Of a stretch of 64,000 bases of DNA, positions 1 to 64,000 are shown one piece after another. Below the pieces are notes generated by a model. That model had not been told where the DNA came from and searched no databases. It saw only the letters and a program-made list of their open reading frames with translations. The stretch lies in assembly GCA_026395685.1 (NCBI GenBank), contig JAPLYG010000008.1, positions 15,225 through 79,224 on the forward strand, in the 5' to 3' direction. The DNA comes from Candidatus Parcubacteria bacterium. Lineage in GTDB: Bacteria; Patescibacteriota; Patescibacteriia; CAIXNZ01. Numbering within the stretch: position 1 is the first letter of the stretch; every line of letters begins with the position of its first letter. Both the position numbers and the translations under genes were made by a program.

Positions 1-339
1 CCTATATAACTGCCTGCCCGCCGAAGCGAAGCGTAGGCGGGAGCTACATGCCCGGATATTTATCAGTAAAATATAAAATTATCTTAGCAAAAAAAGACTG
101 GCAAATCAAGCCCCAAGCCTAAAGTTATTATTTTTTTACTTTTTCCTCAATCACCATTGCCTCATCAATAATCGCGCTCCAGACTTTATATAAAAAATGA
201 TTTGCTTAAGCCGTGCTTTTTTGCAAATTTGTCAAACTTTTTAAAAATTTCTAGCTCGCGAATGCTAATATCTAAAAGCTAAAATGTAGAATTCCCTATT
301 TCGAAAGTCAGCTTTAAACTTACAGAGCTAAGTATCTTA

Positions 340-1359
340 TTATTCTATAAAACCATGTATCTCACCGTCATTTCCTTTCCCTGATTGGTCTAAAACATTC
401 TCACCGTCATTTTTCTTCAAATCCCACCAGGCTAATAAACCCTCCTTATTATTAACATTCTTTTTATCATAAAATTCTTTAACTTCTTCAGCGGTTAAAG
501 CTCGTTCCCAGACGCTCACATGCTCAATTTCTCCCTGAAAATAATTAAAACAGCGGGTTCGCGGCAGATAATCTCCTAAATTCATCCCCTCAAAAAATCC
601 CTGCTGAACTTGGCTCGGTTGATAATATAAACAGCCAATATCGAATTTTACCTTACTGGTATCCTCAACGCCTCCGACGCTTTTATCAAAAAAGATGTTT
701 ATATTATTATTTCCTCTTTTATACACAGTATCAACTTCCTTGCCATTAATATATACTTTATTACCGCTGATATCTGTAGTATATGCGACCAAGTACCATT
801 TATTCAACTCGATATTATAAAGAATATCTAGACGATCACTATCATAATCTCCAACCCACTCAATATCTAATTTATCGCCCCCTTCAATATGACGCACGCC
901 CAGCCACATTCTGGAAACGTAAATGTCCTCTAAATTTTGGGCCGATAAAATATAGCTTCTTTCTGCTGGTATTTCTTCCGCCTTAAAAAAAGCCATAAAT
1001 GTACCGCTGGGACCGACCTGATTAAAAACATTGTCAGCAAAAGAAATATAATCATTGGCGCCGGAAAATCTCCAAATATCTTTTCTCCGGCTTGGCTTTA
1101 CTAAAGTTTTCTGCAAATTATCTGCTGATACGATATCGTTTATCAGACCATTATCATTTCCTACAATACTTTGCTTATCTTCCCGATTAATTATTAACTC
1201 CGACATACTTGATTTTGCTGTTTTTAACTGATAAATTTGGTACATGAAAAATACAGAGCTGGCAAGTAAAATTACAGAGATAATTATTAAAATATTTACT
1301 AAGCCATCAGACTGTTCTTCTTTTGTTTCTTCTAAGTAGGGCTTCAAATTGTTTGCCAT
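340..1359 (-). CDS. membrane-anchored LamG/concanavalin-A-like lectin domain protein (hypothetical)
   Basis: 339-aa ORF with an N-terminal TM helix followed by a beta-rich domain whose motif pattern (W..GV, NKWYLVAYT, VYINGKEV) resembles LamG jelly-roll domains; no SD. Confidence 0.55.
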   Translation of the reverse strand: MANNLKPYLEETKEEQSDGLVNILIIISVILLASSVFFMYQIYQLKTAKSSMSELIINREDKQSIVGNDNGLINDIVSADNLQKTLVKPSRRKDIWRFSGANDYISFADNVFNQVGPSGTFMAFFKAEEIPAERSYILSAQNLEDIYVSRMWLGVRHIEGGDKLDIEWVGDYDSDRLDILYNIELNKWYLVAYTTDISGNKVYINGKEVDTVYKRGNNNINIFFDKSVGGVEDTSKVKFDIGCLYYQPSQVQQGFFEGMNLGDYLPRTRCFNYFQGEIEHVSVWERALTAEEVKEFYDKKNVNNKEGLLAWWDLKKNDGENVLDQSGKGNDGEIHGFIE

Positions 1360-1470
1360 ATATTTTATTAATAATTACTACAACAAAACTTCGGACTTTG
1401 GACTTCACTATGTTATTATTATATCATAATTACGAACATTCGTACTTTCGTAAGATTACTATTAACCACT

Positions 1471-2607
1471 ATGAACAAAACCAAACTATCGTCCTACGAT
1501 TTTAATCTACCTAAAGAACTAATCGCCCAAAAGCCTGTATCACCTGCTGATACCTGTTGTCTTTTAGTTTTAGACCGCAAAACAAAAAGAATTATCGATG
1601 AAAAATTTTTAAATCTAACGAAATACCTAAATAAAGGTGATGTTTTAGTCTTTAATAATTCCAAAGTTTTGCCTGCACGTTTAATTGGCAGAAAGAAAAC
1701 TGGCGGTAAAGTGGAAATTTTGCTTTTACGACAGATCAAACCCGATACTTGGGAATGCCTGGTCGGCAATTTGCCCGTACACAAACAGGTCGGTACCTCG
1801 CTCCTCTTCTCGGGTAAACAAGAGCATGCTTCGACTAAGCTCAGTACAGGTCCGCTCTTGTCAGGGCAAATTGCCGCGCGAAAAAACAACATTGCTCAAA
1901 TCAAATTTAATTTATCCGGCAAAAAATTAATGGACCAAATATTTAAACTCGGCCAGACTCCTACTCCGCCCTACATTAAACGTCTTGCTAAAGCCACTGA
2001 ATATCAAAACTTTTTTGCCAAAAAGATCGGTTCTGTAGCCGCCCCAACGGCAGGACTACATTTTACTCCGCGAATATTCAAACTGCTAAAACAAAAAGGT
2101 GTGCAAATTGAATTTGTCACGCTTCATGTAGGTCTGGGCACTTTTGCGCCTATTAAATTTGAGGATATTACCAAGCACCAGATCCATTCGGAATATTTTG
2201 AGCTGGACAAGGCGACTGCTAAGCGACTTAACCAAGCAAAAAAAGAAGGCCGCCGCATCATCGCCGTGGGCACAACATCAGTTCGTGTTCTAGAATCATG
2301 TTCTCAATCCAAAATCTCAAAGGCTTCAAACTTCGGCTTGCCCGCCGAAGCTTTAGCGGAGGCGGGCCTTCGGCCATCGGCCTTTATGCTTAGAGCTAAT
2401 TCCGGATACACCGACATCTACATCTACCCCGGCTACAAATTTAAATTCATCGACTCCTTAATCACCAACTTCCACGTCCCTAAATCTTCTCTTCTGCTTT
2501 TAGTCAGCGCCTTGGCCGGAACAGAATTTATCAAAAAAGCTTACCAGTACGCAATCAGGAAAAAATACCGGTTTTATTCGTTCGGGGATGTCATGTTAAT
2601 TAAATAA
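1471..2607 (+). CDS. queA: S-adenosylmethionine:tRNA ribosyltransferase-isomerase
   Basis: N-terminal SYDFNLPKELIAQKP, C-terminal DIYIYPGYKF..LITNFHVPKSSLLLLVSA are QueA hallmarks; ~15-aa extra segment encoded by a GC-rich hairpin at 2341-2366. Confidence 0.85.
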   Translation: MNKTKLSSYDFNLPKELIAQKPVSPADTCCLLVLDRKTKRIIDEKFLNLTKYLNKGDVLVFNNSKVLPARLIGRKKTGGKVEILLLRQIKPDTWECLVGNLPVHKQVGTSLLFSGKQEHASTKLSTGPLLSGQIAARKNNIAQIKFNLSGKKLMDQIFKLGQTPTPPYIKRLAKATEYQNFFAKKIGSVAAPTAGLHFTPRIFKLLKQKGVQIEFVTLHVGLGTFAPIKFEDITKHQIHSEYFELDKATAKRLNQAKKEGRRIIAVGTTSVRVLESCSQSKISKASNFGLPAEALAEAGLRPSAFMLRANSGYTDIYIYPGYKFKFIDSLITNFHVPKSSLLLLVSALAGTEFIKKAYQYAIRKKYRFYSFGDVMLIK

Positions 2608-2661
2608 AAAAGACGCAGAATGGAATCCACGCCTTTAGCAGAAACTATTAGGATGAATGCA

Positions 2662-3021
2662 CTATTTAAACATTTCATCCGTTTCGGAATCGTCCGGTGG
2701 TTCAGGGGCTGGTGGAGCTTGCATATCAATGAGAAATTGCAAGCTAACGACCTCTGCATCGTCGGCCACATCATACTTGCGAAAATACTCGAGGGAACCT
2801 TCTACGTCGATGTCCCCCATCCTCTCAAGAATCTTACGACAAATATCCAGGTCCTTATCACCCGCTATTCCGGGGAAATCCCAGTCAATCTCGTTATCAA
2901 TAACTTTACCGTCTTTTACTTCAACTGCAGGCACATGGATCCAATTGCAACCTTCTTCGCCTTGAAGTCGGTCCACGAACTCTTGCCAACGAGGATGCTC
3001 AAGGGTCATCACGCTACTCAT
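2662..3021 (-). CDS. small acidic hypothetical protein (119 aa), SD-led
   Basis: Strong SD (AAGGAGGA, 7 nt before ATG) and sigma70-like promoter on minus strand; elevated GC; overlapping plus-strand ORFs lack signals. Confidence 0.55.
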   Translation of the reverse strand: MSSVMTLEHPRWQEFVDRLQGEEGCNWIHVPAVEVKDGKVIDNEIDWDFPGIAGDKDLDICRKILERMGDIDVEGSLEYFRKYDVADDAEVVSLQFLIDMQAPPAPEPPDDSETDEMFK

Positions 3022-3074
3022 TTTTGAATCCTCCTTAGGTTATTACCAGCCAAAGATCCGAAAACCTACAAATT

Positions 3075-3103
3075 ATAATACCATATTTACTTTTTCTTGT
3101 CAA
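3075..3103 (-). promoter_or_regulatory. sigma70-like promoter (TTGACA-17-TATTAT) for 2662..3021
   Basis: Minus-strand TTGACA (3103..3098) and TATTAT (3080..3075) with 17-nt spacer upstream of SD/ATG. Confidence 0.45.
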
Positions 3104-3124
3104 CCCCACTACCCTAGAGGTTTT

Positions 3125-6100
3125 TTATTTTGCCTGTAAAATTATTTTGCCGTTGGATTCACTGGCTGCAAACCCGAGTTCACCAATTTTGCTGCTTCTG
3201 AACAGTTCCACTATTTTTAGAGGCAATTTTTCTTCACTAAAAACTATAGGCATTTCAATATTTTTTTTCAGGGATAAATAATGTAAAATAGTTTCTTCTT
3301 GTTTAGCAGCAGGCACATTATTAAAAAACTTCAAAACTTCCACAATCACCTTGTCTTCTTCATTTTCTTTGCTTAAATAATCAGCCGCCAAAATATAGCC
3401 CAAAACTTCCTTTGCATCCTTGTTTTTTTCCAAAAAGACATTGCTGTGATTGTCGGGAAAATTCAAACCGCCATCCTCATCATCCTCCCCCTTGCCGATT
3501 TTATCCAAAATCGTCTGTGCTTCCTCGATTTCCGCTTTATTCAATTTTTTCAGCAAAGGAGACTCGGAAAAATTATAAATAGCCAGCCCCAGCAGATGCA
3601 GGCCGTCTTTATTTTTAGTATTCTCTGGATCATGAAGCACATAACAGCTCGAGTGTTCAAAGCAATCAGAATATTTCAAGGGCCTCACAGGCTCATATAG
3701 CATATTGGGATTTTCCAGTTCCCCCGTAACCAAACCGCCGTCATCATTATAGCTGGTGCCCAAAATAACCAATTTGTCGGAAAAATGCTTTTTAAAAAAA
3801 TTATTATAGGCTTTGGCAATGGCTGGCCTGTATTTTATGCCCCGGTTGGCAATTTCAATATTATCAACGGCCAAAACAGGGAAATCACGCTTCTTATCTA
3901 AATATTTTTTGTTTGGAATTTCATCCGCCTTAAGCTTGGCTGCAACTAAAACTGACTGGGCAATCATATCTTCCTGACCATATTCATCAACCACGGAAAC
4001 CGTAAAATAAGCAGTATCTTCATGGCTCATGTATTCATAATTAATATCTGTGCCATATCTCATGCAACAGTCTGTGAAATCGCCGGCCACCCAGCCTTTA
4101 GGGTCAGACTTTCTATGAATTTGTACCACCATTTTTTTGCCCTTGATCTCATATTTATTAAGTTTTAAAATATTACGAACACTTTCTTGATCTTCTTTCG
4201 GTATTTCTTCCGCTAAATAATCTGACACTATTTTTTTACCCTGATATTTATCTTTAATAAAGCTTGCCAAATCATTGTATAATTTTTTGGCCTGGCCTGC
4301 TGGTTGCGAGCCATTAATCCCCAAATCAATCAGCTTTAACAGCAGAGCAAAAACCTGCTTATTTTCCGAATCTTTATCTATTGCCAAATCATGCTTTTCT
4401 AAAAATTCATACAGCTTTTTATATTCCTTTTTCTTGAGTAATTTTAAGAAAAAATCCCTAAATGGCGAATCAAAATTCAAATTGAAGCTTTCCTCCTTAA
4501 TATTCTGCAAATTAATAAATTTCCCGCCTTCTTTCAAAATGGCTGATTTATTTAAAGCTACCTTGCGATCATTGCTTAATCTGATTTTTGCTTTTATTTT
4601 CTCCTGTTCGCTGATTGAGCCATCAATTTGAATCGCCTGCAAGCGCGGCTCAAAATCAGCCTTAATTTTTTCTTTACGGTCTTTGTCCTGCCATTCAATT
4701 AAATCAAAAATTGAAAAGTCACCCATAATGCTCGAGATTTTTTCATTTTTGATTAACTGGCCGATTACCGGAATTATTCTTGTTAATTCCTGGCTTGGAA
4801 GCGCATTTTTTACAATTTCATTTAGCGGTGTAATTTCGTATTCTTCCCTTAGCGGCTGAATCAAAGCTTTTTCATCTAAGCCGTCTTGATTTTCCGCCTG
4901 ACGTATGATTAAACCGCTTTTGACATCACGTTCAATCAACCCGATATTAATACCCGGAGCTTTCATCTCTAATATCTTTTCAACAAGTTCCGGCGATAGA
5001 TTATCAGGTAAAATTGAACCCAAGCCGATAAGGTCGATTTGATGCTTGAATTCGGCATAGCTGGCAAAATTATAATTTTCAATATGGTGCAGATTGCGTT
5101 CTTTCCTGGATTGCTGCTGCTTGGTAAAAAGTTCCGGAGAAAACTGATTCATCATTTCATGCAGTTCAAAGGGGTTAGGCGCCTGCTTTATTAAGGTGCT
5201 GAGTATTTCAGGGCTAAAAACATTTTTTTCTTTCAGGGAATCAACGAAAAGAAGTAAATCATGGGTTGAATGGCCCCAATGCTTACTTTTAAATTCAAAA
5301 AACTTTTTAAGGCCGATAATATTTTTCAAATACTCAAAATTTGCTCTTACCTGTCCGGCCCAGACACCTGCTGATAAAATTTTTACTGCCTGTTCATATT
5401 TGGCTTCCGAGGATAAATTTTTGAAAGTTTCCTGCTGATCCTTAATCGCGACAAATTCAGACCCGTTTACACCCAAGTCCTGGGCTAATTTCAGTAAATC
5501 ATCGGTAATTTTTCCAAATGATTCAATATTTTTAGACACAAAGTCAGCTGGCATATCCCAAGAATGCACTCCGTGTTCCAACAATTTAAGTGCAACCTCA
5601 TTATTTAAATGCTTGAATAATTCAAAGTTTTTTACTACCAATGCAATATTTCCATTTTTGATTGATATCAATGCGACTTTATTATGGTCTAAACCCTGAA
5701 ATTTTTCAAAATGAGCTATTATGTACGTTTCATTCATTCGCCGCTCAATAAGCAGATAGGCAATTTCCTGATCCAATGGACCCTGAAATTTGGGTAACAA
5801 TTCCGCAAATGTCCGTAAATTATCATTCTCGATTAACTTGAGAGCAAGGTCATTATCAAAAACCAAGCCCTGGAAGGTTCCCGGCTCTTTAATTGACCAA
5901 TGAGCATTGTGGCTTTCAATTAATTTAATTGCCACATCAGCATCAAGGCCTGTAAAGGACTTATAATAATTATCAACAACCCCGCCTTTTCCCGCTTCAA
6001 TCAATTTAAGAGCTACCTCTTTATCTAAAGAATCTTTAAACCGTGAAATATTATTTTGTAATGTTTCAATTTCTCCCAATTCAATTAATTTAAGGGCAAT

Positions 6101-7183
6101 TTCCTTATCAAAACCAACATTTTCAATGAGGAAATTATTGCTTAACACCTTTTTGCTCTGGCCCACCTCAATCATTTTAATAATTACCTCCTTATCAAGC
6201 CCCCGAAACCTAGCAATGTTATCCAGCAGTATCTCTGGCCTTTTGGCTTCAATAATTTTTAAAGCTATGCTTTTGTCTAAGGTGAAATTTTTAAATCTTT
6301 CCGGATGACCAACCACATACCAAATTTGACCGGATTCTATAAGCTTAAGCGCAAAATCTTTATCTAAACTATCAAATTTATCAAGAATTTTTTCTAGATC
6401 GTAAGCGGCAAACATACCCTTTACCAGCTCCCAGGCAACTTCATTATCCAGGCCGGAAAATATCTCCAGGTTCTTTACTATGGCCGATTTCTGATTATTC
6501 TGAATTAATTTAAGTGCTACATTTTTATCTAAATCTTTAAAGCTTTTAATATGTTCGGCTACCTTACTGCTATGCCCGTCTTCAATCAATTTAAGAGCGA
6601 TTTCTTTTTCAAGTCCGTTTAATTTATTCAGATACCAGCTTAAATCATAACTTCTGCCGGCTGCTATCATCTCTTTAGCGATTTCATTATGGCTAACACC
6701 ATCAAAAAACTTGAATTCCTTAAATAATGTATGGTAACAGGCTCCAGTTTTAATTAATTTAAAAGCAAGATCCTTTTTATCCAAGTCGCGAAATAGTGAA
6801 TCCAGATGTGAAGTCACATATATATCCAAATCGCTTTCAATAAGTTTATAGGCTATGCGCTTTAAATCCACATTTTTATAACTTCTAAGATCCTTTAATA
6901 ATTCATTAATATAGCGCCTTTTCTCAATCATCTTAAAAAAGACTTGCTCGTCCAAGCCACTAAAATAAGAAGCACGGTTTAAAATCAAAGACTCCTGATT
7001 ATGTTCAATCAGTTTGAGCGCAATTTTTTTATGAAATTCGGGCAAAATGTCTTTTAACTGTTCTAAATGAAATCTTTCCCCGGCTTCTATCTGCTTAATA
7101 ATTTGATCAACTGTCGGCTTTTTAAGAGCCGGCTCTTCAATATTATTATTTCCGCCAGCTGGGGGCTCTTCAATTTTTGGCAT
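3125..7183 (-). CDS. giant repeat protein (1352 aa): ~38-aa helical repeat array + C-terminal conserved domain with DCCM motif
   Basis: Long uninterrupted ORF; >15 repeats of pattern F.GLD.E.A.KLIE.G....V..N...F; C-terminal region homologous to 7197..11480 (SDPxxxxxGDxTxCCM). Confidence 0.8.
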   Translation of the reverse strand: MPKIEEPPAGGNNNIEEPALKKPTVDQIIKQIEAGERFHLEQLKDILPEFHKKIALKLIEHNQESLILNRASYFSGLDEQVFFKMIEKRRYINELLKDLRSYKNVDLKRIAYKLIESDLDIYVTSHLDSLFRDLDKKDLAFKLIKTGACYHTLFKEFKFFDGVSHNEIAKEMIAAGRSYDLSWYLNKLNGLEKEIALKLIEDGHSSKVAEHIKSFKDLDKNVALKLIQNNQKSAIVKNLEIFSGLDNEVAWELVKGMFAAYDLEKILDKFDSLDKDFALKLIESGQIWYVVGHPERFKNFTLDKSIALKIIEAKRPEILLDNIARFRGLDKEVIIKMIEVGQSKKVLSNNFLIENVGFDKEIALKLIELGEIETLQNNISRFKDSLDKEVALKLIEAGKGGVVDNYYKSFTGLDADVAIKLIESHNAHWSIKEPGTFQGLVFDNDLALKLIENDNLRTFAELLPKFQGPLDQEIAYLLIERRMNETYIIAHFEKFQGLDHNKVALISIKNGNIALVVKNFELFKHLNNEVALKLLEHGVHSWDMPADFVSKNIESFGKITDDLLKLAQDLGVNGSEFVAIKDQQETFKNLSSEAKYEQAVKILSAGVWAGQVRANFEYLKNIIGLKKFFEFKSKHWGHSTHDLLLFVDSLKEKNVFSPEILSTLIKQAPNPFELHEMMNQFSPELFTKQQQSRKERNLHHIENYNFASYAEFKHQIDLIGLGSILPDNLSPELVEKILEMKAPGINIGLIERDVKSGLIIRQAENQDGLDEKALIQPLREEYEITPLNEIVKNALPSQELTRIIPVIGQLIKNEKISSIMGDFSIFDLIEWQDKDRKEKIKADFEPRLQAIQIDGSISEQEKIKAKIRLSNDRKVALNKSAILKEGGKFINLQNIKEESFNLNFDSPFRDFFLKLLKKKEYKKLYEFLEKHDLAIDKDSENKQVFALLLKLIDLGINGSQPAGQAKKLYNDLASFIKDKYQGKKIVSDYLAEEIPKEDQESVRNILKLNKYEIKGKKMVVQIHRKSDPKGWVAGDFTDCCMRYGTDINYEYMSHEDTAYFTVSVVDEYGQEDMIAQSVLVAAKLKADEIPNKKYLDKKRDFPVLAVDNIEIANRGIKYRPAIAKAYNNFFKKHFSDKLVILGTSYNDDGGLVTGELENPNMLYEPVRPLKYSDCFEHSSCYVLHDPENTKNKDGLHLLGLAIYNFSESPLLKKLNKAEIEEAQTILDKIGKGEDDEDGGLNFPDNHSNVFLEKNKDAKEVLGYILAADYLSKENEEDKVIVEVLKFFNNVPAAKQEETILHYLSLKKNIEMPIVFSEEKLPLKIVELFRSSKIGELGFAASESNGKIILQAK

Positions 7184-7196
7184 AAATATAACTTTA

Positions 7197-10100
7197 TTAT
7201 TTTTTTATCTTCCTGAGTTCCAAACGATGGAATGTCTCGCCTGCTTCTTTCATTTTGGTATCAACTGCTATTTCATAATTATACTGGCCTGCATATTTCA
7301 TAATAATCGGATAAGATGTTGTTTCCCGGCACCTCATCACAATCGGCATTTTATTTAATTTATCATCATTTTCAATTTTTTTCATTAAACCCCAGGCCAG
7401 TTCCATTCCCACCCCTGTTTTCTGTTTGTCCGGATCTACCGCAATATCATGAAAATATATTTTTGTTTCATCCCTGCCTGGTTCTTTTGCCAAATAACCC
7501 AAAACATAGCCGTCTAAAACGCCAGCGTCAGTAAAATGACCTAGCGTCAGAGCATTTGTTTTTTCCTGTTCAGCTTGGAGATTGGAAGCAGTTAATATTT
7601 TCTGCATTGTCGTTATACCTTCAACTAAGGCGGGATTAGAGCCGTATATTTTTTCTTCCAGATAAGCGACCGGAAAAGTATCGCGCCAGCTGATATCCTG
7701 AATGCCAATTCTTTTAGCGCTGTCTTTTGGGGCACCTTCGGGTAATAATTCCAGACATTTGTCATGCAGATTATCAGAATAGCTGATTAGAGCCTGCGGT
7801 AAAAATTCATTGGGCGGTGTTGTTTTAATATTCTTTAAATAATCCAGATATCCCAGGCCAATAACAACTCTGCTATTTTCCATGCCCAATTGCTTTCGAT
7901 ACTCGTCAAAAAAGGCTTTATAAATAACCGATATAATGCTTTCATCATTTTTAATCAGGCGCTGGACCAGATTATTCTGGCCTTCGACATTATCGCAGGC
8001 AATTACATTTTGGCTGTTATAAAATTTTTCCAAAAAATCAGGTCCTAGTGTTTCTTGCAGATTTACCTCTCCGTGTAATCTTAAATCTGTGACTAATTTT
8101 TCAAATTTTTCTTTGCCTATTCCCTTATCCAGGGTCATAATGCTCTGGACTACGATTCTGGCTTCTTCAGGCGACTGGCCTGGCTGGCGGAAGCTCAAAG
8201 TCATGGCTCCGCATTGCGGGGAAAATAAATATACATTTTGTTTACCCGAGCCAAACGGCATACAGCAGGATGTGTCATCCCCGATTGTGGCATAGCGCGG
8301 ATCGCTGTGCGGCAAAATTTCCGCCCTCATAATTATTTCTTCTCCGCTATATTTCAGGCGGTGATCTTCAATGACTGCTTTCATATCTTCAATTAATATC
8401 TTCTGTTCTTCTGGTATTAAATTCTTAACTTCAAATTTTTCCCGTTTAGACTTAATTTTTTTAGCTAAAAATTCCGCCTTAATATCCTTACTCTCCAAAA
8501 TTTGCCGCCAAACTTTTTTAAGATCGTCTTTATCCTTTATTTGTGTTATTTGTTCCAATAAAGCCTCCGAATTATCGCCGAACTTTTTGCCGCTGACAAG
8601 CCCGGCTGCCCGTTCCTGAGTGTATTTTTTTAATTCCTCAAAATCCAAATTTTCAATTATTTTAAAAACTTCCAGGGACTTATTTAAGTCTGCGCTTAAA
8701 TACTGATTGCTGTCTGCCAAATATACTGTGATAAACTTTTCTAAGTTTCCTTCAATCTGCTTGGCTAAATGATCCAATTCTTTTTCTTTGTCCCTGGCCT
8801 CTTTGTTTTTCAAAATCATTGTATAATCTTTGCTATACGGTTTAAATGGTGACATTGTATCAATCTGCCCCTCAACTAACGCTTTAACAATATCCTCGGG
8901 TCTCAAAGCTATCGTATAATATCCGTCTCCCAATTCAGCCCACTGATTGGGCTCCAGTTCTGACTGCAGCTTCTTATTGGCATGGCTATCAGGCAGCTGT
9001 AAAAATCTCTCGGCATCAGTAAACAACATTAATGCCGGCCCCATACCCACTGTCGGATGGGCTATCAGTTTATTGGCATATTCATAAAGCTTGGGATTAC
9101 TTTCCTGCAAGTTATTTAAGGCTTCCTGCATTCTAGGGGTCATTTTTCTTCTCAGCTCCACTTTTTTTCTGAAAGTCTTTACATTTTTAAACCAGCCTTC
9201 TTTTTCAAATTCTTCCCGCCAGCCGGGCTGGAAATTTTTTACCGCATTAACCAAAAGCTGACGGCTATCCATGCCTTCAATACTTACAGCCGAATCCGAC
9301 GCAGTCTGAAGCAGTATATTTTTAAGTTCTTCCTTATTAGTAACTATTTGAAAAAGGTCGGGCAAAAAATACAAAGCATCATGGCGGTCACTGCCTTTGA
9401 TATATTTCCAGGCATTTTCCGTACCGATTAAAGAGGCAAGCTCTTTAAACCAGGCGCATATTTCCCTGTCCCAAATATACCCCGGATTATTTAAAAGAAA
9501 CTCAGCCACCTTATTGACTCTGTTTTTTTTATTTAGTTTTGAAAGCTCATCATAGTGCTCATTAATTTCCCAAAACTCCTTGTGTTCCAAGCCCAAATCT
9601 TTATAATAATTATATTTTTCTAAATTTAATGAAACTTTCTTTTCCTGGCAAAATTTTACCACCTTGTCAGCGCTGGGCATTTCAGCTAAAAGCGCCTCAA
9701 GAATTAACTGGTAATCTCCTCCTTTTAAACCGGTAAATTTTTCCAAATCATCAGCCACCGCCGGCCCCATACCATTATGAATAAGTGCCAAGGCAATCAT
9801 TCTATGATCCAAATCCACAAATTTATGTAAATTATCAAGAACTGTTGTTTCGAAATTTTTTATTATCAATGCTATGGCCACTTCATTATCCAAACCCTTA
9901 AAATAATCAAACTCGAAACTAAGGACCTCCGGAAGGTTAGCATTTATAAAAGCCAAAGCAACATCCTTATCCATTCCCTCAAATTTCGTTAAATTGTCTG
10001 CAACAGCCTTGCCTTGACCATTGGCAATAAGTCTAATAGCCATTGCCTTGTTATTCAGGCCGGGAAATCTATCTATTAGAGTGGCTACTGTATACCCTTC

Positions 10101-11480
10101 ACCGACCTCAATAATCTTATCGGCTATTTCCGCAGGGTCAATATCGCTAAATTTTTCTAAATGTATTACCACAGCAGCACTCTGACCTGCTTCAATCAAT
10201 TTGAAAGCTACCACTTTATCTAAATTATTAAATTTTCCTAAAAATCTTGCTACCAAATCTGCTCTATTTGCCTCAATTATCTTCAGAACTATTTCCTTAT
10301 GATCTAGCCCGATAAAGATGCCTAAATTGAAAATTAATGCATGAGGCCCATCAGCTACTTCAATAATTTTCAGGGCAATCTCACGATCTAAATCTTTAAA
10401 GTCCTCTAAATATCGCACAACCATGAAACCTTTTCCTTGCTCAAAAAGCATTAAAGCGATTTTTTTATAATCCAACTCTTTAAATTTTTTCAAATTCCTG
10501 ACAAGGGCAGAACTCCCAACAAGAGAAGAGCTCACATTATCCTGCATAATAAGCGCCTCAGCAACTTGCTGATAATTAACACCGTTAAATATATCCGGAT
10601 TCTCGGCGACCGGGATCTCCAGTCCTTCTTTAATTAATTTCAACGCTGTTTCATTATCCAGTTCATGAAACCTTCTTAAATATCCTTTTTCAGCGATATA
10701 AGTTTTTCCGCCTCGTACGTTTAATAAAGCTAATAATATTTGTTTGTGGCTGGCTGGATCAAATGCCTCAATTCTTCTTACCACATCTTCTGCCTTGTTA
10801 TTATTAATTAATTCTATGGCAATTTCCTTATGATTTAAACCTCTGAAATTCCCAAGATAGTTAGCCACATTCTCGCCCTCCCCTCTTTTTATAAGTTCTG
10901 AGGCAATTTCCTGATGATCCAACCCTATAAATTTCCCGAGATTTTGAGCCAGACTCCTGCCCTTACCGCTATCAATAAGTTTTGTGGCGACTTCTTTATG
11001 ATCAATTCCTTTAAACTTTTCTAAATAATCAGCAACAAACTCACCGCCTCCATACTCAAACATGGCCCAGACTATTTTCTGATAGTCCAGCCCCTTAAAT
11101 TCTTCTAAATTTGCAGCAACATCTTTACTTCTTCCAGCCTTAATAAGCAGCAACGCAATTTCTTGGTGAGCATGCCCTTCAAGCTTATCCAAATTATTAA
11201 TAATCACAATGGGCCTAATCTTCCAAATAAGACCGGAAATAATATCCCTAGTATTTTTTCCTTTATTATCCTTTATATATTTATCTAATACTTCTTCCTC
11301 CTGCTTTAGAGCTCTTAATTCTTCAACATATATATTATATTCAACTGGGTATTTTTCTTTCAGCTGAGCAGGCGTCAGCTTGTAGTCTTCCTCAGCAATA
11401 TCAAAAGGAACTCCTTTTTTAAATTTCAGAGCTTGATTTTCAAATTCTTCTTCTGATTTTAGATGTTTGAATTCAGGCAT
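7197..11480 (-). CDS. giant repeat protein paralog (1427 aa) with same repeat array, CCM-motif domain and C-terminal GNAT-like segment
   Basis: Same ~38-aa repeats (FKGLDYQKI..KLIE.G), shared SDPRYATIGDDTSCCMPFG motif, C-terminus IYFHDIAVDPDKQKTGVGMELAWGL resembles GNAT motif A. Confidence 0.8.
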   Translation of the reverse strand: MPEFKHLKSEEEFENQALKFKKGVPFDIAEEDYKLTPAQLKEKYPVEYNIYVEELRALKQEEEVLDKYIKDNKGKNTRDIISGLIWKIRPIVIINNLDKLEGHAHQEIALLLIKAGRSKDVAANLEEFKGLDYQKIVWAMFEYGGGEFVADYLEKFKGIDHKEVATKLIDSGKGRSLAQNLGKFIGLDHQEIASELIKRGEGENVANYLGNFRGLNHKEIAIELINNNKAEDVVRRIEAFDPASHKQILLALLNVRGGKTYIAEKGYLRRFHELDNETALKLIKEGLEIPVAENPDIFNGVNYQQVAEALIMQDNVSSSLVGSSALVRNLKKFKELDYKKIALMLFEQGKGFMVVRYLEDFKDLDREIALKIIEVADGPHALIFNLGIFIGLDHKEIVLKIIEANRADLVARFLGKFNNLDKVVAFKLIEAGQSAAVVIHLEKFSDIDPAEIADKIIEVGEGYTVATLIDRFPGLNNKAMAIRLIANGQGKAVADNLTKFEGMDKDVALAFINANLPEVLSFEFDYFKGLDNEVAIALIIKNFETTVLDNLHKFVDLDHRMIALALIHNGMGPAVADDLEKFTGLKGGDYQLILEALLAEMPSADKVVKFCQEKKVSLNLEKYNYYKDLGLEHKEFWEINEHYDELSKLNKKNRVNKVAEFLLNNPGYIWDREICAWFKELASLIGTENAWKYIKGSDRHDALYFLPDLFQIVTNKEELKNILLQTASDSAVSIEGMDSRQLLVNAVKNFQPGWREEFEKEGWFKNVKTFRKKVELRRKMTPRMQEALNNLQESNPKLYEYANKLIAHPTVGMGPALMLFTDAERFLQLPDSHANKKLQSELEPNQWAELGDGYYTIALRPEDIVKALVEGQIDTMSPFKPYSKDYTMILKNKEARDKEKELDHLAKQIEGNLEKFITVYLADSNQYLSADLNKSLEVFKIIENLDFEELKKYTQERAAGLVSGKKFGDNSEALLEQITQIKDKDDLKKVWRQILESKDIKAEFLAKKIKSKREKFEVKNLIPEEQKILIEDMKAVIEDHRLKYSGEEIIMRAEILPHSDPRYATIGDDTSCCMPFGSGKQNVYLFSPQCGAMTLSFRQPGQSPEEARIVVQSIMTLDKGIGKEKFEKLVTDLRLHGEVNLQETLGPDFLEKFYNSQNVIACDNVEGQNNLVQRLIKNDESIISVIYKAFFDEYRKQLGMENSRVVIGLGYLDYLKNIKTTPPNEFLPQALISYSDNLHDKCLELLPEGAPKDSAKRIGIQDISWRDTFPVAYLEEKIYGSNPALVEGITTMQKILTASNLQAEQEKTNALTLGHFTDAGVLDGYVLGYLAKEPGRDETKIYFHDIAVDPDKQKTGVGMELAWGLMKKIENDDKLNKMPIVMRCRETTSYPIIMKYAGQYNYEIAVDTKMKEAGETFHRLELRKIKK

Positions 11481-11639
11481 ATATTTATTTGTAATGTTGT
11501 CTTAATTTTAGCATAATTTTATGGGTAATTACAACCTAAAAAGCGGCCAGCCAGACAGTTATTTTAATTCCTTTATAACTGCGCTGCCATTTACTCAAAA
11601 ACCTTGATTTTTTGCTAATAATCAAGTAACCTTAAAGTA

Positions 11640-13154
11640 ATGACTGGCAAAAATTCCAACATCTTAATCACAGCTTTTCTAAAGGTTTTTAACCAAAACC
11701 CTGATTTTAAATTTGTTGATAAATTACTTAAAAAATTTCCAACAGCTGAAATATATCTGGTCGGCGGCAAAGTGCGCGATATTTTACTGCAAAGAGATTC
11801 TTATGATTATGATTTTGTTATCCGCAAAATCAAAGCCAAAGACCTGGAAACATTTTTAGCCCAAGAAGGCTCAGTCAATTTTGTCGGCAAGTCTTTTGGC
11901 GTATTTAAATTTGTTCCCAAAAAATATGACAGCCAAGAACCGATCGATATTGCTCTGCCCCGCACTGAACAGTCATTCATGACCGGCGGATATAAAGACT
12001 TTGATGTCCAGACTGATCCGGAACTGCCCTTGGAAAAAGATCTTGCGCGCCGTGACTTTACCATCAATGCCATGGCAGTAAATATTGCTACCGGAGAAAT
12101 AATTGATCCTTTTGACGGACAAACTGATTTACAGAATAAGCTAATCAGAACAGTAGGCCAGCCAGATGAAAGATTTCAGGAAGATTATACCCGCATGATC
12201 CGCGCCATTCGCTTTTCCACTCAACTATTTTTTAAAATTGACCAGCCGACTTATCTGGCTATTCAAAAACTGGCAGCCAAGATTAAAACCATGGCTACTG
12301 AGAGGCTGACTGAAGAATTTACTAAAATTATTATTTCTCCCAATGCCGAGTATGGGGTTCAAATTTTACAGAAATCAAATTTGCTGAAATATTATCTGCC
12401 TGAGCTGGAACAAGGCGTGGACGTCTCCCAAAACAAACACCACATTTACAGCGTTTTCACCCATAATGTTAAAGCACTCGGCTTTGCCGCTCAAAGAAAT
12501 TATAATCTTAATGTGCGCCTGGCAGCTTTATTTCATGACATTGCCAAACCCCAGGTCAAAGCCGGTGAGGGGCCGGATTCCACTTTTTACAACCATGACA
12601 TTGTCGGCGCCAAAATTACCCGCAAAATTTTACAGCGTTTGAAATATTCCAATGACATCGTTGATAAGGTTTCACATTTGGTAAGACACCACATGTTTTT
12701 CTACAGTTTAGGCGATATCACTGACGCTGCTGTCCGCCGCTTATTGGCGCGCGTGGGCAAAGATAATATCGGTGAAATAATCCAGGTCAGAATCTGCGAT
12801 CGTTTAGGCATGGGCCGTCCCAAAGCCAAGCCATTTAAGCTGATTGATCTGGAAAAACGTTTGCACGAAGTCCAGCTTGATCCGATTTCTGTTAAAATGT
12901 TGAAAATTGACGGCTCGGAATTAATGAAGATATTGGATATCAAACCCGGCCCTAAAATCGGTCTGCTTTTAAATGCGCTTTTAGCCGAAGTACTGGAAGA
13001 TCCCAAAAAAAACAAAAAAGCTTACTTACAAAAACGACTTAAAGAATTAAATAAGCTTTCTGACGACAAACTTAAAAATCTGGCGCCCCAGCTGGATAAA
13101 TATGAAGAGGAACGGAAGAAAGAATACTTTTCCCATGTTAAATGGGTGGAATAG
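11640..13154 (+). CDS. cca: CCA-adding tRNA nucleotidyltransferase (HD domain)
   Basis: YLVGGKVRDILL head-domain motif, HD domain LAALFHDIAKP; 504 aa. Confidence 0.85.
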   Translation: MTGKNSNILITAFLKVFNQNPDFKFVDKLLKKFPTAEIYLVGGKVRDILLQRDSYDYDFVIRKIKAKDLETFLAQEGSVNFVGKSFGVFKFVPKKYDSQEPIDIALPRTEQSFMTGGYKDFDVQTDPELPLEKDLARRDFTINAMAVNIATGEIIDPFDGQTDLQNKLIRTVGQPDERFQEDYTRMIRAIRFSTQLFFKIDQPTYLAIQKLAAKIKTMATERLTEEFTKIIISPNAEYGVQILQKSNLLKYYLPELEQGVDVSQNKHHIYSVFTHNVKALGFAAQRNYNLNVRLAALFHDIAKPQVKAGEGPDSTFYNHDIVGAKITRKILQRLKYSNDIVDKVSHLVRHHMFFYSLGDITDAAVRRLLARVGKDNIGEIIQVRICDRLGMGRPKAKPFKLIDLEKRLHEVQLDPISVKMLKIDGSELMKILDIKPGPKIGLLLNALLAEVLEDPKKNKKAYLQKRLKELNKLSDDKLKNLAPQLDKYEEERKKEYFSHVKWVE

Positions 13155-13250
13155 GGCGAAAACGCCTGCCTCAATGTCACCCTGAGGCTCTCGAAGGGTG
13201 GCGCTCATGGTTCGAGAACCTCACCATGACAACAAAGGGCGTTTTCGCCC
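13154..13250. repeat. 97-bp element bounded by perfect 14-nt inverted repeat GGGCGAAAACGCC/GGCGTTTTCGCCC with internal hairpins
   Basis: Seen directly; second family member at 22070-22156. Confidence 0.6.
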
Positions 13251-13297
13251 AAACTAAACTTCGGCCTTCGGACTTCATCCTTCGGCCTTAAAACCCT

Positions 13298-14218
13298 ATG
13301 ATTATAAAAATTAAACCCGAACAAGTTGACCAGCGTCTTGATAAATTTCTAACCAACAACCTGCCTATCACTCGCAGCCAAATCCAGAAACTGATCAAGG
13401 CGGGAAAAATTTTAGTCAATGGCGAACAATCTTCTGTCCATCGTTTTTTAAAAGGAAACGAAGTGATTAAAGTTGTCGCCAAAGATATTGATAAAATTAC
13501 TGAAATAAAAGAACTAAAGCCCAATAAAAGCGTGAAGTTTAAAATTATTTACGAAGATGATAATATATTAGTGATAGACAAACCGGCCGGTCTTTTGGCC
13601 CACCCCACAGAACAAATGGAGCCCAAAACCTTAGCCAGCGGCTTGCTTGCCAGATATCCGCAGATTAAAAATGTCGGAGAAAATAAACTGCGTCCCGGCA
13701 TTGTCCATCGTTTGGATAAAAATGTTTCCGGCCTGATTATAGTCTGCAAGACACAGGAGGCGTTTCATTATTTTAAAAAACAATTCCAAAAAAGAAAAGT
13801 CAAAAAAATTTATACAGCCTTAGTTCATGGTAAAATGGAAAAAAACGAAGGTACTATTGATTTACCGATTGCCCGTTCAAGCAGCAAAGGCAAAATGGCT
13901 GTAAAATCTCAGGCTCAAGGCGGGAAAAATGCCATTACGAAATATTGGCTCAATAAGCAATTCAATAATTTTGCCTTACTGGACATAGAAATTCTAACCG
14001 GCCGCACCCATCAGATCCGCGCTCATTTAAATGCGATCCAGCATCCGATTGTCGGCGACAAACTTTATACGCAGAAATGGGTAAAGGAAAAGCTGGAAAT
14101 TGATCGTCCGTTTTTGCATTCCAGCTATTTAAGCTTCAAAAATTTGGACGGAAAAACGCTGGAATTTAAATCAAAACTCCCTGCAAAACTAATTAAAATC
14201 CTGGAAAATCTAACATAA
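13298..14218 (+). CDS. rluD: RluA-family 23S rRNA pseudouridine synthase (RluD/RluC-like) with S4 domain
   Basis: HRLDKNVSGLIIV catalytic motif, N-terminal S4-like region. Confidence 0.85.
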   Translation: MIIKIKPEQVDQRLDKFLTNNLPITRSQIQKLIKAGKILVNGEQSSVHRFLKGNEVIKVVAKDIDKITEIKELKPNKSVKFKIIYEDDNILVIDKPAGLLAHPTEQMEPKTLASGLLARYPQIKNVGENKLRPGIVHRLDKNVSGLIIVCKTQEAFHYFKKQFQKRKVKKIYTALVHGKMEKNEGTIDLPIARSSSKGKMAVKSQAQGGKNAITKYWLNKQFNNFALLDIEILTGRTHQIRAHLNAIQHPIVGDKLYTQKWVKEKLEIDRPFLHSSYLSFKNLDGKTLEFKSKLPAKLIKILENLT

Positions 14219-14224
14219 GCATTC

Positions 14225-14370
14225 CCGAGAAATAACCAATCAACAATAATCTGCCTGCAGGCAGGTCAATCATCAAACAATTTCAAAAATCTAATATCAA
14301 AATTGGAAATTAGGATTTAGGTAATTAGATATTGTTTGAATATTGATGTTTGATTATTGATAATTATTAA
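14225..14370. repeat. AT-rich dispersed intergenic repeat (TGATTATTGAT/CAATCAACAATAATC motifs) with central CCTGCCTGCAGGCAGG palindrome
   Basis: Related copies at 16030-16140 and 22495-22620. Confidence 0.4.
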
Positions 14371-14411
14371 ATATTTCAGCCTTCATACTTTAGTCTTTAT
14401 ACTTTAGACTT

Positions 14412-14987
14412 ATGTATCAAATTATAACCATCTCAGGCACACCTGGCTCTGGCAAATCAACTATTGCCCAAAAACTCGCAGAAAAACTTAATGCCGAGCG
14501 CATTTATGTCGGCGCTATCCGACGCGAATTAGCCAGAGAAAAAGGTATTACTCTGGAACAGCTCAATGAATATGGGCTGACCCATCCGGAAACAGATGTA
14601 GATATTGACCAAAAAATTGCAATTGAGGCGCGTGAAGCCGCTAAAAAAGGCATAGTAATAGTTGAAGGCAGAGTCCAATTCCATTTTATTCCTGAATCAT
14701 TCAAGATCTTCATTCATGTTGCCGTGGAAGAAGGCGCCCGCCGTATTTGGAAGCAAATGCAGAATGAAGCTGACAAAAAAATGCGCAATGAAGGTGAAGT
14801 TAAAGACATCAATGCTTTGACCGAGGATATTAAAAAAAGGATAGCTAATGATAAAAAGCGCTATAAAAAATACTATAATCTGGACCATACCGACGGATCT
14901 CATTATAACCTTGTCATTGATACCACTAAAATAACCGCTGAGGCGGCAACCGCTAAAATCCTCAAAGCCCTGCCCAAACTTGACTAA
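14412..14987 (+). CDS. cmk: archaeal-type cytidylate (CMP) kinase
   Basis: ITISGTPGSGKSTIAQKLAEKL P-loop; KKRYKKYYNLD and overall 191-aa layout match Cytidylate_kin2 family. Confidence 0.7.
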   Translation: MYQIITISGTPGSGKSTIAQKLAEKLNAERIYVGAIRRELAREKGITLEQLNEYGLTHPETDVDIDQKIAIEAREAAKKGIVIVEGRVQFHFIPESFKIFIHVAVEEGARRIWKQMQNEADKKMRNEGEVKDINALTEDIKKRIANDKKRYKKYYNLDHTDGSHYNLVIDTTKITAEAATAKILKALPKLD

Positions 14988-15102
14988 TTTGACAGTTTGA
15001 GGTAATATTAGCTTACATAAATCCTTCCGGATTTCTTTTTAATTAAAGGGCTAAAACGCCCTAATTTCTTAATTCATACTTCTAACTTCATACTTCAATC
15101 AT

Positions 15103-15462
15103 ATGGCAACTTCAAAAGTAGCAGACAAACAACTCATTGATAAAACTCAAGTTAAACCGGGCATGGTTGTTCGTGTTTTCGTAAAAATTAAAGATGTAAA
15201 TGCCAAAGGCGAAGAAAAAGAAAGAATTCAGGCATATGAAGGCTTGGTCATTGCCAAGAAACACGGCAATGAACAAGGCGCAACAATTACTGTGCGCAAA
15301 ATCAGCGAGGGCATTGGTGTTGAAAGAATCTTCCCCATCCATTCACCCCTCATTGAAAAAATAGAGCTGGTTGACCAAAAAGTAATTCGCCGCGCAAAAC
15401 TTTATTACACGCGCACTTACAAAAAGAGACTTAAATCAATTTCTGAAAAAAAGCATAAATAA
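15103..15462 (+). CDS. rplS: 50S ribosomal protein L19
   Basis: IQAYEGLVIAKKHG..ATITVRKISEGIGVERIFPIHSPLIEKIELV is canonical L19. Confidence 0.9.
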   Translation: MATSKVADKQLIDKTQVKPGMVVRVFVKIKDVNAKGEEKERIQAYEGLVIAKKHGNEQGATITVRKISEGIGVERIFPIHSPLIEKIELVDQKVIRRAKLYYTRTYKKRLKSISEKKHK

Positions 15463-15466
15463 AAAA

Positions 15467-15503
15467 AGACGCCGTCCGGATCCACCGAACGGCGTTTTTT
15501 TGT
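15467..15503 (+). terminator. rho-independent terminator after rplS
   Basis: GACGCCGT..ACGGCGT stem followed by T7 run. Confidence 0.7.
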
Positions 15504-15541
15504 TTAAAAGACGAAGCAGGTGCTTCGCCTTGTTAGACTTA

Positions 15542-15730
15542 CTACCCGAAAACCGGGCAGGCCAGTTCCCTGCAGCTTTCACAGCAGTTCGGACCCTTGG
15601 GCGCACAATGGCGTTCAAAATACCCGGGCTGTCGCAAACTTTCCAGTTCGCGCTCAATCGCCCCTGGATCAAAATCTTCCACGTCACCGTTAGTGCATAA
15701 AATCAGATTATCATCTTTTGCTATGGGCAT
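15542..15730 (-). CDS. small Cys-rich hypothetical protein (62 aa), SD-led
   Basis: AAGGAGG 5 nt before ATG; 6 Cys; GC-elevated segment. Confidence 0.5.
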   Translation of the reverse strand: MPIAKDDNLILCTNGDVEDFDPGAIERELESLRQPGYFERHCAPKGPNCCESCRELACPVFG

Positions 15731-15977
15731 AATTTCCTCCTTTGTCTAAATGTTTTTCTGCGACCATGCGCCTAAGATCGTGATCCTTTGGTGTAAGCTT
15801 AGAATCGGGAATTATCCGCGGATTGTCGCATTGCGATTTATAATCAGGACCTTGAACCATGACTGTTTTGGGACCAATGACTTCAACCACTACTCCGCGG
15901 CGAGTCATGCTCGGATCTGCCACAAAAACCGCTTCCACAAAATCTCCCACTTTCACTACCGCTTTTTCGCTCAGCAT
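15711..15977 (-). CDS. small hypothetical protein (89 aa from second ATG), SD-led; overlaps downstream gene by 20 nt
   Basis: AAGGAGG then ATGCTGATG; start placed at the second ATG for SD spacing; ORF track's longer N-extension starts upstream of the SD (15984-15990) and is unlikely; VGDFVEAVFV...RRGVVVEV beta-barrel-like (KOW/Tudor-like) pattern is a guess. Confidence 0.45.
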   Translation of the reverse strand: MLSEKAVVKVGDFVEAVFVADPSMTRRGVVVEVIGPKTVMVQGPDYKSQCDNPRIIPDSKLTPKDHDLRRMVAEKHLDKGGNYAHSKR

Positions 15978-16146
15978 CAGCATCCTCCTTTGTGGCGATC
16001 TTAGATGAGACAATAACCTCTGTACTATAAACAATCACCAAACATCAATAATCAATTTTCAAACAAATCCTAAATCCAAATATTAAATAACCAATATTTT
16101 TAAACAATTGTTTGATGATTGATTATTGTTTATTGATTATTAACCA

Positions 16147-19023
16147 CTATATCATCTTCTTCAAAAACTGTCCTGTATAACTATTTTTTACTTTAATAAT
16201 ATCCTTCGGAGTGCCCTGAGCAACTATATATCCTCCCTTATCGCCGCCTTCCGGCCCCATATCAATCACCCAGTCAGCGGATTTAATAACATCCAGATTA
16301 TGTTCAATCACTAATATTGTATTACCCTTATCTACTAATTTTTGCAAAACGCCTAACAGCCGGTTGATATCGTCAAAATGCAAGCCGGTTGTCGGTTCAT
16401 CAAGAATATATAAAGTCTTGCCTGTGGCACGGCGTGATAGTTCAGTCGCCAGTTTAACCCTTTGCGCTTCGCCGCCTGACAAGGTCGTAGCGGGCTGTCC
16501 TAATTTAACATAACCCAAACCGACATCGCAGAGAATCATTAATTTATCATGAATAATTGGGATATCTGAAAAAAATCTTTTTGCTTCTTCTACGGGCATA
16601 TCCAAAACTTCGGCAATATTTTTGCCTTTATAATAAATCTCCAGCGCATCTTTAAGATAACGGCTGCCGTGGCATTCTTCACATTCAATATAAACATCAG
16701 GTAAAAACTGCATTTCAATGCGCACCAAGCCTTCACCGGCACAAGCTTCACAGCGACCGCCCACAACATTAAAGCTGAATTTCCCCGCATCAAACCCGCG
16801 CATTTTAGCTTCTGGAATTTGAGTATATAAATCGCGGATATAAGTAAAAACTCCGGTATAAGTTGCGGGATTAGAACGCGGTGTACGTCCAATCGGCGAT
16901 TGATCAACAGTAACAACTTTATCCAAATTGTCCAAACCGACAATTTCCTTATGTTCTGCAGGCTGCTCTTTAGCGCGGAAAAAATGTTTGGCCAAAGCAC
17001 GTGATAAAATATCGATAATCAAAGTGGACTTGCCTGAGCCTGACACGCCGGAAACAGCCACAAACTTGCCCAAAGGAATTTTGCCCTCTACATTCTTCAG
17101 ATTGTTTGCGGTCGCGCCTTTAATGGTAATAAATTTATTATTACCCTTGCGATAAACTTTGCGCGGTTCAATCTTATATTTCCCCGATAAATATAAACCT
17201 GTTAAAGATTCTTTATTCTTCTTAATTTTATCCATTGTGCCGATGTCAACCAATTGCCCGCCGTATTCACCGGCGCCGGGACCAATATCAACAATTAAAT
17301 CAGCTTCTTTCATAATCGCCTCATCATGCTCAACCACAATCACGGTATTGCCCATATCGCGCAACTTTTTCAAAGCATCAATCAGGCGCTTGTTGTCTCT
17401 TTGGTGCAAACCGATTGAAGGCTCATCTAAAACATAAATAATTTCCGTTAAAGACGAGGAAATCTGTTTTGCCAGACGTATTCTCTGCGCTTCGCCGCCG
17501 GCCAAGGTAGTCGCGCTCCTGTCCAAAGTCAAATAATCCAAAGAAACAGCATTTAAATACTCCAAACGTCGTTTAACTTCCTTGATTAACTGCTGAGCGA
17601 TTTTATATTCATTTTCTGTTAAGTTTAATTTCCCCTTATTGGCTTCCGTGCGATACAAACCAGCCTTAGAATTTTTTTCCACCAGATCAAAAAAATCATA
17701 AAGAGTCTGCAAATCCATATTAACCAATTCTGAAATATTCTTATCTAAAACTGTAACCGCCAGGCTTTCGGGTTTTAATCTTTTGCCCTGACAAGTGGGA
17801 CAAATTATTTCTCTCATATAATCCTCGATTTCTTTTTGCACATATTCCGAGTCTGTTTCCCTATATTTCTTTTCTAAATATGGAATAATGCCTTCAAATT
17901 CATGTTTTTTGCCTTCTATCTCAAATTCTTCTTCGCCCGTGCCATATAGGATAATATCAAGTTCTTCTTTTTTAATTTTTTCTACTGGCTTGTCCAGCGG
18001 CACTTTATAATTTCTAGCGACTGTCTGCAGTAATTTATTCATAATCGGCTGATTAGCAGTCAAGCGCGTCCAAACCTTAATCGCTCCTTGTTCAATTGTC
18101 AGACGAGGATTAAAAACCACCAAAAGCGGATCGATTTCCAAACGCACTCCCAAGCCGGTACATTTAGGACAAGCGCCGACCGGAGAATTAAATGAAAAGC
18201 TTCGCAATTCAATTTCCGGCAAATTAATATTGCACTTAGGACAATGCAAATGCTGGGAATAAGTCTGTTCCTGATTATTATCACGCCTTAAAATCGTGAC
18301 CATGCCATTAGCCAGATCCAAAGCTTTATCAACTGCCTGATAAAGCGCTGTTTTATGAATTTTTTCCAATGATGTCTTTTCTACAAAAACATAATCAATC
18401 AGCACATCCATATTATGTTCCGCCTCTTCATCAATCATCATTTTTTCCAGTTCATGCATGCTGAAAATTTTTCCATCTAAGCGCAATTGATAAAACTCAG
18501 CTTTTTTCATTTTTTTTATAACATGATCAAGCTTGCCCTTTTTGCCGATTATTATAGGCGCCAAAACAGCAACCCGAGTTTGAGGCGGCAATTCAAAGAC
18601 TCTTTCCACTATTTGTTGCGCAGTCAATTTTTTAATCGGCTGTCCGCACTTAGGACAGTGAACTATTCCGATTCTGGTAAATAAAAGACGGAGATAATCA
18701 TAAATCTCCGTAATAGTTCCAACGGTTGAACGCGGATTATTGGATGTAGTTTTTTGATCAATGGCAATAACCGGAGAAAGCCCTTCGATCTGATCAACAT
18801 CAGGCTTATCCATTACGCCGATAAACTGGCGGGCGTAGGAAGATAAACTTTCCACGTATTGCCTCTGCCCCTCGGCAAAAATCGTATCAAAGGCCAAAGA
18901 AGATTTGCCTGAGCCGGATAAACCGGTAATGACAATAAACTTATTCTTGGGAATTTCCACATTGATATTTTTCAGATTGTGGACGCGCGCGCCTCTGATA
19001 ATGATTTTGTCTTGTTTGGGCAT
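16147..19023 (-). CDS. uvrA: excinuclease ABC subunit A
   Basis: 958 aa; two ABC ATPase modules ([25 protein letters not shown]), zinc-finger cysteines, LSGGEAQRI signature. Confidence 0.95.
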
Positions 19024-19304
19024 AAAAAAATAGTTTAGAGTTCAAAATTTAAAATGCAAAATTACAATGTGTAGTTTAAAATTTATGTAGATTATTAAAA
19101 TATATATTCCAAAATTTTTAATTATTAACTGTCCCGAAGGGATCCCTTTGGGATAACTTTGCACTTTACACTTTGAACTTTTAATTCAATAAGCACCGAT
19201 TACAAACATTCTATCATGCCTGTCAAGACTGGTCAAGAGGGTAAGGGTAGAACGTGCAAAATAATCAAAAAACGCCCTGTTTTCATAAGGCGTTATCTTC
19301 TCCG

Positions 19305-19357
19305 GCTCTTACACTTTTTTATCCGCCATAGCTTTAGCGGAGGCGGAAGTGTAAGAG
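19305..19357. repeat. GC-rich hairpin element (TCCGCC-ATAGCTTTAGCGGA-GGCGGA core inside longer stem) in hairpin-dense intergenic region
   Basis: Member of the GAAGCTTTAGC-loop hairpin family (see 17-41, 2341-2366, 35399-35426). Confidence 0.5.
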
Positions 19358-19427
19358 CTTCGTACCTGAACACTAAAGTGTTCAGGCCTTTATTTTTCTT
19401 GGCCTTTTGCCTATTGGCTAATGGCAA

Positions 19428-20327
19428 TTACTTCAAATTATATTTGGCAATATTGTCATTGCAAATTTTCTGTAAAATTTTTATCTGTTCCGCTCCTTTC
19501 GGATCCTTGAACAAATGCTTAAACCTGGCGTGATACTTTAAATATTCATCAACCTTAGGAGCATCCTGAGGCACTTTCATGGAACTTACCAATTCCCCGT
19601 TGACAAATTCCACTACCGGGAAAAATCCTGTCTTTTGCGCCAATTTGCCTAGTTCAATCGCCTGATTATCCTCAATTCCCCAGCCTGGCACGCACGGCGT
19701 TAAAATATGGATAAACTTTGGGCCGGGTGTGTCCCAGGCTTTTTTTACTTTGCGTTTAATATCTTCAATATATCCTGAAGTAGTAGTTGCCACATAACCT
19801 ACTCGGTGCGCTAAAGCAATCTCCAACATATTTTTTTTAAACATTCTATTACCTAAAGATTTTTTACCTGGCCAGGTTGTGCGCGTAAAAGCGTCAAGAG
19901 GCGTAGCGCCTGAAGCCTGGTAGCCGGTATTGGAATAAACTTCGGTATCATAACAAACATATAAAATATTGTCCCCGCGCTCCCACATGCCGGAAATCAA
20001 ACCAAACCCAATATCAAAGGTGGAACCGTCACCGCCTTGCGCCAGGACTTTAACTTTTCCGTCCAGGCCTTTATGTTTTATAGCTGCTAAAATACCGGAG
20101 GCGACTGCTGAAGGATTTTCAAACAAAGAATGAATCCAGGGAACTTTCCAGCTTGAAGTCGGATGCTTTGATGTTGTCACTTCTAAACAACCCGTGGCAT
20201 TGGCAATAATTGTATCGGGACCGCAGGCGTCAATCACATGACGCGCAGCAATCAGCTGGCCGCAGCCCGGACAAGCAGTGTGGCCGGGATTGAGTAAGTG
20301 TTCGAATGGGTTAGTATATTTTGGCAT
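19428..20327 (-). CDS. porB: pyruvate:ferredoxin (2-oxoacid) oxidoreductase beta subunit (TPP-binding)
   Basis: CPGCGQLIAARHVI, GGDGSTFDIGF TPP motifs. Confidence 0.85.
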   Translation of the reverse strand: MPKYTNPFEHLLNPGHTACPGCGQLIAARHVIDACGPDTIIANATGCLEVTTSKHPTSSWKVPWIHSLFENPSAVASGILAAIKHKGLDGKVKVLAQGGDGSTFDIGFGLISGMWERGDNILYVCYDTEVYSNTGYQASGATPLDAFTRTTWPGKKSLGNRMFKKNMLEIALAHRVGYVATTTSGYIEDIKRKVKKAWDTPGPKFIHILTPCVPGWGIEDNQAIELGKLAQKTGFFPVVEFVNGELVSSMKVPQDAPKVDEYLKYHARFKHLFKDPKGAEQIKILQKICNDNIAKYNLK

Positions 20328-20491
20328 ATTATATATTTATACCCTGCTTTAGCAGGCAAACAATCTTTTAATGACTAATTTTTAAGTATTAATTTTTATT
20401 GAATTTTTAATGACTTTATTTCTAATTTTATTCATTATCATATTAAATCATTATTTAAAAATTATAAATTAAAAATTAATAATTAGACATA

Positions 20492-21649
20492 CTATCTTCC
20501 AACAAATCCTATTTTCCCAGTCTTAACCTTGGCCAAGTCAACAATGTCACTTATCATCTTTTCCGTAATATCACGTCCTCCCAAACCAACGACAAAGGAA
20601 CTTATCTGTGCTTTCAATTGCCCATAGCAGGCGCGCTTAATTTCAGTCGCTAAAATACCCTCAGTACCGATGGAAATGGCTTTATCTACTACGGCAACAT
20701 ATTTAACTTTGCTCAAAGCCTTAACAATCTCAACATCAGGAAACGGTCGGAAAGAAATTATTTTTAATAAACCAACTTTTTTTCCCTTGGTTCGTAATTG
20801 ATCAATCACCTCTTTAATTGTCCCGCAAACAGAACCCATGGCCACTAAAATGATATCAGCGTCTTTGGTTTTGTATTCTTCAATCAAGCCATTACCGATG
20901 CCACGGCCAAAAACTTTTTTAAATTCTGAATTTTGCCTGACAATTTCTTTTTTGGCAGCCGCAACATCTTCAAATAGCTCCTGACGGATTTCCAGATAAC
21001 GTTCTGGCGTAGCAAAAGTTCCCAGAGAACGTGAATTAGCAGTATCAAGGGTTGAATCTTTAGGAGCAAGGTAATCGGGCAGGAATTTCTTAATCAAACT
21101 TACTTCAGGGATTTCCACTGATTCAAAGGTATGAGTCAGCACAAAGCCATCCATATTGACCATAACCGGCAACATTAAACTCTCGGCCAGTTTATACGCT
21201 AAGATATGCAAGTCAACTGCCTCCTGATTTGTTTCTGCGTAAAGTTGCAGCCAGCCTGCATCACGGATGGTAACTGAATCCTGCTGATCATTCCAGATAT
21301 TTATCGGCGAAGAAATTGCGCGATTGGCACAGGTAACCACCACCGGCAAACGCATGCCGGCAATATTAAATAAAACTTCAGTCATTAAAAGAAGTCCTTG
21401 TGAAGAAGTTGCCGTATAAGTCCTGACACCGGTAGCGCTCGCGCCCAAAACCATGGAAGCAGCGCTAAATTCCGATTCCGCATTGATAAATTCAAAATCA
21501 GCCTCGCCATTATCTTTCATCTTGGCCAAGTCCTCCACAATATGCGTCTGAGGTGTGATCGGATAAGCCGCCACAACCGCCGGCCGCAAATTTTTCATAA
21601 TTTCCGCGACCGCATGGGATCCTTCGACGATTTGTTTTTTAGTATTCAT
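20492..21649 (-). CDS. porA: pyruvate:ferredoxin oxidoreductase alpha subunit
   Basis: 385 aa, typical PorA layout, operon context with porG/porD/porB. Confidence 0.85.
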   Translation of the reverse strand: MNTKKQIVEGSHAVAEIMKNLRPAVVAAYPITPQTHIVEDLAKMKDNGEADFEFINAESEFSAASMVLGASATGVRTYTATSSQGLLLMTEVLFNIAGMRLPVVVTCANRAISSPINIWNDQQDSVTIRDAGWLQLYAETNQEAVDLHILAYKLAESLMLPVMVNMDGFVLTHTFESVEIPEVSLIKKFLPDYLAPKDSTLDTANSRSLGTFATPERYLEIRQELFEDVAAAKKEIVRQNSEFKKVFGRGIGNGLIEEYKTKDADIILVAMGSVCGTIKEVIDQLRTKGKKVGLLKIISFRPFPDVEIVKALSKVKYVAVVDKAISIGTEGILATEIKRACYGQLKAQISSFVVGLGGRDITEKMISDIVDLAKVKTGKIGFVGR

Positions 21650-21779
21650 AATATTTTAAGTATGAAGTCCGAAGTACGAAGCTCGAAATTTAACTTCAGC
21701 CTTCATTAAAGCTTGACTTTTTTAAAAAATAGTAGTATATTTAAATGTTCCAAAAACTTAAGAGAAAGGAGCTTCCAAA

Positions 21780-21998
21780 ATGCCAAATGAACATGGTCAG
21801 GTTACCGTAGGCGACTTCAAAGCCCCTCCGGGTCAGTATCGAATCACTCGCGAAGACATGGAAGATGGCGCCCTGTACATCATCGCTGACATTTTCAACT
21901 ATGAGTGCGCGATTATAATTACCAACTGGCTGCGAGAGGAAGACGAAAACTCTGTCTTTTTGCTCTGGGATGATAAGGGCCAGGAAATTATCTGCTAA
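21780..21998 (+). CDS. small hypothetical protein (72 aa), SD-led, GC-elevated
   Basis: AAAGGAG ~11 nt upstream of ATG; sits between porA and porD on opposite strand. Confidence 0.4.
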   Translation: MPNEHGQVTVGDFKAPPGQYRITREDMEDGALYIIADIFNYECAIIITNWLREEDENSVFLLWDDKGQEIIC

Positions 21999-22069
21999 AA
22001 GAACCGTCATCAATTGACTTGCTCAGCGAAACAAAAGTAGCTGGGCTTTTTTATTTCTCGGGCGAAAAC

Positions 22070-22156
22070 GCCCGTTTTATTGCACCGATACGTAGAGACG
22101 CATTGCTATGCGTCTCTACCGTCCATCATCAAGGGCGTTTTCGCCCTTCAACCAGC
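22070..22156. repeat. 87-bp element bounded by GGGCGAAAACGCCC/GGGCGTTTTCGCCC inverted repeat with internal GTAGAGACGCA..TGCGTCTCTAC hairpin
   Basis: Same terminal IR as 13154-13250. Confidence 0.6.
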
Positions 22157-22200
22157 AACCTCATACAACATAATAAAACTTCTTATAACCTTATAAAACC

Positions 22201-22488
22201 TTATTTATAATCATTAATCATACTTATCGCGCTCACCGGGCATTCCTTAGCGCATAAACCACAACCTTTGCAATAATCCAAATCATTATCGTAAAAAATT
22301 CTGCCTTTGGAATTTTTCTCGCTGGTTGCAAAACAAACACCTTCAGGACAAACTTTATTGCAGGTGTCACAGCCAATACAGACCTCGTGATCAACCACAG
22401 GCTTAAAGGTTCGCCAGGTGCCAGTGTTATACTCTGTCGTTGTGCCGGGCTTGGCGTTTAATATGTTTTTCAATATTTTATTGGACAT
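22201..22488 (-). CDS. porD: pyruvate:ferredoxin oxidoreductase delta subunit (2x[4Fe-4S] ferredoxin)
   Basis: CIGCDTCNKVCPEG and CKGCGLCAKECP cluster motifs. Confidence 0.85.
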   Translation of the reverse strand: MSNKILKNILNAKPGTTTEYNTGTWRTFKPVVDHEVCIGCDTCNKVCPEGVCFATSEKNSKGRIFYDNDLDYCKGCGLCAKECPVSAISMINDYK

Positions 22489-22614
22489 AGCTTTTTAATC
22501 ATCAAACATCAATAACCAATCATCAAACAAATTCAAATCAACGAAATTCTAAATTGTTTGGTTATTATTGATTAAGCATTAGATATTGTTTGATTATTGA
22601 TGATTGATTATTGG

Positions 22615-23163
22615 TTATTTTACGTAGTCATATGCCGCTACCAGCGCCTTAATATTCTTCTCAATTATCTCCTTATCATACTTCTCCCCCAAGTGTTCGC
22701 TAATCGCATTTTTCGCCGCTTCTAGCTCAATCAATCCTGAAATTCTGGCAAAAGCTCCCAAAATTGCAGTATTGATAATCGGCTTGCCAATTATCTCTAA
22801 AGCTATTTTTAATACCGGTACGCAATAAATTTTTCCGCCGTAGCCTGGACAAACCTGATCAGGCAATTTATCTGAGTTAATAATGACAATAGTACTTTTT
22901 TTGGCGCCGTTTAAAACATTGGCAATCGCAACTAAGCTGGGATCAAGCACTATGATATAATCAGGCTCATAAACCTGCTCCCGGCTGCGGATAAACTTGT
23001 CATTAATCTTTACAAAGGCAGTAACCGGTGAACCTTTTCTTTCCACGCCGAAAACCGGAAAAGCCTGCACCTGCTTACCATTATAAAATGCTGCCATGGC
23101 AATCAGCTCAGCCAAAGTCACATTGCCCTGCCCGCCTCTACCATGAATACGAATTTCTATCAT
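22615..23163 (-). CDS. porG: pyruvate:ferredoxin oxidoreductase gamma subunit
   Basis: IRIHGRGGQGNVTLAELIAMAAF N-terminal motif of POR gamma. Confidence 0.85.
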   Translation of the reverse strand: MIEIRIHGRGGQGNVTLAELIAMAAFYNGKQVQAFPVFGVERKGSPVTAFVKINDKFIRSREQVYEPDYIIVLDPSLVAIANVLNGAKKSTIVIINSDKLPDQVCPGYGGKIYCVPVLKIALEIIGKPIINTAILGAFARISGLIELEAAKNAISEHLGEKYDKEIIEKNIKALVAAYDYVK

Positions 23164-23251
23164 ATATAAAGATTAATTTCGCAGGCCGAAGCTCGCTAGA
23201 GCGAAGGCCTGACCTCCTCTACCATGAATACGAATTTCCACCATATATAAA
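23135..23251. repeat. 36-bp direct repeat (copies 23135-23170 and 23216-23251) covering the porG start, flanking a GC hairpin (23183-23212)
   Basis: CCTCTACCATGAATACGAATTTC(T/C)A(T/C)CATATATAAA duplicated 81 bp apart; CAGGCC-GAAGCTCGCTAGAGCGAA-GGCCTG hairpin between. Confidence 0.6.
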
Positions 23252-23268
23252 CGATATATAAAAAATTA

Positions 23269-23973
23269 TTATAAACCTCTAAGCTCTTTATATTTATTAA
23301 TCATTTCCACAAAAGTCTCATAAGGTATTACGCCGCTTGGCAGTTTGCTGCCATTGATAAAGTATGTAGGAGTGCCTTCGACCCCCAAATTAATGCCTTC
23401 GCGCAAATCATCCTGCACTTCTACCAGATATTTTTGGCTGTCTAAACAAGTGGTGAATTTTTCCATATCCAATCCCAGAGTTACCGCTAAATCGTTGTAA
23501 AGAGTGTCCGCTAAATCAGACTGATATTCAAAAAGCAAATCATGGTATTGCCAAAAACGCCCCTGCTCATTAGCGCAATTCGCGGCTAATGCCGCCTTGA
23601 GTGCCGAGGGATGACTTATCAGGTTAGGAAAGTCACGAAAAATAATTTTAACTTCGGTGCCGTAATTTTCAATAATTTTACTCAATATCGGTACTGATTC
23701 ACGGCAGTAAGGACATTCAAAATCTCCAAATTCTACGATAGTAATCACGGGATTTTCAGCGCCGATAAAGGGGTCATCTTTCGTTTCTATGCTAATTGAC
23801 TTAGTGGTGTCCTCCTGGTAATTTCCCTTCTGTATTTCTTCATAATAATAAAAATAATTATAGATAAAAATTCCGCCAAAAATTAATGCGCCTGAAAAAA
23901 TCAGCAATAAAAAAATACCCCACCAGCGATTATACCATTTTCTTGATGCTTCTGTTTGATTTTCATTTACCAT
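23269..23973 (-). CDS. DsbA-family thiol:disulfide oxidoreductase, membrane-anchored
   Basis: N-terminal TM, thioredoxin-fold CPYC active site (FGDFECPYCRE). Confidence 0.8.
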   Translation of the reverse strand: MVNENQTEASRKWYNRWWGIFLLLIFSGALIFGGIFIYNYFYYYEEIQKGNYQEDTTKSISIETKDDPFIGAENPVITIVEFGDFECPYCRESVPILSKIIENYGTEVKIIFRDFPNLISHPSALKAALAANCANEQGRFWQYHDLLFEYQSDLADTLYNDLAVTLGLDMEKFTTCLDSQKYLVEVQDDLREGINLGVEGTPTYFINGSKLPSGVIPYETFVEMINKYKELRGL

Positions 23974-24124
23974 TGATTTTATCTTAAATTGGCATTATAC
24001 TTTTATTATAGCACATTTGTATTGACTTAATTAATTATTTCTGATATGCTAATATCAGTTTATTAATCTTCTTTAACGTTTTATTGAGTAAAACACGCTA
24101 AAATTGAACTAATTTTACACCTTT

Positions 24125-24334
24125 ATGATTTTAAACATAATTCAAATTATTATCTCTATATTACTAATCCTGGCGATTTTATTACAAAATCGCGGCGCAG
24201 GATTAGGCTCAGCTTTTGGCGGTGAAGGCAATATCTACAGAACTAAGCGCGGCGCCGAAAAATTTCTTTATTTTGCCACTATTATCCTGGTGATAGCATT
24301 CATGGTGACGGCCTTCATAAACATTATCTTTTAA
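24125..24334 (+). CDS. secG: preprotein translocase subunit SecG
   Basis: 69 aa, two TM segments, LLQNRGAGLGSAFGG motif typical of SecG. Confidence 0.7.
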   Translation: MILNIIQIIISILLILAILLQNRGAGLGSAFGGEGNIYRTKRGAEKFLYFATIILVIAFMVTAFINIIF

Positions 24335-24357
24335 TCTCTTACATATAAAAAACCCTT

Positions 24358-26184
24358 GTGTACTCTGTGATTAAATTCTTTTTGAATTTGAGCCAGTCTG
24401 CTAAAAATTATATACTTTTTTATTTGGCAAAATACAGAAATGAGAAAAAAATAAGTCAGCAGAAAGATCTTGATAAAAAAGTTCTTGCCGCTCTAAACGG
24501 CAAGAAGCTGCCAAATTTAAAACAATTGAAGAGACTGCCTCAAACATTAAATAAGCATGAAAAATTTATTTTAAAAGGCTTGATTCTAATCGCCCTTGTT
24601 ACTGGCGTGTTCCTTTTTTATAACGGATATTATAAAAATCTGATCAGCCTGCCTGCTACTGGCGGAGAGTTTTCTGAAGGCTTGATTGGTTCCCCTCTAT
24701 ATATAAATCCTATTTTCGCTTTTAATGATGCGGATAAAGACTTAAGCAGCCTGATTTATTCCGGCTTAATCGGCTATAATGAAAAATTAGAGCCTATCCC
24801 TGATTTGGCTGAGAGATATGAAGTTTCGGAAGATCAAAAAACTTATACTTTTTTCCTTAAACGAAATATTAAATGGCATGACAATAAAAACTTTACGGCA
24901 AATGATGTGCTGTTTACTATTTCTGCAATCCAGAATCCTAACTATAAAAGCCCTTATTCCCGCAGTTTTACCGGCGTCGGCGTGGAGCAAGTAGATGATT
25001 ATACTGTTAAATTCACACTCGAACAGCCTTATGCGGGATTTCTAAATATTTTATCAATCGGCATTCTGCCAAAAAATATCTGGGAGAATACTCCGGCAGC
25101 CAATGCCAAAAACGTAATTTATAATCAAAAGCCGATAGGAACCGGACCTTATAAATTTAAAAGCTTGGTGAAAGACAAAAGCGGACAGGTTAAATCTTAC
25201 GTTTTGGAAAAAAACAAAAATTATTACGCTAAAATTCCCTATATCAACAAAATAATTTTTAAATTTTATCCTGATTATGACAGCGCTACTTCAGCCTTGG
25301 CCAATAAAGAAGTACAGAATCTTAGTTTTTTACCCAAAGAAAACTTAGCCAAAATCAACAAGCGAGACATAAATATTCACAGCATTAATTTGTCGCAGTA
25401 TACTGCCTTATTTTTCAATACCAAAAACAGTGAGCTTCTAAAGGATAAAATAATCCGCGAAGCTTTAGCTTTGGCAATTGATAAAAATAAATTGCTGGAA
25501 GATGTCTTAAGTAACCAGGGAAAAAAGATTGACGGGCCAATTCTTGCTAATTTCCCGGGCTATTCTGAAGATATAAAAAAATACGAATATAATCCGCAAA
25601 AAGCATTAGAGATATTGACTGCTGACGGCTGGACAATTGATAATGAAAAATTAAAGAAAAAGGATGTTGAACTTAAAATTACCCTTACCACCGTTGAACA
25701 AAATGACAATATCAAAACAGCCAATTTAATTAAAGAATTCTGGGACAGTATCGGTATCAACGTAGATTTGCAAATTATTGCCAAAGACAAAATCCAAAGT
25801 GAAATAATAATGCCTAGAAATTACGAAGTCTTGCTTTACGGGGAAATAATTGGTTATGACCCTGACCTTTTCCCCTTTTGGCATTCATCACAACGTAATG
25901 ATCCTGGTTTAAATATGTCTTATTATTCCAATCGCAAGGTTGACCAATTATTGGAAGAAGCCCGACAAACAAATGATTTAAGCCAAAGAGCCGCCAAATA
26001 TCAGGAATTTCAGAACTTACTGATTGATGATTTACCGGCAGTCTTTCTCTACAGCCAAAATTATCTTTATCCGGCCACAAAAAAAATAAAGGGCATTAAT
26101 GTCCAAAGGATTGCATCACCGTCTGACCGTTTTATTAATATTGAAAACTGGTATATCAAGACCAAAAAACAATTCTTCAAATAA
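24358..26184 (+). CDS. ABC transporter substrate-binding protein, family 5 (peptide/nickel-type), membrane-anchored
   Basis: 608 aa, N-terminal TM, SBP_bac_5-like layout (GTGPYKF, DPDLFPFW...). Confidence 0.75.
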   Translation: MYSVIKFFLNLSQSAKNYILFYLAKYRNEKKISQQKDLDKKVLAALNGKKLPNLKQLKRLPQTLNKHEKFILKGLILIALVTGVFLFYNGYYKNLISLPATGGEFSEGLIGSPLYINPIFAFNDADKDLSSLIYSGLIGYNEKLEPIPDLAERYEVSEDQKTYTFFLKRNIKWHDNKNFTANDVLFTISAIQNPNYKSPYSRSFTGVGVEQVDDYTVKFTLEQPYAGFLNILSIGILPKNIWENTPAANAKNVIYNQKPIGTGPYKFKSLVKDKSGQVKSYVLEKNKNYYAKIPYINKIIFKFYPDYDSATSALANKEVQNLSFLPKENLAKINKRDINIHSINLSQYTALFFNTKNSELLKDKIIREALALAIDKNKLLEDVLSNQGKKIDGPILANFPGYSEDIKKYEYNPQKALEILTADGWTIDNEKLKKKDVELKITLTTVEQNDNIKTANLIKEFWDSIGINVDLQIIAKDKIQSEIIMPRNYEVLLYGEIIGYDPDLFPFWHSSQRNDPGLNMSYYSNRKVDQLLEEARQTNDLSQRAAKYQEFQNLLIDDLPAVFLYSQNYLYPATKKIKGINVQRIASPSDRFINIENWYIKTKKQFFK

Positions 26185-26282
26185 ATAATCGTACTCAAAT
26201 AATAAAATTTAACTCCTTAAAAACTAACTAAGGCTACAAACATACCGCAAAACGGCATTTATTTGTTAGCATTATTAAACTT

Positions 26283-28001
26283 ATGGTATTTAAAAAACCA
26301 CACATTCCCCATCGCGAGGGAAATTATTCAAAAGAACCCAAATTACGCATCATGGTTTTGGGCGGGCTGGAAGAAGTCGGCCGCAACATGACTGTTTTAG
26401 AATTTGGCAATGACATTATTATTGTTGACATGGGCCTGATGTTTCCCGAAGAAGACATGCCGGGCATTGATTATATTATTCCCAATATCTCCTACTTTAA
26501 AGGTAAGGAAAAAAATATTCGCGGCGTAATTATTACTCATAGCCACATGGATCATATCGGCGGCATTCCTCACATAATGCCCAAAATCGGCAATCCCATT
26601 ATTTATACCGCCAAATTATCAGCCGGTATTATTCAAAAAAGGCAGGAGGAATATAAGTCAGCTCCAAAACTCAAATTTTACATCATTGATGAAAACACCC
26701 ATTTGAAACTGGGAAATTTCAATGTAGAATTTTTCCGAGTTAATCATAATGTGCCTGACAGCTTTGGCGTTGTGATCAAAACTCCGATCGGAACTATTGT
26801 GCATACCGGAGATTTTAAAATTGATCATTCCCCTATTAATGACAAGCCTGCTGACCTGGGCCGCATTGCTCAAATCGGCTCCCAGGGAGTCTTGGCTTTA
26901 ATGGCTGATTCCACTGATGCCGAACATGAAGGCTATCAGATTTCTGAAGCCAGAGTCGGCGAAGAATTGGAAGGTATTTTTGAAAAAGCGACCAACCGCA
27001 TTATTATCGGCACGTTTGCTTCACTCTTAAATCGCGTTCAGCAAGTTATTACTATCGCTGAAAAATTCGGACGCAAAGTTATGATTGAAGGCCGCAGCAT
27101 GACAACCAATGTAGAAATTGCCCATCAGCTCGGCTATATGAAAATCAAGCCAGGCACTTTATTGGAAGCAGAACATTATAATGAAAAAAAATATCCTGAT
27201 GATAAAATTGTGATTATCGGCTCCGGCGCTCAAGGTGAACAAAATGCCTTTTTAGTACGCTTTGCAGAAGATGAACATCGTTTTTTGCATATTAAAGAGG
27301 GCGATACTGTTATTTTTAGTTCCTCGGTTATTCCCGGCAATGAACGCACGATTCAAAATTTAAAGGATACTTTTTATCGCAAAGGCGCCAGAGTTATCCA
27401 TTACAAACTTATGGATGTTCATGCCGGCGGACACGCCAAAAAAGAAGATTTAAAACTATTGATCCGTTTAATCAAGCCTAAATATTATTTTCCGATCGAA
27501 GCCAACCATTATATGCTGCGCTTAAATGGCGAAATTGCGGAAAGTTTGGGAATACCCAAGGATCATATTTTTATTGCTGAAAATGGACAAGTAGTAGAAT
27601 TTACCCACAATGCCGGACACTTAACCCCGGAAAAAGTCCCGACCGATTATGTAATGGTGGACGGACTGGGAGTCGGCGATGTATCAGATATTGTTTTGCG
27701 TGATCGTCGGGTCATGGCTGCTGACGGCATGATTGTAATTATTGCCACCATTGATCGTAAAACCGGAAATATAATCGGCAATCCTGATATTATTTCCCGC
27801 GGTTTTGTTTATATGAAAGAAAATAAAGAATTGATTGAAACGACCAGAATGAAAGCCAAAAAAATATGCGGAGACACCGATCCTAAATCACCGGCTTTCG
27901 ATGATTATATTAAAAATAAAATCCGCGATGATATTGGCCAGTATCTCTATATTAAAACCAAACGACGACCCATGATTTTACCCGTAGTAATTAAAGTCTA
28001 A
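26283..28001 (+). CDS. rnj: ribonuclease J (metallo-beta-lactamase/beta-CASP)
   Basis: ITHSHMDHIGGIP, beta-CASP motifs, 572 aa. Confidence 0.9.
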   Translation: MVFKKPHIPHREGNYSKEPKLRIMVLGGLEEVGRNMTVLEFGNDIIIVDMGLMFPEEDMPGIDYIIPNISYFKGKEKNIRGVIITHSHMDHIGGIPHIMPKIGNPIIYTAKLSAGIIQKRQEEYKSAPKLKFYIIDENTHLKLGNFNVEFFRVNHNVPDSFGVVIKTPIGTIVHTGDFKIDHSPINDKPADLGRIAQIGSQGVLALMADSTDAEHEGYQISEARVGEELEGIFEKATNRIIIGTFASLLNRVQQVITIAEKFGRKVMIEGRSMTTNVEIAHQLGYMKIKPGTLLEAEHYNEKKYPDDKIVIIGSGAQGEQNAFLVRFAEDEHRFLHIKEGDTVIFSSSVIPGNERTIQNLKDTFYRKGARVIHYKLMDVHAGGHAKKEDLKLLIRLIKPKYYFPIEANHYMLRLNGEIAESLGIPKDHIFIAENGQVVEFTHNAGHLTPEKVPTDYVMVDGLGVGDVSDIVLRDRRVMAADGMIVIIATIDRKTGNIIGNPDIISRGFVYMKENKELIETTRMKAKKICGDTDPKSPAFDDYIKNKIRDDIGQYLYIKTKRRPMILPVVIKV

Positions 28002-28149
28002 GACATAAATATTCCTAAAAAATTCCCCCTAATATGGGGAATTTTTTAATTATTAGTAGATTAGTATGGTATTAGTAAATTAGTAGCCTAACTAAACCGA
28101 AGCAATGCCCTAAAACCCTTTATTCTTAGCCAAAACCAGCCACTCAGCA

Positions 28150-28178
28150 TTGACAAAATCAAGTATTTATGCTAATAT
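28150..28178 (+). promoter_or_regulatory. promoter P1 TTGACA-N17-(TG)CTAATAT for GC-rich block gene A
   Basis: Perfect -35, 17-nt spacer, extended -10; same architecture at 30652 and 33386. Confidence 0.55.
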
Positions 28179-28359
28179 TCCCTATTAAAGTAATTATTTA
28201 AGCTATTGAAATAAGGTAATAATTGTTATCTTATTTTAGTAGCTTATTGCTGCTGAATTTGCGAAGGGAGAAACAATACCCTTTTCACATAGATAAAGTG
28301 TTTTTCAGACAAAGAACTTTGACAACTTTACGCATAACAACCAAAAAGGAAGGTGAAAG

Positions 28360-29838
28360 ATGGATAGGAAAAACCTGACGGAAGTGATTCCGGGAGTATT
28401 GTATGACACCACCGTAGGGGATGATTCTCCGCTGCTTTTCAAGACCCAACCCGACGTCCTGTACGACGATGAGGGCCTGGAAATCAGCATCATCGTTGGC
28501 GACTTTGAACTCAAGTGTAAAAGCGAAGAGTTCAACAATAAAACACAGCTCAATTTCCACGAACCACAGGAGCTGCAAGCCAACCTGACGACGATCCTTA
28601 CATCGATCGTTTTCAGTAACAACGCCGAAGACAGCGACCCAACGTGGAAGTACGTGAGTAAAGGAATGGTCGGGGAAATCAAAGGAACTGCCGCGTCCAC
28701 GGCCAAAGAAACCGAGGATGCCGCGCCCATTCCCATGCCCCCCCTGATTGCGGAGGAAAAACCCGAGGCCATTCCCGCTCCACCCGCCGACGAGGAAAAA
28801 AAACCTGAGCCGGCAAAAGACCCGGAACCGCCAAAGCCCTGGGACGAGGAAGAAGAATTTGAGGACTTTCCCGATTTCCCCGTTGACGAGGGGAAAAAAC
28901 CCGAGCCTGAAAAAGCTCCGGAATTCCCAAGGCCCGGGGAAGAAGAAGATCCTTTCCGTTTTGATGTACGAGAACCCGAGCCTGAAAGAGCGCCAATACC
29001 GCCGCGACCCAGGGAAGACTGGGATCGCCCCGCGGATGAAACAGACGATGACATTTTAAGCCATCGCCGCCCACTTCCCCGACGGGAAGAACCGCCTGAA
29101 GAGGAGGCACCGATGAAACGAGGGATTCTCACTTACATTTTGGCGGCAATCGGGATCATCCTGATTTCCGCAATGCTGATTCTTCTGGGTCTCTTTCTCG
29201 GAACCTGGTGGGGTCAAGCCGACATTGACCGCCTGAAGGCCGACAACGGGAAACTCCAGCAGGAGATGAAGGGACTGAAAGCCCTGAATCCGCAAATCAA
29301 AAAGCTGCAGGAGGACATAGTCATTCTTCAGCAGGATAACCGGCTCTACAAGCTGAAAGCGGACCGCTACAGCCAGATTCTCACGAAACTGCTGTGGCCT
29401 ATTCCCGATGACTCGGAGCTGCAAAACTTCGATGTCAACAATAATTTCTGCGCTAACTGGTGCCAGTGGTTGAAGGAGAGCCTTCCCCTGGTTCGCCAGG
29501 ACGCGAAGGCCAACTGTCCGGCATGTTCCAAGCCGGTTGTGCAATCTAGCCGCAACACGAACGTAAAAAAGGCAGTTGCGGCTTGCCCGACTTGCCCGCC
29601 GGCCACTTGCACGAATTGTGTGGAAAGGGATAAAATCTATCCGACGACTCCGCAACAAGTACAGACCCCACCGGAACAAGTGCAGTCCCCGCCGCCACCG
29701 CAGCCTCAACCGGCTACGGAAAACGGTCCGAGGACAAAAGTTTACCCCGGAACTCCGGCGCCCGGTCCTGTCCAACAGGCAAACGCTCCGGCTCCGGAAT
29801 CCAACACCACCGTCAGAACACAAACTATCGACCCCTGA
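28360..29838 (+). CDS. GC-rich bitopic membrane protein: cytoplasmic N-domain with Pro/Glu-rich PEP repeats, TM, coiled coil, Cys-rich region, Pro-rich tail ending TQTIDP
   Basis: 492 aa; TM GILTYILAAIGIILISAMLILLGLF; codon GC3 much higher than neighbours; antisense ORFs are artefacts of high GC. Confidence 0.7.
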   Translation: MDRKNLTEVIPGVLYDTTVGDDSPLLFKTQPDVLYDDEGLEISIIVGDFELKCKSEEFNNKTQLNFHEPQELQANLTTILTSIVFSNNAEDSDPTWKYVSKGMVGEIKGTAASTAKETEDAAPIPMPPLIAEEKPEAIPAPPADEEKKPEPAKDPEPPKPWDEEEEFEDFPDFPVDEGKKPEPEKAPEFPRPGEEEDPFRFDVREPEPERAPIPPRPREDWDRPADETDDDILSHRRPLPRREEPPEEEAPMKRGILTYILAAIGIILISAMLILLGLFLGTWWGQADIDRLKADNGKLQQEMKGLKALNPQIKKLQEDIVILQQDNRLYKLKADRYSQILTKLLWPIPDDSELQNFDVNNNFCANWCQWLKESLPLVRQDAKANCPACSKPVVQSSRNTNVKKAVAACPTCPPATCTNCVERDKIYPTTPQQVQTPPEQVQSPPPPQPQPATENGPRTKVYPGTPAPGPVQQANAPAPESNTTVRTQTIDP

Positions 29839-29876
29839 TCCCTTTAAGGGACAACTTCTTTCACAAGGAGAAAGAA

Positions 29877-30590
29877 ATGAAGAAATTTTTCTACGGCATC
29901 GTAATTCTGATGATCATCGGCTTCGTGTTCCCGGCTCTGGCTGACAGCAATGTCCCGAGCAGGGAATCCAACACGCCGATGGCCTTCCCCACGAAACCGA
30001 CCGTCACCTGGGGAGCGAACAACTACCTGAACGTGGCTCTCCCCGAAAACCCGAGCGTTCCCCTGGTGTTCGGCTACAACGGGAATGGATTTCCCGGCGG
30101 CACCAACTGGCAGATCACGGAAAAGCAAAACTCGCCGAGCGAGCCCCTGCTTTTCACCGTGGAAGTCCAGCTTCCGGGCAGCGCCTACACCGGCCTGACC
30201 CCGAGCATGCTGATCAACACCAGCAAAGCGAACGAGGGCGAAAGATCCGGAATCAACCCCTGGTCTTCCGCCGCCGGCCTGCCTGACAAAGCGCAGTGCC
30301 GGGTCAAAGACGGTCGCTTCCAGTGTCGCTCCGGCTGGGCTGGACAATGGGAAGACGTCAAGATGCCCAATGCCAATTCCGAGGACATCGTCATCTACGA
30401 GCGCGACGTCCCCGACCCCGAGCATCCCAGCCGGGTCGGTGGCAAACTCTGGGTGATCTACAACACCAAGACTGGTGAGACCATCGTGATTTATCCCAAC
30501 ATCACGGGCCTCTACCGTACCATCCGATACGGATTTGCCGCAACCGGCGGAACCATTCTGCTGTGCTTCGTGGCTTTCTTTGTCATTTGA
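29877..30590 (+). CDS. GC-rich secreted protein with MKKFF signal peptide and C-terminal hydrophobic anchor (GG-TILLCFVAFFVI)
   Basis: SD AAGGAG 6 nt upstream; signal peptide MKKFFYGIVILMIIGFVFPALA; 39-nt gap from gene A suggests co-transcription. Confidence 0.65.
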   Translation: MKKFFYGIVILMIIGFVFPALADSNVPSRESNTPMAFPTKPTVTWGANNYLNVALPENPSVPLVFGYNGNGFPGGTNWQITEKQNSPSEPLLFTVEVQLPGSAYTGLTPSMLINTSKANEGERSGINPWSSAAGLPDKAQCRVKDGRFQCRSGWAGQWEDVKMPNANSEDIVIYERDVPDPEHPSRVGGKLWVIYNTKTGETIVIYPNITGLYRTIRYGFAATGGTILLCFVAFFVI

Positions 30591-30604
30591 ACACAAATGA
30601 ATAC

Positions 30605-30641
30605 AAGCCGAGTATGCCTTTAAGGCAGCTCGGCTTTTTTA
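30605..30641 (+). terminator. rho-independent terminator after gene B
   Basis: AAGCCGAG...CTCGGCTT + T6. Confidence 0.65.
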
Positions 30642-30651
30642 TTTCAATTTA

Positions 30652-30680
30652 TTGACAAAAGTTATAGAATCTGCTAATAT
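30652..30680 (+). promoter_or_regulatory. promoter P2 TTGACA-N17-(TG)CTAATAT
   Basis: Same architecture as P1/P4. Confidence 0.55.
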
Positions 30681-30768
30681 CTTATATTAAACTATAAATT
30701 ATAGTTACTACGTACATTTATAAAATTTTAACCCTAAACACTTCCCTACGGGGAGCAAAGGAGTCAAG

Positions 30769-31467
30769 ATGAAGAAATTCTTTGTGATCATGTTTTTGCT
30801 GGTAGTAGGCTTTACGGTCTTGGCTCAGGCCGAGCCGGCACAGCCTCCGCCTGCGAGCAACCAGCCGGGCGTACTGCCCAATGTTAATGTCATTGTCCCT
30901 CCCTACTTATGGATTGATAACTTTGTAACCGGGGAAAATGGCATTCTGGAACACCATGTTGCCAACCTGAGACTTATTCAGGAATGGCTGCGTGATAATC
31001 CCTCCGACATTGCTGCTTTGATCGGCATGGTCTCTGACCTGAAAATCAGAGGCTATTGCTACTACAATTATTCAACAGGCTTTTATAGTCTGAAGTACAA
31101 TCAAGCCGGCAGTACTGTCAATCAGGGAGATCGAGTCTGCCAGGAAGCCCTGTCGCTCAGCCGGGCAATTTCCATCCGCAACTGGTTGCTTACGCCGCAA
31201 AACTGGCTAAAAGACAAACAGGGCAATCCCATTAAAATTGATGAGTTCCGTATCAGAATCCTGGATGTGAAAGCTCTGGGATTACGCGGGGGCGGCAACT
31301 TTCCCAACCAGTCAGTCGCTGTCTGGATGCTGTCTTTTAATCAGGCAAAGCAAGGTCCTGGCATTCTGACGCTGACGCAGGGCCCTCCTGCGCCCGTGCC
31401 AACGCCCGAGATAGCTCCTCGCAGGCGACCCAAGACAACGATCTATACTCAGAAAATTGACCCTTGA
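30769..31467 (+). CDS. GC-rich secreted protein with MKKFF signal peptide, Pro-rich tail ending YTQKIDP
   Basis: SD AAAGGAG; signal peptide MKKFFVIMFLLVVGFTVLAQA; C-terminus shares TQxIDP with gene A. Confidence 0.7.
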   Translation: MKKFFVIMFLLVVGFTVLAQAEPAQPPPASNQPGVLPNVNVIVPPYLWIDNFVTGENGILEHHVANLRLIQEWLRDNPSDIAALIGMVSDLKIRGYCYYNYSTGFYSLKYNQAGSTVNQGDRVCQEALSLSRAISIRNWLLTPQNWLKDKQGNPIKIDEFRIRILDVKALGLRGGGNFPNQSVAVWMLSFNQAKQGPGILTLTQGPPAPVPTPEIAPRRRPKTTIYTQKIDP

Positions 31468-31477
31468 TTTAAAATCA

Positions 31478-31510
31478 ACCGGGCAGTGAGTTTTCACTCG
31501 CCCGGTTTTT
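31478..31510 (+). terminator. rho-independent terminator after gene C
   Basis: CCGGGCAGTGAG..TCACTCGCCCGG + T5. Confidence 0.6.
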
Positions 31511-31836
31511 CTTTTCTAAATATTTGCTAAAATATTATTCGCACGGTATATTGCAACTATATGATAGGTAAGTATGCTTTTTACATTCTAATTTTGGCTA
31601 ACTTAGGATAATCCCTTAAAATATTGACTTTTTATAAAGCAAATGATAAACTCCCATATCAAGTAAGAATAAGCTTTTTAAAAGAATTCATTTGTCTAAA
31701 TTGATTCTTTCAAGCAGCTTAAAAGCTGTTGAGAATAATAGGTTGAGTTTTTTCCATAAACCAAAAGTGTTTTGTTATTTCACAAAAATTCTCCCTCACG
31801 GGAGACTAGATTTCCCTGAAGGGAAAGGAGGATCAA

Positions 31837-33183
31837 GTGATGATCAGAAATAAGATGACCTTGCTCTTGCTTTGGATCAGTTTTTTTGCCATTGGCGCCT
31901 CCGGGCAGTTCAACTGCATTGACGGTGATGTGCACGAAGGTGATAAAAACTACTATGGCGATCGTGATCCTGACGGCGACGGTTATAATAACCGAGTTGA
32001 TTGCAGTGATCAGGATCCCAATCGTTGGGTATTCATCATTGCATATCCTGACCATGATGGTGACGCTATGCCTGAACAAGGCCCGACCATTAATATCTGC
32101 TCCGGCACTACAACTCATGCCCCTGCGGGCTGGACTTTCAATGACTCACCAATGGATCCCTGCCCCAATGATCCCGAGAACATCTGCGGGGTAACAGTTC
32201 CATTTTGCCAGCTCGCTGGCGTTGCCAATGGCCATACGACTACCCTAACTGCCACAGCTACTTACACCAATGGCTCCTTTGACCGAGTGATTTTCTACGC
32301 AGGAAATATGGTGGTCAAAACTGATACCACTCCAGCTGACGGCTGGACTGCTATCCTAACCAATGTCCCCAACGGTGTTTACACCTACCATGCCATTGCC
32401 TTTGCCACTGACGGCAATTCTGCCTTGTCTAACTTTGTTACCATTACCATCAATGACACTGGCGCTTGTATGCCGACACTGACCATCACATGGGCTTATG
32501 CCATTGCTCCTGAGAAAACCTACTATGGTGGCTGGTTTGGTTCTTGCTTTACCAGCATTTTCGGACAAGATCCCTGGTGGCAGTTTGGACCGTTTAGCAG
32601 CTGCCATGAATGCAGCCAATCCGGCGTAGTTTTTCCCGGTAGTTTGAATTTGGGCTTTTGCGAATTCAGTGGCACTGTGCCCAGAAGCCTGAACGAAAAT
32701 CCAACAGCGCCCTTTACCACCGATCGCGGTGATATTGTGGACTATTTCATTACCGGCTATCCTGACGGACACATTTATAATGGCTTGGCTCCTGGATCGC
32801 CGGCAGCTTACTTCGACAACTGTGCCAGTATTATTCAGCTCTCAGTAGCTCAGATAAATCATCCGTGGGGTGCCAACTATTTCATTGCCTTTACTGCCCC
32901 GCTGGCAGGTAATACGGCTAATATCTTCGTTACCTCGCCGATTGACTCTGATAGTGACGGCTGGATGAATGCTTGTCCTCCCAACACAACTTGTCAGGCG
33001 GATAACTGTATCCGTTTTGAAAATCAGACCCAGCTGGATTCAAACAGCGATGGAGTCGGTGATGCCTGTACTGCCAATCCTGACCCGAATTTTTGGGATC
33101 AAGATAATGACTGGTACTTGGACGGACCCAATGTTGCGGAATCTGATCGGGATCATTACCCGACTGATAGAACCCGGCATTAA
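31837..33183 (+). CDS. secreted Ca-binding protein with thrombospondin type-3-like Asp-rich repeats and Ig-like domain (paralog D, moderate GC3)
   Basis: Signal peptide; DPDGDGYNNRVDCSDQD, DSDSDGWMNACP, DSNSDGVGDAC motifs; SD AAGGAGG; ends PTDRTRH. Confidence 0.8.
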   Translation: MMIRNKMTLLLLWISFFAIGASGQFNCIDGDVHEGDKNYYGDRDPDGDGYNNRVDCSDQDPNRWVFIIAYPDHDGDAMPEQGPTINICSGTTTHAPAGWTFNDSPMDPCPNDPENICGVTVPFCQLAGVANGHTTTLTATATYTNGSFDRVIFYAGNMVVKTDTTPADGWTAILTNVPNGVYTYHAIAFATDGNSALSNFVTITINDTGACMPTLTITWAYAIAPEKTYYGGWFGSCFTSIFGQDPWWQFGPFSSCHECSQSGVVFPGSLNLGFCEFSGTVPRSLNENPTAPFTTDRGDIVDYFITGYPDGHIYNGLAPGSPAAYFDNCASIIQLSVAQINHPWGANYFIAFTAPLAGNTANIFVTSPIDSDSDGWMNACPPNTTCQADNCIRFENQTQLDSNSDGVGDACTANPDPNFWDQDNDWYLDGPNVAESDRDHYPTDRTRH

Positions 33184-33196
33184 ATTTTAACTATTA

Positions 33197-33237
33197 CGGG
33201 CTGCGACTTAGACACATCTAAGCCAGCCCGTTTTTTT
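33197..33237 (+). terminator. rho-independent terminator after paralog D
   Basis: CGGGCTG-CGACTTAGACACATCTAAG-CCAGCCCG + T7; near-identical copy after paralog E. Confidence 0.7.
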
Positions 33238-33385
33238 ATTGAAAAAAGATCTCCAAAAATTACATTTCTTACCCTTTTATCCCTGTCTGCGAAATTACCC
33301 ATAAATACGCCTAAAACCACATTTTTAAAATTGCTTATTTTAGCTAATTTTACCCTAATTCTAGCCAAAATAAAACATCAACCTC

Positions 33386-33414
33386 TTGACATTTGCAAAA
33401 AAATATGCTAATAT
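33386..33414 (+). promoter_or_regulatory. promoter P4 TTGACA-N17-(TG)CTAATAT for paralog E
   Basis: Same architecture as P1/P2. Confidence 0.55.
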
Positions 33415-33660
33415 ACCCTATTAAACTAATCTTAGATAAAAGCCGAATTTAAGCTATTAAAAAGAGTTATATAATAATTAATTCTTTTTAGCAGCTTAAT
33501 AAGCTGTTTTGGATATTTAGAGAAATAAAAGCATGGACTTTAACTCCTGCTTATTGACATAGATGGTTAAGCATTTTTGGATAAAGGAATTTGTTTTTTG
33601 ACAACACCCTACTCTCCCCCAAAGGAGACGATTTTCCCCGCGGGGGAAAAGGAGAATACC

Positions 33661-35001
33661 ATGAACGCGAAAAGACTTATTACGGTTCTTCTGGTTCTCG
33701 GCTGTTTGACTTCGACCATGGGTGCGACCTGCATCGACGGCGACCTCAACGAGGGCGACAAAACCGTCATCAACAAAAACGACCACGACAACATCGACAC
33801 TGACGGCGACGGCGTGCTCGACATCAACGACTGCGCCCCGCTCGACCCGAGCAAGTGGGCCGAGAAAGATGCCCGCCCCGACACTGACGGCGATAACCTG
33901 CCCGAAAATGGACCGGCAATGCAGGTCTGCAGTGGGAACACCACCCCTGCGCCTATTGGCTGGACCTGGGTGGCTTCGCCGCTCGATCCCTGCCCCAATG
34001 ACCCGCAGAACATCTGCGGTACGGTCAATCCGACCTGCCAGATCACAGCGGTGGCCAGCGGCCACACTGTGTCCCTCACGGCGACTGTCGCTTACACGAG
34101 CGGCACTATCGCCCGAGTGGAATTCTATAAGGGTATCACGCTGATCGGGACGGACAACACAGCCAGCAATGGCTGGAATCTGACCTGGACCAACGTGCCG
34201 AATGGGACCTACACGCTTCAGGCCATTGCGTTTGCCTCTGACGGCAAGACCGCAACCTCTAACGAGGTCACGGTTACCGTCAATGTCGGCGCTCCGACAT
34301 GCGTGCCCACGCTGGCAATTAGCTGGGGCTATAACATTCCCCAGAACACGACCTACTACAACTCGTGGTATGGATCCTGTTTCACCACCTTCGACGGCCA
34401 GGACCCCTGGTGGCAGTATGCGCCCTATGGCTACTGCCGCGAGTGCGCTCAGGCTGACGAAGTGTTTGCCGGAAGCTTCAACGAGGGTTTCTGTGATTTC
34501 AACAACACGGTTCCCAAAGTGCTTAACGGCAACCCGCTCGCTCCGTTCACCACGGATCGTGGCGACATCGTTGACTATGCCCTTGTCGGTTACACTGACG
34601 GGCATATGTACAACGGTCTGGCCCGCATGCCGACTGCGACCTTCAACAACTGCATTACTACGGTCAGTCTGCCTGTGGTCCCCGTGAACCAGGCCTGGGG
34701 TGCGAACTTCAGGGTGTATTTTACGGATGCGGTCGATCCGATTGATGGGGACACCATCAACGTGATCGTCAGCACGCCGATCGATTCCGACAACGACGGT
34801 TTCCCGAATGCCTGCCAGCCCGGCACCACGTGTCAGGCCGACAACTGCATTCGCTTCGAGAATCCCGAGCAGACCGACACCGACCATAACGGCGTCGGCG
34901 ATGCCTGCACGAACCATGCCAATCCGGACGAGAACGATCCGGACAATGACTGGTTCATGAATTTCGAAGACGCATTTCCGTATGATCGGACGCGTCATTA
35001 G
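33661..35001 (+). CDS. secreted Ca-binding TSP3-like repeat / Ig-like protein (paralog E, very high GC3); start at MNAKRL
   Basis: Internal ATG with SD GGAGA 5 nt upstream and a signal peptide right after; ORF-track extension to 33577 reads through the leader; long minus-strand ORF 33517..35034 is a GC artefact; ends PYDRTRH. Confidence 0.8.
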   Translation: MNAKRLITVLLVLGCLTSTMGATCIDGDLNEGDKTVINKNDHDNIDTDGDGVLDINDCAPLDPSKWAEKDARPDTDGDNLPENGPAMQVCSGNTTPAPIGWTWVASPLDPCPNDPQNICGTVNPTCQITAVASGHTVSLTATVAYTSGTIARVEFYKGITLIGTDNTASNGWNLTWTNVPNGTYTLQAIAFASDGKTATSNEVTVTVNVGAPTCVPTLAISWGYNIPQNTTYYNSWYGSCFTTFDGQDPWWQYAPYGYCRECAQADEVFAGSFNEGFCDFNNTVPKVLNGNPLAPFTTDRGDIVDYALVGYTDGHMYNGLARMPTATFNNCITTVSLPVVPVNQAWGANFRVYFTDAVDPIDGDTINVIVSTPIDSDNDGFPNACQPGTTCQADNCIRFENPEQTDTDHNGVGDACTNHANPDENDPDNDWFMNFEDAFPYDRTRH

Positions 35002-35014
35002 AACTTGACTACAA

Positions 35015-35056
35015 ACGGGTTGCGACTTAGACAAATCTAAGCCAGCCCGTTTTTTA
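35015..35056 (+). terminator. rho-independent terminator after paralog E
   Basis: Same CGACTTAGACA(A/C)ATCTAAGCCAGCCCG hairpin as after D. Confidence 0.7.
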
Positions 35057-35311
35057 TTTATACGAATATTATTTTATATACAACGAATGGCAGATTAATC
35101 ATCTTAATTAACCTTGCGCAGAGTATCCTTATAAAATGTAATAGGTGAAGCTTTATTATGCGAATATTATTTTTATACTGCGAATAACTGATTTTGAAAT
35201 ACTCTTCCAATTACCAATGCCTAATGCCCAATACCAAATTACAGTCTATTTACAGCCAGAGTATAATTAAGTAGAATTAATATATTGTATATACTGGTAA
35301 CCAATCAAACC

Positions 35312-35340
35312 TTGACAAAACGCTAAAATTATAGTAAAAT
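35312..35340 (+). promoter_or_regulatory. putative promoter TTGACA-N17-TAAAAT for rnpB
   Basis: Located ~35 nt upstream of the predicted RNase P RNA 5' end. Confidence 0.45.
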
Positions 35341-35371
35341 ATCCATATAACTGAACACTATTGTTCAGTAG

Positions 35372-35968
35372 CTAAATATCCAAACAAGCAGATGATCACC
35401 CCTCCGAAGCTTTAGCAAAGGAGGGGAGGAAAGTCCGGACTTTATGCCCTGCTCCGCACCGGAGATTCTAAATCCAAAAATCCTAAATCTTAAACATTTT
35501 TTAATTTTGTTATTTGAACATTTGAATTTGTTTGAAATTTGGTGCTTGAGATTTGGTGCTTCCGTTGCGGAGCAACGGTAAGGGTAACGGGTAACGCCCG
35601 CCCGTTTAATAGCAATATTAAATGAGGACCAGTGCCACAGAGACAATTCTAGCGAGTCCCGCTTTGCGGGGCGGGGTTGACTCGGCGGCTTATAAGCCGC
35701 CTCGCCAAAGGTGAAAAGTATCTCGATGTTTTTTGTTCTCGAGACAAAAGGCTACGAGAATCGGCCTCTGGCAACAGAGTGTCCGCGGTAAACTCTACCT
35801 AAAGCAAGGACAAACCCACCCCAGCGCAAGCAACGGTGGTGACAAGTAGTCCGCTAGAGCTCGGCAGCAATGCCCAGCCCAGATAGATGATCATCCTTCG
35901 ACAACCTCAGGATAATCTCCTGATAAGTCGAGGACAAAATCCGGCTTATAGTTTGTTTGGATATTCAG
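35372..35968 (+). ncRNA. rnpB: RNase P RNA (bacterial type A) with large AT-rich insertion
   Basis: GGAGGGGAGGAAAGUCCGG (P4), GGGUAACGCCCGCCC, GACCAGUGCCACAGAGAC, AAGGUGAAA, ACAAAAUCCGGCUUAUAG match universally conserved RNase P RNA regions in order; P1 pairing AUAUCCAAACAA/UUGUUUGGAUAU. Confidence 0.85.
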
Positions 35969-35999
35969 CTATAATTTTAAATTTATAAAATATTCTATT

Positions 36000-37454
36000 A
36001 TGTCTAATATGTCCGCCAGAGGCGGAAAAAAGACAGCGCTGATTTTTACTATAATTTTATTGCCTCTTGATTTCCTGATGCTGATTTTTGCATCGTTAAC
36101 AGCCTACTCTTTACGTGTCGGCTCTTTTGTTACTGAAATTAGGCCGGTTATCTACACTTTGCAATTTTCCGAGTATCTATTTTACAGCATTCTGGTTTCT
36201 TTAATCTGGCTTTTTATCTTTGCCTTTGCCGGATTATATAAAATCGAAAGGCGCAAATTTAATGATGAATTTGTTAAAATTATCCTGGCTTGTTCCACCG
36301 GCATTTTGGCAATTATCGTGGCTATTTTTTTAAAAAGAGAATTATTTTCTTCCCGCTTTATTATCCTGGCTGCCTGGGGCTTGAGTATTTTATATGTAAC
36401 TCTGGGCCGTTTAATTATTTCTCAAATTCAAAAATCACTTTTGAAAAAAGGAATTGGCGCAAGAAAAATCGTAATCATAGGCAATGACAAAAACACCAAG
36501 ATTATTGGCGAAGAGATTAAAAATCACGCTAAATTAGGCTACCAAATAATTAAAACTTTTCCCAGCTATAATGAAACTATTAAAACTGAGTTGTTGAAAC
36601 TGATTAGCCAGGGACAATTAGATGAGATTGTCCAGGCTGATCCAAACTTGGACCGCCAGGCTACTTCTGATCTAATTGATTTTACTGAAGCCCACCACAT
36701 TACTTTCAAATTTACTGCCGATATTTATCGCACCAAAACTTCGCGCCTGGAAATCGACACTCTGGCAGGCTTGCCCATTTTTGAAATTGCAAAAACCAAG
36801 CTTGAAGGCTGGGGCCGAATTTATAAGCGAATTTTTGATATTATAACCGCCCTTATTTTGATTATTATATTTTCACCTATATTAATTATTACCGCTATTG
36901 CCGTAAAATTAAATTCCCGCGGACCAATTATTTATAAAAATATCCGCGTCGGCCAGGACGGCAAGGAATTCAATCTTTTCAAATTCAGATCAATGTATTA
37001 TGAGTTTAGTACTGGTGTCGGTAATCCGGAACAGCAACAAAAAGCCTTGGCTATGGAAAAAGAACTGATTGCCAAACAAAATGTACGCGAAGGCGCCTTA
37101 TATAAAATTAAAAATGATCCCAGAATAACAAAAGTCGGAAAATTTACCAGAAAATGGAGCATTGATGAGCTGCCGCAATTTTTTAATGTTTTATTTGGAC
37201 AAATTAGCTTAGTCGGGCCGAGGCCTCATCAACCCCGCGAAGTTGCCAAATATACGCAATCTCAATTACGAACTCTAGACATCAAGCCCGGGGTAACTGG
37301 TCTGGCGCAAATTTCAGGACGATCTGATTTGGATTTTGACGAAGAAGCTAAGCTGGATATTTACTATATAGAAAACTGGTCGCTTTGGCTCGACATAATT
37401 ATTTTGCTCAGAACTCCAAAAGTCGTGCTTTCCCCAAAGCGCGAAGCGCTTTAA
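36000..37454 (+). CDS. polyprenyl-phosphate sugar phosphotransferase (WbaP/exopolysaccharide initiating enzyme family)
   Basis: Multi-TM N-terminus; C-terminal bacterial sugar transferase domain (KFRSM, DELPQFFNVLFGQISLVGPRP). Confidence 0.85.
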   Translation: MSNMSARGGKKTALIFTIILLPLDFLMLIFASLTAYSLRVGSFVTEIRPVIYTLQFSEYLFYSILVSLIWLFIFAFAGLYKIERRKFNDEFVKIILACSTGILAIIVAIFLKRELFSSRFIILAAWGLSILYVTLGRLIISQIQKSLLKKGIGARKIVIIGNDKNTKIIGEEIKNHAKLGYQIIKTFPSYNETIKTELLKLISQGQLDEIVQADPNLDRQATSDLIDFTEAHHITFKFTADIYRTKTSRLEIDTLAGLPIFEIAKTKLEGWGRIYKRIFDIITALILIIIFSPILIITAIAVKLNSRGPIIYKNIRVGQDGKEFNLFKFRSMYYEFSTGVGNPEQQQKALAMEKELIAKQNVREGALYKIKNDPRITKVGKFTRKWSIDELPQFFNVLFGQISLVGPRPHQPREVAKYTQSQLRTLDIKPGVTGLAQISGRSDLDFDEEAKLDIYYIENWSLWLDIIILLRTPKVVLSPKREAL

Positions 37455-37702
37455 TTTCAGTCCTTCATTTTTCAATTTCGACATTCGCCTGCCTACCGAA
37501 GCCTAATGAACGAAGACAGGTTACGTTCAACGTTTGACCTGCCTGCCGTCAGGCAGGCGAAAAACATTACGCCAAATAAAACCTGTAAACGAATAACCAA
37601 TTTAACAGCCAACAGCTGTTTTTTTGATTGTCCAAAAAACTTGATATTTATGCTAAAATAGTTTAAAATATGGTTATTATAGTATTAAATACCTTGGCCT
37701 TT

Positions 37703-37730
37703 CCCGCGTAGCGGGATGCCGCTTCGCGGC
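37703..37730 (+). repeat. tandem hairpin motif CCCGCGTAGCGGG + GCCGCTTCGCGGC in 5' UTR of GT4 gene
   Basis: Near-identical pair at 55276-55303 upstream of DUF4349 gene. Confidence 0.55.
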
Positions 37731-37746
37731 TCAGACTTCAATTCCT

Positions 37747-38847
37747 ATGAAAGTAGCATTATTACATGATTACCTTAACCAAGCCGGCGGCGCAGAGCGG
37801 GTACTTTTAGCTTTGTCCAAACTTTATCCCGATGCACCGATATATACCCTGGTTCATAATCCCAAACAATTACATGGCTTTGAAGATAAAATTATCCATA
37901 CTTCTTTTTTACAGAAAATGCCCTGGGCCGGATCAAAAATCCGCTGGTATTTACCCCTCATGCCAACCGCAATTGAACAATTGAATTTAAGCGGATATGA
38001 TATAGTAATTTCCTCTTCCTCCGCCTTAATAAAAGGCGCAATTACCCCTCCGCAAACTATGCATATTTGCTATTGCCATACTCCGACTCGCTATTTATGG
38101 AGCGAAGCCCATTCTTATGCCAAAGAAATAAAAGAGGGAAAAATTGTCAAGTATTTCTTGCCTTTATTATTGAATTCATTGCGCAGCTGGGATCAGATAG
38201 CGTCGCAAAGAGTTGATCATTTTATTGCTAATTCCAAATTTGTCAGCCAGCGCATAAGAAATTATTATCACCGCGAGAGCGAAGTGATTTATCCGCCGGT
38301 TGATACTGAAAATTTTTATATCTCTCCAGAAATAGACAATTACTACCTGGTAATTTCCCGCTTAAAACCCTATAAAAAAGTTGACCTGGTCATTAAGGCT
38401 TTTAATAAACTCAACATGCCGCTGAAAATTATCGGCACTGGCGAGGAAGAAGCTCGGCTTAAAAAAATGGCCAAATCAAATATTGAGTTTCTGGGTCCGG
38501 TAAGCGAAGATAAAAAACGCGAATACCTCTCCAAATGCCTGGCCTTTATCAATCCCCAGGAAGAAGATTGGGGCATTACACCTGTTGAAGCCATGGCCTC
38601 CGGCCGTCCGGTTATTGCTTATGCGGCGGGCGGGGTTTTAGAGACTGTTATTGACGGCCAGACAGGAAAATTATTCACCGAACAAAGCTGGGAAGCCTTA
38701 ATTGATACGATTTTGAAATTCAAACCTCAGCAATATGATCCCCATTTTATTAAAAATCATGCTGATCAGTTTAATACTCGGCATTTTTACCAGAACATCA
38801 AAAACTTCGTAGATAACAAATGGGATGACTTTAAAAAAAGTGAATAG
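37747..38847 (+). CDS. glycosyltransferase family 4
   Basis: EDWGITPVEAMASGRPVIA GT4 C-terminal motif. Confidence 0.8.
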   Translation: MKVALLHDYLNQAGGAERVLLALSKLYPDAPIYTLVHNPKQLHGFEDKIIHTSFLQKMPWAGSKIRWYLPLMPTAIEQLNLSGYDIVISSSSALIKGAITPPQTMHICYCHTPTRYLWSEAHSYAKEIKEGKIVKYFLPLLLNSLRSWDQIASQRVDHFIANSKFVSQRIRNYYHRESEVIYPPVDTENFYISPEIDNYYLVISRLKPYKKVDLVIKAFNKLNMPLKIIGTGEEEARLKKMAKSNIEFLGPVSEDKKREYLSKCLAFINPQEEDWGITPVEAMASGRPVIAYAAGGVLETVIDGQTGKLFTEQSWEALIDTILKFKPQQYDPHFIKNHADQFNTRHFYQNIKNFVDNKWDDFKKSE

Positions 38848-38953
38848 TGAATAGGTAAAGAAGCTGGTAAATATATAGTTTAAGGCTAAAGTGTTAACCC
38901 AAGCACATTACCTCCGACACCTATTAGCATCTTAACCTTAACCTAACCCCCTT

Positions 38954-40096
38954 ATGCAAATAGCCATCGATATCCGTTGCCTAATGTCGCCAACTTACAG
39001 CGGAGTTGCCCAATATACCCATAATCTCCTCTGTAATCTCTTAAAAATTGATCGCCATAATCAATACAAGCTTTTTTATAATTCCGGCCAGGATGTAAAA
39101 AAAAATTTACCGAACTTCGATCAGCCAAACGTGGAAATTTATGGCTTTAACTACCCAAACAAACTAATAAATAGTTCCTTTTTATTTTTGAATTACCCGA
39201 AAATTGAAAAACTATTGCATGGTTGCGACTTATTTTTTATTCCGAATCTAAATTTTTGTGCCCTAGAATCTGCCACCCGAAAAATTATTACCATCCATGA
39301 TTTATCTTACGAGCTTTATCCTCATTTTTTTTCCGACAAACAAAGACTTTGGCACCAGCTTATTAGGCCTAAAAAATTAATAAGCCAATGCTATAAAATC
39401 ATTGCTGATTCTGAAAATACGAAAAAAGATTTGCAAAGAATTTATCAGCTACCCGCTGAAAAAATCAATGTGATTTATCCGGGCTTAAATCATGATTTTT
39501 ATAAGCTAATTGAACCAAACCACCCAAAATTTAAAATAATAAAAGAAAAATACAATTTGCCCGAAAAATTCATTCTGTATCTTGGAACAATCGAGCCCCG
39601 CAAAAATATTATCGGCATTATTGAGGCTTTTAATTCTTACCAGGCAAAAAACAACAGAACTGATTTAAATTTAGTTATTGCCGGCGCCCAAGGATGGAAA
39701 AATAATAATGTTTATAAGGCAGCGCAAAATTCTCCCTATAACAGCCAAATTATTTTTACTGGCTATATTGCGGAAAGCGACAAGCCTTATTTATATAGCC
39801 TGGCTGAACTTTTTGTCTTCCCCTCTTTTTATGAAGGCTTTGGCTTCCCGGTTTTAGAAGCGCAAGCTTGCGGCGTTCCGGTCATTGCTGCTCTAAATTC
39901 TTCATTCCCTGAAATTCTGGCTGACTCAGCAGCCTTAATCAATCCTGACAGCATCTCCCAGCTGGCCGTAGAAATCGAAACTATTTTAAATGACAGTATT
40001 TATAAGCAGTCTATAATTAACAAAGGGATAGCTAATTGCCAGCGTTTCTCCTGGCAAAAATGCGCCCAAGAAACTTTAAATCTCTTTTCACTTTAA
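38954..40096 (+). CDS. glycosyltransferase family 4
   Basis: EGFGFPVLEAQACGVPVIA motif. Confidence 0.8.
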   Translation: MQIAIDIRCLMSPTYSGVAQYTHNLLCNLLKIDRHNQYKLFYNSGQDVKKNLPNFDQPNVEIYGFNYPNKLINSSFLFLNYPKIEKLLHGCDLFFIPNLNFCALESATRKIITIHDLSYELYPHFFSDKQRLWHQLIRPKKLISQCYKIIADSENTKKDLQRIYQLPAEKINVIYPGLNHDFYKLIEPNHPKFKIIKEKYNLPEKFILYLGTIEPRKNIIGIIEAFNSYQAKNNRTDLNLVIAGAQGWKNNNVYKAAQNSPYNSQIIFTGYIAESDKPYLYSLAELFVFPSFYEGFGFPVLEAQACGVPVIAALNSSFPEILADSAALINPDSISQLAVEIETILNDSIYKQSIINKGIANCQRFSWQKCAQETLNLFSL

Positions 40097-40106
40097 TTTT
40101 TTCAAT

Positions 40107-41243
40107 ATGTCAAAAATCGGTATTGATGCCAGAATGTACGGCAAAGCCCAGTCCGGTATAGGTAATTACATCAAACAGCTTTCCGCTGAGATTTTCCTAC
40201 TGGACAAAGAAAACGAATATTATCTTTTCCTTTTGGAACCGATTTTTTCCCAATATCAAGCGCCTCATGAAAAGATCCATAAAATAAGAGTGACTTCTTC
40301 CTGGTACAGCCTGGCTGAACAAACCAAGTTCCTGAGAGAGATAAATAAATACAAATTAGACTTAATGCATTTTCCCCATTTCAATGCCCCGATTTTTTAT
40401 AATCGGCCCAGACTGGCGACTATCCATGATATTATTCCTCATTTTTTCCCGGGCCATAAACAAAAAACCTGGTACCGTAAAAAGGCTTATGAGCTGGTTT
40501 TACGATCAAATCTCAAAAAATCCGCTAAAATTATCACTATTTCGCAGGCAACCAAGAATGATTTAATGAAATTCTATAATCTCCCGGCAGACAAGGTGCC
40601 TGTGGTTTATTTGGGGATAGAAGCACACTTTATTAAAAGCGAAAATTATGCTAAAATAGAAGAGCTTAAACAACGCTTAAAGATTACCAAGCCATACATC
40701 TTTTTTCTCAGTGCTTGGCGCAATCATAAAAACTTTGAAGGGCTGATTAAAGCCTTTGAAATTATAAAAAAAGAGGCTGCAATTGACTGCCAATTAGTAC
40801 TGGGCGGACAGGAAGATCCGTATTATCCCGATATAAGCCAAACTATAAAAAAATCACCCAATCAGGAAGATATTATCACCCCGGGATTTATCAGTGATGA
40901 AGATCTCCCCTTATACTATAACGCGGCTGAACTTGTCGCTATTCCCTCCTTTTATGAAGGGTTCGGACTAATCGGCCTGGAAGCCATGGCCTGCGGTACT
41001 CCGGTTGCTTCCTCTAACGCTACCAGTTTGCCGGAAATTTATGGGGATGCCGCCCTATACTTTGATCCGCATGATCCCAATGACATGGCTGAAAAAATCA
41101 AACAGCTTCTTATTGATAAAAATTTAAAGGAAGACTTAATCCGCAAAGGCACAGAACAACTTAAAAAATATTCCTGGCAGAAATGCGCGCAGCAAACCCT
41201 GGGAATATATCAACAGATACTCCAAGCAAACCGTGCGAAATAA
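40107..41243 (+). CDS. glycosyltransferase family 4
   Basis: EGFGLIGLEAMACGTPV motif. Confidence 0.8.
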   Translation: MSKIGIDARMYGKAQSGIGNYIKQLSAEIFLLDKENEYYLFLLEPIFSQYQAPHEKIHKIRVTSSWYSLAEQTKFLREINKYKLDLMHFPHFNAPIFYNRPRLATIHDIIPHFFPGHKQKTWYRKKAYELVLRSNLKKSAKIITISQATKNDLMKFYNLPADKVPVVYLGIEAHFIKSENYAKIEELKQRLKITKPYIFFLSAWRNHKNFEGLIKAFEIIKKEAAIDCQLVLGGQEDPYYPDISQTIKKSPNQEDIITPGFISDEDLPLYYNAAELVAIPSFYEGFGLIGLEAMACGTPVASSNATSLPEIYGDAALYFDPHDPNDMAEKIKQLLIDKNLKEDLIRKGTEQLKKYSWQKCAQQTLGIYQQILQANRAK

Positions 41244-43875
41244 AAAGTTAAATCTACCTTACAAACCCATGCCCAAAATTAAAAAAACAAAAATTAAAAC
41301 CGCCTTAAAGAAGGCACAGAAAAAGACCATGAAAGCCAGAAAGCCTTCAAGACTTAGAGTTGCCTCCAGGATTAAAAAGCCGGCACTTTCAAGAAAAATA
41401 AAAAGGACATTAAGAATGCAAACAAAGTCTGAAATAATAGCTAAGCCCAAATTCATCCCCAAACCGGGCTATCTTGTTCCGCTTAATCCTTTGCCTCAAA
41501 GACTGGCTGCTCCTCCCAAACCGAAATTGATGCATAATAAAAATGGACAGCCTTCCCGACACGTATTAAATTTGAAAAAACTCGCGCCGCAGGATATAAA
41601 AGATGAGGCCATAGATCAAGATAATTACGAACATTTAATCAATAAATTTGCAGGCAAAAAGAATTTTAAAGCAAATTTTATACGAAAAGTCAGCCAGATT
41701 CAACAAACCATTACTACTCCAAAAAATAAAAGTGCTCGAACTCCTTTGGAAAAAAAAATTTCCGGTCCAATTATTCTGCCGCCAAGAGAACTAGTAACTC
41801 CTGATCTTACTTTGAAGTCAAGCCAAGAGACCAGAACCTTTAATAAATACCTGCCATTACGCTGGCCCAAGGCGATTTTAGCTTTTGTTATTTTCTGTCT
41901 GGTGATTGTGGCGCCTTTTCATATTTATAATTATTACCAAACGCTGCAGGGGAAAAAATCCGATGTCTTAGAACAAGCCAGCCAGGCGCTTATGCATTTA
42001 GCCACTTCTCAGAAAGCAGCTTCCGCGAAAGATGCTTATTATACGGGGATGGAACTGCAACAAAGTGCTGCCAATTTTTATCAGGCAAAATCAGATCTCG
42101 ATGATATTAATGTGCTGATTAAAGGCTTGATCAAACTGAGCCCAGAACTGGATAAGGAATTAACTACCGCCAATAATCTGGCTGATGCCGGAGAAAAGCT
42201 AGCCTCCAGCGCCGCTCTGCTTGCCAGCGCAGTCGATGAAATAAAAATTAATAAATCAGTTGATAAATTAAATTTAACTGACAACTTGGCTGTTTTAAAG
42301 GATAAATTAAATTTAATTTTACCTGACCTTGAGGCGGCAAATGAAGATCTTAATAATGTCGCCCTGGAAAAATTGCCGGAAAATTATCGGGATAAAGTTA
42401 TTACGCTGCAGGAAGCATTGCCGCTGATAATAAGTAATATTGATAATTTTATTAATTCTTCAGATCTTTTATTGAAAACATTAGGCCAAAATACAAGCCA
42501 GCGCTATATGATCCTTTTCCAAAATAACAATGAGCTTCGTCCGACAGGAGGTTTTATCGGAAGCTATGCGATTGTTGAAATTGATAAAGGAAATATTGTA
42601 AAGATTGATGTGCCTGGTGGCGGACCTTATGACTTAAAGGGCCAATTAAAAGCGACAATTGAATCTCCGATTCCCCTTCATTTGGTAAATACCAGATGGG
42701 AATTTCAAGATGGCAATTGGTATCCGAATCTGCCCACTTCAGCTGAAAAACTCACTTATTTATATCAAAAAAGCAGCGGCCCGACAGTAGACGGCATAAT
42801 CTTTATCAATGCAACTTTAATGCAAAAAATATTAACTATTACCGGCTCGATTGATTTGCCAGAATATAATTTAACTTTGGATGCGGATAATTTTATCTAC
42901 CAAATTCAAAAAAATGTTGAGCTGGACTACAACAAGGAAGAGAATCGACCCAAGGAAATTATTAATGATTTAATCCCCCAATTATTTACTAAATTGACAA
43001 ATTCTGATTCGGAACAATTCTTTTCTCTGCTTGATTTATTTATTTCATCTTTAAATGAAAAAGAAATACAGTTTTATTTTACTGATCCGGAGATGCAACG
43101 ATTTATCAATAAAAATAACTGGGGCGGGCGGATCAAGGATACTACGGGTGATTATTTAAATATTATCAGCACCAATATCGCCGGCGAAAAAACAGATGCC
43201 AAAATTGAGCAAACCGCATTTTTGGATGTTAACGTACAGCCTGACGGTTCAATAATTAATAAGCTGACAATTACCAAAAAACATAACGGCACTGAAGGTG
43301 AATTATTTTATGGCGTGCCTAATCTTGATTTTATGAGAATTTATGTGCCAAACGGCAGCCAGCTTTTATCGGCCCAGGGATTTGAAACAATTCCCTCTGA
43401 ATTTTTTCTGGTAACAAATCACGCTGTCTATGAAAAAGATCCCGATATTTCACAACAAGAAGTAACTAAAAACATTGACGGCCAAAGCGGTACGGAAATT
43501 TACTCTGAAGAGAATAAAACTGTTTTCGCTAATTGGTTTAAGGTAAATCCCCAGGAATCAAAAACAGCCTCAATCGAATATCAGCTGCCAATCAAGCTGG
43601 ATTTAACCAATAATACTCCGAGCAACATTCTGGAAATTATTGCCAGACAGCTTAATTTTAATCGTGACGATGTCTTGTCAGAAAAAACTTATTCCCTACT
43701 TTGGCAAAAACAATCAGGCAAACGAAATTTTAATATCCACGTTAGTGTCCACTTTCCGCTAGAATTAAAAGCAAAATTCATTTATCCGAATTATATTCAA
43801 AAAGATCTGCAAACCTTTACCCTGACCGATGAATTAAATATTGATAAATTCATGGCTATAAATTACAATGAGTAA
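41233..43875 (+). CDS. DUF4012-like membrane protein (basic N-terminus, TM, large extracytoplasmic domain)
   Basis: FQNNNELRPTGGFIGSYA motif typical of DUF4012 proteins in polysaccharide loci; alternative start at 41269 (MPKIKK). Confidence 0.6.
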   Translation: MRNKKLNLPYKPMPKIKKTKIKTALKKAQKKTMKARKPSRLRVASRIKKPALSRKIKRTLRMQTKSEIIAKPKFIPKPGYLVPLNPLPQRLAAPPKPKLMHNKNGQPSRHVLNLKKLAPQDIKDEAIDQDNYEHLINKFAGKKNFKANFIRKVSQIQQTITTPKNKSARTPLEKKISGPIILPPRELVTPDLTLKSSQETRTFNKYLPLRWPKAILAFVIFCLVIVAPFHIYNYYQTLQGKKSDVLEQASQALMHLATSQKAASAKDAYYTGMELQQSAANFYQAKSDLDDINVLIKGLIKLSPELDKELTTANNLADAGEKLASSAALLASAVDEIKINKSVDKLNLTDNLAVLKDKLNLILPDLEAANEDLNNVALEKLPENYRDKVITLQEALPLIISNIDNFINSSDLLLKTLGQNTSQRYMILFQNNNELRPTGGFIGSYAIVEIDKGNIVKIDVPGGGPYDLKGQLKATIESPIPLHLVNTRWEFQDGNWYPNLPTSAEKLTYLYQKSSGPTVDGIIFINATLMQKILTITGSIDLPEYNLTLDADNFIYQIQKNVELDYNKEENRPKEIINDLIPQLFTKLTNSDSEQFFSLLDLFISSLNEKEIQFYFTDPEMQRFINKNNWGGRIKDTTGDYLNIISTNIAGEKTDAKIEQTAFLDVNVQPDGSIINKLTITKKHNGTEGELFYGVPNLDFMRIYVPNGSQLLSAQGFETIPSEFFLVTNHAVYEKDPDISQQEVTKNIDGQSGTEIYSEENKTVFANWFKVNPQESKTASIEYQLPIKLDLTNNTPSNILEIIARQLNFNRDDVLSEKTYSLLWQKQSGKRNFNIHVSVHFPLELKAKFIYPNYIQKDLQTFTLTDELNIDKFMAINYNE

Positions 43876-45823
43876 TTTGACTGAACAAAATGAAATAAAT
43901 TCAACAGAGCAAGAAGCCAAGCAAACATCGAAGGAAAAAAATAAAGAAATTGATAAGGAGTTAAAAAATATTTACCGTGACAGCCACGGCAAAATGCCAA
44001 ATTTAACTCAGCTTGATTATTTGCTCCCAAACAGCAAACGCAATATCTTTATTGGTTCTGTTTTTGTTTTAGCTGTTTTTTGTCTTATTACTTTTTTTGG
44101 GTTTCTTGTTTTTAAAAATAATCCGAAATTTAGCAATAAAAAAGTAACGATGGAAATTAAAGCGCCCTTTACCTTAAATTCCGGAGAACTTATAAACTAC
44201 CACATTAAAATCACTAATAATGAAGGAATCAGCCTGACCAAAACACGACTTGATATTAATTTTCCGCTTAATTTTAGTTTTATTAATGCTAATTTGCCGA
44301 CCAGCGATACACCCGCAACCGGAAATAATATAAAAACTTGGAACATTGGGGATTTAATGCCTGAGCAGAGCGAAATAATCGATATTAACGGTTATCTTAT
44401 CGCCCCGCTTAATTCTAAGCAAGTTTTGGCGACGACCTTAAGCTACACCCCGACGAATTTCAGCTCAGAATTTCAAAAAAATGAAAATTTCACCACTGAA
44501 ATAATTAATAGCTTAATTAATATAGAGTCAGAATATCCGGCTCAGCTCGCAAATAAGGAGGTAACAGATCTCAAAATTAAAATTCGCAACAAGTCAGAAC
44601 AAACCGCGTTAACTAACCTCCAGGCAGAATTTGAATTTCCTCAGGAATTTTCTCTTTTAACCGGCCAAATTATGGCTAAAGGCCAAACCGCCAAGGATAT
44701 TATTATTCCCAAAAATAAAGAGCCAGAAACTTCTCCTTACATCTTAGAACTGGGCGGACTGCTGCCGCAGGAAGAAAAAATAATCATCTATCATGGTAAA
44801 TTTGAAGTTTCAGAAAGTAAAAAGCTAGACTTTAATCTGAGAGTAAAGCAAAAAGGATCAGCTGGTGAATATATACTGCAAAAAGAAGCACAATTTAGCA
44901 TGGAAATTATTAAAGGCGATTTATTAGCCAATCTTATAATCCAGGGATCAAATCAAAATAAGCCGGTAAATTTTGGCGATACTTTGAGTTTCTTAATCTC
45001 CCTACGGAATAAAAGCACTAAAGCGTTAGGAGATATAAAAGTGAGCGCCATCATAGAATCAAGCCAATTGGACAGGAATAGTTTTTCTGACCAGAATAAT
45101 GGCCGGCTTGATGGCAGCCAAATTCTTTGGACCAAAGAGCAGATTCCCGAATTAGCCTTGCTTTTGCCGGAAGAAGAAATAGAAATTAATTTTCAAATTA
45201 AAATTAAAGATTTTGAAAGCGCTAAGACGTATTCAGTAGAGGACCTGCAAATTAAAAGCTTCTTTGAGACTCAGGTTAATAAAATAAATAATGAGGAGAC
45301 AGAAGTTGAACTTGAAAGTAATATTATTATTAATGAAATAAATACTAACCTGGCACTTGAATCACAGGGACGTTATTTCGGCAATAACAGTGAAACCATT
45401 GGTTCTGGACCGCTGCCTCCGATTGTTGGCCAAAAAACAACTTACAAAATTTTCTGGAAGTTAACGAACTCACTTCACGAAATCAGCAATATTGAAGTTA
45501 AGACAAAACTTCCAGATTATATTATCTATGAAGGAAACAATAATTTGAGCGCCGGGACATTAATTAAAAACGGAAGCAATGAACTCGTCTGGCAAATTTC
45601 ACGTGTTCCTGTTTCGGTTAATGAAGTAACCGCTGAATTTGAAATATCATTAACCCCTAAATCCAACGATGTCCAAAAAGTACTTACACTAATGCAGGAT
45701 ATTTATCTTAAAGCTACGGACAACCAAACTAAAGGTGAACTTTTACTTAATGCCCCCGGGATTACCACTAATCTTGACACAGACCCCTTGGGCAAGGGCA
45801 AAGGCTTGATTCTGGCAGAATAA
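43868..45823 (+). CDS. membrane-anchored hypothetical protein with repeated beta-rich domains (DUF11/CARDB-like?)
   Basis: 651-aa ORF, N-terminal TM, 8-nt overlap with upstream gene; domain assignment uncertain. Confidence 0.55.
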   Translation: MSNLTEQNEINSTEQEAKQTSKEKNKEIDKELKNIYRDSHGKMPNLTQLDYLLPNSKRNIFIGSVFVLAVFCLITFFGFLVFKNNPKFSNKKVTMEIKAPFTLNSGELINYHIKITNNEGISLTKTRLDINFPLNFSFINANLPTSDTPATGNNIKTWNIGDLMPEQSEIIDINGYLIAPLNSKQVLATTLSYTPTNFSSEFQKNENFTTEIINSLINIESEYPAQLANKEVTDLKIKIRNKSEQTALTNLQAEFEFPQEFSLLTGQIMAKGQTAKDIIIPKNKEPETSPYILELGGLLPQEEKIIIYHGKFEVSESKKLDFNLRVKQKGSAGEYILQKEAQFSMEIIKGDLLANLIIQGSNQNKPVNFGDTLSFLISLRNKSTKALGDIKVSAIIESSQLDRNSFSDQNNGRLDGSQILWTKEQIPELALLLPEEEIEINFQIKIKDFESAKTYSVEDLQIKSFFETQVNKINNEETEVELESNIIINEINTNLALESQGRYFGNNSETIGSGPLPPIVGQKTTYKIFWKLTNSLHEISNIEVKTKLPDYIIYEGNNNLSAGTLIKNGSNELVWQISRVPVSVNEVTAEFEISLTPKSNDVQKVLTLMQDIYLKATDNQTKGELLLNAPGITTNLDTDPLGKGKGLILAE

Positions 45824-45837
45824 AGAACAATTATAAA

Positions 45838-45869
45838 ACCCCGCGCCGTTTCTGGTGCGGGGTTTTTTT
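45838..45869. terminator. bidirectional rho-independent terminator between convergent genes
   Basis: CCCCGCGCC..GGTGCGGGG flanked by A and T runs. Confidence 0.65.
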
Positions 45870-46779
45870 ATCTGGATTTTTTTAGCAATTTATATAATTT
45901 ATATTTTAATTCATTTATCGGCAATTCCCAAGCCCCCTGATAGTGCACTTCAAAGCCTCCAAATCCCAGTTTAAACCTGGTAACCCCCGGCCACTTTACT
46001 GGATCTATGCCCCAAAAATCATAATATTTATAACCCAGTTTCTTGGCGTTAACAATTTGTTCCCACTGCAATAGATGCGGAGCCATAATACTTTTGTCAT
46101 TAAAAGAAGATCCCCCGTGCAAATAAGTGGCTGTATCCCCATAAAAAATCATCATATTGGCGCATAAAATTTTATTCTGATATTCCGCAAAAAAAATCTT
46201 GGCCATATCTTGCTGATATAATTCATGGTAATATTCCCTGCTATGTAGACGTTTGCTTTTACGGCGATAAGTATCTAAAAGCAAATCATAAAAGGCGGTA
46301 AACTGTTCTTGCTGACACGTAACCATATGCACTCCTTTTTTTGCGGCTAAACGAATATTATAACGGGTCTTCTGATGCATCTCCGCTAATAATTCCTCTT
46401 CGCTTTTATTTAAATCAAGCATTAAAGTTTTTTCCGGCTGGACAGCTTTAACTTTTTCAAATCCCAAAACAGCCAAATCCTGTTTAATTGGCTCAGTCCT
46501 GATAAATAAGCTTTTTTCATTGCGGGCCAATTCTTTGATTACCTCAAGCTTGGGATTATCCAATTCCCAAAATATACGGGGAATGTATAAATAATTGTGA
46601 CCAAAAGGCAGAGACATTTTAATAACCAAAACATAAACACCTTCTAAATCAAGCCTCCAGATTTTGCGGTTTAACTTTTGCTGGAATCCCCCCCAATCCC
46701 AGGACTGCAAAAACTGAGCCTGCGATTGCTGGCTCATTTTTTGTTCCCATTGTTCTTTGTTAATAATTTCTTTAAGCAT
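45868..46779 (-). CDS. FemAB-family peptidoglycan interpeptide bridge aminoacyltransferase
   Basis: TYLHGGSS, FKLGFGG motifs of FemAB/FemX GNAT-fold family. Confidence 0.7.
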   Translation of the reverse strand: MLKEIINKEQWEQKMSQQSQAQFLQSWDWGGFQQKLNRKIWRLDLEGVYVLVIKMSLPFGHNYLYIPRIFWELDNPKLEVIKELARNEKSLFIRTEPIKQDLAVLGFEKVKAVQPEKTLMLDLNKSEEELLAEMHQKTRYNIRLAAKKGVHMVTCQQEQFTAFYDLLLDTYRRKSKRLHSREYYHELYQQDMAKIFFAEYQNKILCANMMIFYGDTATYLHGGSSFNDKSIMAPHLLQWEQIVNAKKLGYKYYDFWGIDPVKWPGVTRFKLGFGGFEVHYQGAWELPINELKYKLYKLLKKSR

Positions 46780-46782
46780 ATT

Positions 46783-47481
46783 TTAAAATGGCGGCGCTTC
46801 TAATTTTAAAAAGTTGGTGGAGCAAGTAGCCTTATCTTCATAATAATCGCATTTCTTAATAATTTTACTGGTGCCGGTTTTACGATCAAGTACATAAACG
46901 GTATTAAACCCGCCAGGTCCGTCACCGCCGCCGCATGAATATACTAAATTTCTTTCAATAAAGCCGTCTATGTGGCAAACTCCGATATCGCCCATTCCTA
47001 AATCATATTGTTTATCAAATAGCCATTTATTTTCGCCGGTTGCAGAATCTTGGGTAAAAAAGCCAACAATATTATTTTCCTTACCAAAATCTCCATACAT
47101 AATAAAAGCTTTATCGCCGCGATCAGAAATGCAAACCTGCTGCAGGCCTCCTTGGCCAAGATAATTCTGATAATCTGCTGATACCTTACTTAAATCCAAA
47201 TCAGGGAAAACTTCTTTTAATTCCAGCTGCTTAGGCCAATAACAGTAAGAAGTAACTCCGGCACCTTTGTCAGGCAAAGTATTTAAAATCTCCTCCCGTG
47301 ACTTTAGGTTCTCTTCTATTGTTTGTTTTTCAGTTTGAACTTTAGCTAATTGACTCTGTAAATCATTAAGCTGCTGAATCAAATCGTTTTGTCTTTCATT
47401 CTTAGGAGCAGCAGCAAAAGAGCAACCGCTTAAAAAAATTAAAATCCCCAGGCCAAAAATTATTACTAAAGATTTTTTCAT
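46783..47481 (-). CDS. lipoprotein, hypothetical
   Basis: Signal peptide with lipobox LSGC; coiled-coil then Cys/Gly-rich domain. Confidence 0.55.
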   Translation of the reverse strand: MKKSLVIIFGLGILIFLSGCSFAAAPKNERQNDLIQQLNDLQSQLAKVQTEKQTIEENLKSREEILNTLPDKGAGVTSYCYWPKQLELKEVFPDLDLSKVSADYQNYLGQGGLQQVCISDRGDKAFIMYGDFGKENNIVGFFTQDSATGENKWLFDKQYDLGMGDIGVCHIDGFIERNLVYSCGGGDGPGGFNTVYVLDRKTGTSKIIKKCDYYEDKATCSTNFLKLEAPPF

Positions 47482-47487
47482 AAATTT

Positions 47488-48060
47488 TTATTTACTTAAT
47501 AATTTTAAACATAATTTTAATTTTTCATCCATACCCAATTCCTTATCCACTTGCCTTAAGGCGCCCCGCGCCTGATCAGCAGAATACCCCAATCCGATTA
47601 AACCGTCAATTACATCCGCGTCGCTATTGTTCTTGCCGTTTAAGGAAGCGGGCGCTACTTTGCCTTTGTACTTGCTTTTTAACTCCAGGACAATCCTTTC
47701 CGCAGTTTTGGCTCCAATACCTGAAACTTTAGTCAAAACCGACACATCGTCATTAATAACTGCGGTTTCAATTTCCTCAATTGTCGCAGCTGATAAAACC
47801 CCCAAAGCTGTCTTTGGCCCAATACCCGAAACCCCGATCAATTTCTCAAATAATTCCATTTGCTCACGATTATCAAACCCGAATAAATCCAAAGCATCCT
47901 CGCGCACATGCTGGTGGGTAAAAATTTCCACTTCCTTGCCGACCTTAACTGAATTTAAAAAATCTTCGGTCACAAAAACTTTGTAGCCAATATTGTTTAT
48001 CGCCAGTTCAATGAAATTTTGACCAATGTATTGAATCGTACCCTTAAGATAACTAATCAT
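47488..48060 (-). CDS. ruvA: Holliday junction branch-migration complex subunit RuvA
   Basis: MISYLKGTI start, HVREDALDLFGF, GIGPKTAL HhH motifs. Confidence 0.85.
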   Translation of the reverse strand: MISYLKGTIQYIGQNFIELAINNIGYKVFVTEDFLNSVKVGKEVEIFTHQHVREDALDLFGFDNREQMELFEKLIGVSGIGPKTALGVLSAATIEEIETAVINDDVSVLTKVSGIGAKTAERIVLELKSKYKGKVAPASLNGKNNSDADVIDGLIGLGYSADQARGALRQVDKELGMDEKLKLCLKLLSK

Positions 48061-48135
48061 ATATTTTATTTATTCGGACAAAAACGCCCAGCAACCTTAT
48101 ATAACTTAATAAAACTTCATAAAACCTAATACAAA

Positions 48136-49377
48136 TTACCTCTTTTTGCGTAATATCGTCATTACGGGGACTTCTTTACTCAATTGTATCAAAATTGCCT
48201 TATCTTGTCCTCCATGGACTTCCTTAACAAACTTCTTCTCGTCTAAATCAAATATTTCAGGGATTTTAAATTTAAAATTTTCACCCTTAGGAACTATGGC
48301 CTCAACCTCATCTCCCTGCCGTATTACATTATGCACTTTAATTACCACTTTAGGACTTTCGACTTTAGACTTTAGACTTTTTATGATTTCACCGCAGAAT
48401 TCCACATCAGGCCGCACATACGGCGCATCATATTTCTGCATTTTAAACTTTTCCGTCCCAAAATAAAAACCTGTCGTAAATTCCCTGTTAGAAATTTTAT
48501 TCAACTCCTGAAATAACCTATTAATCATTACCTTTCGTATTTTCGTACTTTTTCGTACTTTCGTAAGATCAATACCCTGTCTATACACCTTCACCACATT
48601 CGCTAAGTACGAAATGCTCTTGGTCCTGCCCTCAATCTTAAAATGCTTAACCCCAGCTTTAGCCAGTTCATCCAGATACTTAATCATACAGATATCCTTA
48701 GAGCTCATTATATATGTCCCATTGTTATCTTCTTCAACCGGAATAAATTTGCCGGGGCGGGTTAATTCTTCCAGATATAATTTATAAGCCCAGCGGCAGG
48801 GATGAGAGCAATCGCCTAAATTCGCACTGCGCTGGTTAAAATAGGCAGACAATAAACAGCGTCCGGAATAAGAAACACACATGGCACCGTGGACGAAAAC
48901 TTCCAATTCCAATTGCGGGACTTTCTTATGAATCTCTGCAATTTCATTAATGCTTAATTCCCGGGCCAAAATTATACGCTTAACGCCCTGCTCATACCAA
49001 AACTTTGCAGCTTGCCAATTTGTGCAATTTGCCTGGGTAGACAAATGCAAATCGATTTTTTTCAGATATTTTTTAGCCAAGGCCAGAATGCCGGGATCGG
49101 AAATTATTACTGCATCAGGCTTTATTTTTGCCAATAACTGCAATTGTTTTTCAACTTTGGGCAAATGATAATTATGGGCATAAATATTAACCGTAACATA
49201 TACTTTTTTACTGCGCTGATGTGCATATTTTATTGCTTCTTCTAATTTTTTCGGGGTATAATCATTGACTCTGGCGCGTAAACTTAAATCAGGCAAACCC
49301 AGATAAACTGAATCTGCCCCGTATTCCAAGGCGTATTTCATTTTAATAAAGTTGCCGGCTGGCGCTAGTAATTCCAT
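48136..49377 (-). CDS. U32-family peptidase (RlhA/TrhP-like)
   Basis: MELLAPAGN..ALEYGADSVYLG N-terminal U32 signature; contains in-frame short tandem repeats. Confidence 0.8.
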   Translation of the reverse strand: MELLAPAGNFIKMKYALEYGADSVYLGLPDLSLRARVNDYTPKKLEEAIKYAHQRSKKVYVTVNIYAHNYHLPKVEKQLQLLAKIKPDAVIISDPGILALAKKYLKKIDLHLSTQANCTNWQAAKFWYEQGVKRIILARELSINEIAEIHKKVPQLELEVFVHGAMCVSYSGRCLLSAYFNQRSANLGDCSHPCRWAYKLYLEELTRPGKFIPVEEDNNGTYIMSSKDICMIKYLDELAKAGVKHFKIEGRTKSISYLANVVKVYRQGIDLTKVRKSTKIRKVMINRLFQELNKISNREFTTGFYFGTEKFKMQKYDAPYVRPDVEFCGEIIKSLKSKVESPKVVIKVHNVIRQGDEVEAIVPKGENFKFKIPEIFDLDEKKFVKEVHGGQDKAILIQLSKEVPVMTILRKKR

Positions 49378-49464
49378 TTGGATATATTTAGTGTCTTGAC
49401 ATTTTTTGCTATTTACAGTACTATACTTTTGTCCCCTTACAATATGATATTTGGAGGTTTTTAC

Positions 49465-49956
49465 ATGAAAACCAGGAAAAAAAGGTCGATGAAAGCAAAG
49501 ACAATTATCTTAGTCGGTATCTATGTTCATCCGGTCAAAGGACTTTTAATGATCCAGTCTCCCAGCGGTAACTTACTATTGCCCGGAGGGAAAATCAATC
49601 ATTCGATGCGTCCCCGCATGAGCCAGATCCAGAAAAGACGTGAAAATTTGAAGCTCCAGCAGACTACTTTTGAAAAAAGCGGGTTTATGCTTGATCCTGC
49701 TCCGCCTATAGTTCTTTATCCTATCAAGGGCATGCTTTATAAATGTTTCAGATTAATACAGAGTACTACCTTAAATTTGTGCTGGGCAATAAATCCCAAT
49801 TATAAAGCTATTTATCTGCAGCCTGATTTGGAGATGATTAATAATATGCCTGAAATTCCTGATGAAGATAAAAAAATTATCAATGATTTTTTGGGAAAAG
49901 GATCTGTCAAAAGCGCTGATTACGCCCAATCTGTCTGCAATATTGTTTCCTTATAA
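49465..49956 (+). CDS. hypothetical protein, SD-led
   Basis: GGAGG 7 nt upstream of ATG; upstream part of ORF-track ORF lacks start signals. Confidence 0.45.
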   Translation: MKTRKKRSMKAKTIILVGIYVHPVKGLLMIQSPSGNLLLPGGKINHSMRPRMSQIQKRRENLKLQQTTFEKSGFMLDPAPPIVLYPIKGMLYKCFRLIQSTTLNLCWAINPNYKAIYLQPDLEMINNMPEIPDEDKKIINDFLGKGSVKSADYAQSVCNIVSL

Positions 49957-49963
49957 GAAATTA

Positions 49964-49993
49964 CGCGTCCCGTATAGCGGGACGCTTTTTTTA
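49964..49993 (+). terminator. rho-independent terminator
   Basis: GCGTCCC..GGGACGC + T8. Confidence 0.65.
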
Positions 49994-51454
49994 TTTTAAT
50001 AATTTCAAAATTAAATTTACGCCAAAACCGCTGGAACCATGATTAAGCCATGATTTACTGCCATCTGACCAAGCTACACCGGCAATATCAAGATGACTCC
50101 AGGGATAATTAACAAATTCTTTCAAAAAAGCCGCGCCCGTAATGGCTCCGCCATATCTCGTAGTGGCAATATTTCTCACGTCAGCAATCTTACTTTTTAT
50201 TAAATCGCTATATTCATTATCTAAAGGCATTGGCCAGACTAATTCGTCAATTTCAATTCCCGCTTTATCAATCTGATTTATCAAAGCTTGATTATTGCCA
50301 AAAAGTCCGGCTCTCAAAGTACCCAAAGCCACCAAGCAAGCGCCAGTTAAAGTTGCTAAATCTATTACGAATTCCGGCTTATACTTTTGAGCATAGCTTA
50401 AAGCATCAGCCAAAATTATACGGCCCTCGGCATCAGTATTTAATACTTCAATAGTTTTATGGTTTGCCGCCAATAATATATCACCTGGCTTATAGGCTTT
50501 GCCTGAAGGCATATTTTCGCAGGCAGGTATCAAACCAATTACGTTAACTTTTAGACCCAACTCACAAATAGCTTTAAACGCGCCCAAAACTGAGCCGCCT
50601 CCCGCCATGTCCATTTTCATCTCATCCATATTATCACCGGGCTTAAGAGAAATTCCGCCTGAATCAAAAGTAATAGTTTTTCCGACAAAAACTTTGGGCT
50701 TAGCGCCTTTTTTTCCGTTCAAATATTCTAAAATAATAAACTGCGGTTTATGCTGAGAACCGGCTGATACTCCCAAAAGTCCGCCCATCCCCTGTTTAAT
50801 CATTTCAGTTTGAGATAAGATTTTAACTTCCAGATTTTTATGTTTCTTCGCCAAATCAGCTGCTTCATCCGCAAAATATTGCGGAGTAATCTTATTAGAC
50901 GGATGATTAACTAAATCTCGGGTATAATTGATTGCCTGTCCGATAACTTCCATTTCAGCTATAACTTTTTTCAATTTATCAGAAGCCGGGAGATTTATAA
51001 AATTTATTTCTTTAATAAAAGAGGCTTCCTTGCCTTTACTTTGGTAGGCAATAAATTTATAATTGGCCAGATTAAAATATTTAACCAGCATGGCCATTAT
51101 TTGCTCCCTATTTTTATATTTGCTGGCAGCGCCTTCCGGCCAATCCAGGTCAATTTGAGTAATTTTTTTCTTTTCCAAAGATTTTACCAAATTACCGATG
51201 GCCTTACCCAAAGTATGCTGAGTAAAATTTTCCTTTTCCCCCAAGCCAACCAGAATCAAGCGTTCTAACTTTTTACCGTCCATTAAAGGATAGCTAAAGA
51301 CTTCGCCTGCGCCTGCTTCAAATTCCTTATTGCTGATAATTTGCTTTAGAATTTTATCATGATCGGGGGAATTGAATTTCATTTCTTTCTCAAATGCAAA
51401 ATAGACAGTGTTGGAACTGATTTTTTGTTTATTGATGGTAAATTTAATAATCAT
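49991..51454 (-). CDS. pepA: leucyl aminopeptidase (M17)
   Basis: NTDAEGRIILADAL motif and overall M17 layout. Confidence 0.85.
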   Translation of the reverse strand: MIIKFTINKQKISSNTVYFAFEKEMKFNSPDHDKILKQIISNKEFEAGAGEVFSYPLMDGKKLERLILVGLGEKENFTQHTLGKAIGNLVKSLEKKKITQIDLDWPEGAASKYKNREQIMAMLVKYFNLANYKFIAYQSKGKEASFIKEINFINLPASDKLKKVIAEMEVIGQAINYTRDLVNHPSNKITPQYFADEAADLAKKHKNLEVKILSQTEMIKQGMGGLLGVSAGSQHKPQFIILEYLNGKKGAKPKVFVGKTITFDSGGISLKPGDNMDEMKMDMAGGGSVLGAFKAICELGLKVNVIGLIPACENMPSGKAYKPGDILLAANHKTIEVLNTDAEGRIILADALSYAQKYKPEFVIDLATLTGACLVALGTLRAGLFGNNQALINQIDKAGIEIDELVWPMPLDNEYSDLIKSKIADVRNIATTRYGGAITGAAFLKEFVNYPWSHLDIAGVAWSDGSKSWLNHGSSGFGVNLILKLLK

Positions 51455-51549
51455 AATGATATTTCTTAACCACAGATCAGACTCACAGATAACACAGATA
51501 TTATGGGCAATCAGTGTAATCAGTGAATAAAATCAGTGGTTCCGTTCTT

Positions 51550-54474
51550 CTACTTAATTATACTTATATTTATCTTCTGCCCGTTTATTTCCAATTCAAC
51601 CGTCCCCTTCCCTGCGCTCAATTTTTTCGTCAAAGTCGCGGTTTTAATTTCCTCACCAAATTTTGCCAAAGTATCTTTTAATTCATTTGATTCAGTTTCA
51701 TAAGCTACTTCAACCATATCGCCGATGGACAATCCCATTTCTTTTCTTTGGCTATTAATCTGACGAATCAATTCCCGGGCATTACCCTCCAGCTTTAAAT
51801 CTTCAGTCATGGTAATATCCAGGCAAACTTTGTAATTTTCATCAGCGCCAACTTTCAAATTATCGCCAGCCGGTAATTTATCAGTCACCACAATTTCTTT
51901 AACATTGACTTCATCTTTGATCAGATAGAATAATTCTTCGGGTAAAGACTTTTTAGTAATATATAATTTATCCAATGGCTGGCGCACTTTGAATCCGCTA
52001 GCTGCCCTGACTGACAAGGCTTGCTCGATAATCTTCCGGGCCACATCCATCTGTTCAATTAGCTTAGTATCAATCAAATCAGCGGAAACTTCAGGCCAGT
52101 CTTCCAGGTGAATACTCTCTTTAGGCGCACCTAATTTGCCGTATAATTCTTCGGAGATAAAAGGCAAGAAAGGAGCCGCTATTTTGCATAAATCAATTAA
52201 GACATAATTAAAGGTGGCCAAAGCTTGCTTTTTATCTTCCATATTATCACCTTTAAATCTATCGCGGCTGCGGCGCACATACCAGGTTGAAAGCTCATTG
52301 ATAAAATCGCCAATCGGGCGCGCAGCGCGGGTGAGATCAAAATTATCCATTTGTTCCGTCACTTCCTTTATTAACAAGGTAAACTTAGCCACAATCCATT
52401 TATCCAGAATATTCTGCAAATCCCCGGGCTTTAATTCCCTGTTAAATTCAATACTTGGTTCGTACAAGGCAAAAAAACTATATATATTATTCAGGAGCAT
52501 GACGGTTTTCCTCATTGATTCTTCGACTAAACGATCGCTGAATCTGTAATCCTCGCCGACAGGAGAAGAAGTCAGTAAAAAGAAACGGACAGCATCAACT
52601 CCGACTTTATCAAATAAAAGTCCTGGTTCAGTATAGTTCTTCAAACGTTTTGACAATTTCTTGCCGTCTTCGGCCAGAATCAAACCATTAACAATGACAT
52701 TCTTGAATGCCGGCTTATTAAATAAAGCCGTACCCAAAACATGCAAGGTGTAAAACCAGCCGCGGGTTTGATCCAAGCCTTCGGCAATAAAGTCAGCCGG
52801 AAAACCGGATTCAAATTTTTCCTTATTTTCAAAAGGATAATGATACTGAGCATATGGCATGGAACCGGATTCAAACCAGCAGTCAAATACTTCTTCTATA
52901 CGGCTCATCTGTCCGCCGCAAGCGCATTTAAAATGAACTTCATCAATATAAGGACGATGCAAATCTTTAATTTCTTCATTTCCTAATTCCTGTCGTGAAC
53001 CCACTACTTTAATTTGATTACATTTTTCGCATTGCCAGACAGGCAATGGCGCTCCCCAGAAACGATTGCGTGACATATTCCAATCTCGAGCGCCTTCCAG
53101 CCACTTGCCGAAACGTCCTTCTTTAATATGTTCAGGCACCCAGCGAATGCCTTTATGCTTTTTCCCATTCGGATCTTTCAGTTCCTTGCTGCTGTTATTT
53201 TTTATTAAATTGTCGGAAATTTTGGTTACCGTTACATACCAGGCGTCTAAGGCGTAATAAATAAGAGGGCTGTCACAGCGCCAGCAAAAAGGATATTCAT
53301 GTTCAATCGTTTCTTCCAGCGCTGAGATCAAAATTCCCCGTTCTTTCAAATCCGCCATTATCTTTGGATCAGCCGCTTTGACAAACATACCGGCATAATC
53401 CGTTACTTCAGGCTTAAATTTGGCTTCCAAATCAATAGTCATTAATGTCGGCAAATCATTTTTTTTGCCGACCTCCATATCATCAATGCCAAAAGCCGGA
53501 GCAATATGGACAATTCCGGTACCATCTTCTGTGGATACAAAATCAGCAGAAATTACATAATATGCTTTTTGCTTTAAATTCTTAGTATAATAATCAAAAA
53601 TCGGTTCATATTCCCAACCTAGCAAATCCTTGCCCTTGAAATATTCGACAAACTCAAAAGCATCAAAATATTTTTCAATTACCTCAAGCCGCGCCTTGGC
53701 CAAGATTAAAAACTCATTATTTACTTTAACTTTCACATATTCAATTTTTGGCCCGACTGCCAAGGCTACATTTGAAGGCAAGGTCCAAGGAGTAGTTGTC
53801 CAAACCAAAAAATATGTATTTTCCTGGCCTTTAATTTTCACTTTAAAATAAATTGAAGGATCTTTGGTCTTGGCATAACCCTGATTAACTTCAAAATTTG
53901 AGAGCGGGGTACCGCAACGAGGACAATAGGGAGTAACACGATAGTCCTTGTAAACTAACCCCTTATTATATAGCTCTTTAAAAGCCCACCAGACGCTTTC
54001 AATATATTCATTATTTAAAGTCGCATATTCATTGGTATAGCTAGCCCAACGTCCAATGCGCCTGAAAGTATCTTTCCATTCATCAACACAGGTAAAAACT
54101 GAGGCACGGCAAGCGTCATTGAAAACTTTAATACTGTTATATTCATTATCCGCCAAGCCCAAAATATCCTTCTTGGATTTAAGTTTCATTTGCTTCTCAA
54201 TCATATTTTCTACGGGCAATCCATGACAATCCCAGCCAACAGTTCTTTCTACTTTGTAGCCACGCATGGTCCAATAGCGGGTAACAGTATCCTTTAAAGT
54301 TGAAGCTAAAACATGGCCATAATGCGGGGAGCCAGAAGCAAAAGGCGGGCCGTCATAAAAACTAAAAACCGGCGCACCTTCGCGCTGTTTAACTGATTTT
54401 TCAAAAATTTTATTATCTTCCCAAAACTTGATGACTTTTTCTTCATTTTGGGCGATTTGACTCTTATTTTCCAT
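51550..54474 (-). CDS. ileS: isoleucyl-tRNA synthetase
   Basis: HYGH (HIGH) motif, KLSKRL (KMSKS) motif, 974 aa. Confidence 0.9.
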   Translation of the reverse strand: MENKSQIAQNEEKVIKFWEDNKIFEKSVKQREGAPVFSFYDGPPFASGSPHYGHVLASTLKDTVTRYWTMRGYKVERTVGWDCHGLPVENMIEKQMKLKSKKDILGLADNEYNSIKVFNDACRASVFTCVDEWKDTFRRIGRWASYTNEYATLNNEYIESVWWAFKELYNKGLVYKDYRVTPYCPRCGTPLSNFEVNQGYAKTKDPSIYFKVKIKGQENTYFLVWTTTPWTLPSNVALAVGPKIEYVKVKVNNEFLILAKARLEVIEKYFDAFEFVEYFKGKDLLGWEYEPIFDYYTKNLKQKAYYVISADFVSTEDGTGIVHIAPAFGIDDMEVGKKNDLPTLMTIDLEAKFKPEVTDYAGMFVKAADPKIMADLKERGILISALEETIEHEYPFCWRCDSPLIYYALDAWYVTVTKISDNLIKNNSSKELKDPNGKKHKGIRWVPEHIKEGRFGKWLEGARDWNMSRNRFWGAPLPVWQCEKCNQIKVVGSRQELGNEEIKDLHRPYIDEVHFKCACGGQMSRIEEVFDCWFESGSMPYAQYHYPFENKEKFESGFPADFIAEGLDQTRGWFYTLHVLGTALFNKPAFKNVIVNGLILAEDGKKLSKRLKNYTEPGLLFDKVGVDAVRFFLLTSSPVGEDYRFSDRLVEESMRKTVMLLNNIYSFFALYEPSIEFNRELKPGDLQNILDKWIVAKFTLLIKEVTEQMDNFDLTRAARPIGDFINELSTWYVRRSRDRFKGDNMEDKKQALATFNYVLIDLCKIAAPFLPFISEELYGKLGAPKESIHLEDWPEVSADLIDTKLIEQMDVARKIIEQALSVRAASGFKVRQPLDKLYITKKSLPEELFYLIKDEVNVKEIVVTDKLPAGDNLKVGADENYKVCLDITMTEDLKLEGNARELIRQINSQRKEMGLSIGDMVEVAYETESNELKDTLAKFGEEIKTATLTKKLSAGKGTVELEINGQKINISIIK

Positions 54475-54733
54475 AACTATTAAATATTATTAAATAAATA
54501 TTCAAATCTCTAATGCCTAATGCCAAATACCTAATACCCTTAATAACCTTATTTTAGCGAAAAACCACCTTTTTGTCAAAAATATAAATTACTCTAAATC
54601 TACTAGTTTATTTCATCAAATTGAATATTATTTTAACAAATAGTTCCTATTGACAAAATATTAATATTTTGCTAACTTTAAATAGAATCAAAGTTGTCAT
54701 TATTTTTTACATCACAAAAAAAAGGAGAGTGTC

Positions 54734-55120
54734 ATGGGAGGAGAGGATACTAAGAATTGGGACCTGAATAAAAATGCTTTAGTACGTCTGGGAGTCATTG
54801 CGGTTTTATTATGTTTGATGTTATTCCTTGGCTTTATTGCCGGATCTAACGCCTCAAAAGGAAAAGCAGGAACTTTGAAAGCCGGGGAATATCATGCTTA
54901 CAGCGTGCAAAAAGCTTTCACCCCGCAGGGGAACCCGATTTATTGGATCCTTGCTGAAGAGACAAAAGATGTGAATTTGTGTCCTAATGGAGCAGTTCCA
55001 GTTATTCAATCGGGAACACTGAAATTTTACGAAGTTCCTCGCGAACGTGTAACAAATCTTGAGTACGACAGCAACCCAGATCCAAAATTCAATTACCAGG
55101 GAGAAATCATCATAAAGTAA
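54734..55120 (+). CDS. small membrane-anchored hypothetical protein (paralog of 56504..56953), SD-led
   Basis: AAGGAGAG SD; shares KAGEYHA...KAF.P...P.YW...FY..PR.RVTNL with paralog. Confidence 0.55.
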   Translation: MGGEDTKNWDLNKNALVRLGVIAVLLCLMLFLGFIAGSNASKGKAGTLKAGEYHAYSVQKAFTPQGNPIYWILAEETKDVNLCPNGAVPVIQSGTLKFYEVPRERVTNLEYDSNPDPKFNYQGEIIIK

Positions 55121-55134
55121 TCCCCACCCCATCC

Positions 55135-55166
55135 AAAACCGCGTGCTGCTAGCCGCGGTTTTTTCT
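55135..55166 (+). terminator. rho-independent terminator
   Basis: AACCGCG..CGCGGTT + T6. Confidence 0.6.
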
Positions 55167-55240
55167 TTAAAATAACCATATTACTCAAATTCCCCCATTT
55201 TTGCTATACTTAATTTAATAAGGACGAAGTTTAAAGTATG

Positions 55241-55318
55241 AAGTACGAAGCCAAAAATTTCAAACTTCATACTTTCCCGCGTAGCGGGAAGCCGCTCCGC
55301 GGATCATTCTTCGTACTT
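55241..55318. repeat. IR-flanked (AAGTACGAAG/CTTCGTACTT) element containing tandem hairpins CCCGCGTAGCGGG + GCCGCTCCGCGG
   Basis: Same tandem hairpins as 37703-37730; flanks match the AAGTATGAAGTACGAAG repeat family. Confidence 0.55.
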
Positions 55319-55344
55319 ATAATTAAATAATTAATTCTCAATCT

Positions 55345-56310
55345 ATGGAAAACAATCAGATTGCCAAGCGCGGCTTGAGTTTAGTTAAAAAAATTATTAT
55401 TGCAGTAGTTATCGCAATTATCGTAATTATTGCCTTGTTTATCTTTGTTGTTTCATATTTTAGCAAAGACTTAGCTAGCCCGGATTATTCCAGCCAAAGT
55501 ATGGGGTTTGCCAGTGATTCATTCAGCGACTCAATATCATTATCTTCGGGTCAAAAAATGGCAAGGGAAGAAACTGCCACCCCGCCGTCAGCCGGCACCA
55601 CCTCTGCGCCAATTGACCAAAAAATAATAAAAACAGGCAGTCTAAATATTATGGTTGCTGAAGTGGAGCAGACAGTCAGTAAAATAACCAATGAAACTTC
55701 AGCCATGTCAGGTTTTGTACAAAATTCTAATATCAGCGAGACTACAACCGGTCAAAAATACGCCAATCTTGTAGTGCGTGTTCCTGCTGCCAATTTTGAC
55801 AAAATGATAACTAAAATTAAATCTTTTGCCCAGCTGGTTGAGCGCGAAGACATCAATGGACAGGAAGTAACCCAGCAATATGTTGATTTACAATCCTCGC
55901 TGACTCACAATCTGGCAGTTGAAGCTCAGTATCTGGAACTTTTAAAACGCGCTCAAAAAGTTGAAGAAATTATTGCCGTACGCGAAAAGCTGGATCAGGT
56001 TCAGGCGGAAATCGAGAATCTCAAGGGCAGAATTAGATATTTGGACAATCAGACTGAAATGTCCACCATTAGCATCAATATTTCCAGCGAAGCCAAAGTA
56101 ACTTTGCCGGCTGAGAAATGGCAGCCCTGGGAAATAGTTAAACAATCTGCGCAAAGACTGATTGTCGGCCTGCAAAATTTCATTAACTTTATTATTGTTC
56201 TAATCTTTACTTTAATTGCGCTCCTACCTTACCTGCTGCTAATTTATGTTATTTATTTACTGGTCAAAATGATTTACAAAAAGTTTAAAAAGCCAAAGCA
56301 ACTAAAATAA
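55345..56310 (+). CDS. DUF4349-like protein with N- and C-terminal TM segments
   Basis: VRVPAANFD, QEVTQQYVDLQSSL, coiled coil then MSTISINI pattern resembles DUF4349. Confidence 0.6.
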   Translation: MENNQIAKRGLSLVKKIIIAVVIAIIVIIALFIFVVSYFSKDLASPDYSSQSMGFASDSFSDSISLSSGQKMAREETATPPSAGTTSAPIDQKIIKTGSLNIMVAEVEQTVSKITNETSAMSGFVQNSNISETTTGQKYANLVVRVPAANFDKMITKIKSFAQLVEREDINGQEVTQQYVDLQSSLTHNLAVEAQYLELLKRAQKVEEIIAVREKLDQVQAEIENLKGRIRYLDNQTEMSTISINISSEAKVTLPAEKWQPWEIVKQSAQRLIVGLQNFINFIIVLIFTLIALLPYLLLIYVIYLLVKMIYKKFKKPKQLK

Positions 56311-56319
56311 CAGCCTATC

Positions 56320-56347
56320 AAAACGCCCCTTTAATCGGGGCGTTTTT
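56320..56347 (+). terminator. rho-independent terminator
   Basis: AAACGCCCC-TTTAATC-GGGGCGTTT + T run. Confidence 0.7.
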
Positions 56348-56503
56348 AGTATTGACCTAATAGAAATAATCTGCTATAATAATATATTAGAACTTAAGGT
56401 TAATTAATGTCTATTTATGAGGTAATTTTTTAATATAGGCAATGGTAGGCAAAGTATTCTTTGATAAAACTTACACAGCAATTATTTAAAAGGAGATGGC
56501 AGG

Positions 56504-56953
56504 ATGGAAAAAGAAAAAATTAACCACGGTAGAATGGAAGAGGAAAAAGATAACCATTGGAGGAATGAATTTACAGTGTTTATTGCATTAGTCATTGCCA
56601 GCTTATCCTTTGGAGCCGGAGCATGGTATGGAAACAATGTCGGCAATGGTCAACCAATATACAATGTAAAGGCGGGTGAATATCATGCTTTCTTAACTCA
56701 TAAAGCATTCAACCCTTACACCGGAGAACCTGTTTATTGGGTTATTGGCACTGAACTTAAACTAAAACTGATTCCTATAGGGAATACTACTGTTAATGCG
56801 GAGGTGATTCAAGAAACTATTCAATTTTACCAAATCCCACGCAGCAGGGTCACTAACCTGCCCCATGACGATCTTCTTAACGACATCTATGATCAGCAAA
56901 CCGGAGGATTAATTTCAAAATTTGATTACGAAGGGAAAATCACTGTAAAGTAG
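56504..56953 (+). CDS. small membrane-anchored hypothetical protein (paralog of 54734..55120), SD-led
   Basis: AAGGAGA SD; conserved blocks with paralog. Confidence 0.55.
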   Translation: MEKEKINHGRMEEEKDNHWRNEFTVFIALVIASLSFGAGAWYGNNVGNGQPIYNVKAGEYHAFLTHKAFNPYTGEPVYWVIGTELKLKLIPIGNTTVNAEVIQETIQFYQIPRSRVTNLPHDDLLNDIYDQQTGGLISKFDYEGKITVK

Positions 56954-56968
56954 TACTCTGTTTCCCAC

Positions 56969-56997
56969 GACCGCGGGTCCATCCGCGGTCTTTTTTT
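56969..56997 (+). terminator. rho-independent terminator
   Basis: GACCGCGG..CCGCGGTC + T7. Confidence 0.7.
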
Positions 56998-57036
56998 ATC
57001 GGGGAATAAAAAGCCCAGACAAATTCAATAAAATGT

Positions 57037-57072
57037 TTAAAAAAACACTCCGTTTAAACGGAGTGTTTTTTA
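57037..57072. terminator. bidirectional terminator hairpin (A-run/stem/T-run)
   Basis: ACACTCCG-TTTAAA-CGGAGTGT flanked by A9 and T6. Confidence 0.65.
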
Positions 57073-57091
57073 TTCTATATTATTTTAACAT

Positions 57092-58855
57092 CTATAAACA
57101 CTGACCTTTTACCGCAGAAATATTAATACATTGTTTGCATGTGGCGATACATTCTCTGTAGCTATAGCATGACGGGCTAATAGAATTACCATCTAAACAT
57201 CGATATCCGTCGCAACTATCAGTCGCATAAGTATATGGATCCGAACGACCAGCGTCCGGCCAAACCATATTTATGCCTGTACATTTAACTACGCAGGCTC
57301 CGTCATTACAGCCATTGGGGCATAAGAATCTTTGAGTGTTTTTTGTATAGTCTGTTTGGCTATTACATACAGTTTCAATTAAAGCAGTATTATCACAACT
57401 ATCATATTGCTCCAAAACATCAGGATTATTGGCATATATTATAGTTCCTTTTAAATAATAATCTATCCCGCCATCAGTATCTCGGCAGGTACTCACCTTC
57501 ACTGACGGCGTTTCTGGTACAACAGTTACAGGAGAATCTTCGGGAGTGACAATCAGAGACGGGGTTTTAGGAGTGATTGTCACAGGTTGCGTTTCGAGTT
57601 TACCCGGTCCATTCGGGTTATAGCCTTTCTCAATTTCTTCTTTATCTGGGTAACCGTCGCCGTCAGTATCAGGCTTTAAAGGATCAGTTCCATAAGTAGC
57701 TTCATAAGCATCTGGCAGTCCGTCAAGATCAGAATCCAGCATTGTTGAGTTGCCTTGCATCAAGCTCATGACTTTATCAATAACCTCTTTTAGTGTCATT
57801 ACATTTTCCGGTTCGGTAATGTCTATTTTCTGGTTAAAATCGGAAAACTCCTGCGTAAACTCCAAGCTGCCGACTTTCTTTTCAGCAGAATTAATCTCGC
57901 TGATCGCAGTATATTTATATAAAAGCTTATCCTTTTTTCCAATCCACAATTCGCCGGTTAGCCCTGTCACTGTTTTATCAAAATTCTCTGAAAATGTTTC
58001 TATTGCTTTATCAAAATTATCCAACATCTCTTCGGGTAAATTATCCTTAAAAATTGTAACGAATTCGATTAGAAACTTTTTAAACTCCTCTTTATTGAGC
58101 GTATATTTAAAATGGTATGTGTTGACATTATTTACGGCTTCATCCTTCAATTTCTCAACACCAAATAGTTGATATTTATTTATTAATCCTGCGATCTCCT
58201 TCAATTGTTCATCTGTTAGCTTCGTTTCAACTTCACCCTGAGACTTTTCTATTTCTTTAATATAATCTGCATATTGTTTTTCCAGCTCCGCAATATCAAT
58301 TTTAATCCATTGGTTTTCCAGAGAAACCAAATCAGGCGGGAGCATTTGTTTGTAAGCTGCTGGTAATTCCTGCATCCTGAAATAAGGCATTTTATTTACT
58401 ACTTTAACATCAAAAGCATAAGACGTATCAGCCTCGCCCAGGCCTTCGGTTTTGAAAGTTAAGGCCAAGTCAGCTTTCTTATTATTAGCATCCAAATTAT
58501 CTATTTTACCTAAAATATTTGCGTTAAATTTAACCTGATCATAATCAGGCGTAAAATTGAAAAAACCCGTATTAATGCTCCTGTCAGGAGCTAAAATGAT
58601 TATATCGGCATTAATCTTTGTCTGATACGATTTTACTTCTGCCATATTTGCCAACATTTGTTTAACAATATTTTCCGGGCTGTTGATTACCGCATAGTAA
58701 TAATAACCTGCGGAAACAATACCGGCCACGAGCAAGAAAATAACAACCCCCAAGACAATAAATAACACGCCTGACTTTCTTCTTCCATCTTCTGGCATAT
58801 TATAGATGTTTTGCGGATAATTATTTTGGCCAAAATTTGAATTTTGTTCGTTCAT
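57092..58855 (-). CDS. membrane-anchored extracytoplasmic protein with TSP3-like Asp-rich motif and Cys-rich C-terminal domain
   Basis: N-terminal TM; DSDLDGLPD...DTDGDGYPD; ~20 Cys in last 130 aa. Confidence 0.65.
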   Translation of the reverse strand: MNEQNSNFGQNNYPQNIYNMPEDGRRKSGVLFIVLGVVIFLLVAGIVSAGYYYYAVINSPENIVKQMLANMAEVKSYQTKINADIIILAPDRSINTGFFNFTPDYDQVKFNANILGKIDNLDANNKKADLALTFKTEGLGEADTSYAFDVKVVNKMPYFRMQELPAAYKQMLPPDLVSLENQWIKIDIAELEKQYADYIKEIEKSQGEVETKLTDEQLKEIAGLINKYQLFGVEKLKDEAVNNVNTYHFKYTLNKEEFKKFLIEFVTIFKDNLPEEMLDNFDKAIETFSENFDKTVTGLTGELWIGKKDKLLYKYTAISEINSAEKKVGSLEFTQEFSDFNQKIDITEPENVMTLKEVIDKVMSLMQGNSTMLDSDLDGLPDAYEATYGTDPLKPDTDGDGYPDKEEIEKGYNPNGPGKLETQPVTITPKTPSLIVTPEDSPVTVVPETPSVKVSTCRDTDGGIDYYLKGTIIYANNPDVLEQYDSCDNTALIETVCNSQTDYTKNTQRFLCPNGCNDGACVVKCTGINMVWPDAGRSDPYTYATDSCDGYRCLDGNSISPSCYSYRECIATCKQCINISAVKGQCL

Positions 58856-58971
58856 ATGATAAATTTCATAATTAATTTAACTCTTAGAAGGATTATACTA
58901 CTATTCTTGACTAAAATCCACTATTTTGCTATTATTAAATCAGTTCGAAAGAACTATTTTTATTTTAATCT

Positions 58972-59047
58972 GGGCCGGTAGCTCACCTGGTAGAGCGCCT
59001 CGTTTGCACCGAGGAGGTAGCGGGTTCGAGTCCTGTCCGGTCCACCA
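58972..59047 (+). tRNA. tRNA-Ala (anticodon TGC), CCA encoded
   Basis: Cloverleaf: acceptor GGGCCGG/CCGGTCC with G3-U70, anticodon loop TTTGCAC, T-arm GGGTTCGAGTCC, 3' CCA. Confidence 0.9.
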
Positions 59048-59054
59048 TCATTAG

Positions 59055-59080
59055 TTCCACCGAAGAGGTGGAATTTTTGT
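59055..59080 (+). terminator. terminator hairpin after tRNA-Ala
   Basis: TTCCACC-GAAGA-GGTGGAA + T5. Confidence 0.6.
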
Positions 59081-59326
59081 TTTGGGCGGGATGTGCTTGT
59101 TTGATGTGTTTGTTAGCGGTTTTGTTGATGGTGATGCGGTTCGAACTTTGGGTAGACCATTTGGCTGATTTTGGCGAATTGTAGAAATTTTGTGGCTTAG
59201 ATTAGGGGCAAAAGACCTTTTGGTTCGTGGTTCGAACGTTAAGAATGATGAAAATTGTTACTCGTCATTTTAAACCCAAAATATCCTATTTTGGGATAAT
59301 CCTATAATGGAATATATACTTTTTAT

Positions 59327-59545
59327 ATGAACAAATCTATTTATTCCAATGAATACAAAGGAATCATAGAGCGACTAAAAGCCGCTCGTATTGAAGCTGG
59401 ATTTTCTCAACAGGATGTGGCTAAGGAGCTTGGTAAGCCACAGTCTTATGTGTCGAAAATTGAATCTGGTGAAAGACGTCTCGATGTAGCTGAAATGAAG
59501 AAACTTGCCGTGATTTACAAAAAGGAGATTTCTTTCTTTATATAA
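59327..59545 (+). CDS. XRE-family HTH transcriptional regulator (controller C-protein-like)
   Basis: GFSQQDVAKELGKPQSYVSKIESGERRLDV HTH_XRE signature; directly precedes putative endonuclease. Confidence 0.7.
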   Translation: MNKSIYSNEYKGIIERLKAARIEAGFSQQDVAKELGKPQSYVSKIESGERRLDVAEMKKLAVIYKKEISFFI

Positions 59546-59549
59546 CAAT

Positions 59550-60245
59550 ATGGCTAAACAATCACAAAATTTACTTATCAAAACACTAGAACGCGTTGCT
59601 CAGCTGGCAGATAAGGGGCTTGGTCTTTCAGTTGAAGAAGTGCGAGTATTGATTAGTGATATTACAAAAATCACTAAAATTGTTTTGATTGCTGGAGGTT
59701 TTTCAGAACGTGATGTAACAAGGTTGACTACAAAATTGCGTGATGCGGGTCGACGCTCCCCTCCATGGACACCATATTCCGGTAGAGTACCGGGGAGACC
59801 TCAAGATGGTGCTGATGGAAATCGGCGCTTACGTTGGCTGTTTACAGAGGATCACAAATTTTATGCTGATGAAATTAATGCGACCCTTGTAGAGGTGAAG
59901 TATTATCTTCAGGTTTTATCAATGACGAATGCACCTTTACTGCCAGAAAATACTATTCAGGATAAATTCACATGGCTTGTAAAACATAGAATTATTCCTG
60001 GTGAATATAAAGATCCTATTCAATTAGTGCCCATCGATTTGCGATCCATTCTCTCTGATCTTAGAATTTTGCATTCTGGGCATTTGGTTCCTCTTGATAG
60101 AGGTGGTAGACATGAGCCTAAAAATACGTTCTTGGTTTTGGCCAGAAGCAATCAATTACAAGGTAATTTAACACTCGCTGAATTGCTTGTATTAATGAAC
60201 CAAATTGTTGAAAAGCACAACCGAGGGGAAGGCGATATTATATAG
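59550..60245 (+). CDS. putative HNH-family restriction endonuclease
   Basis: SGHLVPLDRGGRHEPKNTFLVLARSNQLQGN matches HNH (H...N...N) nuclease motif; R-M context. Confidence 0.5.
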   Translation: MAKQSQNLLIKTLERVAQLADKGLGLSVEEVRVLISDITKITKIVLIAGGFSERDVTRLTTKLRDAGRRSPPWTPYSGRVPGRPQDGADGNRRLRWLFTEDHKFYADEINATLVEVKYYLQVLSMTNAPLLPENTIQDKFTWLVKHRIIPGEYKDPIQLVPIDLRSILSDLRILHSGHLVPLDRGGRHEPKNTFLVLARSNQLQGNLTLAELLVLMNQIVEKHNRGEGDII

Positions 60246-62259
60246 CCAGTGTTTTCTCCAGCAATTCAATTCCAAGAGAAAGATTATCTATTGATTTTTG
60301 ACGCTCTTTTTCTCCATTTCTAATTGAGTTAACAATTTGTTCGAAGATTTTTTTATCTTTAGGAACAGGAATTTCTAATTTTCCGATATATTCAGGTGTG
60401 ATCTCATCGATCACAGAACCATAAACGCCACGGGCTATTATTTCTTGGGCGTATTTTGTTTTTAAAAAAGCAAATAGATACTCTGGGGCTAATTTATTTT
60501 TATCAGGCACTATTCTTATTACATGTTCAGAAAAAGCAAAACCATCCCATGCGATTGGAACGGTGGAAACAATGCCAACCGACCCGCTTCTTGTAATTAG
60601 TATCCAACCTTCTTTTACCTTTAATTCATCGACTTTGGGGCTATTTATTCCAATTCGTTTTTCTGTCCTTAATAATAACTGCGATATGTTTGTACCACCT
60701 AAAAAAGGGATTGAATCCACATCATTATTTACATAGTTCCGAGCAAACCTGCCAGGATAAAATATCTTACCGACAACATCTTTTACTTTAATATAATCCC
60801 AATCTTCATTTTTTTTATTATTACTAAAATGTTCCTGATTTATTTTATGAGATCGATAAAATCTGGCATCTAAACGTAAGTGTTGTTCATTCGCAATTTT
60901 TTCTGGGGTAATTACGAAACTTATCGATGAATTTTGTTCAATTTCTTCACCAGCTAAAAATGCAGAAAAATCTTTTTCAATAGTTGGAAAGTCTGTAAGA
61001 ATTTGATCGGTCGTAGAGCCGTCCTCAGCTTTTTTGTAAGTGGGATTTCCTCGTCGATCGTGTCCAATCCATTTTGGGGTAGACATGAATATTTTGCCAT
61101 CTTTGGATAAATCTACACTATCTAGAGCTTTTTCTCTTCTTTTTAGTACAAGTAGACTTGCCTTTGTCCCCGTGTGTGGCTGAAAAGTTTCTGGAGGCAG
61201 ATCAATTACCGCTAAAATCTCAGCGTGTTTCAATATCCACTGTCTTACAAACAATGTTTGTGGTCCAGACACGATTTGATATGGCACTACTATAGCAAGC
61301 CGCCCTGTTCCTGGTCTCAGTAATTTAATATTCTGTTCGATAAAGAGAATGTCTGGTGCTCTTTGGATAATTCTTGATTCTTCACCAAAAAGACCTTCTC
61401 TTGTATAGGTTTTTGCGAGTTCGTAACCCCCAAGAATTTCCGCATCTTTTATTGTTATTTTTGTGCCAAATGGTGGATTAGTCGCTAAACACAAATGAGA
61501 GTTATATTTTATATTATTGTTTGAGCCAAACACACTTTGGAGTATGGAATCACCACGATTAACTAAAGTAGATTTCGGCAATCCAAGCTGGAAAGCTATT
61601 GTTGAATTTGCTATATCAGCAAGCTCTTTATCAATTTCTTGCCCTAACAATGCTTTGCCTGCGATCTTGCGGGCTTTTTCTTCATTACCGTTAGCTAATT
61701 CCTTAATATGTTTTAATGCGGCAATTAAAAATCCGCCTGTTCCAGCACATATATCAATAAAATCATCTCCGTTTAAGGGATTAAATTGAAGCAATTTAAT
61801 CGCAAGTTGTGTAACTTTTTGATCTGTAAAAAATTGTCCTCCATTGGATTTCGCCCAATGAGATCTAAAAATTTCCATCGCGTCACCAAATACATCTCTT
61901 TGTGTTGTTGTGATTTGTATGTCGCATAATTTCCCACAAACAAATGCAATATTTGAATCCGTTAAATTAATATCATTTTCTGACTCATAAAATCTGGAAA
62001 GATCATTTGCATTTTTAAAACTTTGACGAATTAAAATTGCCACTTGTTTAATTATGTCTTTATCGTTTTCAAATTTGTTCTCCTTCAGTAATAAAAATAT
62101 TGCAGGCTTTTGCTTCTCATGTTCTTCAATATATGCCAATGATCGTAAAATTTTACCAACCTCTTTTGCTATAGCAGTTGGTATTCTAACGGGAGAATTT
62201 GCATATAAGTGATCGTATATTTGGTTGATCCTTGATTCGAGGTGAATGATTTTATCCAT
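60238..62259 (-). CDS. N6-adenine DNA methyltransferase fused to type-I HsdS-like target-recognition domain
   Basis: DICAGTGGFL (motif I), NPPFG (motif IV); C-terminal ~250 aa resembles an HsdS half (TRD). Confidence 0.8.
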   Translation of the reverse strand: MDKIIHLESRINQIYDHLYANSPVRIPTAIAKEVGKILRSLAYIEEHEKQKPAIFLLLKENKFENDKDIIKQVAILIRQSFKNANDLSRFYESENDINLTDSNIAFVCGKLCDIQITTTQRDVFGDAMEIFRSHWAKSNGGQFFTDQKVTQLAIKLLQFNPLNGDDFIDICAGTGGFLIAALKHIKELANGNEEKARKIAGKALLGQEIDKELADIANSTIAFQLGLPKSTLVNRGDSILQSVFGSNNNIKYNSHLCLATNPPFGTKITIKDAEILGGYELAKTYTREGLFGEESRIIQRAPDILFIEQNIKLLRPGTGRLAIVVPYQIVSGPQTLFVRQWILKHAEILAVIDLPPETFQPHTGTKASLLVLKRREKALDSVDLSKDGKIFMSTPKWIGHDRRGNPTYKKAEDGSTTDQILTDFPTIEKDFSAFLAGEEIEQNSSISFVITPEKIANEQHLRLDARFYRSHKINQEHFSNNKKNEDWDYIKVKDVVGKIFYPGRFARNYVNNDVDSIPFLGGTNISQLLLRTEKRIGINSPKVDELKVKEGWILITRSGSVGIVSTVPIAWDGFAFSEHVIRIVPDKNKLAPEYLFAFLKTKYAQEIIARGVYGSVIDEITPEYIGKLEIPVPKDKKIFEQIVNSIRNGEKERQKSIDNLSLGIELLEKTLAI

Positions 62260-62347
62260 AAATATATATTTGAATTGATTACTACTTGAAGTATAGCAGG
62301 CAAATTATGCGCAATGCAAATTTTGCATAAAAGTAAATGTGGACAAG

Positions 62348-62581
62348 TCACTTATTAACTTTATTACATGAATTAATTTGAGAATTCACCTCCTCCACAA
62401 ACTCCTCCACCATAGCCGTATTATCCTTCAGCCAGATATACCAAAACAAGAATAATTCCTCAGAAAGTCGCCAATGCACCCTAAGCCACACCTCCATCTC
62501 CGAGTCCAAAATGCTTGAAATTTGTTTAGAATCAGCCATTTCTTCCTCCGGCTGATGTGCTAAATATTCATCGACTGTCAT
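62348..62581 (-). CDS. small hypothetical protein (start at MTVDEY)
   Basis: ORF-track N-extension reads through a structured GC-rich region; weak start signals. Confidence 0.3.
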   Translation of the reverse strand: MTVDEYLAHQPEEEMADSKQISSILDSEMEVWLRVHWRLSEELFLFWYIWLKDNTAMVEEFVEEVNSQINSCNKVNK

Positions 62582-62777
62582 CCTTTTCTTTACCAACGCT
62601 TTGGTTTCCGGTTCGAATCGCGTTAATGACCCCCCACTGCACGAACGAGCCACTATAGTGGTTCGTTTTAGTTTCATAAAAATACAAACGATGCTTCATC
62701 CCGCCCCGCACTTGCGAAGCATAGTGCGGGGTCCGGTCCACTGCAAGAACGTTCCATGAAAGTGGGGCGTTTTTAGT

Positions 62778-64000
62778 TCAAATCAATTTTTCCTGCTCAA
62801 AACCCTTCCTTTCCTTGGGACTGAATATCTTAACAGTACCAAAAATCCCATCATAACCAGGCTCAATGAATAATTTACCTTCCCGCACCCGCATAATTCC
62901 TTCAACAATTATAGGTTCAGCTATTTTGATTAATTCCTCACGGCTTAAATCTAATAAAACTTTAAATTCTGAACCGCCTTTTTTGATAATATTAAAATAT
63001 TCTGCCTGGACTCTTTTTGAACCCTTGCCCACATCAAATGCCTCGGCAATAATTTCCTGCAAAGGCACAATGCTTTTATACGGGATATGATTATCTAATT
63101 CACCTTTATCACGATCAGCAATCTCAGCCACGCGATTTAACACACCGATGGTCATAGTTTTTTTACACACCGGACATAAGCCTTTATTCTTTTTTGTCTC
63201 ACTTGGATCCATTACTACTTTACAACTCGCATGACCGTCTAAATGATACTTGCCTTCCTCGGGAAAAAATTCAATTGTCGACAAAAACTTTTTCTTATCC
63301 TGATTTTTTAAAGTATTATAAAATTCATCATAACTTGGGCTCTCCCAATCAAACACATTGGCTTCTCTGCCAAGGTTGGCCAAGGAATGGGCATCGGAAT
63401 TTGAGACCAAAACAACTTTATCCAAAGCTGATAAGCGCCAATTCATAGGAGGATCGCTGGATAAGCCGGTTTCAATGGCAAAAATATTTTTGGCATATTC
63501 GCCAAAACACTCTTCAATAGAATCAAAGCCTGATTTGGAGCCGAAAATGGAAAACCAGGGAGTCCAGGCATGCGCCGGGATAATTATTGCCTTAGGATTT
63601 ATTTCTAAACTGATGCGAGCTAAATCCTTGGCAGATAAACCAATTATCGGCCGACCGTCTGATTTTAAATTACAGCCCATTTTCTCCAAAGTAGAATTAA
63701 AAGCCTCAACATCCTTAATCTCCGGAAAAAAGATATTTACATGAATACGACGGCATTTGTCGCCTTGTTTATAGATGCACGAAATCTCTGTCCCCAGAAT
63801 AAATCTTATATCCCGTTCATCCGAAGAAGCGATTTGCAAATCGCTTCTTCGGATGGAGGAATTTCCTTTTTTTAATGTAAAAAGACCATTACCCAATGGT
63901 TCCAACTGTTCTTTTATATGGCTAAACCAGGCCGGATGAGTAAAATCCCCAGTTGCCACTAAATCAATCCCCTTGTATCCGCACCATTCAGCAATTTTTG
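62778..64000 (-). CDS. PHP-domain / endonuclease-Q-like protein (TIGR00375-like), 5' end beyond window
   Basis: Frame stays open to window edge (..GIDLVATGDFTHPAW); C-terminal CPVC zinc-finger-like motif; family assignment from memory, moderate certainty. Confidence 0.5.
   Translation of the reverse strand, partial: KIAEWCGYKGIDLVATGDFTHPAWFSHIKEQLEPLGNGLFTLKKGNSSIRRSDLQIASSDERDIRFILGTEISCIYKQGDKCRRIHVNIFFPEIKDVEAFNSTLEKMGCNLKSDGRPIIGLSAKDLARISLEINPKAIIIPAHAWTPWFSIFGSKSGFDSIEECFGEYAKNIFAIETGLSSDPPMNWRLSALDKVVLVSNSDAHSLANLGREANVFDWESPSYDEFYNTLKNQDKKKFLSTIEFFPEEGKYHLDGHASCKVVMDPSETKKNKGLCPVCKKTMTIGVLNRVAEIADRDKGELDNHIPYKSIVPLQEIIAEAFDVGKGSKRVQAEYFNIIKKGGSEFKVLLDLSREELIKIAEPIIVEGIMRVREGKLFIEPGYDGIFGTVKIFSPKERKGFEQEKLI

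What the first reader, a model, noticed from the sequence alone, without database searches (positions are those of the whole stretch)
28144..35056. GC-rich five-gene block of secreted/membrane proteins behind cloned host-type promoters
Between rnj and rnpB, five genes (A 28360, B 29877, C 30769, D 31837, E 33661) have markedly higher GC than the surrounding genes, while the intergenic DNA between them is AT-rich and host-like. Four promoters share TTGACA-N17-TGCTAATAT followed by (C)CTATTAAA, and every gene has a canonical SD, unlike the SD-less housekeeping genes. Products are a bitopic membrane protein with cytoplasmic PEP-repeat domain, two MKKFF-signal-peptide secreted proteins and two TSP3-repeat Ca-binding proteins. 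This looks like one regulon of cell-surface or attachment proteins of foreign or specially maintained composition, possibly a symbiont-host interaction module.
Basis: partly seen in the sequence, partly recalled or inferred. Interest (0 to 1): 0.78.

Follow-up and report, generated by a model that had tools for sequence, protein, structure and literature searches.

The report
GC-rich envelope-protein gene island, Parcubacteria
An AT-rich, symbiont-type bacterium keeps a fast-evolving cluster of cell-surface protein genes in which only the coding sequences use GC-rich codons, each gene sitting behind its own strong promoter and a conserved RNA hairpin; related genomes share this feature, so it is neither a foreign insert nor an assembly error.

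Summary
Genes A-E (28360-35001, + strand) have GC3 of 0.49-0.77, against 0.24-0.47 for the other genes of the window. The spacers between them are 30-32% GC, no higher than other spacers.

The block is not foreign and not chimeric:
- Seven related Parcubacteria/Falkowbacteria-type genomes (RNase J 80-89% identical), plus an eighth from an ENA assembly, carry the same kind of island at the same place, after rnj.
- The gene families occur in the same order: a membrane protein, an OmpA-like peptidoglycan binder, then Ig/TSP3 lipoproteins.
- Across seven genomes, 33 island genes exceed 84 flanking genes by +0.22 GC3 on average (p=5e-16).
- Orthologues whose synonymous sites are near saturation keep the same composition.
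- No homologues were found outside the clade.

Nearly every island gene has its own expression cassette: terminator, consensus extended -10 promoter, long AT-rich leader, strong Shine-Dalgarno. About half of the leaders (17 of 33) carry a covarying stem-loop found nowhere else in 1.3 Mb. Most other genes of the window have no Shine-Dalgarno.

The codon shift is mainly NNU to NNC and UUA to CUG/CUC, in all seven genomes.

Best reading: an inherited, rapidly diverging envelope module built for strong expression, with coding composition maintained by selection on the mRNA or its translation. The cause of the GC-richness remains inferred.

The parts
28150..28190 (+). Promoter of the A-B operon (TTGACA-N14-TGCTAATAT) followed by the conserved TCCCTATTAAAG initial transcribed sequence
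   Evidence: Exact consensus match. 27 nt are 93% identical to the E promoter region.
28195..28257 (+). Leader stem-loop of gene A, a copy of the island-specific RNA motif
   Evidence: MFE stem of 22 bp. Covariance model R1 scores 58.7 bits. Covariation across 16 leaders.
28360..29838 (+). Gene A (492 aa), a bitopic membrane protein. It has an N-terminal domain, an acidic P/E-rich linker, a TM segment at about residues 256-285, a coiled coil, a Cys-rich ectodomain and a P/Q-rich tail ending TQTIDP. GC3 is 0.60.
   Evidence: Residues 312-389 are 42% identical to the first island gene of L004. Only weak coiled-coil/TM matches to DivIC and Rz spanins, which I rejected.
29877..30590 (+). Gene B (237 aa), a secreted protein with an MKKFF signal peptide and a hydrophobic C-terminal anchor. 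It is co-transcribed with A (38-nt gap, own SD at 29864-29874). GC3 is 0.77.
   Evidence: No family match. The only homologue seen is the 25-codon tail on the close-strain contig L084.
30605..30641 (+). Intrinsic terminator after B
   Evidence: GC-rich hairpin followed by a T-run, read from the sequence; coordinates.
30652..30680 (+). Promoter of gene C (exact consensus)
30741..30763 (+). Short hairpin (CTTCCC-TAC-GGGGAG) abutting the SD of C
   Evidence: Conserved in L084.
30769..31467 (+). Gene C (232 aa), a secreted, divergent OmpA_C/Pal/MotB-like peptidoglycan-binding protein with a P-rich tail ending TQKIDP. GC3 is 0.57.
31477..31510 (+). Intrinsic terminator after C
31624..31652 (+). Promoter of gene D, a weaker variant (TTGACT-N14-TGATAAACT)
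31666..31737 (+). Leader stem-loop of gene D
   Evidence: R1 scores 63.6 bits; alignment A3.
31790..31831 (+). Two short GC hairpins; the second (TTTCCC-TGAA-GGGAAA) runs directly into the SD AAGGAGG
31837..33183 (+). Gene D (447/448 aa; the start is GTG 31837 or ATG 31840), a secreted Cys-rich protein with TSP3-like Ca-binding motifs and one Ig-like (Big_7) domain. It is a paralogue of E (51-57% identical, depending on the aligner). GC3 is 0.49.
33196..33237 (+). Intrinsic terminator after D, 95% identical over 41 nt to the E terminator
33386..33426 (+). Promoter of gene E (exact consensus) plus ACCCTATTAAAC
33446..33515 (+). Leader stem-loop of gene E
   Evidence: R1 scores 69.2 bits; MFE stem.
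33613..33650 (+). Two short GC hairpins immediately upstream of the SD of E. They are conserved, with changed loops, in the orthologous leaders of L001 and L082.
33661..35001 (+). Gene E (446 aa), a lipoprotein (lipobox LVLGC) with TSP3-like motifs, one Big_7 Ig domain (about residues 123-208) and an uncharacterised Cys-rich domain. The C-terminus is FPYDRTRH. GC3 is 0.74.
   Evidence: The orthologue P0002 (64% identical) lies in the same synteny in GCA_041308785.1.
35015..35055 (+). Intrinsic terminator after E, marking the end of the island. The rnpB promoter follows at 35312.
   Evidence: The same terminator follows the orthologue in L001.

Best explanation
What it is (shown). This is a vertically inherited, fast-diverging cell-envelope gene island of one Parcubacteria clade related to Falkowbacteria. 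It always lies just downstream of rnj.
- It encodes a bitopic membrane protein (A-like), an OmpA-like peptidoglycan-binding secreted protein (C-like), and one or more lipoproteins built from Big_7 Ig-like domains and TSP3-type Ca-binding motifs (D/E-like). Lineage-specific extras such as B are added.
- Almost every gene is its own transcription unit: intrinsic terminator, near-consensus TTGACA/extended -10 promoter, a conserved start region, an AT-rich leader of up to about 250 nt (some are only 50-120 nt), often a small hairpin abutting a strong SD, then the gene. Leaders of 17 of the 33 island genes carry a covarying stem-loop.
- This sits in a genome whose other genes mostly lack an SD.

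How it works (inferred).
- The cassette looks like a device for strong expression from stable mRNAs of abundant envelope proteins.
- The GC-richness is a property of the translated part only. It is kept by selection on the coding mRNA: codon choice, mainly NNU to NNC and UUA to CUG/CUC, possibly together with mRNA stability.
- A secreted-protein amino-acid composition adds to it: more Pro, Thr, Gly, Cys and Trp; less Lys, Ile, Leu and Glu.
- Foreign origin does not explain it.
For: Conservation and synteny.
- Relatives with RNase J 80-89% identical (L002, L004, L005, L006, L007, L009, plus L083 and L001/L082) carry 2-7 GC-rich signal-peptide or lipoprotein genes right after rnj.
- The gene-family order is conserved at only 23-45% identity.
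- 33 island genes against 84 flanking genes give a GC3 excess of +0.223, Mann-Whitney p=5e-16.

The composition is maintained.
- E and its orthologue are 64% identical, while the neighbouring sugar transferase is 74% identical.
- 4-fold sites are 0.43 identical, against 0.32 if saturated. Both genes keep the same 4-fold composition (A 7-10%, C 41%, G 33-34%, T 16-17%).
- D and E are fully saturated against each other.

The excess is limited to coding sequence. Island spacers are 31.2% GC against 34.1% elsewhere.

Codon signature.
- In 7 of 7 genomes the C-ending codons for Phe, Ile, Asn, Asp, Tyr and His rise by 0.22-0.38.
- C-ending codons gain +0.167 on average; G-ending codons gain only +0.067.
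- NNC/(NNC+NNT) is 0.23-0.25 in rnj and PFOR, 0.37 in ribosomal protein L19, and 0.41-0.77 in the block.

Expression cassette.
- Promoters, SDs, and the architecture repeated across relatives.
- Stem-loop: 93% of cells paired, and 9 of 17 pairs show compensatory changes. 0 of 500 shuffles reach this, and slid controls give 34-58% pairing. Frequent G-U pairs fit the sense RNA.
- Model R1 hits only island leaders in 1.31 Mb, and it recovers one leader that was held out.
- Genes with the stem-loop have the larger GC3 excess (0.27 against 0.17, p=0.002).
- An independent metagenome scan for the promoter gave 12 sites with a proper -35. Those with readable downstream sequence have bodies of 47-53% GC, and 7 carry island-family homologues.

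Protein functions.

Purifying selection on C: dN/dS is 0.12 against the close strain L084.
Against: - There are no expression data. 'Highly expressed' is inferred from the signals alone.
- Only one ribosomal protein gene (L19) is available as a reference. Its GC3 is 0.34 and its NNG fraction is 0.17, so the block is not simply the highly-expressed-gene dialect of this genome.
- G-ending codons, GC1 and GC2 also rise. In E the NNG fraction (0.72) equals the NNC fraction (0.68). That looks more like a general GC pull.
- Slow-growing bacteria with a single rRNA operon usually show little translational selection (established knowledge).
- Three other orphan genes with an SD and a consensus promoter have ordinary GC3 of 0.35-0.47.
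- The promoter of D is weaker and D has the lowest GC3. C has a perfect promoter yet only 0.57, so any dose relation is loose.
Confidence: 0.5

Rival explanations
1. Foreign origin. The block was acquired by horizontal transfer from a GC-rich donor, recently or in the clade ancestor, and has not yet ameliorated.
For: GC, GC1, GC2 and GC3 are all raised, much as in a gene from a genome of about 58% GC. rnpB-type RNA genes are classical island insertion points. The Big_7 domain of E is 40-58% identical to domains in unrelated bacteria such as Sulfurimicrobium. Known Patescibacteria hosts are GC-rich (bioRxiv 10.64898/2026.06.21.733656).
Against: - The same island sits at the same site in at least 8 diverged genomes.
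- Synonymous sites are near or at saturation, yet the composition is unchanged. Neutral amelioration should have erased it.
- Spacers are native and AT-rich, with host-type promoters.
- Among 5.8 billion proteins, full-length relatives of D/E number three, and the two with names are from Parcubacteria. The C family has 15 clusters among 1.84 billion representatives.
- No integrase or flanking direct repeats, and no phage, plasmid or defence match.
- In most relatives the island abuts trpS, not rnpB.
Confidence: 0.1
2. Recombination-driven GC enrichment. The island is a recombination hot spot for surface-antigen diversification, and GC-biased gene conversion has raised its GC, as proposed for recombining bacterial genes and as seen at the GC-rich vls locus of Borrelia.
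For: - Against the close strain L084, gene C has pS 0.37. The adjoining C-D spacer is 98.8% identical and part of C is almost free of synonymous change.
- Third-position differences are clumped (p=0.012), which suggests a mosaic.
- The proteins diverge very fast.
- Borrelia vls cassettes are 49% GC in a 28.6% GC genome (PMC11499132).
Against: - The excess stops at the start and stop codons. Island spacers are no richer in GC than other spacers, which a regional conversion bias does not predict.
- The shift is asymmetric: C-ending +0.167, G-ending +0.067.
- There are no silent cassettes.
- gBGC effects reported in bacteria are a few percent, from my own knowledge.
Confidence: 0.15
3. Deliberately host-like or non-optimal codons. 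GC-ending codons are poorly read by the symbiont's own tRNA pool, so translation of these mRNAs is throttled, for example for co-translational export and disulfide folding. Alternatively, it becomes efficient only under special conditions.
For: Patescibacteria codon usage is reported to be complementary to that of their GC-rich hosts, so the island genes use the 'wrong' dialect. The proteins are exported and Cys-rich (2.5% against 0.8%). NNG codons rise although L19 avoids them.
Against: The strongest promoters and SDs in the window would be odd partners for throttled translation. The largest shifts are to NNC codons, which are read by Watson-Crick pairing with GNN anticodons and are usually the efficient choice (established knowledge). 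L19 leans the same way for NNC (0.37).
Confidence: 0.12
4. Artefact. Either an assembly chimera joins GC-rich foreign contig pieces to the Parcubacteria contig, or the GC excess merely reflects amino-acid composition.
For: MAG contigs can be chimeric. The proteins are rich in Pro, Gly, Thr and Ala.
Against: - Five alternations between GC-rich coding sequence and AT-rich spacer carrying native promoters cannot come from a single join.
- Independent assemblies reproduce the junctions: GCA_041308785.1 contigs L001 and L082, Logan contig L084, ENA L083, six GTDB genomes and JGI contigs.
- GC3 and 4-fold sites are shifted, not only GC1 and GC2.
Confidence: 0.02

Closest known systems
OmpA_C / Pal / MotB peptidoglycan-binding domain family (Pfam PF00691), for gene C and its family
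   Different: - It scores below Pfam's gathering cut-off (best 23.8 bits against 27.2, and that in a relative rather than in C itself).
- It has an extra Cys-containing insertion.
- It is a stand-alone secreted protein with a P-rich ...TQKIDP tail, or in relatives a Gly-rich hydrophobic tail, rather than a barrel or lipoprotein fusion.
- The Asp of the GHTD-type motif is not conserved in all members.
Bacterial surface proteins built from Big_7 Ig-like domains and thrombospondin type 3 (TSP3) Ca-binding repeats, for example the Myxococcus MtsC-type cell-cohesion proteins (NCBIfam NF047638), for D and E
   Same: Big_7 domains number 1 in D/E and up to 10 in the relative L005. TSP3-like D-x-D-x-D-G motifs are present, as are lipoprotein or secretory signals.
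   Different: The matches to MtsC and TSP_3 are far below threshold (22 bits against 350; 21 against 25). The central Cys-rich GQDPWWQ domain and the ...(F/Y)PxD(P/R)T(R/K)H C-terminus have no described family. Only three full-length members exist among 5.8 billion proteins.
Borrelia vls antigenic-variation locus, a GC-rich surface-protein locus in an AT-rich genome
   Same: Surface-protein coding DNA is about 20 points richer in GC than the genome. The excess is conserved across strains and regarded as selectively maintained (PMC11499132).
   Different: vls has a strong positive GC skew (0.52), G-runs, promoterless silent cassettes and segmental gene conversion. Here the skew is slightly negative, every gene has its own promoter, and there are no cassettes.
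Protochlamydia amoebophila lgr genes ('large G+C-rich genes' of an AT-rich symbiont)
   Same: A lineage-restricted paralogous family of putative interaction proteins is markedly richer in GC than the genome, and has no whole-length homologues elsewhere (PMC2216083).
   Different: lgr genes are dispersed, encode LRR proteins, are partly linked to a conjugative island, and arose by recent duplication. Here the genes form one syntenic locus with a dedicated leader RNA.
High-expression, stable-mRNA cassettes of envelope genes (E. coli ompA 5' UTR stem-loops, S-layer gene leaders, the Bacillus cryIIIA STAB-SD); from my own knowledge, not tested here
   Same: A strong promoter, a long structured 5' UTR with a hairpin close to a strong SD, and a strong terminator, all on genes for abundant envelope proteins.
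   Different: Function here is inferred from sequence only. The stem-loop lies about 25-85 nt from the predicted start site rather than at the 5' end. No Rfam family matches it.
Horizontally acquired genomic islands
   Same: Atypical composition, surface-protein cargo, and position next to an RNA gene (rnpB) in this genome.
   Different: It lacks the defining features. See the membership test.

Membership tests
OmpA_C-like peptidoglycan-binding domain (gene C) | Sequence match to the family profile at the curated threshold | tested here: not met
   C itself has no Pfam hit. The best relative reaches 23.8 bits against a gathering score of 27.2.
OmpA_C-like peptidoglycan-binding domain (gene C) | Significant profile-level similarity restricted to family members | tested here: met
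   The 8-sequence profile A5 searched against PDB gives 28 hits, all OmpA/Pal/MotB/YiaD-type, best E=1.4e-4.
OmpA_C-like peptidoglycan-binding domain (gene C) | The beta-alpha-beta-alpha-beta-beta fold | tested here: met
OmpA_C-like peptidoglycan-binding domain (gene C) | Conserved Asp/Arg pair that contacts the peptidoglycan stem peptide, and actual peptidoglycan binding | tested here: inconclusive
   The Arg (R132) is invariant and the Asp (D90) is present in C. The Asp is replaced in several relatives. Binding cannot be tested with these tools.
Big_7 bacterial Ig-like domain (D, E) | Pfam PF17957 at the gathering score | tested here: met
   E scores 37.5 bits against 24.1. D scores 21.9, just below. 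Relatives carry 3-10 copies. The AF2 model is confident only for this domain.
Thrombospondin type 3 repeat proteins (D, E) | Pfam PF02412 at the gathering score | tested here: not met
   E scores 21.0 bits against 25. Relatives are likewise below threshold. The D-x-D-x-D-G motifs are visible in the sequence.
Horizontally acquired genomic island | Mobility genes or flanking direct repeats | tested here: not met
   No integrase or transposase among the ORFs. No repeats flank the block. No PHROG or PADLOC hit apart from a weak coiled-coil match.
Horizontally acquired genomic island | Patchy presence among close relatives, and homologues in a plausible donor | tested here: not met
   The island is present and syntenic in 8 of the 9 clade genomes whose contig extends past rnj, and absent only in L008. 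No homologues outside the clade. No phage or plasmid DNA match.
Horizontally acquired genomic island | Atypical composition across the whole inserted segment | tested here: not met
   Only coding sequences are atypical. The spacers are 31% GC.
Known cis-regulatory RNA families (Rfam 15) | Covariance-model match of the leaders | tested here: not met
   Only RNase P was found in 27900-36100 at E<=1.
Borrelia vls-type antigenic variation locus | Silent promoterless cassettes, strong positive GC skew and G-runs on the coding strand | tested here: not met
   Every gene has a promoter. GC skew is -0.04 to -0.12. The only paralogues are the two full-length genes D and E.
Highly expressed gene codon dialect of this genome | Same codon preferences as the ribosomal-protein genes | tested here: inconclusive
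   Only L19 is available. Its NNC fraction (0.37) leans the same way, but its NNG fraction (0.17) and GC3 (0.34) do not.

The most novel reading that the evidence does not exclude
The GC-rich, SD-led island mRNAs are written in the dialect of the GC-rich host rather than that of the symbiont. Their translation would depend on host material: either host tRNAs imported along with the host RNA that Patescibacteria are reported to take up, or, more radically, host ribosomes. Production of the attachment and envelope proteins would then be switched on by contact with the host. Nothing here tests this. It is merely not excluded. It would account for a distinct initiation mode (an SD in a largely SD-less genome) together with a distinct codon dialect in the same few genes.
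Probability: 0.04. Interest if true: 0.9.

Novelty: new variant of a known kind. Interest (0 to 1): 0.6.

Why it matters
Atypical composition is routinely read as horizontal transfer. Here a block that is 12-20 points richer in GC than its genome is instead inherited, confined to coding sequence, and stable over a divergence that saturates synonymous sites. Some force other than mutation bias therefore sets codon choice in a handful of genes of a tiny, presumably slow-growing bacterium.

The same genes carry a private expression system: a consensus promoter, a covarying leader stem-loop with no Rfam match, and a strong SD in a genome that otherwise largely lacks SDs. This gives a handle on gene regulation in uncultivated Patescibacteria.

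The proteins (a peptidoglycan anchor plus Ca-binding Ig lipoproteins, diverging several times faster than housekeeping proteins) are good candidates for the outer envelope or the host-contact surface of these episymbionts. No component of that surface is currently known for this clade.

Tried and rejected
1. A concatenated B+C query to the 5.8-billion-protein index returned nothing. This was an artefact: C is in the index (P0123).
2. A scan of genome contigs with the D/E alignment found no relative. The rnj-anchored scan was what brought in the relatives.
3. AF2 of E from a 3-sequence alignment failed (mean pLDDT 38; only the Ig domain is confident), so I did not attempt a fold search.
4. For A, the matches to DivIC (E=0.1), the Rz-like spanin (E=0.004), HALZ and IBR are only coiled-coil, TM or Cys-pattern resemblances. 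I rejected them.
5. The AimP and Bd0108 matches for B and C cover only the signal peptide. Rejected.
6. Exact look-ups of L19 and the ferredoxin subunit, meant to find more contigs of the close strain behind L084, found nothing. The genome-wide divergence of that strain is therefore unknown.
7. Global nucleotide identities of leaders between the window and L001/L082 were uninformative, because shuffled controls reached 0.68.
8. I considered the second TTGACA-like box about 30 nt upstream of the SDs as an inner promoter and dropped it, since no -10 element follows it.
9. I considered the stem-loop as an attenuator terminator and dropped it, since no U-run follows it.
10. Literature searches found no report of GC-rich envelope gene islands or of this leader in Patescibacteria.

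Full report
**1. Observation**

The window is 39.2% GC. Between rnj (26283-28001) and rnpB (about 35385-35964; Rfam RNaseP_bact_a, 99.7 bits) lie five + strand genes.

| Gene | Coordinates | GC | GC3 |
|---|---|---|---|
| A | 28360-29838 | 0.55 | 0.60 |
| B | 29877-30590 | 0.58 | 0.77 |
| C | 30769-31467 | 0.51 | 0.57 |
| D | 31837/31840-33183 | 0.49 | 0.49 |
| E | 33661-35001 | 0.58 | 0.74 |

(Values.)

- Credible genes elsewhere in the window have GC3 of 0.24-0.47.
- The spacers inside the block are 30-32% GC. Pooled they are 31.2%, against 34.1% for 27 other spacers.
- The fine-scale profile shows composition switching at the gene borders.
- The shift is synonymous. C-ending and G-ending codons rise for almost every amino acid. 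A-ending codons fall from 29% to 13%.
- Amino-acid composition also changes: more Pro, Thr, Gly, Cys and Trp; less Lys, Ile, Leu and Glu.

**2. Signals**

- The extended -10 promoter TTGACA-N14-TGCTAATAT is exact at 28150, 30652 and 33386. It is weaker at 31624.
- CCCTATTAAA follows the promoters of A and E.
- The same promoter type precedes rnpB, tRNA-Ala and a few other genes, so it is the organism's own.
- All five genes have strong SDs, whereas 33 of 41 genes in the window have none.
- A and B are one operon (38-nt gap). C, D and E each have their own promoter and terminator. The D and E terminators are 95% identical over 41 nt.

**3. Origin and relatives**

- E is identical to a protein of a 'Candidatus Parcubacteria bacterium' MAG (contig of 83,201 bp).
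- Only three full-length members of the D/E family exist among 5.8 billion proteins: E, D and P0002.
- P0002 lies on a 4.2-kb contig of GCA_041308785.1 (L001). The order there is the same: E-like gene, near-identical terminator, rnpB, sugar transferase.
- P0002 has GC3 0.70, against 0.46 for the neighbouring gene.
- A scan of species-representative genomes with RNase J gave 80 loci.
- Those with RNase J 80-89% identical and a contig extending past rnj (L002, L004, L005, L006, L007, L009) have 3-7 GC-rich signal-peptide or lipoprotein genes directly after rnj. These are followed by trpS, rnpB and the same glycosyltransferases.
- L008 has rnj directly followed by trpS.
- A further relative (L083) and a second contig of GCA_041308785.1 (L082) fit the same picture.
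- Over seven genomes, 33 island genes exceed 84 flanking genes by 0.223 in GC3 (p=5e-16). Island spacers stay at 25-35% GC.
- In 73 more distant loci, no island family member occurs near rnj. GC3 outliers there are rare and scattered.
- A metagenome scan for the promoter-plus-start motif gave 52 sites, 12 of them with a correct -35. Those with readable downstream sequence precede bodies of 47-53% GC, and 7 carry island-family homologues. The chance matches do neither.

**4. Gene families**

All-against-all comparison shows a conserved order.

- First comes an A-like bitopic membrane protein, which has the least GC enrichment.
- Then come one or more C-like proteins.
- Then come one or more D/E-like lipoproteins.
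- Identities are 23-45%, although RNase J is 80-89% identical.

C-like proteins are divergent OmpA_C/Pal/MotB domains.
- Pfam OmpA scores 5.6e-5 in the L009 member.
- The family profile hits only OmpA/Pal/MotB chains in PDB (28 hits, best 1.4e-4).
- The family is tiny: 15 clusters among 1.84 billion representatives.

D/E-like proteins combine 1-10 Big_7 Ig domains with TSP3-type motifs. B and the N-terminal half of A remain uncharacterised.

No match to phage, plasmid or defence libraries is of any weight.

**5. Not foreign, not chimeric**

- Independent assemblies reproduce the junctions between GC-rich genes and AT-rich spacers.
- E and P0002 are 0.43 identical at 4-fold sites, against 0.32 expected at saturation. 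The flanking housekeeping pair is at 0.51.
- Even so, E and P0002 have the same 4-fold composition. D and E are saturated against each other.
- Neutral decay towards the genome's AT bias should therefore have erased an ancestral foreign signal.
- Repeated replacement from GC-rich donors is unlikely, because no such homologues exist.

**6. Expression cassette and leader RNA**

Across the clade, nearly every island gene repeats the same layout: terminator, TTGACAAA-N14-TGCTA(A/C)AAT, CCYTATTAAAC, an AT-rich leader and AAGGAGG. About half of the leaders (17 of 33 genes) contain a long hairpin whose base is (T)AGGCTNYTGAAA ... TTTCAGTAGCTTAA.

- In an alignment of 16 leaders the 17-pair stem is 93% paired.
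- 9 pairs show compensatory changes. 0 of 500 shuffles reach this, and slid registers give 34-58% pairing.
- Frequent G-U pairs fit an RNA on the sense strand.
- A covariance model finds it only in island leaders within 1.31 Mb. It recovers one leader that had been left out of the model.
- Rfam has no match.
- Short GC hairpins abut the SDs of C, D and E and of their orthologues.
- Genes that possess the stem-loop have the larger GC3 excess (0.27 against 0.17, p=0.002).

**7. Why GC-rich**

Regional processes (a foreign block, biased gene conversion, a local mutation bias) predict GC-richer spacers. That is not seen.

- In all seven genomes the dominant change is NNU to NNC for Phe, Ile, Asn, Asp, Tyr and His (+0.22 to +0.38), plus UUA to CUG/CUC.
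- NNA to NNG rises only by 0.09-0.15.
- The NNC fraction runs from 0.23-0.25 (rnj, PFOR) through 0.37 (ribosomal protein L19) to 0.41-0.77 in the block.

This asymmetry, the sharp borders at the coding sequence and the strong expression signals favour selection acting on the translated mRNA. That selection could act on codon efficiency or accuracy, perhaps together with mRNA stability.

Several points count against a simple version of this.
- G-ending codons, GC1 and GC2 rise too.
- In E, NNG equals NNC.
- L19 has ordinary GC3.
- Three other strongly signalled orphan genes are not GC-rich.
- Strong translational selection is unexpected in such organisms.
- There are no expression data.

**8. 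Recombination**

A close strain (L084, a Logan assembly) has C at 88% amino-acid identity (dS 0.50, dN 0.063, ratio 0.12).

- The adjacent C-D spacer is 98.8% identical and the B-C spacer 92%.
- Differences are clumped (third positions p=0.012).
- Either alleles are mosaics produced by recombination, or the spacers are under very strong constraint.

This keeps the recombination/gBGC explanation alive as a contributor, but it does not explain why the excess is limited to coding sequence.

**9. Comparison with known systems**

- C belongs by fold and by profile to the OmpA_C-like superfamily, but falls below Pfam's threshold.
- D and E are new combinations of known modules with an undescribed central domain.
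- As a compositional phenomenon, the nearest precedents are the Borrelia vls locus (49% against 28.6% GC, with a strong positive skew and silent cassettes) and the Protochlamydia lgr genes. Both differ in architecture.
- A recent preprint reports that Patescibacteria codon usage is complementary to that of their GC-rich hosts and that they import host RNA. Against that background, a host-like codon dialect in a few envelope genes is notable. It motivates the speculative reading given in the section on the most novel reading.

**10. Verdict**

It is wrong in so far as it leans on foreign origin. It is untested on host interaction.
- The finding is a new variant of a known kind: a hypervariable envelope-protein locus.
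- It has two unusual, well-supported features: a long-maintained GC-rich composition limited to coding sequence, and a private leader RNA.
- The mechanistic cause of the composition is inferred only.

Noticed in passing
window 35385-35964 (insertion at about 35465-35575): The RNase P RNA gene scores 99.7 bits, just under Rfam's gathering score of 100. It carries an AT-rich insertion of about 110 nt that the orthologous rnpB of the relative L001 lacks.
   Followed up: partly
whole window, e.g. upstream of 19428-20327(-), 3125-7183(-), 47488-48060(-), 36000-37454(+): 33 of 41 genes have no Shine-Dalgarno sequence. Many have a TAnAAT box 7-10 nt before the ATG, which suggests that most mRNAs of this organism are leaderless.
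   Followed up: partly
window 2662-3021(-), 54734-55120(+), 56504-56953(+): Three small orphan genes outside the block also have consensus promoters and strong SDs, but ordinary GC3 (0.35-0.47). None has a Pfam match. The first is a very acidic 119-aa protein.
   Followed up: partly
window 3125-7183(-) and 7197-11480(-): Two tandem giant ORFs (1352 and 1427 aa). The first is full of a repeated '...ALKLIE...' motif of about 35 residues. Neither has any Pfam match.
   Followed up: no
L001 1971-2150; L083 13152-13325; L009 about 17990-18170: In relatives, a small SD-led zinc-ribbon gene (57-59 aa, with paired CPxC-type Cys motifs; GC3 0.50-0.53 in L001 and L083) sits between the last island gene and trpS or rnpB. 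It is missing from the window.
   Followed up: no
window 13155-13297, 15463-15710, 62678-62777: Three spacers are unusually GC-rich (51-55%) for this genome and may hold structured RNAs. The first two have no Rfam match at E<=0.1.
   Followed up: partly
window 29812-29838 and 31441-31467; C-termini of D, E and relatives: A and C, which are otherwise unrelated, end in the same tail...T(V/I)(R/Y)TQ(T/K)IDP. D/E-like proteins across the clade end in ...(F/Y)PxD(P/R)T(R/K)H. These may be sorting or docking signals.
   Followed up: no
window 30510-31730 versus L084 1-1229: Against a close strain, synonymous sites of gene C differ at 37%, while the adjoining 256-nt spacer is 98.8% identical. The strain also has a 31-nt insertion after the B terminator.
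   Followed up: partly
L083 7945-9662: In this relative, rnj is split into two ORFs. This is either a frameshift or a long-read assembly error.
   Followed up: no
window 28017-28047: The rnj terminator is a near-perfect palindrome with A/T runs on both sides, so it scores as a terminator on both strands.
   Followed up: no

What the first reader, a model, noticed from the sequence alone, without database searches (positions are those of the whole stretch)
28179..33510. Conserved ~100-nt leader module shared by three block transcripts, with a palindromic site TAGCAGCTTAATAAGCTG
Leaders of A (28179-28265), D (31651-31735) and E (33415-33510) share ordered blocks: (C)TCCCTATTAAAGTAA, TTAAGCTATTGAAA/TAAGCTTTTTAAAA, and a near-palindrome TTTAG(C/T)AGCTTA(A/T)T(AA/TG)GCTG about 100-150 nt before the start codon. 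Long conserved AT-rich leaders upstream of GC-rich genes suggest a common regulatory RNA or an operator for a dedicated transcription factor.
Basis: seen in the sequence. Interest (0 to 1): 0.55.

Follow-up and report, generated by a model that had tools for sequence, protein, structure and literature searches.

The report
Conserved two-hairpin mRNA leader in Parcubacteria
Three surface-protein genes in this Parcubacteria genome, and at least 19 more genes in related genomes, start with the same strong promoter followed by an untranslated RNA leader that can fold into two competing hairpins; this leader matches no Rfam family, and I infer that it controls how long these messages last or how they are processed.

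Summary

- **Block 1** (NCCCTATTAAAnTAA) lies directly after the -10 box of a near-consensus promoter. It also occurs at island promoters that lack the hairpin.
- **Blocks 2 and 3** are the two arms of one 20-24 bp hairpin, P1.
- **The "palindromic site"** is the 3' arm of P1 plus a second hairpin, P2 (AGYAGC/GCURCU). P2 can form only if the lower part of P1 opens.

I found 22 distinct copies in nine assemblies or contigs of related Parcubacteria. All lie in a variable, GC-rich surface-protein island downstream of RNase J, and all are in sense to the next gene.

P1 shows strong covariation: 87% of cells are paired, 12 of 20 pairs carry compensatory changes, and 0 of 500 shuffles reach this. 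P2 shows modest covariation, located at the nucleotide that P1 keeps mismatched. The two folds differ by about 0-7 kcal/mol.

G-U pairs outnumber A-C mismatches 47 to 11. Loop lengths vary from 4 to 18 nt in P2, and the P1 apex tolerates up to 117 nt. These features favour RNA over a DNA operator. Rfam has no match.

The function is inferred, not shown. My best guess is a leader that governs mRNA processing or stability. A binding site for an RNA-binding regulator is almost as likely.

The parts
28150..28178 (+). Promoter of leader A: TTGACA, 17 nt, TGcTAATAT (extended -10)
   Evidence: 10/12 match, TG present. The same architecture precedes nearly every copy in relatives.
28179..28193 (+). 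Block 1 of A (TCCCTATTAAAGTAA): start-site-proximal box directly after the -10
   Evidence: It also occurs at hairpin-less island promoters, so it is separable from the hairpin.
28198..28247 (+). P1 hairpin of leader A: 22 contiguous pairs, apex AAUU
   Evidence: -32.2 kcal/mol, z -5.9; 76.5 bits.
28238..28254 (+). P2 hairpin of leader A (AGUAGC-UUAUU-GCUGCU). Its 5' arm is the 3' arm of lower P1.
   Evidence: energetics.
31624..31652 (+). Promoter of leader D (TTGACT, 17 nt, TGaTAAACT; weaker -10)
   Evidence: 9/12 match, TG present.
31653..31666 (+). Block 1 of D (CCCATATCAAGTAA), a diverged copy
31669..31722 (+). P1 hairpin of leader D, with internal mismatches at positions 8, 12 and 21
   Evidence: 69.7 bits. 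On its own it folds only weakly (z -1.4).
31713..31730 (+). P2 hairpin of leader D (AGCAGCU-UAAA-AGCUGUU). In D, P2 plus upper P1 is as stable as full P1.
   Evidence: ddG -0.4 kcal/mol.
33386..33414 (+). Promoter of leader E (TTGACA, 17 nt, TGcTAATAT)
33415..33429 (+). Block 1 of E (ACCCTATTAAACTAA)
33449..33499 (+). P1 hairpin of leader E
   Evidence: inverted repeat I10; -23 kcal/mol, z -3.5; 82.2 bits.
33490..33508 (+). P2 hairpin of leader E (AGCAGCUU-AAU-AAGCUGUU).
   Evidence: ddG 2.7 kcal/mol.
30652..30694 (+). Promoter and block 1 of gene C. Same promoter cassette with a short 88-nt leader and no P1/P2.
   Evidence: repeat D3; no model hit.
28360..30590 (+). Genes A (492 aa) and B (237 aa, signal peptide and C-terminal anchor) served by leader A. 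GC 0.55 and 0.58.
   Evidence: An A-like/B-like pair lies behind the orthologous leader in L019.
31840..33183 (+). Gene D (447 aa, signal peptide, Big_7-like), served by leader D
33661..35001 (+). Gene E (446 aa, signal peptide, Big_7 / TSP_3), a paralogue of D, served by leader E

Best explanation
**What it is (shown).** The module is a promoter-plus-leader cassette used by genes of a variable cell-surface island in one clade of Parcubacteria. A near-consensus sigma-70-type promoter with an extended -10 is followed by a start-site box (NCCYTATTAAAC). Then comes a structured 5' untranslated RNA whose core is two mutually exclusive hairpins.
- P1 is a 20-24 bp AU-rich stem. Its lower 14 bp are almost invariant: UAAGCU/AGCUUA, a kept 1x1 mismatch, a kept U-G wobble, then AAA/UUU. 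Its apex is free to vary and can carry insertions of more than 100 nt.
- P2 (AGYAGC/GCURCU) re-uses the 3' strand of lower P1.
- The RNA can therefore be either full P1, or upper P1 stacked directly on P2 with the 5' strand released.

**What it does (inferred).** I propose that it acts after transcription on the fate of the mRNA.
- P1 would be a barrier or entry site for RNA processing, either a double-strand-specific cut of RNase III type or 5'-to-3' trimming by RNase J.
- Once the 5' strand of lower P1 is removed, P2 snaps shut next to upper P1.
- The message is then left with a fully paired 5' end that resists RNase J. This would give long-lived, highly expressed messages for surface proteins.

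The RNA nature, structure, conservation and gene association are shown. The processing steps and the stabilising outcome are not.
For: **Structure and covariation**
- P1 folds well in A and E.
- In 22 distinct copies, 87.3% of cells are paired, against 35-58% when partners are slid by 1-3 columns. Twelve of 20 pairs have changes on both sides, and 0 of 500 shuffles reach this.
- P2 has 6 of 6 pairs in 19 of 22 copies. A chance complement within 32 nt occurs in 4% of shuffles per sequence.
- P2 covaries at the nucleotide that P1 keeps unpaired: U-A 10, C-G 4, U-G 3.

**Balance between the two folds**
- The two conformers differ by -0.4 to +7.1 kcal/mol.
- The conserved mismatch (19 of 22) and the conserved wobble (17 of 22) weaken lower P1.

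**RNA rather than DNA**
- G-U pairs outnumber A-C mismatches 47 to 11.
- The reverse strand scores 35-40 bits lower.
- Loop and apex lengths vary widely.
- Every copy is sense-oriented between a promoter and the Shine-Dalgarno sequence.

**Specificity**
- About 300 kb of window and syntenic loci were scanned with the model. The only strong hits, 21 bits or more on the + strand, lie in the island. Relatives with an empty island have none.

**Fit with a stability or expression role**
- Promoters, Shine-Dalgarno sequences and terminators are all near consensus.
- Fifteen of 18 downstream products carry a signal peptide, lipobox or membrane anchor.
- P1 is never shorter than about 20 bp. From my own knowledge, this is the length class cut by RNase III.
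- These genomes encode RNase J.
- S-layer mRNAs are known to owe long half-lives to 5' UTR stem-loops (PMC10221546). In B. subtilis, structures and ribosomes in the 5' UTR block RNase J1 (PMC5737220).
Against: - There are no transcript data. The start sites, any processing and the mRNA half-lives are all unknown.
- P1 begins 11-47 nt after the -10 box. In the primary transcript it is therefore not a 5'-terminal stem-loop, as classical stabilisers are.
- The lower stem is far more conserved in sequence than RNase III or a simple roadblock would need. This points to a sequence-specific partner, although the double pairing duty of the 3' strand explains part of it.
- A near-isoenergetic design suggests a reversible switch rather than one-way processing.
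- An rnc gene was not found in the DNA held here. That covers only about 377 kb of fragments, so the result is uninformative.
- One copy (L002) lacks P2.
- A purine-rich Shine-Dalgarno-like box after P2 is present in only 11 of 22 copies.
- Copies within a genome are paralogous and several loci are orthologous, so the counts overstate the number of independent events.
Confidence: 0.35

Rival explanations
1. The element is a protein- or RNA-operated switch, a regulon-level riboregulator. A dedicated RNA-binding protein or a small RNA recognises the invariant lower P1 (mismatch plus U-G wobble) or its released 5' strand. Binding shifts the P1/P2 balance and so co-regulates all island genes that carry the leader, for example in response to host contact.
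For: - The lower stem is conserved in sequence beyond what pairing requires.
- The 1x1 mismatch and the U-G wobble are conserved, as is typical of protein-recognised hairpins.
- The conformers are near-isoenergetic.
- Three to four copies per genome sit in front of unrelated genes.
Against: - No conserved candidate regulator gene lies next to the island in any of nine loci.
- No readout is evident. P2 is not a terminator and neither hairpin touches the Shine-Dalgarno sequence, which lies 29-136 nt downstream of the end of P1, typically 74-136 nt.
- The dual pairing constraint on the 3' strand already explains much of the sequence conservation.
Confidence: 0.3
2. The element is a transcription attenuator. 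P2 plus the following U residues is a terminator and P1 is the antiterminator.
For: - The P1/P2 overlap has the classical antiterminator/terminator topology.
- P2 is followed by UUU(U) in about half of the copies.
Against: - P2 has a 6-9 bp stem worth only -2.4 to -9.1 kcal/mol.
- Only 1-5 U residues (mean about 3) occur in the 8 nt after it. Several copies have GAAUUUGC, CAAUGAUU or UAGAAAUU there.
- The genuine terminators of these genomes are long GC-rich stems with six or more U residues.
- P1 forms first and is more stable, so the default state would always be read-through unless some unknown factor intervenes.
Confidence: 0.08
3. The element is a DNA operator. The inverted repeats (TAAGCT / AGCTTA / AAGCTG) are half-sites for a dimeric transcription factor that binds downstream of the start site.
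For: - E and D have perfect 14-15 bp palindromes, CAGCTTA(A)TAAGCTG.
- The element lies close to the promoter.
Against: - Arm spacing varies from 4 to 18 nt for P2, and by more than 100 nt for P1.
- The pairing relies on G-T, with 47 G-U against 11 A-C.
- The conservation is of complementarity, through compensatory changes, and not of a half-site sequence.
- The titled 20-mer is unique to E.
Confidence: 0.05
4. The similarity reflects inheritance only. The promoter-leader cassette was copied along with island genes and looks conserved because the copies are young, or the hairpins are recombination sites of an integron-like cassette array.
For: - The island is highly variable, holding 0-6 genes between the same flanks.
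- D and E are paralogues.
- The cassette, including the promoter spacer, is similar between copies.
- A hairpin with a conserved base and a variable centre superficially resembles attC.
Against: - The sequence between the conserved blocks is diverged, and the apex and spacers differ completely.
- Pairing is kept by double substitutions.
- Orthologous leaders in L030 and L036 keep the arms and P2 while the loops and spacers drift. Overall identity is 62-73%, no higher than the 72-79% of the coding genes.
- The element sits in front of unrelated proteins.
- No integrase or recombinase is present in any locus.
- The hairpin lies between the promoter and the Shine-Dalgarno sequence, not at cassette 3' ends.
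Confidence: 0.07

Closest known systems
5' UTR stem-loop of Lactobacillus S-layer (slpA) mRNA and similar leaders of abundant surface-protein genes
   Same: Both combine a strong promoter and a long untranslated leader with a stable stem-loop in front of a very abundant secreted surface protein. For slpA, the leader is credited with a long mRNA half-life (PMC10221546, read).
   Different: - There is no sequence relation.
- The slpA structure involves the 5' end itself, whereas P1 here starts after an unpaired stretch.
- The present element has a second, competing hairpin.
- It is shared by several unrelated genes per genome.
5' stabilisers and processed leaders of Bacillus mRNAs (hbs, and from my own knowledge aprE, ermC, the SP82 RNase III site with polypurine stabiliser, and cryIIIA STAB-SD)
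   Same: Both occur in organisms with RNase J 5' exonuclease. Structures or bound ribosomes in the 5' UTR set mRNA life-time, and an endonuclease cut in a structured leader can create the decisive 5' end (PMC5737220; SP82 RNase III sites are cited in PMC4838370).
   Different: - None of these shares sequence or the P1/P2 overlap.
- The Shine-Dalgarno-like box needed for STAB-SD or SP82-type stabilisation is found in only half of the copies.
- Cleavage is not demonstrated here.
Antiterminator/terminator leaders (trp, pyr, bgl/sac RAT elements)
   Same: Two overlapping, mutually exclusive hairpins lie in a leader. There is a conserved internal loop in the first hairpin, as in protein-bound RAT elements (from my own knowledge).
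   Different: - P2 lacks a terminator-grade stem and U tract.
- P1 is the more stable fold, the opposite of RAT systems.
- No cognate regulator gene is linked to the element.
Shared long 5' UTRs of the E. coli cspA paralogue family (cold box)
   Same: Several genes in one genome carry a long leader with a conserved box near the 5' end, and the leader adopts alternative structures that affect mRNA stability (from my own knowledge).
   Different: - There is no sequence relation.
- The csp genes are paralogues, whereas the genes here are mostly unrelated.
- No evidence here points to temperature as a signal.
boxA elements of rrn and lambda nut leaders
   Same: The 5' arm of P1 (GCUCUUGAAAA / GCUUUUGAAAA) resembles boxA, which from my own knowledge reads GCUCUUUAACAA or GUUCUUUGAAAAC.
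   Different: - In P1 this stretch is base-paired, and half of it stays paired in both conformers.
- There are no long operons to antiterminate.
- The rrn leaders of these genomes were not available for comparison.

Membership tests
Any described RNA family (Rfam 15, 4227 models) | A match to a curated covariance model at or near its gathering score | tested here: not met
   - Gathering search of the window: only tRNA-Ala.
- Permissive search of 27900-35400: only E>1 noise.
- L026, L027 and L030 at E<=0.1: only RNase P RNA.
Intrinsic terminator / attenuator | A GC-rich stem immediately followed by a U tract (at least 5-6 U in 8 nt) | tested here: not met
   - P2 alone is worth -2.4 to -9.1 kcal/mol.
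- There are 1-5 U residues in the 8 nt after it.
- The scan found no terminator-like site at the three leaders.
Riboswitch | A conserved ligand-binding core: a multi-helix junction or conserved unpaired nucleotides whose geometry is fixed | tested here: not met
   - The conserved part is a plain helix base.
- The apex is unconstrained in sequence and length, from 2 to 117 extra nt.
- No conserved junction or loop was found.
Dimeric transcription-factor operator | Inverted half-sites at fixed spacing, equally readable on both strands | tested here: not met
   - Spacing is 4-18 nt for P2 and varies by more than 100 nt for P1.
- G-U pairs outnumber A-C mismatches 47 to 11.
- The reverse strand scores 35-40 bits lower.
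RNase III substrate | About two turns (20 bp or more) of near-continuous double-stranded RNA | tested here: met
   All 22 copies keep 20-24 pairs, with one or a few internal mismatches.
RNase III substrate | Actual cleavage by the organism's RNase III, and presence of rnc in the genome | not testable with these tools
   - There are no transcript data.
- No RNase III signature (ERLEFLGD-like) occurs in the about 377 kb held. These are genome fragments, so absence means nothing.
5'-terminal stem-loop mRNA stabiliser | A stem-loop at or within a few nucleotides of the 5' end of the transcript | tested here: inconclusive
   - P1 starts 11-47 nt after the -10 box. That is roughly 5-40 nt from the predicted start, so the feature is not met for the primary transcript.
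- It would be met only after the proposed trimming.
- The start site is predicted, not mapped.
boxA / Nus-factor site | A single-stranded GCUCUUUAACAA-like box in a leader, matching the organism's own rrn boxA | tested here: inconclusive
   - The resemblance was judged by eye only.
- The stretch is paired in P1.
- No rrn leader from these genomes is held for comparison.
Integron attC-type recombination hairpin | Sits at the 3' end of promoter-less cassettes, with R-box GTTRRRY and a linked tyrosine recombinase | tested here: not met
   - The hairpin lies between a promoter and the Shine-Dalgarno sequence.
- The conserved base is UAAGCU/AGCUUA.
- No recombinase is present in nine syntenic loci.

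The most novel reading that the evidence does not exclude
The P1/P2 element is a new class of bistable leader RNA that works as a genuine sensor. It would be operated by a still unidentified protein, small RNA or small molecule, and would switch a whole set of fast-evolving surface proteins on or off together. For episymbiotic Parcubacteria that could mean a response to host contact. The unusual GC-rich coding sequences behind AT-rich leaders would be part of the same expression strategy.
Probability: 0.15. Interest if true: 0.75.

Novelty: new variant of a known kind. Interest (0 to 1): 0.55.

Why it matters
To my knowledge, almost nothing is known about gene regulation or mRNA turnover in the Candidate Phyla Radiation, and most of these organisms are not in pure culture.

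A leader RNA that is conserved, supported by covariation and repeated before the variable surface-protein genes gives a concrete, testable handle on three things:
- how these cells express the proteins that most likely mediate attachment to hosts or particles;
- a portable strong promoter plus leader for heterologous expression;
- a sequence marker for locating such surface islands in metagenomes.

If the two-hairpin design proves to be a processing-activated 5' cap against RNase J, or a factor-operated switch, it would add a new example to the small set of known bacterial mRNA-stability devices.

Tried and rejected
- **Rfam.** The gathering search, a permissive search of the region and a search of three related loci found no family for the leaders.
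- **Public pattern scans.** The genome collection gave 7 hits, of which only L002 is a real copy. The metagenome collection gave 17 hits, of which only L009/L012, L011 and L019 are real copies. The rest are coding-region chance matches with no promoter and poor hairpins. Two scans of viral contigs with P1+P2 patterns found nothing.
- **Protein route.** Gene B is an orphan. Gene E has only one close relative outside its genome, and that contig starts inside the leader.
- **The titled 20-mer as a conserved site.** Rejected, because it occurs only in E.
- **Block 1 as part of the RNA structure.** Rejected. It also occurs at hairpin-less island promoters and in weaker form at the RNase P RNA promoter. 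I read it as a promoter/start-site element. Pairing of block 1 with downstream G-rich boxes was checked by eye and is not consistent between copies.
- **Terminator reading of P2.** Rejected.
- **Purine-rich Shine-Dalgarno-like box after P2 as an obligatory part.** Rejected, because it is present in only 11 of 22 copies.
- **Integron-like recombination hairpins.** Rejected, because no recombinase is present and the position is wrong.
- **boxA resemblance.** Left as an untested lead.
- **RNase III signature.** A search in the held DNA found nothing, which is uninformative.
- **Literature.** Searches for described structured RNAs in Patescibacteria returned nothing specific.

Full report
**Setting.** The window has about 38% G+C, but 28.3-35.0 kb reaches 45-58%. 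This stretch holds five + strand genes.

| Gene | Coordinates | Notes |
|---|---|---|
| A | 28360-29838 | |
| B | 29877-30590 | |
| C | 30769-31467 | |
| D | 31840-33183 | paralogue of E, Big_7 / TSP_3 signatures |
| E | 33661-35001 | paralogue of D, Big_7 / TSP_3 signatures |

A, B and C have no Pfam match. Upstream lie a solute-binding protein and RNase J (26283-28001). Downstream lie an RNase P RNA and a polysaccharide gene cluster. The proteins identify the source as a "Candidatus Parcubacteria bacterium" metagenome-assembled genome.

**Checking the observation.** Four near-consensus promoters (TTGACA, 17 nt, TGnTAATAT) stand at 28150, 30652, 31624 and 33386.
TGCTAATATNCCCTATTAAA matches A, C and E, against 0.11 expected.
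- Blocks 2 and 3 occur in A, D and E only. A two-arm pattern hits exactly these three places, with none in 100 shuffles.
- The two blocks are complementary. They form a hairpin, P1, of -32.2 kcal/mol (z -5.9) in A, -23.0 (z -3.5) in E and -16.6 (z -1.4) in D.
- Plain local alignment is significant for A-E (z 9) and D-E (z 12) but not for A-D (z 1.3). By sequence alone, the A-D link would not pass.
- The "palindromic site" of the title is found only in E, even with three mismatches.

**Anatomy.** Aligning the three copies shows P1 with an invariant base, UAAGCU/AGCUUA. Between A and D/E there are double compensatory changes higher up. The 3' arm of lower P1 (AGYAGCUUA) can alternatively pair with a downstream GCUGYU to form a second hairpin, P2. 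P1 and P2 therefore exclude each other in their lower and 5' parts. The window coordinates are:

| Leader | P1 | P2 |
|---|---|---|
| A | 28198-28247 | 28238-28254 |
| D | 31669-31722 | 31713-31730 |
| E | 33449-33499 | 33490-33508 |

**Relatives.**
- A covariance model of P1 finds only the three copies in the window, at 82, 76 and 70 bits. The next best hit scores 17 bits, and the reverse strand scores 35-40 bits lower.
- One exact-pattern scan of 185,579 species genomes returned one true relative, a "Candidatus Falkowbacteria" genome (L002), and six coding-region chance hits.
- The metagenome scan returned L009/L012, L011 and L019 as true copies, among 17 hits.
- All true hits have the same promoter, block 1, P1 and a downstream Shine-Dalgarno sequence plus start codon.
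- L002 and L019 share the synteny of solute-binding protein, RNase J, then the island. I therefore fetched loci around close RNase J homologues.
- The frame SecG, solute-binding protein, RNase J, [0-6 hypothetical or surface genes], tRNA synthetase, RNase P RNA and sugar transferase is conserved. The bracketed island is variable.
- Model and pattern searches of these loci gave further copies in L026 (2), L027 (2), L030 (4), L036 (4), L012 (a second copy), L009 and L019. Three of these carry 47-117 extra nucleotides at the apex.
- Loci whose island is empty or nearly empty (L028, L032, L033, L034, L037), and the non-syntenic L035, gave no hit.
- In total there are 22 distinct copies in nine assemblies or contigs. 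All lie inside the island, all are in sense to the next gene, and the end of P1 lies 29-136 nt, typically 74-136 nt, from the start codon.

**Evidence for the structures.**
- *P1, 22 copies, 20 pairs.* Of all cells, 87.3% form standard pairs, against 35-58% when partners are slid by 1-3 columns. Twelve pairs show changes on both sides, in 39 cells. No shuffle out of 500 reaches any of the five measures.
- Position 8 is a conserved 1x1 mismatch (19 of 22). Position 9 is U-G in 17 copies and C-G in 5. Position 11 occurs as A-U (9), G-C (9), G-U (3) and U-A (1).
- *Caveat on P1.* The alignment joins the two arms with the variable apex left out. Several copies are paralogues or orthologues, so cells are not independent events.
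- *P2.* The six core pairs are complete in 19 of 22 copies and 5 of 6 in two more. L002 lacks P2. A chance complement within 32 nt occurs in 4% of shuffles per sequence.
- In 17 copies, 95% of P2 cells pair. The third pair occurs as U-A (10), C-G (4) and U-G (3), and the fourth as A-U (15), G-C (1) and G-U (1).
- The third P2 pair uses exactly the nucleotide that is mismatched in P1, so it cannot be explained by P1.
- *Caveat on P2.* The 3' arms of P2 were picked as the best complement, which favours pairing. The covariation evidence for P2 is modest.
- *Orthologous leaders.* Those of L030 and L036 keep the promoter, block 1, both arms and P2, while apex and spacers drift.

**RNA or DNA?**
- Outside the two special positions, G-U/U-G pairs number 47 and A-C/C-A mismatches 11. 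Seventeen of the 47 are the one inherited wobble.
- The P2 loop ranges from 4 to 18 nt, and the P1 apex from 2 to 117 extra nt.
- These features, the fixed sense orientation and the position between promoter and Shine-Dalgarno sequence favour a transcript structure. They argue against a fixed-geometry operator for a dimeric protein.

**Balance of the two folds.** With constraints, full P1 is favoured over "upper P1 + P2" by only -0.4 to +7.1 kcal/mol, typically 2-5. In the second fold, upper P1 and P2 abut without a spacer, and the first ten nucleotides of the P1 5' arm are released. The conserved mismatch and wobble weaken lower P1. This looks like selection to keep P2 competitive.

**Block 1.** The box after the -10 (consensus A/T-C-C-Y-T-A-T-T-A-A-A-C) accompanies nearly all P1-bearing promoters. 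It also occurs at hairpin-less island promoters (window C; L002 5089). A weaker form is seen at the RNase P RNA promoter, and housekeeping promoters lack it. I read it as a discriminator or initial-transcribed element of this promoter class, separable from P1/P2. Its role is not tested.

**What the leaders serve.** Fifteen of 18 downstream products begin with a signal peptide, lipobox or membrane anchor. Several belong to the D/E, B-like or A-like families and others are unrelated. Island genes are GC-rich in six genomes, with third-position G+C of 0.40-0.77 against 0.26-0.43 in flanking genes. Leaders have about 20-34% G+C.

**Interpretation.**
- *Shown:* a promoter-leader cassette with a conserved two-hairpin RNA that matches no Rfam family, specific to a variable surface-protein island of one Parcubacteria clade.
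- *Inferred:* it acts post-transcriptionally.
- *Preferred model:* P1 is a processing site or barrier. All copies keep at least 20 bp, which from my own knowledge is the length class recognised by RNase III, and these genomes encode RNase J. Removing the 5' strand of lower P1 lets P2 close next to upper P1. That leaves a fully paired 5' end refractory to 5' exonuclease, and hence a stable message.
- *Analogues:* S-layer mRNA leaders (PMC10221546) and Bacillus 5' UTR devices against RNase J1 (PMC5737220).
- *Confidence:* I give this about 0.35.
- *Main rival:* a factor-operated switch (about 0.3) is nearly as likely. It is favoured by the extreme sequence conservation of lower P1 and by the near-equal energies. 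It is disfavoured by the lack of a linked regulator gene and of an obvious readout.
- *Lesser rivals:* an attenuator is unlikely because P2 is weak and is followed by few U residues. A DNA operator, an integron-like recombination site and mere shared ancestry are each unlikely, for the reasons given above.

**Comparison with known systems, and novelty.**
- The element works most like known structured leaders that set mRNA fate, and it has the topology of antiterminator/terminator pairs.
- It is not a member of any tested family.
- The features tested and not met are an Rfam match, terminator features, a riboswitch-type core, operator geometry and attC features.
- The RNase III length criterion is met, but cleavage cannot be tested here.
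- I classify it as a new variant of a known kind: a new leader RNA family with an unusual overlapping two-hairpin design.

**Limits.**
- No expression data exist for these uncultured organisms in the tools available.
- Promoters and start sites are predicted from consensus.
- Both large collection scans were exact-pattern scans, so diverged copies elsewhere in these genomes or in other clades would have been missed.
- Only the neighbourhood of RNase J was sampled in relatives, which biases the apparent restriction to the island. Within the roughly 300 kb sampled, however, the restriction is clean.

Noticed in passing
window 35369-35971 (+): This is an RNase P RNA gene. Rfam RF00010 scores 99.7 bits over 35523-35964, just under the gathering score of 100, so it was missed in the default search. 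An AT-rich helix insertion of about 125 nt, flanked by the inverted repeat 35450-35474 / 35550-35574, interrupts it. The orthologues in L030 and L027 score 172 and 161 bits.
   Followed up: partly
window 28360-35001; islands of L002, L026, L027, L030 and L036: Island genes are much richer in G+C than the rest of the genome. Third-position G+C is 0.40-0.77 against 0.26-0.43 in flanking genes, in six genomes, while their promoters and leaders stay AT-rich. The hairpin-less first island genes of L030, L036 and L026 are among the least GC-rich. The cause is unknown; candidates are codon selection, protection from AU-specific nucleases or biased gene conversion in a recombination hot spot.
   Followed up: partly
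window 28053-28091; L027 about 14820-14860; L030 about 11790-11830: Clusters of ATTAGT(A) repeats (three or more in 60 nt) occur once per locus. Each lies 50-100 nt upstream of an island promoter, in reverse orientation in L030. This could be a protein-binding array. At the same position L019 has tandem ACAACTYTAC repeats.
   Followed up: partly
window 33196-33236 and 35015-35055; L001 about 1545-1585: The terminators after paralogues D and E are 95% identical long hairpins (ACGGGYTGCGACTTAGACA.ATCTAAGCCAGCCCGTTTTTT). A similar hairpin follows the E orthologue in L001. The whole unit of promoter, leader, gene and terminator therefore appears to have been duplicated.
   Followed up: no
window 30741-30755, 31790-31805, 31811-31827, 33613-33628, 33632-33650: Small GC-rich hairpins lie immediately 5' of the Shine-Dalgarno sequences of C, D and E, for example UUUCCC-UGAA-GGGAAA followed by GGAGG. 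They are kept with compensatory changes in the E orthologue of L001 and occur in similar form in L019a and L026_2. They may further shape translation or decay.
   Followed up: no
L019 (- strand) 2190-2100; L009 (- strand) 1656-1817; L030 13120-13180: Three copies of P1 carry insertions of 47-117 nt at the apex. In L019 the insertion contains a GC-rich palindrome. It resembles GC-rich palindromes seen elsewhere in these genomes (L001 2270-2350, L026 about 17690-17720). This suggests small palindromic mobile insertions that land in hairpin loops.
   Followed up: no
L037 12232-12573: In a relative with an empty island, the site between RNase J and the sugar transferase holds a fragment of an rve_3 transposase gene. 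This is consistent with the site being a hot spot for insertion and turnover.
   Followed up: no

What the first reader, a model, noticed from the sequence alone, without database searches (positions are those of the whole stretch)
29839..33660. Small YTCCC-loop-GGGAR hairpins placed immediately 5' of the SD in all block genes
Upstream of B (TCCCTTTAAGGGA, 29839-29851), C (CTTCCCTACGGGGAG, 30741-30755), D (two tandem: CTCCCTCACGGGAG 31791-31804 and TTCCCTGAAGGGAA 31812-31825) and E (TCTCCCCCAAAGGAGA 33613-33628 and TTTTCCCCGCGGGGGAAAA 33632-33650), the hairpin ends within 0-15 nt of the SD. In E the first hairpin pairs an SD-like GGAGA with a CU-rich strand. Similar back-to-back palindromes (TCCCGAAGGGA/TCCCTTTGGGA, 19132-19153) lie upstream of uvrA. 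This is a candidate cis-acting translational or stability element, or a protein-binding site, common to the regulon.
Basis: seen in the sequence. Interest (0 to 1): 0.6.

Follow-up and report, generated by a model that had tools for sequence, protein, structure and literature searches.

The report
Small RNA hairpins before ribosome-binding sites
Four neighbouring secreted-protein genes of an uncultured Parcubacteria bacterium each carry one or two small G+C-rich RNA hairpins just before an unusually strong ribosome-binding site; the hairpins are real, non-random and kept in relatives, but they look like an ordinary kind of leader stem-loop rather than a new regulatory system.

Summary
All seven palindromes are at the stated coordinates. 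TCCC-N2-7-GGGA occurs 10 times in 10 kb of intergenic DNA against 0.46 expected, and the reverse polarity never occurs.

The hairpins lie at the 3' end of long A+T-rich leaders (B: in the 38-nt A-B spacer), 0-13 nt before strong Shine-Dalgarno sequences. All 5 block genes have such a sequence, against 2 of 33 other genes. Gene A has no hairpin.

Only three related contigs exist. They keep the hairpins: loops change freely, and in the C orthologue the stem is rebuilt from different bases (CUUCCC/GGGGAG to ACCCUU/AAGGGU). This favours an RNA structure over a shared protein-binding sequence.

D and E are duplicates of a whole promoter-leader-gene-terminator unit, so there are about three independent cases, not six.

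- No Rfam family matches.
- Fifty distant Patescibacteria loci show neither the arrangement nor the motif excess.
- Two other motif matches (37702, 55275) belong to a different 10-bp hairpin.

Best reading (confidence about 0.4): structural stem-loops that stop 5'-to-3' decay of processed leaders and keep the ribosome-binding site clear. In D/E the first hairpin is also a latent anti-SD/decoy-SD pair. Function is untested.

The parts
29839..29851 (+). B hairpin UCCCU-UUA-AGGGA. It starts immediately after the stop codon of A (TGA 29836-29838), inside the 38-nt A-B spacer.
   Evidence: -4.7 kcal/mol; formed in the MFE and centroid structures
29856..29876 (+). B second hairpin UUCUUUC-ACAAGGA-GAAAGAA. 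It presents the SD (AAGGAG 29865-29870) in its loop and 3' arm and ends 1 nt before ATG 29877.
30741..30755 (+). C hairpin CUUCCC-UAC-GGGGAG (or UUCCC with a UACG tetraloop), followed by the SD AAAGGAG 30757-30763 and ATG 30769.
   Evidence: -6.7 kcal/mol. The orthologue in L083 has ACCCUU-AUC-AAGGGU at the same place.
31790..31805 (+). D hairpin H1, UCUCCC-UCAC-GGGAGA (anti-SD-like 5' arm, SD-like 3' arm).
   Evidence: -8.8 kcal/mol
31811..31826 (+). D hairpin H2, UUUCCC-UGAA-GGGAAA. It abuts the SD GGAGG 31827-31831; start codon GTG 31837 or ATG 31840.
   Evidence: -5.8 kcal/mol
33613..33628 (+). E hairpin H1, UCUCC-CCCAAA-GGAGA.
   Evidence: -5.3 kcal/mol. The MFE structures of E disagree: some show nested pairing with H2, one shows two separate hairpins.
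33632..33650 (+). E hairpin H2, UUUUCCCC-GCG-GGGGAAAA. It abuts the SD GGAG 33651-33654; ATG 33661.
   Evidence: -9.2 kcal/mol
33386..33612 (+). E promoter (TTGACA-17-TGcTAATAT, 33386-33414) and conserved A+T-rich leader of about 240 nt, with a long 5'-proximal stem-loop and a GCAGCUU/AAGCUGU hairpin. The leader is homologous in D, L001, L083 and (5' half) A.
   Evidence: (repeat family D8)
31624..31789 (+). D promoter-like site (TTGACT-17-TAAACT, 31624-31652) and homologous leader.
30652..30740 (+). C promoter (TTGACA-17-TGcTAATAT, 30652-30680) and leader of about 80 nt.
   Evidence: about 92% identical in L082 by my reading
28150..28359 (+). A promoter and leader. The 5' half is homologous to the E leader. 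It has a strong SD (AAAAAGGAAGGTGA) but no SD-proximal Y/R hairpin.
19132..19153 (-). Back-to-back palindromes UCCC-AAA-GGGA / UCCC-UUC-GGGA in the uvrA leader, about 50 nt after a predicted promoter and about 108 nt before the ATG. uvrA has no SD.
   Evidence: also folds as one nested hairpin, -9.5 kcal/mol

Best explanation
The palindromes are small RNA stem-loops in the 5' leaders (C, D, E) or the intercistronic spacer (A-B) of a lineage-specific cluster of secreted or surface-protein genes. Selection acts mainly on the pairing, not on a recognition sequence.

Each hairpin sits between a long A+U-rich, nuclease-prone leader and a very strong SD (7-9 nt complementary to the usual 16S tail, on the assumption that this organism has the usual tail).

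Proposed mechanism (inferred, not shown):
1. An endonuclease cuts the A+U-rich leader, or the A-B transcript.
2. The 5'-to-3' exonuclease RNase J, encoded next door, trims up to the base of the hairpin.
3. This leaves a stable, 5'-structured mRNA that starts just before the SD.
4. The hairpin also insulates the SD from the leader. Its purine 3' strand runs straight into the purine-rich SD and may pre-stack it.

The closest analogues are the cggR-gapA and glnR-glnA processing sites of B. subtilis, the ompA and aprE leaders, and the cip-cel intergenic stem-loops.
For: **Shown here**
- The hairpins are real and about 20 times more frequent in intergenic DNA than chance, with strict 5'-pyrimidine/3'-purine polarity. 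Fifty distant Patescibacteria loci show no such polarity: CCC..GGG 197 against GGG..CCC 231.
- They lie downstream of consensus extended -10 promoters, inside leaders of 80-240 nt, or directly after the stop codon of A.
- Orthologous and paralogous loci keep them:
  - L001: CUCCCC-UUC-GGGGAG and UUUUCCC-AUAUU-GGGAAAA.
  - L083: UUCUCCC-UUUU-GGGAGAA.
  - All loops differ in sequence and length, while the proteins are only 48-61% identical.
- In the C orthologue of L083 the hairpin is at the same place but only 4 of 15 bases are the same. In the structural register, 4 of 6 pairs changed on both sides.
- A hairpin within 10 nt before a GGAG-plus-start was found at 3 of 25 sites in the window (exactly C, D, E) and 3 of 6 in relatives. 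Control Patescibacteria loci gave 11 of 233, mostly spurious.
- RNase J is encoded at 26283-28001.
- Block genes have an SD in 5 of 5 cases against 2 of 33 for other genes, and atypical GC3. This sets them apart as a distinct expression class, which could mean high expression or foreign origin.

**From the literature**
- RNase Y cuts A+U-rich unstructured RNA, and a stem-loop at the new 5' end stabilises the product against RNase J1 (bioRxiv 10.1101/2023.03.12.532304).
- GC-rich intergenic stem-loops set processing and stability in a secreted-protein operon (PMC10311766).
Against: - No transcript data exist. The predicted primary 5' ends are 55-240 nt upstream, so the hairpins are 5'-terminal only if processing occurs, which is assumed.
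- Gene A and two other SD-bearing genes (54734, 56504) have no hairpin.
- H2 of the L083 paralogue is degenerate, at -0.4 kcal/mol.
- Only three related contigs exist. D/E hairpins are shared by descent and their stems are conserved in sequence, so covariation rests on one comparison. Its register is ambiguous, because MAFFT shifts it by 1-2 nt.
- Stabilities are modest.
- No endonuclease (RNase Y or E) was identified in the window.
Confidence: 0.4

Rival explanations
1. Translational switch by SD mimicry (D/E family). The 5' arm of H1 (UCUCCC) is an anti-SD and its 3' arm (GGGAGA) is a decoy SD. While the decoy holds the anti-SD, the true SD about 25 nt downstream is free. A factor or a refolding of the conserved 240-nt leader that captures the decoy would release the anti-SD arm to shut the true SD. 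The hairpins would then be the expression platform of a leader-borne regulator.
For: - The H1 stem is conserved in sequence (UCUCC(C)/(G)GGAGA) in all four D/E-type leaders although the loops differ. A pure structural spacer, as in the C family, drifts.
- Replacing the purine arm of H1 in silico lowers the probability that the SD is unpaired: 0.26 to 0.02 (D), 0.40 to 0.02 (E), 0.70 to 0.19 (L001).
- The rest of the leader is conserved and structured.
Against: - No sensor or alternative pairing partner for the decoy is conserved.
- The effect is absent for B and C.
- Gene A shares the 5' half of the leader but has no H1 or H2.
- Long-range folds are inconsistent between homologues.
- No Rfam family matches.
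- With only four related sequences, sequence conservation may simply reflect shared descent.
Confidence: 0.2
2. Binding sites for one regulatory protein (on DNA or RNA) that co-regulates the block.
For: - The stems share a YYCCC/GGGRR flavour.
- They occur upstream of four neighbouring genes with related promoters.
- The loop of B's second hairpin, ACAAGGA, resembles the CsrA SELEX consensus (own knowledge).
Against: - Half-site spacing varies from 3 to 6 nt.
- Stem sequences differ within one genome, and the C orthologue rebuilt its stem from other bases.
- The hairpins lie 55-200 nt downstream of the promoters.
- Gene A lacks them.
- The GGA lies in the stems, not the loops, of the YTCCC hairpins.
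Confidence: 0.1
3. No dedicated function. The G+C-rich palindromes are by-products that travelled with G+C-rich, SD-dependent foreign genes and were then copied by duplication of the D/E unit.
For: - Block genes have GC3 of 0.49-0.77 against 0.24-0.42 for all but one other gene, and an SD in 5 of 5 cases against 2 of 33.
- G+C content rises about 30-55 nt before each start codon, by my reading of the sequence.
- D and E share leader and terminator.
- Block proteins have almost no homologues.
Against: - Stems are kept while loops and flanks diverge.
- The C stem was rebuilt in a relative.
- The strict polarity bias is absent from control genomes.
- The position next to the SD is kept in three gene families.
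Confidence: 0.15
4. Transcription attenuators, or terminators of antisense transcription.
For: - On the minus strand, H1 of D and of L001 is followed by a T-run (sequence).
- The B hairpin was flagged as weakly terminator-like.
Against: - No U-tract abuts the stems on the sense strand.
- The minus-strand T-run is absent in E and L083.
- The real terminators of the block have 10-13 bp stems and 6-8 U.
Confidence: 0.05

Closest known systems
Stem-loops at RNase Y processing sites that stabilise the downstream mRNA against RNase J1 (B. subtilis cggR-gapA, glnR-glnA)
   Same: - A small stem-loop follows the first gene of an operon or sits in an A+U-rich leader, just upstream of the next ribosome-binding site.
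- The organism encodes RNase J.
- The literature shows that the hairpin stabilises the cleaved product.
   Different: - No cleavage site or processed 5' end is known here.
- No RNase Y was seen in the window.
- The hairpins here are shorter (5-8 bp) and often tandem.
5'-UTR stabiliser leaders of abundant envelope or secreted proteins (E. coli ompA hp1/hp2, B. subtilis aprE, S-layer gene leaders)
   Same: - Long leader with several stem-loops, one next to the ribosome-binding site.
- The genes encode exported proteins.
- Strong promoter and strong terminator.
(These resemblances rest on my own knowledge of those systems.)
   Different: - In those systems the key hairpin is at the very 5' end of the primary transcript.
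- Here a long A+U-rich 5'-proximal stem-loop exists, but the finding's G+C-rich hairpins are at the 3' end of the leader.
Intergenic GC-rich stem-loops of the cip-cel cellulosome operon (Ruminiclostridium cellulolyticum, PMC10311766)
   Same: GC-rich stem-loops between genes for secreted proteins. In that operon they act as processing signals and as end-protectors that set stoichiometry.
   Different: That is one long operon. Here most genes have their own promoter and terminator, and only A-B is an intercistronic case.
SD-sequestering riboregulators (anti-SD / anti-anti-SD expression platforms; ROSE and fourU thermometers)
   Same: In D/E, H1 pairs a CUCC anti-SD-like strand with a GGAG SD-like strand. 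In silico, freeing the anti-SD strand closes the true SD.
   Different: The true SD is outside the hairpins and predicted to be largely free. No sensor domain was identified.
STAB-SD of Bacillus thuringiensis cry3A
   Same: An SD-like purine block lies upstream of the real ribosome-binding site in a long leader of a highly expressed gene. The SD of D, GAAAGGAGG, equals the STAB-SD core (own knowledge).
   Different: STAB-SD must be single-stranded to bind 16S rRNA. Here the upstream SD-like blocks are base-paired.

Membership tests
5'-terminal stabiliser stem-loop (ompA / aprE / processed gapA type) | Stem-loop within a few nucleotides of the 5' end of the mature transcript | not testable with these tools
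   No transcript data. Predicted sigma-70-type promoters place primary 5' ends 55-240 nt upstream, so the feature would be met only after processing.
5'-terminal stabiliser stem-loop (ompA / aprE / processed gapA type) | The organism has a 5'-end-dependent nuclease that such a structure can block | tested here: met
   RNase J (beta-CASP and C-terminal domains; E = 1e-41 and 3e-31) at 26283-28001.
5'-terminal stabiliser stem-loop (ompA / aprE / processed gapA type) | Pairing, not sequence, is under selection | tested here: inconclusive
   C family: the stem is rebuilt and 4 of 6 pairs changed on both sides in the structural register. D/E family: stems are conserved and loops free. Only 3-4 sequences per family.
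SD-sequestering riboregulator / RNA thermometer | The functional SD or start codon is base-paired in the regulatory hairpin | tested here: not met
   The true SD lies 0-13 nt 3' of the hairpins. Only B's second hairpin partly includes the SD, and mostly in its loop.
Intrinsic terminator / attenuator | G+C-rich stem followed directly by a U-tract on the transcribed strand | tested here: not met
   The tails are CAACUUC, CAAAGGAG, CUAGAUUU, AAGGAGG and CGAUUUU. The scan flags only the weak B site.
Palindromic operator of a dimeric transcription factor | Fixed half-site spacing and conserved half-site sequence near the promoter | tested here: not met
   Spacing is 3, 3-4, 4, 4, 6 and 3 nt. Half-sites differ (ACCCTT in L083). 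The hairpins lie 55-200 nt downstream of the -10 element.
REP/BIME- or MITE-like dispersed palindromic repeat | Many near-identical copies dispersed in the genome | tested here: not met
   The copies are not alike beyond CCC/GGG. No repeat family was found for them. The motif is at chance density in 50 related loci. Only 64 kb of this genome could be read.
CsrA/RsmA binding site | GGA in the loop of a short hairpin, usually two or more sites, one overlapping the SD | tested here: inconclusive
   In the YTCCC hairpins GGA is in the stem (not met). B's second hairpin has the loop ACAAGGA over the SD. No csrA gene is in the window.
Any Rfam family | Score at or above the gathering threshold | tested here: not met
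   Only a tRNA passes in the window. Nothing better than E = 1.7 in 27900-35400.

The most novel reading that the evidence does not exclude
The roughly 240-nt conserved leader shared by A, D, E and their orthologues is an undescribed cis-regulatory RNA of a Parcubacteria lineage. The tandem anti-SD/decoy-SD hairpins would be its expression platform. It would switch translation of a set of G+C-rich, SD-dependent surface-protein genes, possibly host-attachment proteins, in an organism whose other genes mostly initiate without an SD.
Probability: 0.1. Interest if true: 0.65.

Novelty: new member of a known kind. Interest (0 to 1): 0.3.

Why it matters
If the hairpins are stabilisers or insulators, they are one more example of a well-known way to boost expression of exported proteins. 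That has modest value, mainly for annotating and engineering CPR/Patescibacteria genes, where almost nothing is known about mRNA decay and translation signals.

The context may be more useful than the hairpins. The block is a compositionally foreign set of SD-dependent surface-protein genes with conserved structured leaders, in a genome where 31 of 33 other genes lack an SD. This suggests two initiation regimes in one cell. It also marks candidate highly expressed surface proteins of an episymbiont lineage.

Tried and rejected
**Searches for more homologous loci**
- Anchor-based fetch of 80 loci through the neighbouring sugar transferase. The closest is only 52% identical. None carries block genes, and the motif is at chance density there. 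These loci were useful only as controls.
- Protein searches. D/E have 3 members in all, C has 3, and B has none but itself. A proper covariation test is therefore impossible.
- Metagenome scan with the conserved leader pattern AGCAGCTTAA-N0-2-AAGCTGTTK. It gave 117 loci, all chance matches.
- Viral-contig scans with E and C found nothing.

**Structure and model approaches**
- Rfam found nothing relevant.
- RNAalifold and MAFFT on the leaders misregister the short stems. I therefore tallied pairs by hand and did not use the count of structure pairs.
- I did not build a covariance model. The motif carries too little information and has too few seed sequences. A rule-based hairpin + SD + ORF scan replaced it.
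- A first in-silico arm mutation to U-runs created artefactual pairing with the SD. I redid it with CA repeats.

**Ideas rejected**
- Operator, intrinsic terminator, REP-like repeat, and SD-sequestering thermometer (see the membership tests).
- The 37702 and 55275 matches as members of the same element. They are parts of one 10-bp hairpin.
- A conserved leader peptide. The short upstream ORFs I read in the leader sequences are not conserved.

Full report
**Context**

- The window comes from a Candidatus Parcubacteria (CPR/Patescibacteria) metagenome-assembled genome. Gene D is NCBI NTZ49_01945, on an 83-kb contig.
- The window is 39% G+C overall, and most of it outside the block is 33-45% G+C.
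- Five consecutive plus-strand genes stand out: A 28360-29838, B 29877-30590, C 30769-31467, D 31837/31840-33183 and E 33661-35001. They are 49-58% G+C, with GC3 of 0.49-0.77. All but one of the other genes have GC3 of 0.24-0.42.
- The block lies between RNase J (26283-28001) and an RNase P RNA plus a sugar transferase.
- B-E begin with N-terminal hydrophobic segments that look like signal peptides (my reading of the translations). D and E are paralogues with Ig-like and thrombospondin-type-3 calcium-binding repeats.
- A, C, D and E each have a TTGACA-17-TGnTAATAT-type promoter, a long A+T-rich leader and a strong terminator. B follows A after 38 nt.

**The observation**

| Count | Observed | Expected from shuffles |
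|---|---|---|
| TCCC-N2-7-GGGA, whole window | 12 | 3.9 |
| TCCC-N2-7-GGGA, intergenic (10.1 kb) | 10 | 0.46 (max 3 of 200) |
| GGGA..TCCC, intergenic | 0 | 0.35 |
| CCC..GGG, intergenic | 19 | 3.7 |
| GGG..CCC, intergenic | 1 | 3.6 |

- Such palindromes read the same on both strands, so the 5'-pyrimidine/3'-purine polarity is intrinsic.
- The polarity is absent from 780 kb of other Patescibacteria DNA (197 against 231).
- Five of the ten intergenic matches lie in the 1.4 kb of block spacers.
- Of the other five:
  - two are the uvrA pair;
  - one is a terminator (49968);
  - two (37702, 55275) are parts of a different, nearly identical 31-nt element. It folds as a single 10-bp hairpin, CCGCGuAGCGG-GAWG-CCGCUyCGCGG, at -19 kcal/mol.
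- Gene A has no SD-proximal hairpin.

**Anatomy**

- The proximal hairpin ends 0 nt (D, E), about 2-4 nt (C) or 13 nt (B) before the SD.
- B has a second predicted hairpin, 29856-29876, that displays the SD in its loop.
- The SDs are very strong: GAAAGGAGG in D, AAAGGAG in C and E. All 5 block genes have an SD, against 2 of 33 other genes, whose starts sit in plain A+T-rich sequence.
- The 3' arm of each hairpin is all purine and runs into the purine SD. The 5' arm is all pyrimidine.
- Isolated stabilities are -4.7 to -9.2 kcal/mol in the window.
- A few non-block genes without an SD also have a stable hairpin 15-20 nt before the start: 37747, 22615 and 19428. Start-proximal hairpins are therefore not exclusive to the block.

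**Relatives**

Only three related contigs exist in the collections.

- **L001 and L083** come from GCA_041308785.1. **L082** comes from SRA run SRR23086392.
- **L001**: the E orthologue (61% identical to E and 48% to D in amino acids) keeps both hairpins with new loops, CUCCCC-UUC-GGGGAG and UUUUCCC-AUAUU-GGGAAAA-GGAGG.
- **L083, D/E-type gene**: a strong H1 (UUCUCCC-UUUU-GGGAGAA, -10.5 kcal/mol) and a degenerate H2 (-0.4 kcal/mol).
- **L082** (88% amino-acid identity): keeps the C hairpin almost unchanged.
- **L083, C orthologue** (59% identity): has ACCCUU-AUC-AAGGGU at the same place.
  - Only 4 of 15 bases match the window hairpin, although the SD region just downstream is identical.
  - In the structural register, 4 of 6 pairs changed on both sides.
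  - MAFFT prefers a 1-2 nt shifted register, so this is better described as a stem rebuilt in place.

The D, E, L001 and L083 leaders are homologous over their whole length, and A shares the 5' half. The D, E and L001 terminators are also alike. D and E therefore arose by duplication of a whole expression unit. The independent cases number about three: B, C and D/E.

**Controls**

- Among 50 distant Patescibacteria loci, a hairpin of at least 5 bp within 10 nt before a GGAG-plus-start-plus-ORF occurs at 11 of 233 sites, mostly inside coding DNA.
- The same scan gives 3 of 25 in the window (exactly C, D, E) and 3 of 6 in the relatives.
- No Rfam family matches.
- The metagenome scan and the viral scans added nothing.

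**Interpretation**

These features point to an RNA structure and away from a common protein-binding sequence or DNA operator:
- variable loop length (3-6 nt);
- G-U pairs only on the sense strand;
- free loop evolution;
- the rebuilt C stem;
- different stem sequences within one genome.

The true SD is outside the hairpins, so they are not classical SD-sequestering elements. No U-tract follows them, so they are not terminators.

The best-supported mechanism is by analogy. In Firmicutes, RNase Y cuts A+U-rich unstructured RNA, and a stem-loop at the new 5' end protects the product from RNase J1 (cggR-gapA, glnR-glnA). GC-rich intergenic stem-loops likewise set processing and stability in the cip-cel operon.

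Three facts here fit that scheme: the long A+U-rich leaders, the hairpin right after the stop codon of A, and an RNase J gene next door. Processing itself is assumed, not shown.

**A twist in the D/E family**

- H1 pairs a CUCC(C) strand (anti-SD-like) with GG(G)AGA (SD-like).
- Its stem is conserved in sequence in all four leaders.
- Removing the purine arm in silico lets the pyrimidine arm close the true SD. The probability that the SD is unpaired falls from 0.26-0.70 to 0.02-0.19.
- This leaves room for a switch, but no sensor is evident, and B and C show no such effect.

**Verdict**

The finding is a real, lineage-specific, probably functional set of leader stem-loops. It is a new member of a familiar kind. 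The regulon or protein-site reading is not supported, and the function remains untested. Interest is modest (0.3). The unusual expression class of the block genes is the more noteworthy context.

Noticed in passing
window 28360-35001: The five block genes are compositionally foreign: 49-58% G+C and GC3 of 0.49-0.77, against GC3 of 0.24-0.42 in all but one other gene. All five have a strong SD, while only 2 of 33 other genes have any SD. Their spacers and promoters are host-like, at about 31% G+C. The proteins have almost no homologues anywhere.
   Followed up: partly
window 37700-37732 and 55273-55305: A nearly identical 31-33 nt G+C-rich element, TTTCCCGCGTAGCGGGAWGCCGCTYCGCGG, folds as one 10-bp hairpin (-19 kcal/mol). 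It lies in the otherwise dissimilar 5' leaders of a glycosyltransferase gene (37747) and a DUF4349 gene (55345). It is absent from all 200 fetched loci.
   Followed up: partly
window 1360-1470, 13250-13297, 14373-14411, 19156-19180, 20328-20400, 48355-48379, 55121-55270: Many leaders contain degenerate short tandem units of the type ACTTCGGACTTCATACTT / ACTTTAGACTTTA, or their complement AAAGTGCAAAGT, immediately before start codons that lack an SD. Part of this is repeat family D9. They could be a lineage-specific SD-independent initiation or leader motif.
   Followed up: no
window about 35375-35964 (and L001 about 2520-2950): An RNase P RNA gene follows the E terminator. It scores 99.7 bits, just under Rfam's gathering score of 100, and was missed in the gathering run. 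It appears to carry a lineage-specific insertion around 35440-35560.
   Followed up: partly
window 2341-2366, 19322-19347, 35400-35425: Three copies of a 26-nt hairpin, CCCNCCGAAGCTTTAGCNNAGGNGGG (repeat family D17). One is inside the queuosine-synthesis gene, one in the uvrA upstream spacer, and one at the 5' part of the RNase P RNA region.
   Followed up: no
window 54734-55120 and 56504-56953: Two small paralogous membrane-anchored proteins share the motif KAGEYHA...FY.(I/V)PR.RVTNL. They are the only non-block genes with a clear SD, and they have no upstream hairpin.
   Followed up: no
window 3125-11480 (minus strand): Two very large adjacent ORFs (1352 and 1427 aa) contain about 81-87-nt periodic internal repeats (repeat families D1-D3). 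They look like repeat proteins and were not annotated here.
   Followed up: no
window 30769-31467: Protein C contains an OmpA-C-like motif (LSLSRAISIRNWL). The match to solved OmpA-family structures is not significant (E = 0.8).
   Followed up: partly
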